Origin: a bacterium
GTDB taxonomy: Bacteria > Zhuqueibacterota > Zhuqueibacteria > Oceanimicrobiales > Oceanimicrobiaceae
Assembly: GCA_046757165.1 (NCBI GenBank)
Contig: JBHHXT010000036.1
Location: forward strand, 1-34,738
Length of the DNA stretch: 34,738 nucleotides
Direction: 5' to 3'
Shown: in pieces, positions 1 to 34,738 of the stretch
How the letters are laid out: every line of letters begins with the position of its first letter
Position numbering within the stretch: position 1 is the first letter of the stretch
The notes under the pieces: generated by a model
What the model was told of the DNA's origin: nothing
Seen by the model: only the letters and a program-made list of their open reading frames with translations
The model's database searches: none
Program-made: the position numbers and the translations under genes

Positions 1-15
1 GCCAACGGCCAACCA

Positions 16-2466
16 CTAAAACTGAAACCTGACCGAACCCATGGCCCTGCGTCCGTTCACGGAGCCGCCAAACAGCTCATAGTGTCTATTATTCAGCAGG
101 TTGGTGACGGCTATCCCCAACCGTGTTTTGGTCGCAATTTCGTAGCCGGCCGCCAGATTGACAACGGCGTATGACGGCACGCGCCCGTGAAAAATTCCCG
201 CCGCCCAGGTGAACTCGTCGACGTATTTCAGGGCAACACTGAGATCGAGGCCGGACGGCTTCTGGTACGAAACCTCCAGGTTGACTTTGTGTCGGGGCGT
301 GTTCGGTAACAGGCGGTCGCCGGCGGCTTTGTCCTGGATGTCGAAGTCGAAATAGGTGTAGTTGCCGCGCAAACTCAGCTCATCGGAAAAACGGTGGCTC
401 AGACCGATCTCCACACCCCATTCATCAACCCGGCCGGCGTTGGAGTACGAGGTCACGAACGCTTGCGAGCCATCCGGCAAGGTGGAAAACCCGGGCTCGA
501 GACGCTCGGCAATCATTTGCTCAGCAATCTGGCGCCAGGAGTCCGGCAGCCCCGCGGGCAGCTCGTAAGCCGGAAAATCGGGATTGACGCCGGGAAGCAG
601 GTCGGTGACAAAATCAGTCAGCCGGTTGAGATAGACGTCCACGGTGAAAAACCACTTCCTGGCCGGCACGCCTTTGTACCCAATTTCGACCCCGGTGATT
701 TTTTCAACCTCGAGATTGCGGTTGCCGAGCGCCAGCCGCGGGGTGAGGCCAAACTCGAGCGGCAAGTCCACGCTGCCGCGCGGCCGGTTCTCGGCCAGCT
801 CGATAGCCAGCTCGATGTCCTGCTCCAAAACAGCCAGATCCACGGGTGGGCCGGCTGGCGCCCGGATAAAGAATTCGGCGTAGTTGGGCGTCTGGAAGGC
901 GCGGTTGAAGGTCAGGCGCAGGGTGTGCTGTGGCGTGGGAGAAAACACCAGGGCTGCTTTTGGAGAAATCTGCGTCTCGTGCAGCGTACTGCGGTCTAGG
1001 CGTCCGGCGGCCACCAGGGCCACTTTTTTTGACAAGTTGACCTCCAACTGCGCGAACAGTCCGGACTGGTTTTCATCGTACGTTTCCGGTGTGAATGTCC
1101 TTTCGGTATCGACATGCTGAAAACGGTGTGAAGCGCCCCAGATGATTCGCAATTGTTCGTTCAAGAGCGAGAAGTTGTTCTGAAACTGAAAATTGAGGTC
1201 ATGCGAGTTTTCTCGAAATCGCATGACCGAGTTGAGGGCGCGCTGGTGGCCGCTCAATGTTTTGCGCCCGTTGTAGTCTGCCTGAAAAAAGGCGTGCTCT
1301 GAGGTATAGTTCAACCGGGCCCAGGGCCGGACAACTTCGTCGACCTGGATGCGACCGATGCCGGTGACAAAGACCTGATCTTCTGCTTGCGTGACCCCGG
1401 CCTCGGCCGTGAGCACACTCCCGCGGGAGAAATTATAGTCCACCCTGCCGGAAGCGTAAACCCTGCTCAGATCTCCATCATCCAGAGGGATGAACTCCGT
1501 TGGCAGTCCGGGGTATGCTTTCTTGTCGAGCTCTTCCTGTGGCAGGTTGCGCGATTGGCTCCAGGTCTCGCTGCGGGTGGCGCCGACGTGGAATTTGTAG
1601 CCCCAGGGCTCGTGAAAGCCGGCGTGCCGGAAATCGCCGAGCACGGTGTTGAGCTCGCCCATGGCGACGGTCACTTGCGTACCTGTGATTTGCTCCGGGG
1701 GTGGTGTCCGAATATTCAGGACGCCTGAGAAGGCGTTGGCGCCGTAGAGTGCCGCGCCCGGGCCCCGGACGAACTCCAGCTCGCCTAGGCCGTCCAGCGG
1801 AAAACTGTAGCTGTTCCACTCCTGCGCCAACAGCAGGGCCATGGCGGTTTCGCGGTTGTCCAGCAGGACCAGCACGCGGCGGTTGAGGGGTGAGTTGAAG
1901 CCCCGCGCGTTGATGTTGAAATCATGGATGCCGTTTTGCACCACATCGACGCCGGGTTCGAGGGCAAACAGGGCGGGAATCTGGCTGGTGGTGGCAAATT
2001 GATGCACGTGCAAGGGCGTCAGTTTGCTGACGGCGGCCGGCGCCTCCGTGATCCTTTGCAGTTTTTTGGAAACGCCAATCACCAGAATGTCGTCCAGCGG
2101 AATCACCTCCTGTGCCAAAGCAATGTTCAGAGCGGTCGTGTCGCCCGAGTTGACCACGACATTGGTGAGCTGGACATTCTGGTAGCCCACTGCCGAAAAC
2201 TGCACCACATAACTTCCCGGAGCAAGTTCGCAGATGATGAAATCGCCACCCCGCAGGGTAGCTGTGCCGGCACGCTGACCCTTGATGAGGACGTTAACGT
2301 CTGCCAGGCCACGCCGGGTTTTCGCGTTTCGCACCTGTCCGGAGATGCAGCCGGTTTCGTCTGCAGAAACCGAGAAGTCAGGTGTCTTCAAGAACGCCAG
2401 CCCCAATACCATCATGGCGAGCAGGCGCTGGTTTCTTTTTTCCAAAATGAACCACTCGCTGCGCAT
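16..2466 (-). CDS. TonB-dependent outer-membrane receptor with N-terminal CarboxypepD_reg-like domain
   Basis: Signal-like N-terminus; ISGQVRNAKT..GSYVVQFSAVGY domain; plug motifs (INARGFN, LVLLDNR, EFVRGPGAALYGANAFSGVLNI); C-terminal NLLNNRHYE...VRFQF with terminal Phe. Start uncertain: ORF is open to 2520, ATG at 2466 chosen. Confidence 0.9.
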   Translation of the reverse strand: MRSEWFILEKRNQRLLAMMVLGLAFLKTPDFSVSADETGCISGQVRNAKTRRGLADVNVLIKGQRAGTATLRGGDFIICELAPGSYVVQFSAVGYQNVQLTNVVVNSGDTTALNIALAQEVIPLDDILVIGVSKKLQRITEAPAAVSKLTPLHVHQFATTSQIPALFALEPGVDVVQNGIHDFNINARGFNSPLNRRVLVLLDNRETAMALLLAQEWNSYSFPLDGLGELEFVRGPGAALYGANAFSGVLNIRTPPPEQITGTQVTVAMGELNTVLGDFRHAGFHEPWGYKFHVGATRSETWSQSRNLPQEELDKKAYPGLPTEFIPLDDGDLSRVYASGRVDYNFSRGSVLTAEAGVTQAEDQVFVTGIGRIQVDEVVRPWARLNYTSEHAFFQADYNGRKTLSGHQRALNSVMRFRENSHDLNFQFQNNFSLLNEQLRIIWGASHRFQHVDTERTFTPETYDENQSGLFAQLEVNLSKKVALVAAGRLDRSTLHETQISPKAALVFSPTPQHTLRLTFNRAFQTPNYAEFFIRAPAGPPVDLAVLEQDIELAIELAENRPRGSVDLPLEFGLTPRLALGNRNLEVEKITGVEIGYKGVPARKWFFTVDVYLNRLTDFVTDLLPGVNPDFPAYELPAGLPDSWRQIAEQMIAERLEPGFSTLPDGSQAFVTSYSNAGRVDEWGVEIGLSHRFSDELSLRGNYTYFDFDIQDKAAGDRLLPNTPRHKVNLEVSYQKPSGLDLSVALKYVDEFTWAAGIFHGRVPSYAVVNLAAGYEIATKTRLGIAVTNLLNNRHYELFGGSVNGRRAMGSVRFQF

Positions 2467-2597
2467 GGTGACCGAATTGTGCCATTTTCCAGCAAACCAA
2501 TGCCAGTCAGACCAGAACAAAGATTAGTACTTCTCACAACAAGAAGCAATAAAATACTTGACTTATCCCTGGCCTTTCGTGACTATTCAGGTGTTTC

Positions 2598-2650
2598 GAC
2601 TGCGGGCTTTCGGCTGTTAGGTTCTTCCTACAGCCTAAAAGTCTACAGTC
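2598..2650. repeat. Imperfect inverted repeat (GACTG..GGCTG.TAGG / CCTACAGCC..CTACAGTC)
   Basis: Left arm gactgcgggctttcggctgttagg (2598-2621) pairs imperfectly with cctacagcctaaaagtctacagtc (2627-2650). Confidence 0.55.
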
Positions 2651-2689
2651 TATCGGCCTGGGTTGAGAACGTTGTGTGCAAAAAAAGAC

Positions 2690-2718
2690 TTGCTTTTTAT
2701 CGACAAAACGGTTAGTTT
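2690..2718 (+). promoter_or_regulatory. Candidate sigma70 promoter for the second TonB receptor
   Basis: TTGCTT (2690-2695), 17-bp spacer, TAGTTT (2713-2718), preceded by an A-tract. Confidence 0.3.
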
Positions 2719-2846
2719 TTGATCAATTCCGATCCTTTCTCGTTCGTAACAGTCCTGTTAAGTTCTAAAAAGTACACAAGTTCAGTTCGAAAACCATTTT
2801 CTTTTAATCTATTTCATTTACCAACATAAGGAAGGGAGGACAAATC

Positions 2847-5720
2847 ATGGTAGCTACACAGTTGAACCGGAGGATTTCCTTTTGTTTCTGCACGCTGTTG
2901 GTTTGTATGATGGCACTGCCGGTGTTTGGGCAAAATGCGACGTTGACCGGCACGGTGACGGACGCTGAGACCGGAGAGGCATTGCCTGGCGCCAATGTGA
3001 CCGTGACCTCGGGCACGGCCCAAACCGGAGCCGCAACCTCGATGTCAGGGGATTTCGAAGTACGGGGGATTCGACCCGGCACCTACTCGATTCGGGTGAG
3101 TTTCATTGGCTATGAAGCCTACGAGATGGCGGATGTTGTGTTGTCAGGCGGCGAGACCCTGTCGATTGAGGTGGCGTTGCAACCGGTGGGCCTTCAAATG
3201 AACCCGATTTCTGTCTCCGCGTCAAGGCGCCCGGAAAAAGTCCTGGAAGCCCCGGCCTCTGTTGCCGTCTTGCAGACCCGGGAAATCCAGGCACGCCCGG
3301 TTCTGACCTCTACCGAACATTTGAAAACGGTCCCGGGGGTCGATGTGGCAAGCACGGGTCTGAACCAATCGAATGTCGTGGTCCGGGGTTTCAATAATAT
3401 CTTTTCAGGCTCGATGCTGGTCCTGGTCGACAATCGCATTGCCCGCGTCCCGGGCCTGCGCTTCAACGCCTACAACTTCATCTCGAGCACCAATGAAGAT
3501 ATGGAGCAGTTCGAGGTGGTCCTCGGACCTGGCGCGGCCTTGTACGGTCCGAATGCGGCAAACGGGGTGTTTCATATGATTACGAAATCGCCCTTTGGTT
3601 CTGAGGGAACCACCGTCAGCGTGGGCGGCGGCGAACGGGACCTCTTTATGGCCTCTCTCAGACATGCGGGTTCGGTCAACGGCAAGTTTGGCTACAAAAT
3701 TTCAGCGCAGTATTATCAGGGCACAGACTGGAAACATACAGACCCCGCTGAACCCGATTCCATTATCAAGGTCAACGCCGGCCCCGAGGGCGTTGAAGCG
3801 GTCACTGGCCTGGTGCCGAACAAACGAGACTTCGATATCGAAAAATTATCTGCTGAAATCCGGTTGGACTTCCGCCCGACGGATGATTTTTCGGCGATTT
3901 TCGCCGGCGGTATCAATCAAGGCAGCTCAGTCGAGCTCACCGGTATCGGCGCGTCGCAGGTGATCGATTGGACCTACTCGTTCGTTCAGGCGAGGTTCAG
4001 ATATAAGGATTTGTTTTTGCAAAGCTATGCGAATTTCAGCAACGCAGGAGATTCCTTTAATCTTCGCTCTGGCATCCTGGTCCAGGATGAATCGAAGTTC
4101 ATCGTTGTCGGCGCGCAGCACAGTTACCGCTTCGGGGACAAACAACGCTTTACGTACGGATTCGACGGTCTCTTTACACGCCCGGATACCAAAGGCACCA
4201 TCAATGGCCGCAACGAAGACGATGACAATTTTACCGAGCTGGGCGTCTATCTGCAATCTGATACGGACCTGAGCTCGAAGTTCAAATTTGTGGCCGCGGG
4301 CCGCATTGACAAGCACAGCGAGCTCGACGACCCTGTCTTCTCCCCGCGCGCAGCCCTGGTTTTCAAGCCATCGGCAACGGACAATTTCCGCTTTACTTAC
4401 AACAAAGCCTTTAGCAACCCGAGCGCTCTGAATTTGTCGCTGGATCTTTTGCAGGCGCGTGATGCATTTGGAACCGGCGCGGCTTTTGAGCCATTCTTCC
4501 CTTTTTCCCCGAACTTCGATATTAGAGTGCAGGGGGTTCCCAGCACCGGGTTCCATTTCAGAAGGGATGGGAGTGGCAACTTCATGTTCCGCTCTCCCTT
4601 TGCACCGGTGGCCGGGTTGTCAAAATCAGATTTCATCCCACTCAATGATCCGGTGTTTACCAACGTCATGTGGGGGGTCGGCAGCGGCGCGGTTTCAGCG
4701 CAGCTGATCCCGCAGTTTGTGGCTGGTCTGGTGGCGGCGGGTATCCCGCCGGCGACGGCGCAGGCCCTGGGGGGACAGTTGCAGGCCATCGTGCCAGGCA
4801 CGGTCAGCAATGTGAATAACGTCATGGCATCGTTCAATCTGGATCCGAACAACCCGCAATTCTTGCCAGACACGCCTTTTGACGTGCCGCAAATCAAAGA
4901 ATCCTCCACCCAGACCCTCGAGCTGGGGTACAAAGGCATCATTGCTGAAAAACTCGTCGTGGGAATCGACGGCTATTACACCAAGATAGAAGATTTTGTC
5001 AGCCCCCTTCTGAACGTGACGCCCACCGTGTTCCTGGACCCGGCAACCCTGGCGGCTTCTGTTGGCGCGCAATTTGGCGCAGCTCTGGCTGATCCCGCAA
5101 ATGCGGGCCTCGCCGGCGCTCTGGTGGCCGCTCTGGATAATCCGGCAGCAGGCGGCAATGGCAATGGCTCGGCGGTTGACGAATTGACCACCCTTTATGT
5201 CGGAGGCGCTGCCCAAATACCGTACGGCACCGTGACCCCGGAAGAGGCTTTTGACCCCAATGCTGTCATGGTCACCTACCGCAACTTTGGGGAAGTCGAT
5301 TTCTTTGGCCTGGACCTGAGTTTGTCCTATTTTATCAATAATAATTGGACAATTACGGGGAATTACTCCTTCGTCAGTGAGGATTTCTACAAGAATCTCG
5401 ATGGGATCGACAACATCGCACTCAACGCGCCAAAGCACAAGTTCGGTGGCTCCCTGACTTATAAGAACCCCGAATCCGGATTCGATGCCAATCTGCGCTT
5501 GCGGTTTGTCGACTCATTCCCGGTGCAGACGGGCACCTTTGTGGGGAAAGTCGACAGCTACTCTGTTTTGGACCTGACCGCGAACTACAAGCTGCCGTTT
5601 TCGCAAAACACCAACCTGAGCTTGACTGTACAGAATCTTGCAGATAACGAGCACAGGGAAATGGTTGGCGCGCCCCAAATTGGCAGACTCGGCATTGTTC
5701 GACTGACGCAAAGTTTCTAG
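2847..5720 (+). CDS. TonB-dependent outer-membrane receptor (957 aa)
   Basis: RBS aggaagggagg; signal peptide; LTGTVTDAETGEALPGANV..GTYSIRVSFIGY domain; plug VVRGFNN, EVVLGPGAALYGPNAANGVFHMITK; ends VRLTQSF. Confidence 0.93.
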   Translation: MVATQLNRRISFCFCTLLVCMMALPVFGQNATLTGTVTDAETGEALPGANVTVTSGTAQTGAATSMSGDFEVRGIRPGTYSIRVSFIGYEAYEMADVVLSGGETLSIEVALQPVGLQMNPISVSASRRPEKVLEAPASVAVLQTREIQARPVLTSTEHLKTVPGVDVASTGLNQSNVVVRGFNNIFSGSMLVLVDNRIARVPGLRFNAYNFISSTNEDMEQFEVVLGPGAALYGPNAANGVFHMITKSPFGSEGTTVSVGGGERDLFMASLRHAGSVNGKFGYKISAQYYQGTDWKHTDPAEPDSIIKVNAGPEGVEAVTGLVPNKRDFDIEKLSAEIRLDFRPTDDFSAIFAGGINQGSSVELTGIGASQVIDWTYSFVQARFRYKDLFLQSYANFSNAGDSFNLRSGILVQDESKFIVVGAQHSYRFGDKQRFTYGFDGLFTRPDTKGTINGRNEDDDNFTELGVYLQSDTDLSSKFKFVAAGRIDKHSELDDPVFSPRAALVFKPSATDNFRFTYNKAFSNPSALNLSLDLLQARDAFGTGAAFEPFFPFSPNFDIRVQGVPSTGFHFRRDGSGNFMFRSPFAPVAGLSKSDFIPLNDPVFTNVMWGVGSGAVSAQLIPQFVAGLVAAGIPPATAQALGGQLQAIVPGTVSNVNNVMASFNLDPNNPQFLPDTPFDVPQIKESSTQTLELGYKGIIAEKLVVGIDGYYTKIEDFVSPLLNVTPTVFLDPATLAASVGAQFGAALADPANAGLAGALVAALDNPAAGGNGNGSAVDELTTLYVGGAAQIPYGTVTPEEAFDPNAVMVTYRNFGEVDFFGLDLSLSYFINNNWTITGNYSFVSEDFYKNLDGIDNIALNAPKHKFGGSLTYKNPESGFDANLRLRFVDSFPVQTGTFVGKVDSYSVLDLTANYKLPFSQNTNLSLTVQNLADNEHREMVGAPQIGRLGIVRLTQSF

Positions 5721-5733
5721 GCGGAAGGATTCC

Positions 5734-5923
5734 GGGCTGTCCTAAAAGGTGCCAGAATGTTGTCATTTCGAGCGGAGCGAGAAATCTGACCGTGAGACAA
5801 GTGTCGCCATAAGCTAATATGTTACCAGACGTTACGACTTGTTCCTCAACAGATTCCTCCCAGAGCCTGCACTGAGCGGAGTCGAAGTGGTCGGAATGAC
5901 AACGGGGCCTTTTTGGACAGCCC
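5734..5923. mobile_element. MITE-like non-autonomous element with terminal inverted repeats and nested REP-like palindromes
   Basis: Left end GGGCTGTCCTAAAAGG..GTTGTCATTTCGA; reverse complement of right end GGGCTGTCCAAAAAGG..GTTGTCATTCCGA. Internal GAGCGGAGCGAGAAATCT / AGATTCCTC and CTGAGCGGAGTCGAAG motifs. No transposase. Confidence 0.6.
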
Positions 5924-5984
5924 CTCAGGAATCAGCCTGGCTGAGTTGCTCGTCAGGAGATTCCTGTACCTGGCAGGAATTCGC

Positions 5985-6028
5985 AACTCCCGGCCATTTT
6001 CCATCGAAAGGCCGGGAGTTTTTATTTT
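5985..6028 (+). terminator. Rho-independent terminator after the second TonB receptor
   Basis: Perfect 11-bp stem aactcccggcc / ggccgggagtt followed by tttatttt. Confidence 0.75.
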
Positions 6029-6054
6029 GGGCGCTAATCTCATACGTATTTAAT

Positions 6055-6134
6055 CTCACGCAAAGACGCCGAGGGCGCAGAGTTTGTTTGTTCTTGACCT
6101 TCATTTCTCTGCGGACTTTGCGGCTTTGCGTGAG
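6055..6134. repeat. 28-bp inverted repeat built from CGCAAAG units (REP-like)
   Basis: ctcacgcaaagacgccgagggcgcagag (6055-6082) versus ctctgcggactttgcggctttgcgtgag (6107-6134), 5 mismatches. Confidence 0.7.
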
Positions 6135-6341
6135 GCGATATGTCATCGAATTCATGAAAACCAGTACTTAGTACCTTTTCGTATGTGAAAATAAAATCAC
6201 CATTCGTTCCAAATACGTTATGTTTTGAAATCTGTGTCTTATCAGTGTAAATCCGTGGCTTTCTTTTTATGGCGGTTTTGAAAAAGTTTGCATTTTTGTG
6301 CAAGACTTTGCCTGTAGTGCAATTAACAGGGACAAGAGACC

Positions 6342-9146
6342 ATGCGATCGATATGGAAAAGCAGACGAACTTTTTTCGTGTTTTTTCAGGAGATGGGGGT
6401 CACGATTTGTGTTCTTCTTTTTTTCGGGCTGCACAACACGCTTCTTGCCCAGGGCGGCATCCTGAGCGGAACGGTCCGGGACGCGGAGACAAGAACCGGT
6501 TTGCCCGGGGCCAATGTGGTGGTCACGGCAGAGAACGTCCAAACCGGCGCGGCCACAGATTCGAACGGCAACTTTGAAGTCAAGAATCTTGCGCCCGGGG
6601 CTTACACCGTTTCCGTGAGCTTCATTGGCTACGCCACGGAAACGCTGAGCCTCGAGGTTGCGGAGAAGCAAACCAGAACCCTGAACATCTTCTTGACGCC
6701 GACAGGCATTACGCTCAATCCGATCTCCATTTCAGCTTCGCGCCGGCCGGAAAAGACGCTCTCTGCTCCCGCCTCCATCACCGTTCTGGAGCCGCGCGAG
6801 ATTATGACGGATGTCTCACCGTCCTCGGCTGCGACCCTGCGCAATGTCACGGGCGTGGATATGGCCAGCACCGGGATCGATCGCAAAGAGATCGTCTTGC
6901 GGGGATTCGGCAATGCCTTCTCCGGCGCGACTTACATCCTGACCGATTACCGCCGGGCAGCCGTGCCCTCACTGGACGTCAACCTGCACTCGATCATGCC
7001 CAACATGGCCATCGACCTGGAGAGAATCGAAGTGGTGCGCGGCCCGGGGTCGGCCTTGTATGGCGCCGGCGTCGATGCCGGCGTTATTCATTATATCACC
7101 AAAGATCCGTTCGACCAGCCCGGAACGACCCTCTCCTTCGCCGGCGGACAACGCTCGAGTCTGTTCAGCAACTTCAGACATGCCGGTGTGGTGGGGGCGA
7201 GGCTCGGATACAAGATCACCGGGCAATATGCCGAGGCAAACGATTGGGCGCTCGACCCAACAGACTCCCTCGATGCGGTTCAGTTGCGCAGCGATTCGCC
7301 GGGCCTGAGGCGAAATACCTCATACCAGAAGTTCAATTTGAACGGCCTGCTTGAATACAAATTTGGCGAGTCGACAACGCTGACGGCCAATGCCGGTTTC
7401 TCGACGTTGGACGCGACCTTGCTTTCTGGCATCGGAACGGTGCAGGCGGAAAATTTTGGCTATGCTTATGGGCAAATGCGATTTCGGGCGGGAAACTTCT
7501 TCGCGCAAGCCTATTTGAACAAGAATGATGCCGGGGAGTCTTTCATCTACGGCACCGGCAATACCGTCATCGACAAATCGACCTTGTTCAACGTGCAAGC
7601 ACAGTATGATCTGGAAATGGCCGCAGGGCGCCAGCAGCTCATTCTGGGGGTGGATTACGACCGCACGACACCGGTGACAGAGCGCTCGATCTTTGGCATC
7701 AATGAGGAAAATGATCTCATTTCTGAAGTGGGTGTTTATGCCCAATCTTTGACCGAGCTGAGCCCTAAGCTGGATCTCACCGTCGCGCTCCGGGCAGACT
7801 ACAACAACATCGAAGAGAGCTTTCAAGTGTCGCCGCGCGCAGCGCTGGTTTTCAAGCCCACGGCCAGACACAGTGTTCGGGCGACTTACAACCGGGCCTA
7901 CGATTTACCCGCGGCAAATTCATTGTTCCTGGATATCGTAGCGCAAGTCGACACGCTCGCCCCCGGGATGGTGATCACCCGCCGGGGTCTGGGGTCGATA
8001 CGAGGATACACCTTTGACCGGGCGGCCCGGAATGGCGGCATCGTCGCTTCCGGGCTCCTTCCCGTTGAAACCGTTTTTGGCCTGGAGTTGCGCTACTCCG
8101 GCGTCGGCGTGCCGACACGCAATATCGCGTTCAGGGATGTTTATAGCGTGATCTATAGCAATCTGAGCGCCATTCCAACCGAGGAAATCCAGACGTTGTT
8201 GGCCGAAAATGGCATCGTTCTGGACCAGCAGGCGGTCGACCTGCTGCTGGCGCTCCTGAGCCCGCGCTTCACGGTTATCACGGACAGCGCGAGCACCGAA
8301 ATTGAATTCGCCCCGGTTGATGTTGCCCCTTTGAAATCGACCATCACGCATAGTGTGGAGCTCGGGTACAAAGGATTGATTGGAGAGCGCTTGCTCTTTG
8401 CTGTGGACGGCTACTACTCAATCAAGAAGAACTTCATCAGCGGCGTCACGAAATTGACTCCCCAGGCCGTTTACTCTAATTTCAGAGGAGAGTTCGTTCC
8501 GGCGCTGTCTACCGCCATCAGAAGGAATGTCATCTTGAACGCCGCGCTCGAAGCCAACGATGTCTCGTCACAGCAAGCAGCAGAATTGATTGCCCAGCTC
8601 GCCGTCCAGGGCGGAGTCGAAGAGCTTGGGGTCGGCGTGGTGCAGACTGACCAATTTCAAACCCCCGGCCAGATTCTGGGGGCGTTTCGCAATTTCGGCA
8701 GTGTCCAGTTCTGGGGGTTCGATGTGACCGTGCAATATATGGCCAGCGATTTTCTCAGCTTCTTCGGCAACCTCTCCTTCGTCAGCGATGATTTTTTTGA
8801 TGACGACGAGCTGGACGAGGCGGGCAGCGGACTGCAAGTTGCGCTCAATGCAACCGGCTTCAAATGGAAGACCGGCTTGACCTACAACCGACCCCGGGGA
8901 GTTTCTTTGACCTCCTCTTTTCGGTACATCAAAGGCTTCCCGGTCCTCTCCGGGCCGTACTCCGGCAGGGTTGAGAGTTACTATTTATGGGACGCGGGTG
9001 CCGGCTATGACTTTGGACGCTACCTCAAAGGGCTCCGTCTGGACGTCATGGTTCAGAACGTGCTCGACAAAGAGCATCGTGAATTCATCGGCGCCCCTGA
9101 GATCGGCCGGCTGGGGCTGGCGCGGTTGAGCTACACGCTGCCGTAA
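6342..9146 (+). CDS. TonB-dependent outer-membrane receptor (934 aa), paralog of 2847-5720
   Basis: LSGTVRDAETRTGLPGANV..GAYTVSVSFIGY; SISASRRPEK; EVVRGPGSALYG; C-terminal VQNVLDKEHREFIGAPEIGRLGL closely matches the upstream paralog. Confidence 0.93.
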   Translation: MRSIWKSRRTFFVFFQEMGVTICVLLFFGLHNTLLAQGGILSGTVRDAETRTGLPGANVVVTAENVQTGAATDSNGNFEVKNLAPGAYTVSVSFIGYATETLSLEVAEKQTRTLNIFLTPTGITLNPISISASRRPEKTLSAPASITVLEPREIMTDVSPSSAATLRNVTGVDMASTGIDRKEIVLRGFGNAFSGATYILTDYRRAAVPSLDVNLHSIMPNMAIDLERIEVVRGPGSALYGAGVDAGVIHYITKDPFDQPGTTLSFAGGQRSSLFSNFRHAGVVGARLGYKITGQYAEANDWALDPTDSLDAVQLRSDSPGLRRNTSYQKFNLNGLLEYKFGESTTLTANAGFSTLDATLLSGIGTVQAENFGYAYGQMRFRAGNFFAQAYLNKNDAGESFIYGTGNTVIDKSTLFNVQAQYDLEMAAGRQQLILGVDYDRTTPVTERSIFGINEENDLISEVGVYAQSLTELSPKLDLTVALRADYNNIEESFQVSPRAALVFKPTARHSVRATYNRAYDLPAANSLFLDIVAQVDTLAPGMVITRRGLGSIRGYTFDRAARNGGIVASGLLPVETVFGLELRYSGVGVPTRNIAFRDVYSVIYSNLSAIPTEEIQTLLAENGIVLDQQAVDLLLALLSPRFTVITDSASTEIEFAPVDVAPLKSTITHSVELGYKGLIGERLLFAVDGYYSIKKNFISGVTKLTPQAVYSNFRGEFVPALSTAIRRNVILNAALEANDVSSQQAAELIAQLAVQGGVEELGVGVVQTDQFQTPGQILGAFRNFGSVQFWGFDVTVQYMASDFLSFFGNLSFVSDDFFDDDELDEAGSGLQVALNATGFKWKTGLTYNRPRGVSLTSSFRYIKGFPVLSGPYSGRVESYYLWDAGAGYDFGRYLKGLRLDVMVQNVLDKEHREFIGAPEIGRLGLARLSYTLP

Positions 9147-9250
9147 GAGGGCTATCCACGGGTTCGGGTGTTCAGGCTCAGGGTGTTCACGCTTTAGCGT
9201 GTTTTCCCCTCACTTTGGCCAAGAATTGACACGAATGGCCACGAATGTCT

Positions 9251-9355
9251 GATTCCAACGCTCTGCGTTGGAATCCCGGTTCGACGCTCTGCGTCCCGTT
9301 AATTGACGCGGCGCGTCAAACTCTGGTTCCCACGCGGCGGGAGCGTGGGAACCAG
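9251..9355. repeat. Cluster of four REP-like hairpins (ACGCTCTGCGT / GTTCCCACGC..GCGTGGGAAC type) between convergent genes
   Basis: Hairpins at 9251-9275 (gattccaacgc-tct-gcgttggaatc), 9283-9295, 9303-9319 and 9323-9355 (ctggttcccacgc..gcgtgggaaccag). Confidence 0.75.
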
Positions 9356-9393
9356 TATTTGGTTCTCCATCCAAATTCTCGTGATCTCAGAGT

Positions 9394-10719
9394 TCAAGAC
9401 GCCACAGCGTTCTCTTTCGCTGTAAACTGCTCTTCCTCTGTCGAGCCTTTGAGCGCGGTCGTGGAAGATTCGCCGCCGCCGATCGTAAGTTGAATCTGGT
9501 CAAAATAGCCCGCGCCGACGAACTTCTGGTGCTTGATCGCGCCGTAGCCAGACTCCTGCTCGAGCTCGAATTCGCGTTCCTGCAGGCGGGAATAAGCGGC
9601 CATGCCCTCGTTCTTGTATCCGAGTGCGAGCTCGAACATGCCTGTGTTCAACGAGTGGAACCCTGCCAGTGTCACAAACTGGAACTTGTAGCCCATTTCA
9701 CCGAGCAATCTCTGGAAGTCGGCGATGGTCTTGTCGTCCAGGTTGCGTTTCCAGTTAAAAGAGGGCGAGCAATTGTAGGCGAGCAGCTTGCCGGGGAATT
9801 TTTCATGGATTGCCTGTGCGAACTCTCGCGCTTCACCAACGTCCGGCTTCGATGTTTCACACCAGATCATATCGGCGTAGGGAGCATATTGTAACGCACG
9901 GGTGATCGCCCATTCCAGGCCGCCCCGTACTCGCTTGAAGCCTTCGGGCGTGGTCTCGCCGGTCAGGAATGGCTCATCGACGGCCGTATGGTCGCTCTGC
10001 AGCAGCTTTGCCCCGTTGGCGTCTGTTCTCGCGACAATGACGGTGGGGACGCCCATGACATCAGCAGCCAGCCGTGCGGCAGCGAGCTTTTGAATGAATG
10101 CGCGGTCCGAGACCAGAACTTTGCCCCCCATGTGTCCGCACTTCTTGGCCGAGGACAACTGGTCTTCGAAATGGACGCCGGCCACCCCGGCTTCGATCAT
10201 CGCTTTCATGAGCTCGTAGGCGTTGAGCGTGCCGCCAAAGCCGGCCTCAGCATCGGCCACGATGGGCGCAAACCAGTGGACGTCGTTTCCGCCTTCCATG
10301 TGCCAAATCTGGTCTGCGCGTTGCAGTGCGTTGTTGATTCTTCTGGCGAGCGCTGGCGCGCTGTCGGCAGGGTAGAGGCTCTGGTCGGGATACATGGTGC
10401 AGGCATGATTCGCGTCTGCAGCGACCTGCCAGCCGCTGAGATAGATGGCTTGTAAGCCAGCCTGCACCATCTGGATCGCCTGGTTGCCCGTCATCGCGCC
10501 CAGGGCGTTGACGTACGACTCGCTGTTGACCAGGGTCCAGAGTCTTTCAGCGCCGTGCCGGGCCAGCGTGTACTCGATGCGCAGGGTGCCACGCAAGTTC
10601 AAGACGTCTTCGGCCGAGTAGGGACGAGTGACACCGCGCCAACGCGCTTCGTTTTTCCATGCGGTTTGCATCGCCGTGGCTTCGGATAAGTGACCATTGT
10701 TTTTGTTGTTCTGGCTCAT
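9394..10719 (-). CDS. aceA: Isocitrate lyase (short bacterial type)
   Basis: [27 protein letters not shown], catalytic loop [35 protein letters not shown]. Confidence 0.98.
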
Positions 10720-10735
10720 AGTGCCTCCTCTGATG

Positions 10736-12331
10736 TTAGTGCAAATAGGTGTATGTTTTCAGCGTCAGGAAATCGACAAAATTGTCATCTGTCACGAGCT
10801 GGTCAAAAATCTCCTTTGCGCGCTCGAACTCACCGGCCTTGAAGCGCGCCTCGCCCAGCAGCGTTTTGATTTTGTCCATCTCTTGGGGCAGGCAGGTGCG
10901 ATAAAGCTCGGGCGTGACCTCGCGGCCGTCTGCCAGTTTGGAGTGGCTGTGGAGCCACTGCCAGACCTGCGCGCGCGAGATTTCAGCCGTGGCCGTGTCT
11001 TCCATCAAGTTGTAGAGCGCTGCGGCGCCGATGCCCTGCAGCCAGGACTCCAGGTACAGCAAAGCCACGTTGATGTTTGTGCGCAACCCTTGTTCGGTGA
11101 TTTCTCCGCCCGGGATGGTGAAATTGAGCAGCTCTTTTGCCGTGATGTCGACCTCCTCGCGCAACCGGTGCTTCTGGTGGGGGTTGCGCTGCAATACCAG
11201 GTCAAAGCACTCCCTGGCCACGGGCACCAGGCCGGGATGGGCGACCCAGGTGCCATCAAAGCCGTCCCGGGACTCGCGCACCTTATCTTCCCGCACTTTT
11301 GCGAGCGCGACTTCGTTCACTTCAGGGTCTTTGCTGGGGATAAAAGCTGCCATGCCACCGATGGCATGCGCGCCTCGTTTGTGGCAGGTCTGAACCAGCA
11401 GCTCCGTATAAGCGCGCATGAACGGCACCGTCATGGTAATCTGCACGCGGTCTGGCATCATAAAGTCTTTCTGGTGACGGAATTTCTTGATGACGCTGAA
11501 GATGTAATCCCAGCGCCCGGCATTCAGGCCGGCAGAGTGCTCTCTGAGCTCGAAAAGAATTTCTTCCATTTCGAAAGCCGCCAGGATATTCTCGATGAGC
11601 ACGGTGGCGCGAATGGTGCCGCGCGGAATCCCGAGGGTGTCTTGCGCCAGACAAAACACGGTGTTCCAAAGACGGGCCTCCAGGTGGTTTTCCAGTTTTG
11701 GCAGATAGAAATAAGGGCCGGAGCCCTTCTCGAGCAGATTCCGGGCGTTGTGAAAGAAGAACAGGCCAAAGTCAAACAGCGAGGCCGAGATCGGTGTGCC
11801 ATCGATGAGCACGTGCTTCTCATTCAAATGCCACCCTCGCGGCCGCACCAGCAGCGTGGCGGTTTTTTCGTTCAATTGATAGCGTTTTCCGGCCGAATTG
11901 GTAAAGGTGATCGAACCTGTGACCGCGTCGCACAAATTGACCTGGCCAGCAATGACATTTTCCCAGGTCGGCGAATTCGCGTCCTCGAAATCCGCCATGA
12001 ACACGCTTGCCCCGCTGTTGAGGGCATTGATGATCATCTTGCGCTCCACAGGCCCGGTGATTTCCACGCGGCGGTTTTGCAGATCGTCCGGAGATGGGGC
12101 CACGTTCCAGGACGCGTCTTGGCGGATGTGTTCGGTTTCGGATAAGAAATGGGGGTGCTTGCCCGAGTCGATTTCGGCTTGTCGGGTTGCCCGGTCTGCA
12201 AGCAGGGCCAGACGTCTGCTGTTGAACTCCCGGTGCAGGTTGGCAACGAAATCGAGAGCCTTGCTGGTCAAGACTTCTTCAAACCGGGGCAAGATTTTGC
12301 CCTTGACCGAGATTCCGTTTTGGTGGCTCAT
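10736..12331 (-). CDS. aceB: Malate synthase A
   Basis: [69 protein letters not shown]; lies directly upstream of aceA. Confidence 0.98.
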
Positions 12332-12436
12332 CCTTGTGGCACTCCTTTCCTTTGCTTTATTTTTTTCATCGCGTCATCGATGCGGGTTTTGGGGTATATC
12401 CTTTTTATCGCTTCATCACAATCGGTCTTTAGCCGG

Positions 12437-12557
12437 TTAGCGGAATTTCGCCAAAACTTAATATTCACAGATAACGAAAATGCTAATTTCTACTGAAATA
12501 TGACATTTTGTTGATCAGCGGCAAGCTCTTGTTGTCAAATTAGCGGAATTTCGCTAA
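12437..12557. promoter_or_regulatory. Two palindromic operator candidates TTAGCGGAATTTCGC(C/T)AA in the aceB/regulator divergent spacer
   Basis: Copies at 12437-12454 and 12540-12557, 17/18 identical, TTAGCG-N6-CGCTAA symmetry; each followed by an A-run and AATATTC. Confidence 0.7.
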
Positions 12558-12740
12558 AAAACAATATTCGCTTATTGCTATTGTACATAAACGGCGATGT
12601 TTTGCGGAGAGGTGAGAAAAGAAAAACGACTATTTTCGCTTTTGATGAAAATTCTTTCGATGTGCGGATTTATTCCTTATATTCTCTCCACCAGGGGGCA
12701 ACAACAGAATGTTGGTGAGATCATAGAGAAAGGGGCGTGT

Positions 12741-14252
12741 ATGGATTCCAATGGCGGAAATCTGCGATTCATTCTCGGCCTGAAGGTCAAGCAGTATCGG
12801 CAAAAAAAGGGGTACTCCTTGAAGGACGTGGCCGAGCGCACCGGTGTTTCTATTTCTTTTTTGAGCGAAATCGAGAAAGGCAAGAAGTATCCCAAGCCTG
12901 AAAAGATCATGCAGCTTGCCAGGGCATTAGAAATCACCTTTGACGACCTGGTTTCCCTGAAGGTCGACAAAGAGCTGGATGCCTTGACCTCCCTTTGGGA
13001 CTCGCCTTTTCTCAAGGAGTTTCCCTTCGAGCTGTTCGGCATCACGCCACGCGATTTGATGGAGCTGATGACGACATCGCCGAGCAAGGCCGGGGCGTTC
13101 CTCAGGACGTTTCTCGAGATTGGCCAGACGTATGACATGCGCGTCGAACATTTCCTGCTGGCAGCCTTGCGTTCCTATCAAAAGATGAACCAAAACTACT
13201 TTCAGGATATCGAAGAGGCGGTGAACGCATTTTTGAAGGAGCAGAAATGGACGCCGCAGCCGACGGTCTCTTTTGAAAGTTTGTGCGCGATTTTTACCGA
13301 CAAATATGGTCTGACGCTGGAAGAAAGCGACTTCGCCAGGTTTCCTGCGCTGCAGGGGTTTCGCTCCATCTGGGTCGACGGCGATCCGAAGAAGCTCATC
13401 ATCAACAGCAATTTGATGCCTAACCAGAAGGCCTTTATTCTTGGCCGGGAGATTGGCTATTCTTACCTGAAACTCAGAGAGCGCGCCCGGACGTCTTCGT
13501 GGATAAAAGTGGAAAGCTTTGAACAGGTGCTAAACAATTTCAAGGCCTCTTACTTTGCCGGCGCCTTGCTCATCAGCCGGGATTTGCTGCGCAGAGATCT
13601 GGCGCAGTTCTTCAAGAAAAAAAGATGGGATGGCGAAGGGTTTCTCGGTTTGATGCATCAGTACAATGCCACGCCGGAAATGTTTCTTTACCGCCTGAGC
13701 CAGCTCATCCCGAGGTTCTTTGGCTTGAACGAGATCTATTACATCCGCTTCAACAATATCACGGGCAAGGATAGTTTTCATTTGACCAAAGATTTGAACA
13801 TGTCGCGCGTGCCCGTGCCGCATGGCATTGGGCTCAACGAGCACTATTGTCGCCGCTGGTTGTCTATCACGCTTTTGAAAGAGCTGGCCAAAGATCACAA
13901 GCCAGAAGGTGGCGCTGAAATCATTGTGGCGACGCAGCGCTCTCGCTTCGTCGAAAGCGATGCGGAGTTCTTGACCATCACCCTGGCCCGGCCGCTGGTC
14001 TTGAGCCAGCGCACCAATTCGAGTATCTCATTCGGTTTCTTGATCGATGATGATTTGAAACGCGTGGTGAAGTTCTGGCAGGATCCCACCATCCCGAAGA
14101 TCGATGTCAATGAGACCTGCGAACGGTGTGGGCTGGTCGAGTCCGCCTGCAGCGACCGCGTGGCCCCACCCGTTCTGTATGACATGAAACAAAAGCAGTT
14201 GATCCAGGAGAATACGTTGCAAGATTTTCTTCAGGAGATGGAGGACGTCTAA
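12741..14252 (+). CDS. XRE-family HTH transcriptional regulator, RamB/PrpR-like (short-chain acyl-CoA regulator), probable aceBA regulator
   Basis: N-terminal HTH (YSLKDVAERTGVSISFLSEIEKGKKYP); HYCRRW and C-terminal CERC-X6-C Cys motif; divergent from aceBA. ATG 12741 follows aagggg. Confidence 0.85.
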   Translation: MDSNGGNLRFILGLKVKQYRQKKGYSLKDVAERTGVSISFLSEIEKGKKYPKPEKIMQLARALEITFDDLVSLKVDKELDALTSLWDSPFLKEFPFELFGITPRDLMELMTTSPSKAGAFLRTFLEIGQTYDMRVEHFLLAALRSYQKMNQNYFQDIEEAVNAFLKEQKWTPQPTVSFESLCAIFTDKYGLTLEESDFARFPALQGFRSIWVDGDPKKLIINSNLMPNQKAFILGREIGYSYLKLRERARTSSWIKVESFEQVLNNFKASYFAGALLISRDLLRRDLAQFFKKKRWDGEGFLGLMHQYNATPEMFLYRLSQLIPRFFGLNEIYYIRFNNITGKDSFHLTKDLNMSRVPVPHGIGLNEHYCRRWLSITLLKELAKDHKPEGGAEIIVATQRSRFVESDAEFLTITLARPLVLSQRTNSSISFGFLIDDDLKRVVKFWQDPTIPKIDVNETCERCGLVESACSDRVAPPVLYDMKQKQLIQENTLQDFLQEMEDV

Positions 14253-14261
14253 AGCGTGGAC

Positions 14262-14636
14262 TCAATCAAAGCCGGGCAGCTCATCACGCATCAAGACCAG
14301 AATCGCCGATTGCGGCACGACGAGATAATGTTTGCCTTCAAATTCGATTTCCACGGCTGAACTGTTGAGAAAGATGGCGTAATCGCCCACCTGGGCCTGC
14401 AGTGGAATGTATTTGATATCCTCTTTGGGCGTCGACGACCAGGGTTCATCTTTTATGGCGTTCGGGTCGGGCATGGGATACCCCGGGCCGACTTTGACGA
14501 CATAGCCACCGCGAACTTTTTGCCGTTCCTTCACCCCGGGCGGTAAATAGAGTCCAAACTCGGTGCGATTCTGTTCGGTGGTGCAATCGATCAGGATCCT
14601 GTCGCCGACGACCAGGAGTTGTTTTTTCTTCTGCAT
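14262..14636 (-). CDS. GroES/Cpn10-family protein (no groEL in window)
   Basis: VVGDRILI..RTEFGLYLP..GYVVKVGPG..QVGDYAIF..EIEFEGKHYLVVPQSAIL. ATG at 14636 overlaps the upstream stop (TGATG). Confidence 0.85.
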   Translation of the reverse strand: MQKKKQLLVVGDRILIDCTTEQNRTEFGLYLPPGVKERQKVRGGYVVKVGPGYPMPDPNAIKDEPWSSTPKEDIKYIPLQAQVGDYAIFLNSSAVEIEFEGKHYLVVPQSAILVLMRDELPGFD

Positions 14637-15103
14637 CACCAATTCCCTCGCAGCTTTTTCACCGCCTCCAGGATGGCCGTCACCGGCTTGACACTTCTCA
14701 TGCAATGGCACACGGTCCCCGCCAGCGTGTCCATGAGTTCCTCTTCCGTGGGATCCGGAATTTTGTCCACCAGCGCTTTCATCGCCATCATCATCCCCGG
14801 GATACAATAACCGCACTCGATATCGCCGAAATCCATCAGGATCTCCTGCAGGGGCGCGAACTCTCCGGCGTCGCGAACGTTCTCAAATGTCTCAACGGAC
14901 TTACCGTCGGCCTGGACTGCCAGCACAAGGCAGGCGCACACCGCTTGCCCGTCGAGGATGACGGTGCAATTGCCGCATGATCCGGTCTCACAGCCATGTT
15001 TGACGCTCCAGCATCCGTGCGAACGCAGAAGATTGCTCAACGTTTGATTGGGGGGAACGTCGACTTTTATTTTGCGCTTGTTTAAGGTGAGTCGTAGGTC
15101 CAT
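14636..15103 (-). CDS. 2Fe-2S small subunit of xanthine/CO/aldehyde dehydrogenase family (CoxS/CutS-like)
   Basis: GCETGSCGNCTVILDG..C and CGYC..CHC cysteine sets. Confidence 0.9.
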   Translation of the reverse strand: MDLRLTLNKRKIKVDVPPNQTLSNLLRSHGCWSVKHGCETGSCGNCTVILDGQAVCACLVLAVQADGKSVETFENVRDAGEFAPLQEILMDFGDIECGYCIPGMMMAMKALVDKIPDPTEEELMDTLAGTVCHCMRSVKPVTAILEAVKKLRGNW

Positions 15104-15113
15104 TTAGCTGTTT

Positions 15114-15962
15114 TCAGAGCTCCTGCTCAGCCTGCTCCAGACATTGCTCGAGCGTCTTTTTGACCAGCCCGCGGCTTACTTCTTTGCGGTATTCTTCGCT
15201 GGCCAGGTCGTCTGAAATCGGCTTGTAGACGTCACAGGCGGTTTCAGCTGTGCTTTCGATGTTGGCACCCGTCAGGGAACGTCCTTCCAGGGCGTGTTCT
15301 GCTGCTGACAATCGTTGCGGCACGCGTGCGGTTCCCGTGATGGCAAGCTTGACATCCTGACACGTTCCCTTGTCGAGGGTAACGCGGGCGCACGCACAAA
15401 TCAGCGCATTCTGGTTTTGGTGGCAGATGGGAACCATGGCAGCAAACGACGGGGTCGAGGGTTTTGGGATGATAATCTCCACCAGCAGGCCCCCGCTAAG
15501 CCCTTTCTTGTTCAGAAAGATATTCATCGCCAGAGCAAACTCCTCGCCGCCGGCGATCCGCACCTGTGCTTGCAGCACCAGCAGCGCACAGTAGAGTACA
15601 GAAAGCGGGCCTGTCGAGACCAGTTCTCCGCCTAAAGTCGCCATATTGCGAATCATTTTTGAGCGGTGGCTCAATTGCGCCGCCCTGGAAACAAGGCCAC
15701 CGGTCGTTTGAGTCAGTGCCGGGCCTTCTACCACCGTTTGCAGCGTCGTGGTTGCCCCAACGCGAATCTCGCCGGCATTTTCATGGATGTAGCTCAGTTG
15801 CAAAGAAGTGATATCGACAAGCTCTTGTACGATGTCATTTTGAGATGGGACTAATTTGGTGCCACCCGCGATAACCAGAATAGAGCCTGAGTTTTTTTCC
15901 AGCAGGGCCAGCGCCTCGGGTATCGACTTGGGACGAAAGTAGCGCTTTAGATTAGATAACAA
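15114..15962 (-). CDS. FAD-binding medium subunit of xanthine/CO dehydrogenase family (CoxM/CutM-like)
   Basis: YFRPKSIPEAL, IAGGT, RVGATTTL, IRNMATLGG, PISDDLASEEYR. TTG start at 15962 preferred because the ORF extension to 16046 overlaps a promoter. Confidence 0.85.
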   Translation of the reverse strand: MLSNLKRYFRPKSIPEALALLEKNSGSILVIAGGTKLVPSQNDIVQELVDITSLQLSYIHENAGEIRVGATTTLQTVVEGPALTQTTGGLVSRAAQLSHRSKMIRNMATLGGELVSTGPLSVLYCALLVLQAQVRIAGGEEFALAMNIFLNKKGLSGGLLVEIIIPKPSTPSFAAMVPICHQNQNALICACARVTLDKGTCQDVKLAITGTARVPQRLSAAEHALEGRSLTGANIESTAETACDVYKPISDDLASEEYRKEVSRGLVKKTLEQCLEQAEQEL

Positions 15963-16014
15963 CAGATGATCTCTGAGATTAGAAGGTGAATCATCTTCAG
16001 GTACGATAAATTTC

Positions 16015-16043
16015 AATATAGGACAATTTGAGCAAGTTGTCAA
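16015..16043 (-). promoter_or_regulatory. Sigma70 promoter for the coxM-coxS-groES-like operon
   Basis: Minus strand reads TTGACA, 17-bp spacer, TATATT. Confidence 0.6.
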
Positions 16044-16229
16044 CACAATTTTTTGCGCAATCGGAATTTCACATGTCGCACTCTATCGCGATGGCACCTA
16101 GGATTTGGGGGCTAATGTTAGAACCGTGACCTAACGATTAATAGAGTAGATCGCCAGTGCCTTAGCTTGAAACAATGTCTTTGGCGAGAACACATATCCG
16201 GGCGAGGGAGAAGACAGACGGAGCGCGGG

Positions 16230-16387
16230 TTGAATGGATTCATGACATAAGTATAATATTTACAATCAACTCAAGAAATATCCAGCACGGCTCGACTTTT
16301 GGTACGTATGTTGTAAATCAATTCTTAATATTTCTTAAGCTTTTGAATCTGCGTATCTTGAAACATGAAGGTATTGATAATTATAAT
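16230..16387 (+). promoter_or_regulatory. Two candidate sigma70 promoters for the EPS operon in an AT-rich leader
   Basis: TTGAAT(16230)-16-TATAAT(16252) and TTGAAA(16358)-18-TATAAT(16382). Confidence 0.45.
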
Positions 16388-16497
16388 TCTAAACATTTTT
16401 CGTTTCAGATGCCTTCAAGAGCTTCAAGCTGTAGTCCATGGGAAGGACTGTTTGAACAGGTAAGGTTTGAATCATTTCTAAAGACAGGATATATTGG

Positions 16498-17025
16498 ATG
16501 AGCTTGACAAGGCATACACCAGGGGTTTTTGCTTCCACTATTTTGCTTGTGGCCTTACTTTTGTGCCCAAACCGGGAGGTGCTTAGCCAGGACCGGTACA
16601 TTGTCGGTGCCGGGGATCAGGAGCAAGGCCTTCAGATGATTGTGCATGTCATCGGAGAGGTGAGGAAGCCAGGCGAGTATCGTGTTCTTGATGGCACCAA
16701 CATCCTGGAGCTGTTTTCAAAAGCTGGAGGCCCGACTCAATTCTCAAAGCTCAGCGGCGTCACCATCAGCAGGATTAGGCATGGCGTCGCGGGCAACGGC
16801 CGCAACGGGAATGGCCGCCTCAAAACAGGGAACGACATCATCAGAGTAAACATAACTCATTATCTCAAGAAGACGAATGCAGCGCCACCGCCCCAGTTGA
16901 AACCAGGCGATGTTGTCTTCGTGCCGCGAAATGGGTGGAGCAAATGGAGGAACATCGCGACGATTGTTCGAGACGTCTCGGTAGGTATCAGCCTCTATTT
17001 GTTGTATCTGCGTGCCAGAGACTAA
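16498..17025 (+). CDS. SLBB-domain polysaccharide export protein (short Wza/OPX-like)
   Basis: Signal peptide; VHVIGEVRKPGEY..ELFSKAGG..LKPGDVVFVP; C-terminal amphipathic/hydrophobic helix; immediately upstream of wzc. Confidence 0.8.
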   Translation: MSLTRHTPGVFASTILLVALLLCPNREVLSQDRYIVGAGDQEQGLQMIVHVIGEVRKPGEYRVLDGTNILELFSKAGGPTQFSKLSGVTISRIRHGVAGNGRNGNGRLKTGNDIIRVNITHYLKKTNAAPPPQLKPGDVVFVPRNGWSKWRNIATIVRDVSVGISLYLLYLRARD

Positions 17026-17064
17026 CGTGCTTCCCAGCACACATTGCCTTAAGGAGTAGCAGTA

Positions 17065-19410
17065 ATGCAAAACAACGATAGCCAGCAAATTGTTGCGCTA
17101 ATCTCGAAGGTTTTCAATCGAAGGAAGCGGTTGGTGCTGTTTAGCATCGTCGGTATTCTCATCCCCATCGTCTTTTACAACCAGACCGCGACCCCGACCT
17201 ACCAGGCTTCAACCAGCCTGATTTTTGAGGAATTGACGAATCCGATCGCAAACTACAGTTATGACCTGTCACGTGAGATTCTGATTCAGAATCGTCTGGA
17301 AGAGATCAAGAGTCTGGCCTTCTCGGAGGACATCGTGAAGGCCCTGCCGGTCGAGACTTATGACAATTATCCGGTGCCGGAAGATGCCGGGCCGGATTTC
17401 GATCGTTTCGGCTACCTGAGTCAAAAGATCAATCGAAGCGTCAATGCGGTCTCGATTCGCGGGTCGAATATCATTCAAATTGTCGTTGAGAGCGATGATC
17501 CGGCGCTGTGCCGCGACCTTGCCAATACGGCGGCCCAGGTGTTTCAGGACAGAATGTACAAGGTTAAACACGAAGGCGTCAGAGGGGTTCGTTCCTTCAT
17601 CGAAGAGCAGCTCACACGAGCGAAGCGACAGTTGAACCGGACAGAGGAAGAGCTGAGACAATTCAAAGAGCATAACAAGATCATCTCCATCGATAAGGAA
17701 TCCCAGGGGTTGCTCAGGAGAAGAACAGAAGCCGAGGTGCTCTACAATTCGGTCAGGTCAAGCCGCGAATCTGTTCAGGAACGGTTGAAAACGATCGAGA
17801 AAAAGCTGCATCTGCAAAAGCAGGATTTGGTGCCTTCCATTACAGACATCGCGACCCCCTATACCCAGAAACTGAAAGAGAAGCTGATCATGCTGCAGGG
17901 CCAGTTTACAGACTTGAGGTTGCAAGGCTACGGGCTCGAGCATCCCAAGATGACGCAACTGCAGAATGAGATTAGCGAAACGAAGAAAAATTTGACCAGT
18001 GAGGCACTAAAAGTCGCCAAGAGTGAGAATATCATCGATCCTATCACTCAGATCGAGAAATCCGTGAACGATTCCTATACTCTGCAGGTCGAACTCGAAG
18101 CGCTAAAGGCGCAGGAAGCGGCCCTGAGACGGACCATCGACGATTATGAAACCAAGCTGGCCACGCTTCCAGAAAAGGAGTATGTCCTGGCAAGGCTGAC
18201 CAGGGAAAAGGAAGTCACGGAGCAAAATTACATGATGCTCTTGAAAAAACATGAGGAGGCCAGAATCTCCGAAGCGGAAAAGCTTGCCAGCATCAGAATC
18301 ATAGATACGGCGCGCAAGCCAGAGGAGCCCATCGCCCCGCGCAAGAAAGTCAACTTTGCTATCGGTTTGGTCCTGGGTCTGTTGGTCGGGTTTGGGCTGG
18401 CCTTTATCAAGGAAGTCAGCCATAACTCGCTGGATTCCACCGAGGAGCTGGAACGGGTGACCGGCTGGCATGTCCTGGCGGCAATACCCGTGATCGAGAA
18501 TTCCACCGGCAGCAAAATGGGCTTGCACAGCCGCGCCACCAATGGCAGCTCGAAAAGCCCAATGATCAAACGGAGTCTCATTACGGGCAGTAACCCAAAG
18601 ACGGGCATCGCCGAAACCTACAGAATGCTGCGCACCAATTTGCAGTTTCTGGGCCTGGGCCAGAAGTTCAAGACCATTCTGGTCACCAGTGTCGGACCGG
18701 ACGAGGGCAAGTCAACGACCATGACCAACCTTGGAATTACTCTGGCCAAGATGGAGCAAAAAGTCTTGATTGTGGATTCAGATTTGAGAAAACCTCAGCT
18801 CCACGCTCTTTTCGACCTGGACAAAGAGCCGGGGTTGAGCGACCTGTTGGTTTATCACAGCGCGATGAAGGAAGATTTCTCTCCCATGGAAAATGAGTCA
18901 CCGCTTCTGGGCGATGGCTTCAAAGGTCAGGAGCTGGGAGACCTGGTCGATAATTTCTCTGACTTCGTGATGAACGACAACTTCTTGTCCAAAATCAAGA
19001 ACCTTCCCGGCCTAAGCAATCTGAATATCCTCAACAGTTCTCTGATCGAAGCCGTTCAGTCAACGCATGTTGAGAATCTGAAGGTGTTGACAAGTGGCAA
19101 GCAGTTGAAGAACCCCAGCGAAACCATAGCCACGGTTTCTCTGAAGGCTTTGTTAGACGAACTCAAGAACAAATTCAACGTCGTGCTCATCGATTCGGCG
19201 CCGCTGCTGCTGGTTCCGGAAACCATGATGATCTCCTCCCTGGTTGACGGCGTCATTTTCGTCGTAGATTCCCAACGGTACAACCAGGAGATGTTGATGA
19301 AAGCGAAGAATCTGCTACAAAAGGCCAACGCCAATGTCATCGGCGCCGTGCTGAACAACATCGAAATCAATAACAGGGAAAAGAACAATTATTACTATTA
19401 CGAAGCCTGA
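17065..19410 (+). CDS. wzc: Polysaccharide co-polymerase / tyrosine autokinase (Wzc/GumC-type)
   Basis: Two TM segments flanking a coiled coil; PEEPIAPRK; ETYRMLRTNL; Walker A GPDEGKST; VDSDLRKP; VLIDSAP; C-terminal YYYY cluster. Confidence 0.93.
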   Translation: MQNNDSQQIVALISKVFNRRKRLVLFSIVGILIPIVFYNQTATPTYQASTSLIFEELTNPIANYSYDLSREILIQNRLEEIKSLAFSEDIVKALPVETYDNYPVPEDAGPDFDRFGYLSQKINRSVNAVSIRGSNIIQIVVESDDPALCRDLANTAAQVFQDRMYKVKHEGVRGVRSFIEEQLTRAKRQLNRTEEELRQFKEHNKIISIDKESQGLLRRRTEAEVLYNSVRSSRESVQERLKTIEKKLHLQKQDLVPSITDIATPYTQKLKEKLIMLQGQFTDLRLQGYGLEHPKMTQLQNEISETKKNLTSEALKVAKSENIIDPITQIEKSVNDSYTLQVELEALKAQEAALRRTIDDYETKLATLPEKEYVLARLTREKEVTEQNYMMLLKKHEEARISEAEKLASIRIIDTARKPEEPIAPRKKVNFAIGLVLGLLVGFGLAFIKEVSHNSLDSTEELERVTGWHVLAAIPVIENSTGSKMGLHSRATNGSSKSPMIKRSLITGSNPKTGIAETYRMLRTNLQFLGLGQKFKTILVTSVGPDEGKSTTMTNLGITLAKMEQKVLIVDSDLRKPQLHALFDLDKEPGLSDLLVYHSAMKEDFSPMENESPLLGDGFKGQELGDLVDNFSDFVMNDNFLSKIKNLPGLSNLNILNSSLIEAVQSTHVENLKVLTSGKQLKNPSETIATVSLKALLDELKNKFNVVLIDSAPLLLVPETMMISSLVDGVIFVVDSQRYNQEMLMKAKNLLQKANANVIGAVLNNIEINNREKNNYYYYEA

Positions 19411-19527
19411 TGTTGATGGTGGTGAAATCGGGGTTTCCCAATAGAGCTGATTCTCAACGAAAATGACAAATTCTGCCCCGCATCGTACTCATTTGAGGAA
19501 ACGGGTTTATCAAGAGCGTAAAGCAAC

Positions 19528-20199
19528 ATGGATATTTCACCCTGGTTAGTCATCGCTTTATCTAGCATAATCTTGCTGTCTGTCTTCTTGGTGTTGGCAA
19601 AAAAGAAGGATTCTGGAAGCGGGGTCAGGACGGTTATGTCGGAGCTGCAGCTCGGGGCCGTGCCGACCTATCGCAGCACGTTGGATAAGCTATCCAATGA
19701 GCTGGCGCGGGTTCGGCGCTACAACCGGCCGCTGTCCATGGTTGTCCTGAGGCTAGAAAGCGACCAACTCCTCATCGATCTGAAACGCAGCCTGGTGGCG
19801 GAAACGGGCAACGGTGGCGTCGAGTCCTATAACCAGGTGATGCAAACCATTCAATTGGTCTTCTCTCTGGTGGGGTCCATCCTGAAAGAGTCGTTGCGCG
19901 AAAGTGATATCGCCACCTACGATGTCTCCAACAATCAATACATCATCATGCTGCCAGAGTCCAACCGGGAGCAGGCTGCCCTGACCGTGACAAGGCTCAA
20001 GAGACTTCTGTTCAAGCGAACGGCCGGTCACCTGGTGGCGGGCCTCGCCGAGTTCCCAACCGACGGACTGATCATCGACGACCTGGTGAAGGGCGCGGTT
20101 GCGGCCTGCAACAAGACCAATGGCGAGCTCCTGGTCAACAAAGGGGCCAAAGAGACAGAACTGACATCAGAGCAAGACAAAGATGATGAAGAGTCGTAG
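19528..20199 (+). CDS. Membrane-anchored degenerate GGDEF-domain protein retaining an RxxD I-site
   Basis: N-terminal TM; ELARVRRYNRPLSMVVL..LRESDIATYDVSNNQYIIMLPE..GLAEFPTDG..DDLV fits the GGDEF fold, but the signature is replaced by VSNNQ. Confidence 0.75.
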   Translation: MDISPWLVIALSSIILLSVFLVLAKKKDSGSGVRTVMSELQLGAVPTYRSTLDKLSNELARVRRYNRPLSMVVLRLESDQLLIDLKRSLVAETGNGGVESYNQVMQTIQLVFSLVGSILKESLRESDIATYDVSNNQYIIMLPESNREQAALTVTRLKRLLFKRTAGHLVAGLAEFPTDGLIIDDLVKGAVAACNKTNGELLVNKGAKETELTSEQDKDDEES

Positions 20200-20962
20200 A
20201 GTGCACTCTTTTGTTAGGGAGAGTAGCAAAACGGAGAGCAGGATAGTGAAGATAGAAAGTGCAAGAATAAGCCGGTCGGCGACCGCGGCGGCCATTGCCC
20301 TGGAACGCCCAAAAAGCAGGCCATGGTATGAGCATTATGCAGACAAGAGAATCCTCAGCCTGGAGAGCTACTTCAAGCTCAAGCGCGTTTTTGATATTGC
20401 ATTCTGCGTCGTCAGCCTGCCGGTGCTGGTACCGGTCATGCTCCTCTGCTATCTGGCGATCAAACTAGATTCTCCCGGCCCGGTGTTTTTCTTCCAAGAA
20501 AGGACAGGGCGAGGCGGGAAGCGGTTCAAGATGCATAAATTGCGCACCATGGTGAAGAACGCTGAAGAGCTGAAAGAAAAGTACATGCACTTGAACGAGC
20601 TCACCTACCCAGACTTCAAGATCAGTAACGATCCACGCATCACACGCGTGGGTCGGTTCCTGAGAAAAACCAGTCTGGATGAGCTGCCGCAGGTTTTCAA
20701 TGTCTTGCGGGGAGACATGACCCTGGTCGGACCACGCCCGACCTCGTTCAGCGCCAACACCTATCGACTCTGGCATACAGCGCGTCTGGAGGTCAAACCC
20801 GGCATGACTGGCCTGTGGCAAGTTTCCGGGCGCAATGAACTTGATTTTGACGACCGGTTGCGGCTTGACATCGCCTACCTGCGCAACCAGTGTTTTGGCC
20901 TGGATTTCCAGATTCTTCTACGAACCGTCGGATCAGTCTTCCATGGCCGTGGGGCAAATTGA
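20183..20962 (+). CDS. Priming polyprenyl-phosphate sugar-1-phosphate transferase (Bac_transf)
   Basis: KRVFDI, SPGPVFFFQERTG, KLRTM, DPRITRVGRFLRKTSLDELPQ, GDMTLVGPRP, KPGMTGLWQVSGR. Confidence 0.95.
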   Translation: MMKSRRVHSFVRESSKTESRIVKIESARISRSATAAAIALERPKSRPWYEHYADKRILSLESYFKLKRVFDIAFCVVSLPVLVPVMLLCYLAIKLDSPGPVFFFQERTGRGGKRFKMHKLRTMVKNAEELKEKYMHLNELTYPDFKISNDPRITRVGRFLRKTSLDELPQVFNVLRGDMTLVGPRPTSFSANTYRLWHTARLEVKPGMTGLWQVSGRNELDFDDRLRLDIAYLRNQCFGLDFQILLRTVGSVFHGRGAN

Positions 20963-22158
20963 TGGTCTTGTTTTTGGAGATATCATTCGGGCTGGCTGTT
21001 GCGGCTCTGGTTTATTCATACGGGGGCTTTTCCCTTCTTCTGCTACTGATTGCCAAACTTCTCAATCGGCAAGTCAAGAAAGGCGACTTCACGCCCAGGG
21101 TCACGGTCATTATTGCGGCATACAACGAGCAGCACAGTATCGCGGCCAAACTGGATAACGTCCTTGGCCTCGACTATCCCAGCCAACACCTGGAGGTGAT
21201 CGTGGCTTCCGACGGTTCTGATGACGCCACCAAGAGAATTGCTTCCGCGTATGTGCACAAAGGGGTCAAGTTTCTGGATCTGCCGAGACGGGGAAAGGTT
21301 TTTGCGCTCAACGATGCGGTCAACGAGGCGCAGGGCGAAATTCTGGTTTTTTCAGATGCCAATACACTTTTTCTGCCGCAAGCTCTGCGGATGCTGGTGC
21401 GCAACTTCGCCGATCCGCAAGTCGGAGGGGTTTGCGGCAATCAGGAACACATTGCCCTCGAGGATGGCGACAACAGCAGCAAAGGGGAACATCTTTACTG
21501 GGCGTACGACAAATGGCTGAAGACCATGGAGAGTCTGACCGGCAGCATCGTTTCCGCCGACGGCGCGATCTACGCCATCCGGCGCACTCTCTACCGCACC
21601 CCGAGCCAAACGGATGTGACCGATGACTTCGCGATTTCCACGGCCGTCATCGAGCAGGGCTACCGGTTGGTTTTTGAGAGTGACGCTCTCGCGCATGAGA
21701 AAGCCTCAACGAAAGCCGAGAATGAATTCATCCGTAAGGTGCGAATTATGAACCGCGGCCTGCGCGGCGTCATGATGCGCAAGAAGCTCCTGAACCCTTT
21801 GAAGTATGGTGTCTATTCTCTCATTTTGTTTTCACATAAGGTGCTGCGACGCCTGGTTCCCTTTATGCTGATTTGGCTGCTGGCGACCAGCTTGCTGCTT
21901 GCGGTAAGCAGTCCTTTCTTCAGATGGGTTTCGGCGGCTCAGCTCCTCTTTTATCTTTTGGCGTTCCTGGGCTACGTGCTGCGAAACACGCAAGTCGGCC
22001 ACTCGAAGATCCTGTACGTGCCATTCTTTTTTTGCCTGGCGAATGCGGCCGCCTTTGTTGCCATCCTGAAATTGTTGCGCGGCAAACGAATCGAATTCTG
22101 GCAGCCGCATCGGGAGAGTCTTGATGAGAAGAAACTGGTTAAGACTGAGGTGCTTTGA
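20962..22158 (+). CDS. Glycosyltransferase family 2 with C-terminal TM helices
   Basis: VTVIIAAYNE, VASDGSDD, RGKVFALN, FSDAN, TDDF, RKVRI. ATG 20962 overlaps the upstream stop (TGATG). Confidence 0.92.
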   Translation: MVLFLEISFGLAVAALVYSYGGFSLLLLLIAKLLNRQVKKGDFTPRVTVIIAAYNEQHSIAAKLDNVLGLDYPSQHLEVIVASDGSDDATKRIASAYVHKGVKFLDLPRRGKVFALNDAVNEAQGEILVFSDANTLFLPQALRMLVRNFADPQVGGVCGNQEHIALEDGDNSSKGEHLYWAYDKWLKTMESLTGSIVSADGAIYAIRRTLYRTPSQTDVTDDFAISTAVIEQGYRLVFESDALAHEKASTKAENEFIRKVRIMNRGLRGVMMRKKLLNPLKYGVYSLILFSHKVLRRLVPFMLIWLLATSLLLAVSSPFFRWVSAAQLLFYLLAFLGYVLRNTQVGHSKILYVPFFFCLANAAAFVAILKLLRGKRIEFWQPHRESLDEKKLVKTEVL

Positions 22159-22210
22159 TCCGATAGGGCGGTATCCCTGAATTGACGATTTTTCTGAATT
22201 TGGAGGTTTC

Positions 22211-23173
22211 ATGCGAGTTCTTATTGCCAGCTCAATCGATGAGCGTGCGATTACAAAAATGCGAGAAAAGCACGATGTCACGTGCCATTTTAATGCGACC
22301 GCAGAGATATTGAAGGAGGTCATCCCGGACCGCGAGGTTTTGATCTTTCGCAGCGGCGTGCATATCGCTGCCGATATCATGGCTTGCGCGCCGGAGTTGA
22401 AGTTGATCATCCGCGCCGGGTGTGGTCTGGACAACGTCGATGTCGAGTACGCCCGCGGGCGGGGCATCGAGCTGCATACCATACCCCAGCCCGCCTCCTT
22501 TTCCGTCTCAGAAATGACATTTGCGCTCATGCTGGGCGTGGCGCGTCGAATCCTGGAGGCGGATGAATCCAGGCGTGCCGGACACTGGATCAAAAACCAG
22601 CTTAACGGACGCCTGCTCCATGGCAAAACGCTCGGGATTATCGGCATGGGCAACATCGGCAGCCGGGTCGGCCAACTTGGCGTCTCTTTTGGCATGCGTG
22701 TGTTAGGATGTGTCGAGCACCCCTCTCCGGCGCGCGCCGAGGCCTTCAAGTTGAAGAATTTGGAGCTCACCACCTTCGAGCGGGTGGTTTCCGAGGCGGA
22801 TTTTCTGACCGTGCACGTGCCCAGGAAAGCATCGACGCGCAATCTCGTCAATGCCGGGGCCCTGGCAAAGATGAAGCAGGACTCGATCCTGGTCAACATC
22901 GCCCGCGGCGGCGTTCTGGATGAGAAGGCGCTCTACCATGAGCTGACGCACGGCACCCGTCTTCTCGGGGCTGCCCTGGATGTGCACGAACAAGAAGGCG
23001 AGGGCAAGCTCTCGCCGTTCAGAGAGATGAAAAACGTCATTTTGACCCCTCATATTGGCTCGATGACCGTCGATACCTATAAGGACATGGGCCAGCGGAT
23101 TGTGAAAATTTTTGACGACTTTGTTGAGAAGTCCGAAAGCCGTTCAGCGCAGGAAACGCTAATCGCCGGCTGA
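22211..23173 (+). CDS. D-isomer-specific 2-hydroxyacid dehydrogenase (SerA-like, no ACT domain); candidate phosphonopyruvate reductase
   Basis: RAGCGLDNVD, GIIGMGNIG Rossmann motif, NIARGG, LDVHEQE, TPHIG catalytic Arg/Glu/His; adjacent to pepM. Confidence 0.85.
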   Translation: MRVLIASSIDERAITKMREKHDVTCHFNATAEILKEVIPDREVLIFRSGVHIAADIMACAPELKLIIRAGCGLDNVDVEYARGRGIELHTIPQPASFSVSEMTFALMLGVARRILEADESRRAGHWIKNQLNGRLLHGKTLGIIGMGNIGSRVGQLGVSFGMRVLGCVEHPSPARAEAFKLKNLELTTFERVVSEADFLTVHVPRKASTRNLVNAGALAKMKQDSILVNIARGGVLDEKALYHELTHGTRLLGAALDVHEQEGEGKLSPFREMKNVILTPHIGSMTVDTYKDMGQRIVKIFDDFVEKSESRSAQETLIAG

Positions 23174-23203
23174 ACGTCTGCTGGGCAAGTTTGATTCATT
23201 CTT

Positions 23204-23234
23204 ACCTTCCAGCGCCGCTGGAAGGTTTTCTTAT
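23204..23234 (+). terminator. Hairpin with U-tract between the dehydrogenase and pepM
   Basis: accttccagc-gcc-gctggaaggt followed by tttcttat. Confidence 0.45.
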
Positions 23235-23330
23235 GTGACCGACTGCCTGGCAGGGGGCACATTCTGTCGGGGCGCATGGTCTAACCAAATGGATTTACTC
23301 AAGTAGCTTAGCAAGGAGCACGAGACTACC

Positions 23331-24215
23331 ATGAATAAGGCAACCCAAAAAAGAGAACTGTTGCGACAGGGGCTGACCGGAGACAAGCCGATCACTGCGG
23401 TCGGAGCACACGACGCCATGAGCGCACAAATGATCGATACTGACGGTTTCGAGGCCGTGTGGGTGAGCGGCTTTGGTGTTTCGACCATGGCCTATGCGGT
23501 TCCGGACGCCAACCTGGTCACTATGACCGAGGCCCTGGACGCGGCCGTGCGCATGGATGCCGCCATCACCATTCCGGTGGTCGCAGATTGTGACAACGGC
23601 TTTGGCGGCCTGGCCAATGTCGTTCGGACGGTAAGAGCGTACGAGCGTGCCGGTATTGCCGGCATTTGCATCGAGGACAATCATTTCCCCAAGCGCAACA
23701 GCCTGTACCTGGGTAATTCCAAACGCGAGTTGATTCCGCTGGAAGAACAGGCCCGCCGCATCCGTGCGGGCAAGGATGCCCAGGAATCGGATGAGTTCGT
23801 CTTCATCGCACGCGTCGAGTCTCTCATCGCGGGCCACGGCGTGGCAGACGCGCTGCGACGGGCCGATGCCTATGTCAGGGCCGGCGCGGACGCCATTCTG
23901 ATTCACTCCAAAGACAAAACGTTGGGCGAGATAGAAGGGTTTCTGGCAGAGTGGCAGGGAGGCGCCCCACTCGTTTGTGTGCCGACGCTCTTCCCCGATT
24001 TTACCGTGCAAGAGCTGCATGAGAAAGGCTTCCAGATGATCATCCTGGCCAATCAACTGATGCGCGCTTCGGTCAAGGCCATGGAAGAGACACTCGCTAC
24101 CCTCAAACGCGAGCGCAAGGCCGCCGCGGTCGACGGCTCCATCGCACCGGTCAATTACATCTTCGATCTGGTGAAAACCAGGGAGCTGATCGCTTTAGAA
24201 GACGAGATAAAATAG
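23331..24215 (+). CDS. pepM: Phosphoenolpyruvate mutase (C-P bond formation), stand-alone, variant motif EDNHFPKRNS
   Basis: ICL/PEPM fold: WVSGFGVS, PDAN, VADCDNGFG, IEDNHFPKRNSL, FIARVESLIAG, ILIHSK, VPT, ILANQLMRAS. The PKxNS loop and IHS motif are PepM-type, not lyase-type (KCGH). Confidence 0.85.
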   Translation: MNKATQKRELLRQGLTGDKPITAVGAHDAMSAQMIDTDGFEAVWVSGFGVSTMAYAVPDANLVTMTEALDAAVRMDAAITIPVVADCDNGFGGLANVVRTVRAYERAGIAGICIEDNHFPKRNSLYLGNSKRELIPLEEQARRIRAGKDAQESDEFVFIARVESLIAGHGVADALRRADAYVRAGADAILIHSKDKTLGEIEGFLAEWQGGAPLVCVPTLFPDFTVQELHEKGFQMIILANQLMRASVKAMEETLATLKRERKAAAVDGSIAPVNYIFDLVKTRELIALEDEIK

Positions 24216-24272
24216 ACCGAAGGAGCAATTCAATCTTCATTCAACAGGACCGAAAGGAAGAGGAACCAAGCC

Positions 24273-24941
24273 ATGGACATGACCAATATTCTGAAAATCG
24301 ATCTGAGTCCGGCTCAGGTGATTCTGAGCTTCCTCATCGCGTTTGCGCTGGGGTTTATGTGGGCGACCGTATACCGCAAGACGCACAGCGGCGTTGCTTA
24401 CACCCGGTCGTTTTTCATGACTCTGCTGCTGATTCCATCCATCGTTGCCATGGTGATGATGGCCATCGGCAGCAACGTTGCCCTGTCACTCGGCCTGGTT
24501 GGTTCGCTTTCAGTGATTCGTTTCAGAACGGTGATCAAAGACACCAAGGACATGACCTTTTTGTTTCTCTCGATTGGCATCGGTCTATGCTGTGGCGCGA
24601 ATGCGTGGATGGTCGCCATCTCCGGAACCGTCATCATCTCGCTGATCACGATCATCATGTCCAGGGTGGGACACGACCAGGCGGGATCGGCTGACTACAT
24701 TCTCATCTTCCGCTCCTATGAGAAAGAGCCATGGGAAAAAATCAACCCGGAAGCGCAATCCCTGCTTTCCTGGAAACAGCTCCGCGGAGCCACAGACATC
24801 GACCAGGGAAAGGATTTCGAGTACACCTACAGCGTTCGCCTGGCCTCGAAGGCCACGCCTGAACGCATCGTCAGCGAGCTGAGCAATGGCGTCATTCGCC
24901 AGGTTACCTTGATCACTCCGGAGAACCACCTTGAGCTCTGA
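24273..24941 (+). CDS. DUF4956-family membrane protein
   Basis: Several TM helices with signature SLGLVGSLSVIRFRTVIKDTKDMTFLFLSIGIGLCCG and a small soluble C-terminal domain. Confidence 0.85.
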   Translation: MDMTNILKIDLSPAQVILSFLIAFALGFMWATVYRKTHSGVAYTRSFFMTLLLIPSIVAMVMMAIGSNVALSLGLVGSLSVIRFRTVIKDTKDMTFLFLSIGIGLCCGANAWMVAISGTVIISLITIIMSRVGHDQAGSADYILIFRSYEKEPWEKINPEAQSLLSWKQLRGATDIDQGKDFEYTYSVRLASKATPERIVSELSNGVIRQVTLITPENHLEL

Positions 24942-25725
24942 GGTCGCCAGCGATGGCGGTACGGCGCTCACCAGCCGGATGATCCTGTTCCGCCGCCGCG
25001 AAATCAAATACCTGATCGATAGAACGACTCGAACTGCCCTGACCCGGGACTTGCAGGCGTTCATGCGGCCGGATGCCCATGCGAACAGTGCCGACGGCTA
25101 CATCGTGCGCAGCCTGTACTTCGATACCACGGATTACTTGGCTTACCATGAGAAGCTTGCAGGCACGGCTGCACGCCACAAGCTGCGCATCCGAGCCTAT
25201 GGCGAGGACCCGAGACAGGCCGCAATTACCAGGCTGGAGGTCAAGTCCCGTTTCTTGAGCTTCATTCACAAAATAACGGTCGACATCCCTGTGACCCAAT
25301 ACCCGCTGCTCGAGCCGGCCATCCTGGGCAAAACCTTGCCGCCAAACGACCTTCTTGACAACAGCGACATCTCGAAAGAGTTTTTTCGAATTCAGCGCCA
25401 GTACAATATGGTGCCGAAGGTGCTCTTGCAATACCGGCGGCAGGCGTTTGAGCGAGCGGAACTGAAACGGGTGCGCGTCAATTTCGACGACCAACTGGTG
25501 GCCTCCAGAAACCTGGCGCTCCTCGATCCTCTGGTCGCGCCGCGGAGCTTGCTCAAGTACGGCACCTCTATCTTTGAAATCAAAGTGGACGGCGACATGC
25601 CTTTCTGGCTGCACCAATTGATCAGCAAATACAACCTGCAGGATCAGGCGTTCAGCAAGTTTACCAACGCCATCAGGAGCGAAGCCAGGTTTTCGACCTT
25701 TCACCGTGCCAGCGATTTGAACTGA
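24931..25725 (+). CDS. VTC (polyphosphate polymerase / triphosphate tunnel metalloenzyme) domain protein
   Basis: RREIKY, VRSLYFDT, RHKLRIRAY, LEVKSR, YRRQAF, RVNFD, IFEIK, FSKF. Alternative start ATG 24979. Confidence 0.88.
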   Translation: MSSEVASDGGTALTSRMILFRRREIKYLIDRTTRTALTRDLQAFMRPDAHANSADGYIVRSLYFDTTDYLAYHEKLAGTAARHKLRIRAYGEDPRQAAITRLEVKSRFLSFIHKITVDIPVTQYPLLEPAILGKTLPPNDLLDNSDISKEFFRIQRQYNMVPKVLLQYRRQAFERAELKRVRVNFDDQLVASRNLALLDPLVAPRSLLKYGTSIFEIKVDGDMPFWLHQLISKYNLQDQAFSKFTNAIRSEARFSTFHRASDLN

Positions 25726-25737
25726 GACAGGGACGCC

Positions 25738-28700
25738 GTGCTCAAGCTAAAGAATAAGAAACGGGTCAAGAAAGTTCTCCGCCGGGCTCACAGTCCGGTG
25801 CGCTGGATTTGGCCCAAAATGTCCGATGCGCTCATCGGTATCTTCTGCTTTTTCCTGATCATTTTTGCCCTGTTGACCTATTCGACGCGCTTGTCCGAGT
25901 ACACCAGCAAGTTGGTGACGGGGAACAAATACCTCTCTCTGCTCGATGGCTTTTTCAATCCTTTTCGCAACAAACACCTGCTGCTGAAATCCGGCCTGCC
26001 CATTTATGACTTGAAAATCAAACATCAGCGGTATGCCATTATCGAAGACGTTATCAAGAAGGCGAAGAAGCAGGGTTGGATGAGTGATGACCTCAAGGTT
26101 TGGGCCAATGCACAGTTTATCCATGATGGCGAAATGTACAATGTGAAAGTGCGCGTGCGTGGCGACCTGCCGCGGCACTGGAGCGGGCCAAAACGGTCCT
26201 ACCGCATCAAGTTCGGCAAACGCAAGATCATCGGAGTCGATGGGCAGGTACGCGAAGAACCCATCTATTTCAACAGAACACGACAGATCAACTTGATCGT
26301 GCCCATCGACCGGGAGTTTATTCTGGCGAAATTCATCAACGAGTTGATGCAGGAACGGGGGGTGTTGGTGCCGCGCGATGATTTTGTCATTCTCCGCATC
26401 AACGGCGTCATTCAGGGGCTCTATTATCAGGTGGAGCATTTCGACAAGCCGTTGATGGCCTTCCGACGCCGGCCGGAGACCACGGTCTTTGCCCAAAACG
26501 ACCGCGCGAAACATTTCGAGCAGTATACAAAATACGGCACGCCTGCCACCTCAGATGCCAATTTTGAGATGGGCACGCTGCGCCGTTTGATCGACCGCAA
26601 CGGCGAGCTCGGCATGCAGGCGATGAAGGTGTTGTTCGAGTTTGTGCAAGACCCGAGGCCGGAAAAGTTCAGAAGAGCCCGCGCGGTCCTGGATTGGGAG
26701 AAGTACTTGACCTTCCGGGTCATCACCACGCTCTGCAACACCAACCACGTTCGCTTTGGCACCGACAATCTCCGCTTGTACTACGACCCCAGTCGCGGCC
26801 TGCTCGAGCCTATCCCTTGGGACGCGCATCTGCTGCGAATGCCGAAGGAGCCCGGCACGATCGATTTCTGGAACAACAAGGGGCCGGACGCGCTGCAGCG
26901 CGCCACTTTGTTGGACCCGGAGCTGAGATTGCAGCGCAACAGGATTCTCTGGTCGTTCATCGGCGATGGCGGAGATAGCCTGATGGCCAAATACACCAAA
27001 CTGCATGACAAGATTCGGCCCTTTGCCTGGGCAGACGTGTTGACGACGCCCATTCAAGGCCACAAGATGGATCAACACAAGAAGAACTTCGATTACAATG
27101 TGCGTCGCGCTTTCAAAGTCTTGAATAATTCCAACTGCAATTTTACCTATCGCCTCGAGGCCCCGGACCGCGCGGCCCTGGAGATGAATCTGCTCAATTT
27201 TAGCGGCGTGGAATGGCAAAGTGTCCAGCTCCGCGATTCTTTACTGTTTGTAGGCCGGTACGACCTTTATGAAGACCAAAACGACAACGGTCAATTGGAC
27301 GCAGAAGACCCCCTTGTGGCCACACAGAATGCCGACCACGACTGGTCCATCCGGTTCGAAATTGGCAAGCGCGTTTTTCCGCACCTCGAATATCGCGGTG
27401 ATTTTATCGCCGGGCGATACTGGGAGTTCTTTGACACCAAAACAAAACGGGCGCGCTATTTTCTGGTGGGCAAGTTGGCGCCGGAAAATCGTCACCCCAT
27501 CGTCTGGAGCCCGCCTGAAATTGCTGTGGCCGCGAAGAATCTGGTGACAGACTACCAGATCCCGTCTGCATTCATCAGCCAGCAGCAGCCGTTGCCGGAC
27601 AACATGACCGGCATCACGGCTTACGATGACTCGGACCCGTTCGACCTGGATGCGCAATTCTACACGCGCGAGGCGTTTCTTGCAAAGCATCCGCCGTTCG
27701 TGGCGAGCAAGGAGTCGGAGGGCGTTGAACTCCGCGGCGCGATTGAGATTTCGGAGTCGGTCATCATTCCGAAGGGGGTGCCCCTGCTCATCCGGCCCGG
27801 AGCGGACATTACGTTAAAACCCGGGGCGAACATCTTGATCTACAGCGGCCTCACCTGTATTGGAACGCCGCAAGATCGAATCCGGATTCACGGGGACGAA
27901 TCCGGGTTTCCCTTTGGCAGCGTAGCCGTTGTGCGTCCGCAAGCAAAGGTGGTGGTCAGATACACCGACTTCAGCGACGGTGGCCAGGCGCAAATCAATG
28001 GCATTCTGTTCACGGGCGGGTTTGCCGTGCACGAGGGAGACCTCGAGCTGGAGCACTGCACCTTCGATAAAATGCAAAGCGAAGACGGGCTGAACCTCAA
28101 GAACGGCCACATCGTGATGCGCCACTGCCGCTTTACCGCCAATGACAGCGATGCGGTCGATATCGACTTTGGAACCGGCATTGTTGAAAACTGTGAATTC
28201 CGAAATATCCACGGCGATGGCCTGGACATTTCCGGCTCCACCCTGCAGGTTTCGAGTTGTGTGTTTGAAAATGTCGTCGATAAGGGATTCAGCGTCGGGG
28301 AAAACTCCTCTCCGACCATTATCAACAGCCTGTTCAAGGGGTGTGACATTGGCATTTCTGCCAAGGACCTGTCCTTTGTCAGGGCTGCGAACTGCACGTT
28401 CGTCGAGAACAGGCTGGCAATTGAAGCCAAACGCAAAAAGCCGATGTTTGGTGGCGGGAGCGGCGAGGTGGTCAACTGTGTTTTCTCCGGCAATCAGGAG
28501 CTGCTAACGGAAGATTATTTTTCGAAAGGCAGGATGATAATCAAATCTTCCCTGAGTGATGTAACCACCGACTGGGAAGCAAGTAGAACGGCGAAGATTC
28601 AGTTTCTGGCTCCCGAGCAAAACAACTATGTGTTACATTCACAATCAATGCCAAGCGATGGATTTGCGATGACTTATCCCGAGTGGTTAAGTGGCCAGGG

Positions 28701-28755
28701 AAACGGCTTTTCGTTGCAACAACCCGGGATTTATAGTCTCTCGACAAATCGATAG
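25738..28755 (+). CDS. Membrane-anchored CotH-family kinase fused to a right-handed parallel beta-helix domain (1005 aa)
   Basis: N-terminal basic stretch plus TM; KVRVRGD..KRSYRIKF, GLYYQVEHFDK, DWEKYL..NTNH..DNLRLYYDP..EPIPWD; EF-hand-like DQNDNGQLDAED; C-terminal repeats DGLNLK/DAVDIDF/DGLDIS/DKGFSVGE/IGISAKD. Confidence 0.8.
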   Translation: MLKLKNKKRVKKVLRRAHSPVRWIWPKMSDALIGIFCFFLIIFALLTYSTRLSEYTSKLVTGNKYLSLLDGFFNPFRNKHLLLKSGLPIYDLKIKHQRYAIIEDVIKKAKKQGWMSDDLKVWANAQFIHDGEMYNVKVRVRGDLPRHWSGPKRSYRIKFGKRKIIGVDGQVREEPIYFNRTRQINLIVPIDREFILAKFINELMQERGVLVPRDDFVILRINGVIQGLYYQVEHFDKPLMAFRRRPETTVFAQNDRAKHFEQYTKYGTPATSDANFEMGTLRRLIDRNGELGMQAMKVLFEFVQDPRPEKFRRARAVLDWEKYLTFRVITTLCNTNHVRFGTDNLRLYYDPSRGLLEPIPWDAHLLRMPKEPGTIDFWNNKGPDALQRATLLDPELRLQRNRILWSFIGDGGDSLMAKYTKLHDKIRPFAWADVLTTPIQGHKMDQHKKNFDYNVRRAFKVLNNSNCNFTYRLEAPDRAALEMNLLNFSGVEWQSVQLRDSLLFVGRYDLYEDQNDNGQLDAEDPLVATQNADHDWSIRFEIGKRVFPHLEYRGDFIAGRYWEFFDTKTKRARYFLVGKLAPENRHPIVWSPPEIAVAAKNLVTDYQIPSAFISQQQPLPDNMTGITAYDDSDPFDLDAQFYTREAFLAKHPPFVASKESEGVELRGAIEISESVIIPKGVPLLIRPGADITLKPGANILIYSGLTCIGTPQDRIRIHGDESGFPFGSVAVVRPQAKVVVRYTDFSDGGQAQINGILFTGGFAVHEGDLELEHCTFDKMQSEDGLNLKNGHIVMRHCRFTANDSDAVDIDFGTGIVENCEFRNIHGDGLDISGSTLQVSSCVFENVVDKGFSVGENSSPTIINSLFKGCDIGISAKDLSFVRAANCTFVENRLAIEAKRKKPMFGGGSGEVVNCVFSGNQELLTEDYFSKGRMIIKSSLSDVTTDWEASRTAKIQFLAPEQNNYVLHSQSMPSDGFAMTYPEWLSGQGNGFSLQQPGIYSLSTNR

Positions 28756-28836
28756 AGCATCGTAAGATCGACAACCTGTAAACGGATTTGACGAATTTCC
28801 CTCGCGGGTGATCATTCATTGAGGCGGGAGAACGCT

Positions 28837-30117
28837 ATGAACAATATCAAGAGCGGTGGGAGCAAACCTTATGCAGTCGTGGTCGGTTTAGATTGCATGA
28901 CCGGTTTGCAGACGGTTCGGATTCTGGCACAGCACGGCGTGTCGGTTATCGCCATCGCCAAAAACCCGAACCACTTCACGTGTTACACCAAAGTTTGCGA
29001 GAAGATTCTCATTGCTGACACCTCCAGCGACGAGTTCATAGAAACCCTGGAGGGTCTGTCCGCGACGCTTGACAGCAAGGCGGTTCTGTTTCCCTGCACG
29101 GACATGAGCGTTCTTCAGATCTCGCGCAGCCGCGAACGGCTGGCACAGGGCTACCACATCGCGCTTCCGGAGTCCGGAGTGGTCGAGATGCTCATGGACA
29201 AGATCGCGTTCATCAAGTTTGCGAAAAATGAAGGGCTGCCCATTCCGACGACCTTCTTTCTCGAAAAACGGCAGGATTTGGAAGAAGCCGCCGACCAGCT
29301 CTCCTACCCGTGCATCTTGAAGCCGCCGATGAAATCACCGCGGTGGGAGAAGAATACGAAGAAGAAAGTCTACAAAATTACGGACAAAGCCGACCTCTTC
29401 CAGACTTATGATATGTGCTCAGAGTGGGCGGATATTCTGATGGTACAGGACTGCGTGCAAGGCACGGACGCCAATTTGTATTCCTGCAACTGCTATTTCG
29501 ACCGGAATGTCGAGCCCCTGGTGAGCTTCATTGCGCGCAAATTGCGCCAGTGGCCGCCCGAGATTGGCACGAGCTGTCTGGGAGAGGAAGTGTTCAATGA
29601 TGTTGTGCTGGAAACAAGCCTGGCGCTCTTCCGCAAAGTCGGGTATCACGGGCTTGGCTACGTTGAAATGAAAAAAGACCAGCGCACCGGCAAGCATTTC
29701 ATCATCGAGCCGAACATCGGACGGCCGACAGGCCGTTCTGCGATTGCGGAAGCGGGGGGCGTGGAACTGCTCTACACCAAGTACTGTGACCTGGTTGGCT
29801 TGCCCCTGCCCGAAAACCGGGTGCAGAGGTACACGGGGGTCAAATGGATCTACCTGCGCCGTGATCTGCAGTCGGCCTATTTCTACTGGCGGCGAGGTGA
29901 TTTGAGCCTGCTGGACTGGTGGCGCACGCTGCGTGGCCGCAAAGGGTACGCGGTGTTCTCCATCTCAGACCCGGTGCCCTTCCTGGCTGACTTTTTCAAC
30001 AAGCTTGCAGACCGGTTTTTTTCACGCAAGACAGCGACCGTGCCCGGGGCAGCAAGAAGCGCGACGCAATCTCCGCCAGCTAAGCAGGAAGAAGAAAAAT
30101 CCGAGGCGGCTGTATGA
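28837..30117 (+). CDS. ATP-grasp carboxylate-amine ligase (D-aspartate-ligase-like)
   Basis: LFPCTD, LMDKIAF..LPIPTT, YPCILKP, RKLRQWP..G, GYVEMKKD..GKHFIIEPN (ExN motif), SISDPVPF. ATG 28837 follows gggag. Confidence 0.85.
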   Translation: MNNIKSGGSKPYAVVVGLDCMTGLQTVRILAQHGVSVIAIAKNPNHFTCYTKVCEKILIADTSSDEFIETLEGLSATLDSKAVLFPCTDMSVLQISRSRERLAQGYHIALPESGVVEMLMDKIAFIKFAKNEGLPIPTTFFLEKRQDLEEAADQLSYPCILKPPMKSPRWEKNTKKKVYKITDKADLFQTYDMCSEWADILMVQDCVQGTDANLYSCNCYFDRNVEPLVSFIARKLRQWPPEIGTSCLGEEVFNDVVLETSLALFRKVGYHGLGYVEMKKDQRTGKHFIIEPNIGRPTGRSAIAEAGGVELLYTKYCDLVGLPLPENRVQRYTGVKWIYLRRDLQSAYFYWRRGDLSLLDWWRTLRGRKGYAVFSISDPVPFLADFFNKLADRFFSRKTATVPGAARSATQSPPAKQEEEKSEAAV

Positions 30118-31319
30118 GCAAACGCAACGAATCCCGGCGTGAGCTACGCGCCACCGATGCGATTATCGAGTATGACATCCATGGCCTGGTCGGTATTCGA
30201 CTGGTGAACCCCACCGAAAAAGATGCGGCTGCGGTCGCACGGCAGCTTGGACCCTTGCGTGGCGATCTGGTGCGTGAGCCGGACATCATCGTGCGCTTTG
30301 TGCGGCACCTGCCGCTCGACGATCTGCATTATCTGGGCCTGAACAAAGTCGGGTATGATCAGAACGGATTCTACATCCTGCGCAGCAGCAAGAAAGATGT
30401 GCGCGTGAGACTCGCTTTTGATCAGATCGGGGAAAGGGTGGAGATCCTCTGTCAAAGTGGAGTGAAATCCGTGCCGCACTTGCTGGCCATTCTCAACCTG
30501 ATGCTTTTGAAAAAGGACGTGGTTGCTTTGCATGCTTCTGCCTTCGTTTTTGACGGCACCGGCATCATCGTCACCGGTTGGGCAAAGGGCGGCAAGACCG
30601 AGGCGCTGCTCTCCTTTGCCGCGCACGGTGGAGAGTACGTCGGCGATGAGTGGATCTACCTGAGTGCGGACGGCGAAAGGATGTACGGCATCCCGGAGAA
30701 CATCCGGCTCTGGGACTGGCATCTGGACAACCTGCCCCATTTGAAAGGTAAGCTCAATTTCGAGAAGAAAGCGCTGTTTGGCACCGTCCACGCGCTGGAC
30801 CGGATGCAGAGACGGCTGCCAGAAGCGGGCCTGGGCAACGCGATGCCGCTGAAATTTCTGCGCGAAGCCATGCCAGCACTCCGGCGGCAGCTCAACGTGC
30901 AATTGCCGCCACAGGTGATCTTTGAAAAATGTTCAGAAACATTTTCTGCCCGGCCAGACAGGGTGTTTATGCTCATCAGCCACGCAGGCCCCGAGTATTC
31001 TGTCGAGCCGGTCGAGGCGAGCGAAATTGCCCGGCGCATGATTGCGTCGCTGCAGTTCGAGCTCATGCCCTTCATGGAAAGCTACACCGCCTTCAAGTTT
31101 GCCTTTCCTGAGAAGGCGAGCGAGTTTGTGGAAACCGCACACGAGTGGCAATCCGAGATTCTTTCCCGTGCGCTGGAAAACAAACAAGCCTACGTGGTCA
31201 AGCACCCCTACCCCCTATCATTCGAGGCCTTGTATGATGCGATGCGCCCGTTTTGCCAGGTGCGGTCAAATGGCACTGCGGCAGAAGATACGCAGAATCA
31301 ACGGCTTGTTGCTAATTAG
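30114..31319 (+). CDS. HPr-kinase-like P-loop NTPase/kinase of unknown substrate
   Basis: LHASAF..GIIVTGWAKGGKT (Walker A), YVGDEW at the twin-acidic position; ATGA overlap with the ATP-grasp gene. Confidence 0.65.
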   Translation: MSKRNESRRELRATDAIIEYDIHGLVGIRLVNPTEKDAAAVARQLGPLRGDLVREPDIIVRFVRHLPLDDLHYLGLNKVGYDQNGFYILRSSKKDVRVRLAFDQIGERVEILCQSGVKSVPHLLAILNLMLLKKDVVALHASAFVFDGTGIIVTGWAKGGKTEALLSFAAHGGEYVGDEWIYLSADGERMYGIPENIRLWDWHLDNLPHLKGKLNFEKKALFGTVHALDRMQRRLPEAGLGNAMPLKFLREAMPALRRQLNVQLPPQVIFEKCSETFSARPDRVFMLISHAGPEYSVEPVEASEIARRMIASLQFELMPFMESYTAFKFAFPEKASEFVETAHEWQSEILSRALENKQAYVVKHPYPLSFEALYDAMRPFCQVRSNGTAAEDTQNQRLVAN

Positions 31320-31437
31320 TTATTATTTCCCAGGACTGAGAATTAAGAACATCCAGTCAAATACGAACTGTGCACTTTTCGAGCTTCCGCTGCGAATCAA
31401 AACCTGAATCATCAGCGGGATTCAATCTGCGCACAAT

Positions 31438-32067
31438 ATGCATCGGAGATCTGCTTTGCAAAACTTTGATAACAACGGTATCTCTAGATTGGCTCAGGAA
31501 ATCGAGCTCAGCATCGCAACCAAGAAACGTGTGTTGCGAGACGGGATGTCGCGTATCCATGAAATCACTCTGATTGTAAGAACGGCATTGGAAAATGGCC
31601 ACAAGCTCTTGCTCTTTGGCAACGGTGGCAGCGCTGCGGACTCGCAACACATCGCCGCTGAGTTCGTCAGCAAGTTCAATATGGAACGCAATGCGCTTCC
31701 GGCCATTGCCTTGACGACGGACACATCGATTCTCACCGCGATTGCAAACGACTACGACTTCAAGTTTGTTTTCGCCCGGCAGATCGAGGCGTTAGGGCAG
31801 CCTGGCGATGTGGCTTTGGGGATTAGTACAAGCGGAAATTCACCCAACGTCATCAAGGGTGTCGAGACGGCGAAAGAAAAGGGGCTGACCACGGTCGGCT
31901 TCACAGGACAAAACGGCGGCAAGCTCAAGCATGCCGTCGACTACTGCTTTCGAGTGCCGTCGGACAGCACCCCTCGCATTCAGGAAGTTCACATCACCGT
32001 GGCCCACGCTATCTGCGGCGTGATCGAGAAAGAGCTCTGCTCGGAAGCGGTCACCACGTCCTTGTAA
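31438..32067 (+). CDS. gmhA: D-sedoheptulose-7-phosphate isomerase
   Basis: GNGGSAADSQHIAAEF, LTTDTSILTAIANDY, FARQIEALG, ISTSGNSPN, TPRIQEVHI. Confidence 0.95.
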   Translation: MHRRSALQNFDNNGISRLAQEIELSIATKKRVLRDGMSRIHEITLIVRTALENGHKLLLFGNGGSAADSQHIAAEFVSKFNMERNALPAIALTTDTSILTAIANDYDFKFVFARQIEALGQPGDVALGISTSGNSPNVIKGVETAKEKGLTTVGFTGQNGGKLKHAVDYCFRVPSDSTPRIQEVHITVAHAICGVIEKELCSEAVTTSL

Positions 32068-32114
32068 ACAAAGACCATAAAGAATACTTAAAGAATATAG
32101 CTTGAATACGCTGC

Positions 32115-33140
32115 ATGCCTCATAGTCACTCACTGAGAATGGCCGGTTTTACCACCTTATTGGTCTGTTTGACGTTATTTCTGCTCAGGTTGGTTGTCCA
32201 TCTCCCCAGGCAATCGCTCTTGCTGCTCACGGGCAGCTTCTTTCTGATAGCGATTCCGTTCTGGATGGCAAGATGGGGGAGAAGCGTGGGCCGCGCGCAG
32301 ATTGCGCAGGTTCTCTTGCTGTGGAGCCTCTTAACCGGAGTGTTCTTGTTTAGTGTCTACCGGGTGGACAGGGCCGGCTGGAACTGGTTCAGGCTGACCG
32401 GATATGACGTCACGCTGGCTGAGCATCACCCCCGGGCTGCCAACTTGTCGATCGAAGAGTTCATCCGACGGCATGAGATGTTTTCTGTTGCGCCGGATGG
32501 CAGCAACAGAGTTCTCCTGCCGAGAGGCGAACATGAGATTGACGCGACCATCGTCGTTCCGAAAGGCGTGAGGCTGGTTATCGAGCCCGGCGCCGTCTTG
32601 CGCTTTGGCGCGGGCTGTTCGTTGATTTCTTACAGCCCCATCAGCGCCATCGGCACGGCGCAGGAAGCCATCATTTTCACCGCAAAGCGCAAGTTGCTCA
32701 AGTGGGGCGTCGTCGGCGTGGTGCAAACTGAAAAGTCGTATTTTCATCGCGTTAGATTCGAGCACGCCCGAAGTGCCAGGGTGAACGGCATCATTTTTTT
32801 TGCCGGCCTTTCCGCTATTGAGACGGACATTGAAATTACCGATAGTCAGTTTATAGACATGTTCGGTAAAGATGCGGTGAATATCAGATATGCCGATGCC
32901 CTGGTGCGGGATAACTTGTTTGAGAATGCAACCAAAGACGGCATAGATATGGACGGCGGTACGGGTGAAATCAGCCGGAATGTGTTCATGAATTGCCAGG
33001 ACGAAGGCATCGACCTGAGCGAGAACTTCGCCATCAGGGTTTTTGACAACAAGATCCAGGACCGTCGAGGGGGCCGGATCGAGGCGGAAAACAACCTCTC
33101 GGAGATCAGGGCCGCGAATTCGTTCGGATATTTGCCTTAG
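32115..33140 (+). CDS. Membrane-anchored right-handed beta-helix protein, paralogous to the C-terminal domain of the CotH fusion
   Basis: About 3 N-terminal TMs; IVVPKGVRLVIEPGA, VNGIIFFAG, DAVNI, DGIDMDGGTG, EGIDLS align by eye with the CotH protein C-terminus. Confidence 0.75.
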   Translation: MPHSHSLRMAGFTTLLVCLTLFLLRLVVHLPRQSLLLLTGSFFLIAIPFWMARWGRSVGRAQIAQVLLLWSLLTGVFLFSVYRVDRAGWNWFRLTGYDVTLAEHHPRAANLSIEEFIRRHEMFSVAPDGSNRVLLPRGEHEIDATIVVPKGVRLVIEPGAVLRFGAGCSLISYSPISAIGTAQEAIIFTAKRKLLKWGVVGVVQTEKSYFHRVRFEHARSARVNGIIFFAGLSAIETDIEITDSQFIDMFGKDAVNIRYADALVRDNLFENATKDGIDMDGGTGEISRNVFMNCQDEGIDLSENFAIRVFDNKIQDRRGGRIEAENNLSEIRAANSFGYLP

Positions 33141-33192
33141 GCGCTTGGCGCTTGGTGCCGTGCTATCGACAATTTGTTGTCGATGAATTATT

Positions 33193-33275
33193 GTCATTTG
33201 CCCTGCGGGCGTCATTGAGCAAGCAAGGACCAAATGACGTCGTAGGGCAAATGACGGCGCGAAGCGCTAAATGAC
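33193..33275. repeat. Inverted repeat built from GTCATT / AAATGAC units
   Basis: gtcatttgccctgcgggcgtcattg (33193-33217) versus caaatgacgtcgtagggcaaatgac (33231-33255); a third AAATGAC ends at 33275. Confidence 0.6.
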
Positions 33276-33304
33276 TTTTTTCGCAGCGAAGTCTGCGAAA
33301 AAAA
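33276..33304. terminator. Hairpin with T-run 5' and A-run 3' (terminator-like)
   Basis: ttttttcgcag-cgaagt-ctgcgaaaaaaa; the T- and A-runs are part of the stem, so it lacks a 3' U-tract on either strand. Confidence 0.35.
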
Positions 33305-33338
33305 TTAGACTACTTAGATGACGGGAAGGGTTTCAATT

Positions 33339-34547
33339 ATGCGTATTTTGTACGTCATAGCTGCATTACAACATCCCAAAATCAGGGGCGCAACACGACA
33401 TTACCATTTCGTGCGTGAGCTGTCAAAGCATCACGATATCACGCTGCTATCTCTGGTCCGCTCCAGTGTCGAACCGGAGGCGATCAGCGATATCCAGTCA
33501 TTCACAGAGAATCTTCTGACCTTCAACATTAATGGTGAATCCAGCTCCGCTCTGGCTGACAAAGTCGCCAGGCTGCCTCTGGTCGGGAGTTACCTGGAAA
33601 AGAGTTTGAAGCTGGCGCGTGGGGTCAACCAGATGAAAGAGGCGTTCCTGAACCTGGCAAAACGCGAACGGTTCGATCTCGTGCTTTTTCACGGCAAATC
33701 CATTTTTTCTGTGATTGAAAAGTGGAGCGGGTTGCCGATTGTTACCGATTTCTGCGATGCCACCTCTTTGCGCATTCGAACCAGCATGCGCTTTCACAGC
33801 GTGGTGAAACGCCCGTACTATTTTTTCAAATGGTTGAGCGTGCGCCGGCTCGAGCGGAAGATGGTGCGCAAGACGCCGCATGTGGCGTTCATCTCGAAGC
33901 GGGACCGGGAAGCTGTGCTGGGACCCGGAGACTGTTCAACCCTTGTCCCGCTTGGCGTTGACCATGAGTTCTGGAACAGAAGGGTCGACCACGCAGATTC
34001 CCGTTCCGTGGTGTTTACCGGTGTCATGGACTATGCCCCGAATCACGACGCCGCAATCCATCTGATAGAGAAAATTCTCCCGCCGTTGCGTGAGAAAATT
34101 CCCGGAGTCGAAATCGTTATCGTCGGCCGAAATCCAAAGGGCGTGCTTAGGCGTAAAGCGGAGCAGACCCCCGGCGTCACGGTCACCGGTTTTGTTGACG
34201 ACGTCCGCCCGTATCTGGAGAAGGCGGCAGTTTTTGCTGCGCCTATCCGTTTTGCATCAGGTTCTCAAAACAAGGTTCTGGAAGCCATGGCCATGAAGGT
34301 GCCGGTTGTCGCAACCCCAATCGTGTCGGATGGGTTGAGGATTGACGAGTACGGTGAACCGCCTCTACTCAAAGCGGCCGACGACGAGGCCTTTGTGGAA
34401 GCGTTGGGTGGATTGCTGGAGGACGAACAGGAACGAATGCGGCTCTCCGAGGCCGGCTACCGGTTTGTGGAGCAGTATTATGATTGGTCACATAGTGCTG
34501 CCAGATTGGAGCAAATCTGCCAGGCTGCCCTGACCGGTCAAGGTTAA
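33339..34547 (+). CDS. Glycosyltransferase family 4 (GT-B)
   Basis: MRILYV, VVFTGVMDYAPNHDA, VTGFVDDVRPYL, GSQNKVLEAMAMKVPVV, YDWS. Alternative start 33318. Confidence 0.92.
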   Translation: MRILYVIAALQHPKIRGATRHYHFVRELSKHHDITLLSLVRSSVEPEAISDIQSFTENLLTFNINGESSSALADKVARLPLVGSYLEKSLKLARGVNQMKEAFLNLAKRERFDLVLFHGKSIFSVIEKWSGLPIVTDFCDATSLRIRTSMRFHSVVKRPYYFFKWLSVRRLERKMVRKTPHVAFISKRDREAVLGPGDCSTLVPLGVDHEFWNRRVDHADSRSVVFTGVMDYAPNHDAAIHLIEKILPPLREKIPGVEIVIVGRNPKGVLRRKAEQTPGVTVTGFVDDVRPYLEKAAVFAAPIRFASGSQNKVLEAMAMKVPVVATPIVSDGLRIDEYGEPPLLKAADDEAFVEALGGLLEDEQERMRLSEAGYRFVEQYYDWSHSAARLEQICQAALTGQG

Positions 34548-34597
34548 CCATAGCAACATGAATCTAACCCAGCGCGGAAAAACAGCAAATGAATGGA

Positions 34598-34735
34598 ACA
34601 CGGATTTAACGGATAGAACGGATTTACACGGATTTGGTTTGGATGAAAGCCAAAAAAATCATGAGCCAATTACCTTCCACTGAACTTCGACACATTCCGT
34701 TAAGTCCAATCCGTTCCGATCCGTTAAATCCGTGT
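34598..34735. repeat. Inverted repeat of ~9-bp periodic ACGGAT / ATCCGT units
   Basis: acacggatttaacggatagaacggatttacacggattt ... aatccgttccgatccgttaaatccgtgt; a related half element lies at ~6229-6258 (atctgtg..atcagtg..atccgtg). Confidence 0.7.
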
Positions 34736-34738
34736 CAT

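What the first reader, a model, noticed from the sequence alone, without database searches (positions are those of the whole stretch)
22211..24215. Decarboxylase-independent phosphonate route: PepM pulled by a 2-hydroxyacid dehydrogenase (phosphonolactate)
Seen: an ACT-less D-2-hydroxyacid dehydrogenase directly precedes pepM. The window has no Ppd, phosphonomethylmalate synthase, aminotransferase or cytidylyltransferase, and PepM carries no nucleotidyltransferase fusion. Known: the PepM equilibrium favours PEP and needs a coupling enzyme; in the valinophos pathway NAD(P)H reduction of phosphonopyruvate to phosphonolactate (VlpB) does this. Inference: phosphonolactate is the building block and is destined for a polysaccharide rather than a small molecule.
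Basis: partly seen in the sequence, partly recalled or inferred. Interest (0 to 1): 0.8.

Follow-up and report, generated by a model that had tools for sequence, protein, structure and literature searches.

The report
Phosphonolactate cassette in a polysaccharide operon
An uncultured bacterium carries, inside a surface-polysaccharide operon, an enzyme pair that probably makes the carbon-phosphorus acid phosphonolactate without the usual decarboxylase, plus ATP-using enzymes that may fasten it to the sugar polymer; its key enzyme has a one-residue change that standard phosphonate surveys filter out.

Summary
Confirmed: a 320-aa D-2-hydroxyacid dehydrogenase (22211-23173) lies 157 bp before pepM (23331-24215). 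The 99.98%-complete genome has no Ppd, and a separate SerA candidate lies elsewhere. The dehydrogenase groups with VlpB-like enzymes of vlpABCDE-type clusters (100/96), and grouping it with SerA is rejected (p-AU 0.001). One relative replaces it with a sulfolactate-dehydrogenase-like enzyme. PnPy-to-phosphonolactate reduction is therefore likely, though not shown biochemically.

(1) The PepM motif is EDN-x5-NS (120 of 120 top homologues), which EDK-x5-NS filters discard. (2) The conserved unit includes a D-aspartate-ligase-like ATP-grasp (28819-30117), often with HprK-like and thymidylate-kinase-like kinases. (3) By synteny the operon continues on two other contigs, with Wzx, Wzy and a nucleotidyltransferase-thymidylate-kinase fusion. 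So 'no nucleotidyltransferase' holds only for cytidylyltransferase families. The combination echoes fosfazinomycin's ATP-grasp/kinase/nucleotidyltransferase activation, but ATP-grasp carboxylate activation is nearly as likely.

The branch is known (valinophos); I found no phosphonolactate glycan in the library searched. This scan reported the module before on other DNA (e1-3185454, e1-2849198).

The parts
22211..23173 (+). D-2-hydroxyacid dehydrogenase, VlpB-like; proposed phosphonopyruvate reductase (catalytic R232/E262/H281 present)
   Evidence: Pfam; sister to VlpB-like enzymes 100/96; SerA grouping rejected p-AU 0.001; shared RSG, G[CS]V[ED] and TPHIG-x-M motifs
23204..23226 (+). 10-bp hairpin followed by TTTCTT in the dehydrogenase-pepM gap; terminator-like, not conserved
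   Evidence: no match elsewhere in the genome or in fetched loci
23331..24215 (+). PEP mutase, EDN-x5-NS variant, stand-alone
   Evidence: TIGR02320 270 bits vs TIGR02321 218; best PDB hit a PEP mutase; 17 of the 18 checked positions that are invariant in 47 EDK-type PepMs are kept, only K-to-N at 117 differs
28819..30117 (+). ATP-grasp enzyme, homologues named D-aspartate ligase / carboxylate-amine ligase; proposed next enzyme after phosphonolactate
   Evidence: in 16 of 23 related loci, 6 misses cut by contig ends
30114..31319 (+). HprK-related P-loop kinase-like protein; role unknown
   Evidence: weak TIGR04355 and PF07475, Atlas; in 11 of 23 related loci
24273..24941 (+). DUF4956 membrane protein (accessory, close relatives only)
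24931..25725 (+). VTC-domain protein (accessory)
25738..28755 (+). CotH-kinase plus beta-helix protein (accessory)
16498..17025 (+). SLBB polysaccharide export protein; first gene of the operon
17065..19410 (+). Wzc-type chain-length determinant / tyrosine autokinase
   Evidence: TIGR01007 over cut-off
19528..20199 (+). degenerate GGDEF-like protein
   Evidence: weak hits only
20183..20962 (+). priming polyprenyl-phosphate sugar transferase
   Evidence: PF02397
20890..22158 (+). GT2 glycosyltransferase
31438..32067 (+). GmhA-like sedoheptulose-7-phosphate isomerase
32115..33140 (+). membrane-anchored beta-helix protein
33318..34547 (+). GT4 glycosyltransferase, last gene before the contig end. 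By synteny the operon continues on G000 contigs C297 and C252: NTase-TMK fusion, Wzx, two APH-like kinases, Wzy, TMK-like kinase, GT4

Best explanation
The pair is the entry of a Ppd-independent phosphonate pathway that decorates a Wzy-dependent surface polysaccharide. Step 1 (inferred, ~85%): the EDN-type PepM isomerises PEP to phosphonopyruvate. Step 2 (inferred from phylogeny and gene swaps, ~80%): the VlpB-like dehydrogenase reduces it with NAD(P)H to phosphonolactate, pulling the unfavourable equilibrium. Step 3 (inferred from co-conservation): the D-aspartate-ligase-like ATP-grasp activates phosphonolactate, which is not reduced further to DHPPA. Step 4 (inferred from context): the activated unit goes onto the repeat unit or polymer made by this operon. 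For this locus I slightly favour activation on phosphorus (about 0.3 absolute). The ATP-grasp would phosphorylate the phosphonate, which sits where D-aspartate's beta-carboxylate does. A thymidylate-kinase-like enzyme would add a second phosphate. The nucleotidyltransferase domain would then use this NTP surrogate to form a phosphonate ester on a sugar hydroxyl, as FzmF/FzmK/FzmU do for fosfazinomycin. Carboxylate activation is the close alternative (first rival). Shown here: gene content, conservation, trees and folds. Not shown: any activity or product.
For: No ppd in the genome. Among 19 pepM-bearing same-phylum genomes, the 3 with ppd have no dehydrogenase beside pepM, while 14 of the 16 without ppd do. 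Dehydrogenase directly upstream in 21 of 23 related loci, 1 cut by the contig end. In the remaining one (L028) an Ldh_2 enzyme, best hit L-sulfolactate dehydrogenase, sits in the cassette instead. The dehydrogenase clade is sister to enzymes of vlpABCDE-like clusters. A separate SerA candidate (428 vs 262 bits) sits beside a class V aminotransferase. The same dehydrogenase plus ATP-grasp flank canonical EDK-type PepMs in 6 genomes, so the two PepM types are interchangeable in the cassette. NTase-TMK fusion in the continuation: PF14907 on close homologues; N-domain aligns with MenT1 (Z 12.8, rmsd 3.3, 164 residues) and ANT(2'') (Z 10.3, rmsd 3.7, 149 residues). 4 of 4 fosfazinomycin-like clusters carry a thymidylate-kinase-family kinase that matches our profile. 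Fzm chemistry from PMC13622209.
Against: No biochemistry. The VlpB references are identified by gene content only, two sequences, 37-38% identical, against 34% for SerA. The EDN PepM fails the EDKx5NS motif and scores under the TIGR02320 cut-off (270 < 319.55). The ATP-grasp is not tied to pepM: related copies sit with HprK- and TMK-like genes but no pepM nearby in L058, L087 and L088, and G144 (98% complete) has no PepM match at all. The ATP-grasp profile does not match the FzmF-position enzyme, which is biotin-carboxylase-like. The NTase domain was not found beside pepM in 4 of 4 Actinomycetota genomes tested. Four EDK-type loci (L090-L093) have no TMK or NTase within the fetched stretch; two of them have MBOAT, DUF1574 and asparagine-synthetase genes instead. 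G000's own NTase domain does not score against PF14907. The link C36-C297-C252 rests on synteny, not on an assembled join.
Confidence: 0.6

Rival explanations
1. Same first two steps, but the ATP-grasp activates the carboxylate of phosphonolactate (acyl phosphate) and joins it as an amide to an amino sugar or linker amine, or hands it to an acyltransferase. The TMK-, HprK- and APH-like kinases serve other glycan modifications. This is a variant inside the best explanation's 0.6, not an alternative to it.
For: Canonical ATP-grasp chemistry (PMC11867202 describes carboxylate activation for the phosphonopeptide ligases). The dehydrogenase-PepM-ATP-grasp trio is more constant than TMK or NTase. 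L090 and L093 pair the trio with MBOAT and DUF1574 genes. No sequence link to the FzmF-position enzyme.
Against: A TMK-like kinase lies within about 6 kb of pepM in 7 of the 12 Actinomycetota-titled loci by tblastn (8 counting L024), and in the extended KSB1 loci. This operon also carries an NTase-TMK fusion, which this model leaves without a role. No MBOAT in the window or the reconstructed continuation.
Confidence: 0.25
2. Phosphonolactate is made but goes into a small molecule, lipid or peptide (valinophos- or phosphonopeptide-like), and the cassette only rides in glycan operons.
For: The known phosphonolactate pathway ends in a small molecule through ATP-grasp ligases (PMC12723261). Some Actinomycetota loci have little glycan context (L029, L030, L032), and L026 has a condensation-carrier-thioesterase gene upstream.
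Against: In the window and its closest relatives the pair lies between a GT2 and further glycan genes on one strand. No PGK-like, semialdehyde-dehydrogenase or Fe-ADH gene lies in the locus; the genome's matches are on C12, C354, C83 and C285. Wzx, Wzy or glycosyltransferase genes also flank distant loci L019, L024, L026 and L028.
Confidence: 0.12
3. The EDN protein is not an active PEP mutase (it is a phosphonopyruvate hydrolase or acts on another substrate), or the dehydrogenase acts on a non-phosphonate keto acid, so no phosphonolactate is made.
For: Fails the motif used to define PepM (PMC6697681, PMC8942020, PMC12723261). Under the TIGR02320 cut-off, with TIGR02321 at 218 bits, and one source names a homologue 'phosphonopyruvate hydrolase'. 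G057 keeps the dehydrogenase but has lost pepM from the locus.
Against: The loop keeps K-x-N-S as in PepM, whereas the hydrolase structure has K-D-T-S. 22 of 23 below-cut-off loci from an actinomycete genus read EDKx5NS, so the cut-off is too strict. The same dehydrogenase/ATP-grasp pair flanks canonical PepMs. G057 has a canonical pepM on another contig and no ppd.
Confidence: 0.15
4. The dehydrogenase is an ordinary SerA or other housekeeping enzyme, and PepM is pulled by an unlinked aminotransferase or synthase.
For: Best NCBIfam and PDB hits are phosphoglycerate dehydrogenases. Generic aminotransferases and HMGL-like synthases elsewhere in the genome were not excluded.
Against: A better SerA candidate exists elsewhere. 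The AU test rejects monophyly with SerA. Linkage to pepM in 11 of 13 loci retrieved by the dehydrogenase alone.
Confidence: 0.05

Closest known systems
Valinophos pathway entry, VlpA (PepM) + VlpB (phosphonopyruvate reductase) (as described in PMC8942020, PMC12871164, PMC11867202; the primary JACS 2022 paper was not held)
   Same: pepM next to a PF02826 dehydrogenase, no ppd. The dehydrogenase is sister to enzymes of vlpABCDE-like clusters and shares their motifs.
   Different: No kinase/semialdehyde dehydrogenase/Fe-ADH trio for DHPPA in the locus. PepM is EDN-type. The setting is a Wzx/Wzy polysaccharide operon. Identity to the VlpB-like enzymes is only 37-38%.
Fosfazinomycin phosphonate activation, FzmF (ATP-grasp) / FzmK (kinase) / FzmU (nucleotidyltransferase) (PMC13622209)
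   Same: The same three enzyme classes are in the reconstructed operon. The kinase at the fzmK position of 4 fosfazinomycin-like clusters is thymidylate-kinase-family and matches our profile (E 2e-8 to 4e-6 in a small set).
   Different: The ATP-grasp belongs to a different subfamily (no profile match). NTase and kinase are fused. No RiPP precursor or RRE was looked for or seen. The acceptor would be a glycan. No Ppd.
AEP/HEP phosphonoglycans activated by PntC-type cytidylyltransferases (PF12804/PF01467; PMC6697681)
   Same: pepM inside a cell-surface glycan locus.
   Different: No ppd, no AEP transaminase, no PepM fusion. None of the genome's 15 PF12804 matches lies on C36, C297 or C252.
GCF 540 of Li & Horsman (Ppm flanked by thymidylate kinase and PF14907 nucleotidyltransferase; PMC8942020 section 18)
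   Same: PepM associated with TMK-like and PF14907-like genes; noted there as unclassified.
   Different: That set was filtered for EDKX5NS, and no dehydrogenase, ATP-grasp or glycan context is described for it.

Membership tests
PEP mutase (Ppm/PepM) | PF13714 match over at least 70% of the profile | tested here: met
   positions 6-238 of 240, E 3e-58
PEP mutase (Ppm/PepM) | EDKX5NS motif as used in published surveys | tested here: not met
   EDNHFPKRNS; 0 of 120 top homologues match EDKx5NS and 120 of 120 match EDNx5NS. By this criterion it is not a member; it is proposed to work like one.
PEP mutase (Ppm/PepM) | Active-site residues (metal-binding Asp/Glu, loop Lys-x-Asn-Ser, Arg, His; roles recalled from PepM structures) | tested here: met
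   W44, S46, D59, D86, D88, E115, D116, K121, N123, S124, R161, E163 and H192 are identical to the residues invariant in 47 EDK-type sequences; aligned with 1m1b and 5unc
PEP mutase (Ppm/PepM) | TIGR02320 score over the curated cut-off | tested here: inconclusive
   270.3 < 319.55, but 32 of 38 matching genomes of one actinomycete genus also fall under it, most with the canonical motif
PEP mutase (Ppm/PepM) | Catalyses PEP to phosphonopyruvate | not testable with these tools
   needs a coupled assay
Phosphonopyruvate hydrolase (PalA/Pph) | Loop K-D-T-S and TIGR02321 cut-off | tested here: not met
   loop is K-R-N-S; 217.8 < 374.4 bits
VlpB-type phosphonopyruvate reductase | PF02826 dehydrogenase encoded with ppm and without ppd | tested here: met
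   criterion from PMC8942020
VlpB-type phosphonopyruvate reductase | Groups with VlpB rather than SerA | tested here: inconclusive
   Groups (100/96) with two dehydrogenases from clusters that are vlp-like by gene content, and the SerA grouping is rejected. The characterised VlpB sequence itself was not available.
VlpB-type phosphonopyruvate reductase | NAD(P)H-dependent reduction of phosphonopyruvate | not testable with these tools
   needs an assay; cofactor preference unresolved (G-C-V-E in place of SerA's Y-D-P)
Valinophos/DHPPA pathway | vlpABCDE five-gene core | tested here: not met
   no PGK-like, semialdehyde-dehydrogenase or Fe-ADH gene in the window or its continuation
SerA (phosphoglycerate dehydrogenase) | TIGR01327 cut-off and monophyly with SerA | tested here: not met
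   262 < 454 bits (the genome's other candidate has 428); p-AU 0.00107
FzmF/FzmK/FzmU activation module | ATP-grasp, NMP-kinase-like kinase and nucleotidyltransferase in one pepM locus | tested here: met
   (the last two enzymes lie on contigs joined by synteny)
FzmF/FzmK/FzmU activation module | ATP-grasp homologous to FzmF | tested here: not met
   profile A2 gives no hit at E<=1 in four fosfazinomycin-like clusters whose ATP-grasp is biotin-carboxylase-like; FzmF identified by gene position only
FzmF/FzmK/FzmU activation module | Forms phosphonate-PPi and transfers the phosphonyl group | not testable with these tools
   needs 31P NMR
PntC-type (cytidylyl-activated) phosphonoglycan pathway | PF12804 or PF01467 fused to, or within about 5 genes of, ppm | tested here: not met

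The most novel reading that the evidence does not exclude
A widespread, survey-invisible lineage of PEP mutases (EDN-x5-NS) makes phosphonolactate and installs it on surface polysaccharide without any CMP/CDP intermediate. A D-aspartate-ligase-like ATP-grasp and a thymidylate-kinase-like enzyme turn it into a triphosphate mimic, and a nucleotidyltransferase fused to the kinase transfers the phosphonyl group to sugar. This would be a new phosphonoglycan head group, a second route of phosphonate conjugation, and an undercounted biological phosphonate source.
Probability: 0.25. Interest if true: 0.85.

Novelty: new variant of a known kind. Interest (0 to 1): 0.62.

Why it matters
How phosphonates are joined to glycans has not been reconstituted (PMC13622209 discussion), and cytidylyl activation is taken as the main logic (PMC6697681). 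This operon offers a small, testable enzyme set for a glycan pathway with neither Ppd nor a PntC-type cytidylyltransferase, and with phosphonolactate as a likely new head group. Separately, three published surveys require EDKX5NS. An active EDN lineage of at least 120 sequence clusters, with related loci in KSB1, Chloroflexota and Actinomycetota, would mean that counts of phosphonate producers are too low.

Tried and rejected
- Primary valinophos paper: not held, so VlpC/D/E families and VlpB kinetics are recalled or second-hand. The characterised VlpB sequence could not be obtained; stand-ins were found by gene content in G766 and G768.
- 'ACT-less' as a discriminator: rejected, because the genome's SerA candidate also lacks the domain.
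- TIGR02320 cut-off as a membership test: rejected after calibration.
- FzmF orthology of the ATP-grasp: not supported.
- FzmU-like PF14907 genes beside the four fosfazinomycin-like clusters: not found; matches were on other contigs or absent, so no direct NTase comparison was made.
- PDB sequence and fold searches for the ATP-grasp gave only generic ATP-grasp folds, 11-17% identity.
- Foldseek on the NTase-TMK model listed only thymidylate/nucleoside kinases in the rows shown; the NTase match came from the wide search. The N-domain was not folded alone.
- Contig-end overlaps cannot join C36 to C297: C36 ends in a dispersed repeat, and only the first 40 hit lines were printed.
- The intergenic hairpin is not conserved.
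- No RNA holder listed.
- The sequence look-up of earlier findings was empty, and the same-genome look-up returned four unrelated notes.
- Rows left out: 25 of 68 dehydrogenases were dropped from the careful tree as long branches or near-duplicates; the 68-row quick tree gave the same grouping, SH-aLRT 97.
- The first motif regex failed; the counts come from the two simple patterns in that call.
- Literature searches listed no paper on a phosphonolactate glycan or an EDN-type PepM. Most subscription journals are not in the library, and supplements of PMC8942020 (Figs S2-S4) and PMC13622209 were not read and may bear on this.
Full report
OBSERVATION. The window is the whole 34,738-base contig C36 of a 6.09-Mb, 531-contig genome rated 99.98% complete. 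Its closest named relatives are candidate division KSB1 MAGs. From 16498 to the contig end a single-strand operon encodes an SLBB export protein, Wzc, a degenerate GGDEF protein, a priming sugar transferase, a GT2, the dehydrogenase (22211-23173), PepM (23331-24215), DUF4956, VTC, CotH, an ATP-grasp, an HprK-like protein, GmhA, a beta-helix protein and a GT4. Upstream lie TonB receptors, the glyoxylate shunt, a regulator and molybdo-flavoenzyme subunits. None of 24 scanned ORFs matches a TPP enzyme, an aminotransferase, HMGL-like, PF12804 or PF01467.

NO PPD. TIGR03297 finds one 24.9-bit hit in the genome, which is acetolactate synthase, and tblastn with a relative's Ppd finds nothing. Among 167 genomes of the phylum, 19 besides G000 have a PepM match at E<=1e-45. 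Three have ppd over the cut-off, directly after pepM, with no dehydrogenase alongside. Of the 16 without ppd, 14 have the dehydrogenase directly before pepM. One of the other two is cut by a contig end. The other, G057, keeps the dehydrogenase in the glycan operon but has a canonical pepM on another contig. Kin are not independent, so this is a pattern and not a statistic. G058, found separately, has a ppd-type cluster as well as a truncated copy of this operon, so the two can coexist.

THE DEHYDROGENASE. It keeps the GxGxxG motif and the Arg232/Glu262/His281 triad (roles recalled). Its best curated hit is phosphoglycerate dehydrogenase, but at 262 bits against a cut-off of 454. The genome has a better candidate (428 bits, 326 aa, also ACT-less) next to a class V aminotransferase. 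To stand in for VlpB I screened 401 genomes of an actinomycete genus and found two loci with pepM followed by a PF02826 enzyme and no ppd. G766 has PepM, dehydrogenase, semialdehyde dehydrogenase, PGK-like and Fe-ADH genes, which fits the five-gene vlp core (families recalled). G768 has PepM, dehydrogenase and a PGK-like gene, with PF14907 and TMK-like genes upstream. In a 43-row tree the window's clade (23 rows, 100/99) is sister to these two (100/96), apart from SerA (100/99) and from the ppd-linked dehydrogenases. Both groups share R-S-G, G-[CS]-V-[ED] after the nucleotide-binding strand and T-P-H-I-G-x-M, where SerA has R-S-A, Y/F-D-P and T-P-H-L-G-A-S. Retrieval by the dehydrogenase alone gave 14 metagenome loci. 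Of the 13 at 44% or more, 11 are followed by pepM and 2 are cut off; the 28% one has none. Retrieval by PepM gave 23 loci at 66-87%: 21 have the dehydrogenase upstream and 1 is cut off. The last, L028, instead has an Ldh_2 enzyme within the cassette whose best hit is L-sulfolactate dehydrogenase. Replacement by an unrelated 2-oxoacid reductase argues that the reaction, not the fold, is what is kept.

THE MUTASE. The motif reads EDNHFPKRNS. All 120 listed top homologues have EDNx5NS and none has EDKx5NS. Published surveys require EDKX5NS: PMC8942020 (passages, first part of the text, sections 16 and 18 read), PMC6697681 (passages) and PMC12723261 (passages). They would discard this lineage. Of 26 positions checked, 18 are invariant in 47 EDK-type sequences, and the window protein keeps all but the motif lysine. 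The loop has Asn-Ser as in solved PEP mutases, where the hydrolase has Thr-Ser. The sub-cut-off TIGR02320 score is uninformative: 32 of 38 matching actinomycete genomes are also below it, and 22 of 23 such loci read EDKx5NS. The same dehydrogenase (53-55%) and ATP-grasp (55-65%) flank canonical EDK-type PepMs in six same-phylum genomes (L090-L095), and the dehydrogenase precedes EDK-type PepM in five metagenome loci. The two PepM types are thus interchangeable in one cassette. A sister group (EDN-x5-CS, 45-52%) lacks the dehydrogenase; three of its nine loci have split TPP-enzyme genes.

The ATP-grasp at 28819-30117 occurs in 16 of the 23 loci; six misses are at contig ends and one (L042) is real. 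The HprK-like gene is in 11 of 23 and a TMK-like kinase in 9 of 23 within the fetched flanks. Sources name ATP-grasp homologues D-aspartate ligase or carboxylate-amine ligase, and the model (pLDDT 90.7) matches only generic ATP-grasp folds. In G001, G057, G058 and G065 the GT4 that ends our contig is followed by a membrane protein, a 458-aa fusion, Wzx and an APH-like kinase (G002 likewise). G001 and G065 continue with Wzy, a second APH-like kinase, a TMK-like kinase and a GT4. G000 has these genes in this order on C297 and C252. The fusion's C-half is thymidylate-kinase-like. Its N-half has an invariant D-x-L..D pattern, several close homologues carry PF14907, and the model (pLDDT 93.3) aligns residues 18-203 with MenT1 (Z 12.8) and 15-189 with ANT(2'') (Z 10.3). 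The operon therefore has a nucleotidyltransferase fold, but not of the PntC families: none of 15 PF12804 matches is on the three contigs. No VlpC/D/E-type gene is in the locus.

MECHANISM. PepM favours PEP more than 500-fold and can be driven by a 2-hydroxyacid dehydrogenase to phosphonolactate (PMC12871164 passage). VlpB is used as a phosphonopyruvate reductase in coupled assays (PMC11867202 passage). I put phosphonolactate formation at about 0.8 and glycan attachment through the ATP-grasp at about 0.6. Two chemistries fit. In fosfazinomycin an ATP-grasp phosphorylates the phosphonic acid, a second kinase makes a triphosphate mimic, and a nucleotidyltransferase transfers the phosphonyl group (PMC13622209; abstract, introduction, results, discussion and legends read). 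Four clusters with fosfazinomycin-like gene order carry, at the eleventh position, a thymidylate-kinase-family kinase that matches our profile (gene order fully annotated for L180 only; PMC6133997 passages for gene functions). Phosphonolactate places its phosphonate where aspartate has the beta-carboxylate that D-aspartate ligase activates (recalled). Against this: our ATP-grasp does not match the FzmF-position enzyme, and the NTase domain was not found beside pepM in four Actinomycetota genomes. L090-L093 lack TMK and NTase in the fetched stretch, two having MBOAT-type acyl-transfer genes instead. ATP-grasp/HprK/TMK also occur without pepM nearby, including in G144, which has no PepM match. 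In the tree these pepM-less ATP-grasps nest among pepM-linked ones (quick tree), which suggests loss or supply from another locus but also shows the module is not strictly phosphonate-bound. I give phosphorus-side activation about 0.3 and carboxylate-side about 0.25.

NOVELTY. The PepM-plus-reductase branch is known, and Li & Horsman classify by it. The variant features are the EDN motif, stopping at phosphonolactate, the Wzy-type glycan setting and the activation enzymes. Seven library searches listed no paper on these; the primary valinophos paper was not held. The scan has noted the module twice on other genomes. Those notes agree with the reading I recorded before looking and are not independent evidence; their short texts do not mention the NTase-kinase fusion or the fosfazinomycin parallel.

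DATA CAVEATS. L019 (G003) and L042/L122/L126 (G172) come from genomes flagged unpublished. They contribute 2 of the 23 loci, the Chloroflexota genome example, the one real ATP-grasp absence and several tree rows, and no main conclusion depends on them. No activity, product or transcript was observed.

Noticed in passing
L034-L039, L043-L045: A sister PepM-like group (45-52% identity) with motif EDN-x5-CS and no dehydrogenase. Three loci have split TPP-enzyme (Ppd-like) genes, and L036 also has an NTP-transferase/CDP-alcohol transferase and a glycerophosphotransferase-like gene; possibly another lineage that motif filters miss.
   Followed up: partly
L156 (G768:C1:8157000-8176000): TMK-like kinase, PF14907 nucleotidyltransferase, unknown gene, PepM, VlpB-like dehydrogenase and PGK-like gene in a row, with a carbamoyltransferase nearby; an apparently different phosphonolactate-derived pathway.
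   Followed up: partly
L082 (G057:C9) and L102 (G057:C631): The operon is intact except that pepM is missing between the dehydrogenase and DUF4956. A canonical pepM lies on another contig behind an HprK-like gene and an ABC ATPase, and the genome has no ppd.
   Followed up: partly
window 24273-28755: A DUF4956-VTC-CotH triplet sits between pepM and the ATP-grasp only in the closest relatives. In other KSB1 loci a phytase-like beta-propeller gene occupies that place.
   Followed up: no
window 23204-23226: Terminator-like hairpin between the dehydrogenase and pepM, unique to this genome among fetched loci.
   Followed up: yes
window 34570-34738: The contig ends in a repeat of about 160 bp with many dispersed copies in the genome, which probably broke the assembly of this operon.
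   Followed up: partly
L090, L093 (and pepM-less L084, L086): The trio, or the ATP-grasp alone, sits next to MBOAT plus DUF1574/GDSL-like and asparagine-synthetase-like genes, suggesting acyl-type transfer in that sub-lineage.
   Followed up: partly
L040 / L070 (G161:C709): The pepM copy is in two pieces and has Cys in place of the loop Asn; a decayed gene or an assembly error.
   Followed up: no
window 9394-14252: Isocitrate lyase and malate synthase lie opposite a 551-aa HTH_3/IrrE-like regulator; the isocitrate lyase is the genome's only other PF13714 match.
   Followed up: no
window 16-9146: Three TonB-dependent receptors with carboxypeptidase-regulatory-like N-domains in a row.
   Followed up: no
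L143 (G621): An Ldh_2-family gene also lies directly before a canonical pepM-ppd pair in an actinomycete, so Ldh_2 beside pepM does not always mean a Ppd-free route.
   Followed up: no

Follow-up and report, generated by a model that had tools for sequence, protein, structure and literature searches.

Introduction

Phosphoenolpyruvate mutase (PepM) works at an equilibrium that favours phosphoenolpyruvate (PEP) more than 500-fold, so that a pulling step is needed (PMC12871164). One known pulling enzyme is a 2-hydroxyacid dehydrogenase that gives phosphonolactate (PMC12871164, PMC8942020), and VlpB has been used as a phosphonopyruvate reductase (PMC11867202). In PepM catalysis D58, D85, D87 and E114 serve the metal, and R159 and H190, possibly together with N122 and S123, serve the phosphonyl group; K116 is not among the catalytic residues named in the accessible part of the same review, whose authors also doubt that N122T, to which the difference between PepM and phosphonopyruvate hydrolase (PPH) is mostly ascribed, is the whole reason for that difference (PMC7916636).

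Both estimates of phosphonate producers and natural-product mining depend on a single sequence motif. The exact EDK-X5-NS motif is required in PMC6697681, PMC8942020 and PMC12723261, and a further study tolerates two mismatches to it, but only where Ppd or MpnS lies no more than 5 kb away (10.1101/2020.11.04.368217). Here we examine a PEP mutase-family enzyme that reads EDN-X5-NS, encoded in a contig of 34,738 nucleotides (JBHHXT010000036.1, hereafter the window). An original prediction, made from the window's letters, held that it represents a functional PepM clade invisible to strict motif screens. Comparing its sequence, neighbours and relatives, we argue that the EDN enzyme is a conserved, likely isofunctional variant of PepM, despite lacking the motif, scoring below the profile cut-off and falling outside the canonical clade.

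Results

The predicted mutase gene lies within a polysaccharide export locus

The features of the locus are collected in Table 1. The order of the polysaccharide genes upstream of the mutase is the same in related loci, and the nearest named loci come from genomes of candidate division KSB1 (84–87%). The sequencing runs that contain the window's DNA carry the label hydrothermal vent metagenome. The genome to which the window belongs (99.98% complete) has no phosphonopyruvate decarboxylase, no second PepM and no PhnJ.

Table 1. Features of the mutase locus, with positions in the window
Feature	Position	Strand	Basis
Polysaccharide export/assembly genes: SLBB/Wza-like, Wzc, 223-aa protein, priming sugar transferase, GT2	16498..22158	+	
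D-2-hydroxyacid dehydrogenase (SerA/VlpB-like), predicted phosphonopyruvate reductase	22211..23173	+	PF02826 + PF00389
Terminator-like hairpin in the reductase-mutase gap, 10 pairs + T-run	23204..23226	+	region z-score -1.41
EDN-type PEP mutase-family enzyme, stand-alone, 294 aa	23331..24215	+	PF13714, 197.5 bits; intact ORF
DCDNG: Mg-site D86 + D88, then N89 (mostly T in EDK enzymes); second clade signature	23586..23600	+	
EDNHFPKRNS: Mg-site Glu115, non-canonical Asn117 (AAT 23679-23681), start of gating loop with K121, N123, S124	23673..23702	+	
H192-S-K194: phosphonyl-binding His; K194 aligned to PPH Arg188	23904..23912	+	
DUF4956, VTC and CotH genes, after the mutase	24273..28755	+	family scan
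ATP-grasp carboxylate-amine-ligase-like protein, frequent cassette member	28819..30117	+	
HprK-related kinase-like protein	30114..31319	+	TIGR04355, weak; Atlas look-alikes
Phosphoheptose-isomerase-like protein, beta-helix protein, GT4 glycosyltransferase; end of locus	31438..34547	+	

The reductase forms a family of its own (support 100/99), apart from three paralogs in the same genome. The genome's best PGDH match lies on another contig (C4) beside an aminotransferase and reaches 426 bits, versus 260 bits for the cassette dehydrogenase, which is thus a specialised paralog. The hairpin in the gap that follows could, judged from its sequence, lower expression of the mutase relative to the reductase; a similar one occurs only in the related locus L166, that is, in two of seven aligned regions, so it is not conserved, and the window gave zero matches to Rfam.

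The DUF4956-VTC-CotH insertion is confined to the closest relatives (L001-L003, L005, L073, L076) and is missing from most other EDN loci; in farther KSB1 loci a phytase-family gene (L159:8383-9516) occupies its place, so that phosphate-handling modules alternate there. KSB1 loci also keep a membrane-anchored protein of 223 aa (window 19528-20199) with a weak GGDEF-like match, encoded behind wzc and ahead of the priming sugar transferase. The upstream part of the window encodes three TonB-dependent receptors with carboxypeptidase-regulatory-like N-terminal domains (16-9146); the isocitrate lyase, a true lyase-family member, and malate synthase A of the glyoxylate shunt, with a divergent XRE/RamB-like regulator (9394-14252); and, on the reverse strand, a 184-aa protein with GroES-like matches over two stretches (14262-14816), homologs of which stand in the equivalent place in L001-L003.

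Asn117 is shared by a whole clade

The codons of the motif, GAG GAC AAT CAT TTC CCC AAG CGC AAC AGC, encode E115-D-N117-H-F-P-K121-R-N123-S124. Re-reading these 30 bases in the intact frame returned the peptide originally reported, and the other residues named with it were all found (P-D59, D86-x-D88, IAR161VE, IH192S and K121-x-N123-S-L125). A sequencing error at Asn117 had been raised as a concern. Contigs from three of four runs span the codon with zero differences, the first run (X1) being possibly the source of the window, X2 and X3 representing further samples from the same study, and X4 having no cover at the codon. Around the motif, the X2 and X3 contigs depart from the window only at 23633 and 23635.

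The companion concern, that close homologs might all carry EDK, proved groundless: among the best 120 of 1616 homologs (68–100% identity), EDN-X5-NS was found in 120/120 and EDK-X5-NS in 0/120. We therefore regard both readings of Asn117, as a mistake in sequencing and as a loss of function private to this genome, as refuted. Nothing within the window's genome speaks for such a loss, which could draw only on relatives, the gene being deleted in L166 and frameshifted in the L060 assembly, and it is contradicted both by the identical codon in the contigs of three of four runs and by the homologs. The EDN change is a signature of the whole clade. The frameshift in L060 (L027, G156:C709) falls right after the motif of an EDN-clade gene and may reflect either decay or a faulty assembly.

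Active-site residues separate the enzyme from hydrolases and lyases

Aligned with mussel PepM (1m1b), the window enzyme can be compared at D58, D85, D87, E114, K116, K120, N122, S123, L124, R159 and H190. Its N117 aligns with K116, and the equivalents of the Mg-site residues D58/D85/D87/E114 and of the phosphonyl-binding R159/H190 are all present. K120 and L124 of PepM have, we presume, roles in the gating loop. Among the best 120 of 1616 homologs, D59, D86, D88, E115, K121, N123, S124, L125 and R161 are unchanged in 120/120 and H192 in 119/120; the gating loop K-x-N-S-L, with Asn and not Thr, is likewise invariant, as are D116, N117, N89 and L220. Position 194 is K in 72, R in 47 and C in one of the same 120, which makes His-Ser-Lys versus His-Ser-Arg an unreliable marker of mutase or hydrolase within the clade.

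The comparison motifs given in the original prediction were both seen in our data. PPH reads EDKTFPKDTS (PKxTS) and lyase-family loci read EDQ..K[KR]CGH in the sequences examined; the window enzyme has N123 and K194 in place of Thr118 and Arg188 of PPH, and the K[KR]CGH loop with the catalytic Cys of the PrpB and isocitrate lyases is absent from it. Since PPH shares the EDK lysine with PepM, a change of this lysine does not separate the two, and the lysine is likely the mark of one family branch (EDK PepMs together with PPH) rather than a catalytic requirement. The raw association between positions 89 and 117 is strong (K+T in 63, neither in 54, discordant in 16 of 133 rows), the rows being phylogenetically non-independent. 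Counted independently of phylogeny, only two pairs exist (median p of 1), and compensation between N89 and N117 is not supported.

Neither fold nor profile score could assign the enzyme to PepM or PPH. The structure model (pLDDT 89.4, below 50 at loop residues 123-125) was matched best by Foldseek to the PepM 5unc (TM 0.93), with mussel PepM and PPH next (0.89–0.92), so the fold does not tell the two apart; by sequence the nearest solved relatives are 5unc (Streptomyces platensis PepM), 2dua (Variovorax PPH) and 1m1b (Mytilus PepM), with lyases far behind. The enzyme scores 270.3 bits on TIGR02320 (PepM; cut-off 319.55) and 217.8 on TIGR02321 (PPH; cut-off 374.4), below both. The score was discarded as a PepM classifier because a true PPH reaches 276.5 on TIGR02320 and an EDK enzyme adjoining a decarboxylase (L038) also stays under the cut-off, at 293.5.

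The clade is phylogenetically distinct from PPH and from lyases

We built a FastTree tree of 137 rows and an IQ-TREE tree of 43 rows from loci, annotated plasmid enzymes and representatives of 50%-identity clusters, rooted on four lyase-family loci; as PepM and PPH references we used loci annotated on plasmids and genomes, not the assayed enzymes themselves, and neither the 43-row tree nor the AU tests include L065 (EDKQFPKTNS, which groups with PepM). In the 43-row tree, PPH is nested within the EDK enzymes, and the two make up a single clade (99/96). A separate clade (100/98) contains the EDN-X5-NS enzymes; it falls outside the first, in the company of further non-EDK groups, and the non-lyase branch that holds these enzymes is split from lyases at 100/100. 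Forcing EDN enzymes together with PPH was rejected by the AU test (p=0.0005), as was grouping them with EDK PepMs to the exclusion of PPH and other variants (p=0.0004). The placement called for in the original prediction thus puts the clade with neither lyases nor hydrolases and, judged by sequence, the window enzyme is neither a PPH nor a lyase. We found no characterized enzyme outside the EDK clade, inside which all characterized PepMs fall; with the EDN clade outside it, the tree alone does not bracket PepM function.

These data bear directly on a catabolic, PPH-like role, in which the dehydrogenase would oxidize phosphonolactate and the EDN enzyme would cleave the C-P bond. Such a role could explain the PPH-like stretches YAVPDAN and SGF, the Arg that 47 of the best 120 of 1616 homologs have where PPH has R188, the automatic naming of one homolog (P0026) as phosphonopyruvate hydrolase, and structure scores that are much the same for PPH and for mussel PepM. 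We nevertheless consider it very unlikely, given that N123, and not T, is found in all of these 120 homologs and that a shared clade with PPH is rejected. In addition, a PalB-type aminotransferase homolog occurs in 0 of the 25 EDN loci with 3 kb of sequence on both sides, whereas three PPH-type loci have an aminotransferase and an ABC transporter, and the enzyme that replaces the EDN mutase in its slot (see below) is canonical PepM, not PPH.

A predicted reductase and polysaccharide genes accompany the enzyme

We compared 112 loci from genomes and metagenomes, 94 of which have EDN-X5-NS; loci in the counts that follow are related rather than independent, and in a few cases two collections contain identical DNA. 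Of the EDN loci, 62 extend at least 1 kb upstream of the mutase; a 2-hydroxyacid dehydrogenase is its immediate upstream neighbour in 57 of these and is missing in the other five. The ATP-grasp gene is present in 35 of 42 EDN loci with at least 3 kb downstream. In the 25 that have 3 kb of flank to either side, the HprK-like kinase was found in 19 and homologs of the window's polysaccharide genes in 18. Homologs of the decarboxylase and of PntC were found in 0 of these 25, and a decarboxylase in 0 of all 94 EDN loci, many of them short.

The cassette is not obligatory, since the reductase also occurs without an adjoining mutase (L166 and L167, one such genome being G160, 78% complete) and the ATP-grasp gene without mutase or reductase in the stretch fetched (L170-L174). 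Given the latter loci, a role of the ATP-grasp protein, for which no solved relative was found at E<=0.01, as a dedicated phosphonate ligase is not supported.

The product of a mutase and reductase could alternatively enter a small molecule, a lipid or a protein modification instead of a polysaccharide. Valinophos-type clusters do pair a mutase with a dehydrogenase for small molecules, a PntC-type nucleotidyltransferase is found neither in the well-flanked EDN loci nor in the window's genome (E<=1e-8), and no transfer enzyme was recognized. Against this, polysaccharide homologs of the window's type flank most of the well-flanked loci, and flippase, glycosyltransferase, MBOAT and nucleotide-sugar genes are present in loci where a canonical PepM takes the slot. 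On balance we regard a destination other than polysaccharide as unlikely.

Canonical PepM replaces the EDN enzyme in the same cassette

In a survey of 167 genomes of the phylum, including the window's own, 21 matched TIGR02320 at E<=1e-40 and yielded 23 loci, 11 with strict EDK and 12 with EDN enzymes (one frameshifted). Six of the 11 EDK enzymes lie between a dehydrogenase of the same family (53–56% identical to the window's) and an ATP-grasp protein (56–65%); of the other five, four have a decarboxylase behind them and the fifth has neither within reach. The EDK-X5-NS enzymes in the slot score over the TIGR02320 cut-off and have the dehydrogenase directly ahead. In L158 the order is sugar transferase, GT2, reductase, EDK PepM, ATP-grasp and HprK, as in the EDN loci L159-L162, where one extra gene follows the mutase; its neighbours are 52–65% identical to those of the window and its mutase 39%. 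In one actinobacterial class (400 drawn genomes plus the centre), EDN enzymes were found in three drawn genomes, EDK enzymes behind the same dehydrogenase family in three, and an EDK enzyme with a decarboxylase in one. Canonical EDK PepM thus occupies the slot behind the dehydrogenase in nine genomes of two phyla (six plus three).

One reductase family, with identical active-site motifs, partners both mutase types, and in the reductase tree the partners of EDK enzymes form two clades among those of EDN enzymes. With two mutase-less loci removed beforehand, the AU test rejected monophyly of the EDN-cassette reductases (p=0.010) and of the EDK-cassette reductases (p=0.036); as both are rejected, the mutase must have been exchanged at least twice. 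A lower value (p=2e-5) obtained with the mutase-less loci included was confounded and was discarded. One of these loci, L166, may record such an event: of the EDN gene only a stretch that fuses the first codons to the last is left (L166:7499-7616, G052:C9), with the remaining operon intact, and the same genome has a canonical EDK PepM (L165) beside a polysaccharide-type ABC-transporter ATPase and a kinase-like gene. This single case fits an EDN-EDK exchange, with an assembly artefact being possible.

The simplest reading of these sequence comparisons is that phosphonopyruvate is the 2-oxo acid made by both mutase types, and we consider the exchange with canonical PepM the strongest evidence for the predicted mutase function. 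The EDN enzyme might instead carry out another reaction on a pyruvate-like 2-oxo acid (as a decarboxylase, a lyase or in another group transfer of the isocitrate lyase superfamily), with a dehydrogenase that reduces that product too. The clade does lie outside all characterized mutases, with N89, N117 and L220 as invariant residues of its own (in the best 120 of 1616 homologs), and two genomes (G149 and G150) keep an EDN and an EDK cassette together, as might be expected of distinct products. Those two cassettes, however, lie in separate glycan loci, which accounts for the retention of both, the Cys-Gly-His loop of lyases is missing, and the partner reductases belong to the same family with the same motifs for both mutase types. 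A different reaction therefore seems to us distinctly unlikely.

Motif filters overlook the clade

EDK-X5-NS is absent from the window protein, and the relaxed filter of the bioRxiv study (10.1101/2020.11.04.368217), as described in the part available, excludes the EDN clade as far as its Ppd criterion goes, as no Ppd is near. The invisibility to strict screens that was originally proposed therefore extends to four published filters, as far as the accessible descriptions go, and to the curated NCBI cut-off. Databases are less uniform: the JGI name 'phosphoenolpyruvate phosphomutase' is on about 47 of the best 120 of 1616 homologs (manual count), the others having PPH or family-only names, so surveys by name may include the clade. 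The 150 clusters (50% identity) nearest to the query, a sample biased towards it and no census, comprise 92 with the strict motif, 56 without it and two with gaps.

An under-count of phosphonate producers, which had been expected from this invisibility, held in part, with function read from gene context. Among the 167 genomes of this phylum, 11 are carriers by the strict motif and 21 once EDN enzymes are added (20 if the frameshifted copy is left aside); the effect is small or nil in two actinobacterial classes, with four strict versus three EDN among 400 drawn genomes of one and EDN in 0 of 400 drawn genomes of the other. Phosphonate producers are therefore likely under-counted in some groups. 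One named species with an EDN-clade enzyme is Blastococcus colisei (WP_142027783.1); Blastococcus has no entry in the supplement of PMC12723261. In the literature, with subscription journals thinly covered, we found no description of the EDN variant, of K116 mutagenesis or of a phosphonolactate glycan.

A related group reads EDN-X5-CS, with two EDS or EDA members and Cys at the Asn122 equivalent (L021-L026, L030, L144, L146-L152); it is mostly fused to a nucleotidyltransferase and is also lost to strict filters. Three of its loci (L023, L025, L026) have a decarboxylase-like gene and PntC downstream. This decarboxylase lends weak support, being in two pieces in G168, each below the TIGR03297 cut-off; it may be a sulfopyruvate-decarboxylase-like pair. 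The fusion to PF12804 was present in 2/2 members scanned. Fusion of Ppm to PF12804 is almost confined to motif-bearing Ppm (883 of 905 fusions; PMC6697681), and its presence here points to a link of the entire non-EDK radiation with phosphonates.

Discussion

The reading we favour for this locus has three steps. The EDN enzyme would rearrange PEP into phosphonopyruvate; the upstream dehydrogenase would reduce phosphonopyruvate to phosphonolactate and so pull the mutase; and phosphonolactate would then be transferred onto the polysaccharide exported by Wza/Wzc, perhaps after activation of its carboxylate as an acyl-phosphate by the ATP-grasp protein, which is the least certain step. The neighbouring pulling enzyme expected of a PepM would be supplied by the 2-hydroxyacid dehydrogenase family upstream. 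From the active site and the slot exchange, mutase activity is highly probable; the action of the reductase on phosphonopyruvate is probable, and transfer to a glycan is somewhat favoured. The explanation as a whole, with surface-polysaccharide decoration as its end, we hold to be reasonably probable.

More tentatively, and with slightly less than even confidence, we propose that EDK is one derived branch of the C-P-forming enzymes and that the non-EDK radiation (EDN-X5-NS, EDN-X5-CS and others) consists of active mutases. Part of it would decorate surface polysaccharides with phosphonolactate, using neither a decarboxylase nor a nucleotidyltransferase, in KSB1, Actinomycetota and other mostly uncultured bacteria. 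If the EDN clade is active, the motif on which screens depend follows ancestry and not chemistry. The cassette predicts a surface glycan that bears phosphonolactate which, if true, would be an undescribed modification as well as an uncounted environmental source of phosphonate.

Set beside the known systems, the window enzyme shares the superfamily fold and the Mg site with methylisocitrate lyase PrpB and isocitrate lyase, but it is without their EDQ..K[KR]CGH loop, is 27–29% identical to them and is separated from them by a 100/100 branch. PPH/PalA (TIGR02321; Variovorax 2dua) is closer, with the same fold (TM 0.90), 39% identity and the YAVPDAN and SGF stretches in common; the window enzyme differs from it in Asn for Thr118 and Lys for Arg188, in a profile score far below the family cut-off, in the absence of the aminotransferase/transporter operon around it and in the rejection of a shared clade. 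With PepM (TIGR02320; Mytilus edulis 1m1b/1pym, Streptomyces platensis 5unc) it has in common the fold (TM 0.92–0.93), the Mg ligands, the R159/H190 equivalents, the K-x-N-S-L gating loop and His-Ser-Lys, and PepM takes the same cassette slot in other genomes. It differs from PepM in having N for K116 and N for T88, in an identity of 37–39%, in a score under the HMM cut-off, in its place outside the EDK clade and in being without a decarboxylase or nucleotidyltransferase partner. The closest parallel in gene content is valinophos biosynthesis, to whose VlpB we liken the reductase by family and description: there, as here, according to the accessible parts of the reports, a PF02826 dehydrogenase is paired with a mutase (VlpA), no Ppd is involved and an ATP-grasp protein lies nearby (PMC8942020, PMC11867202). 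Family scans recognized no vlpCDE-like genes in the window and, unlike VlpA, the window mutase is non-canonical and is set in the polysaccharide export loci of mostly uncultured phyla.
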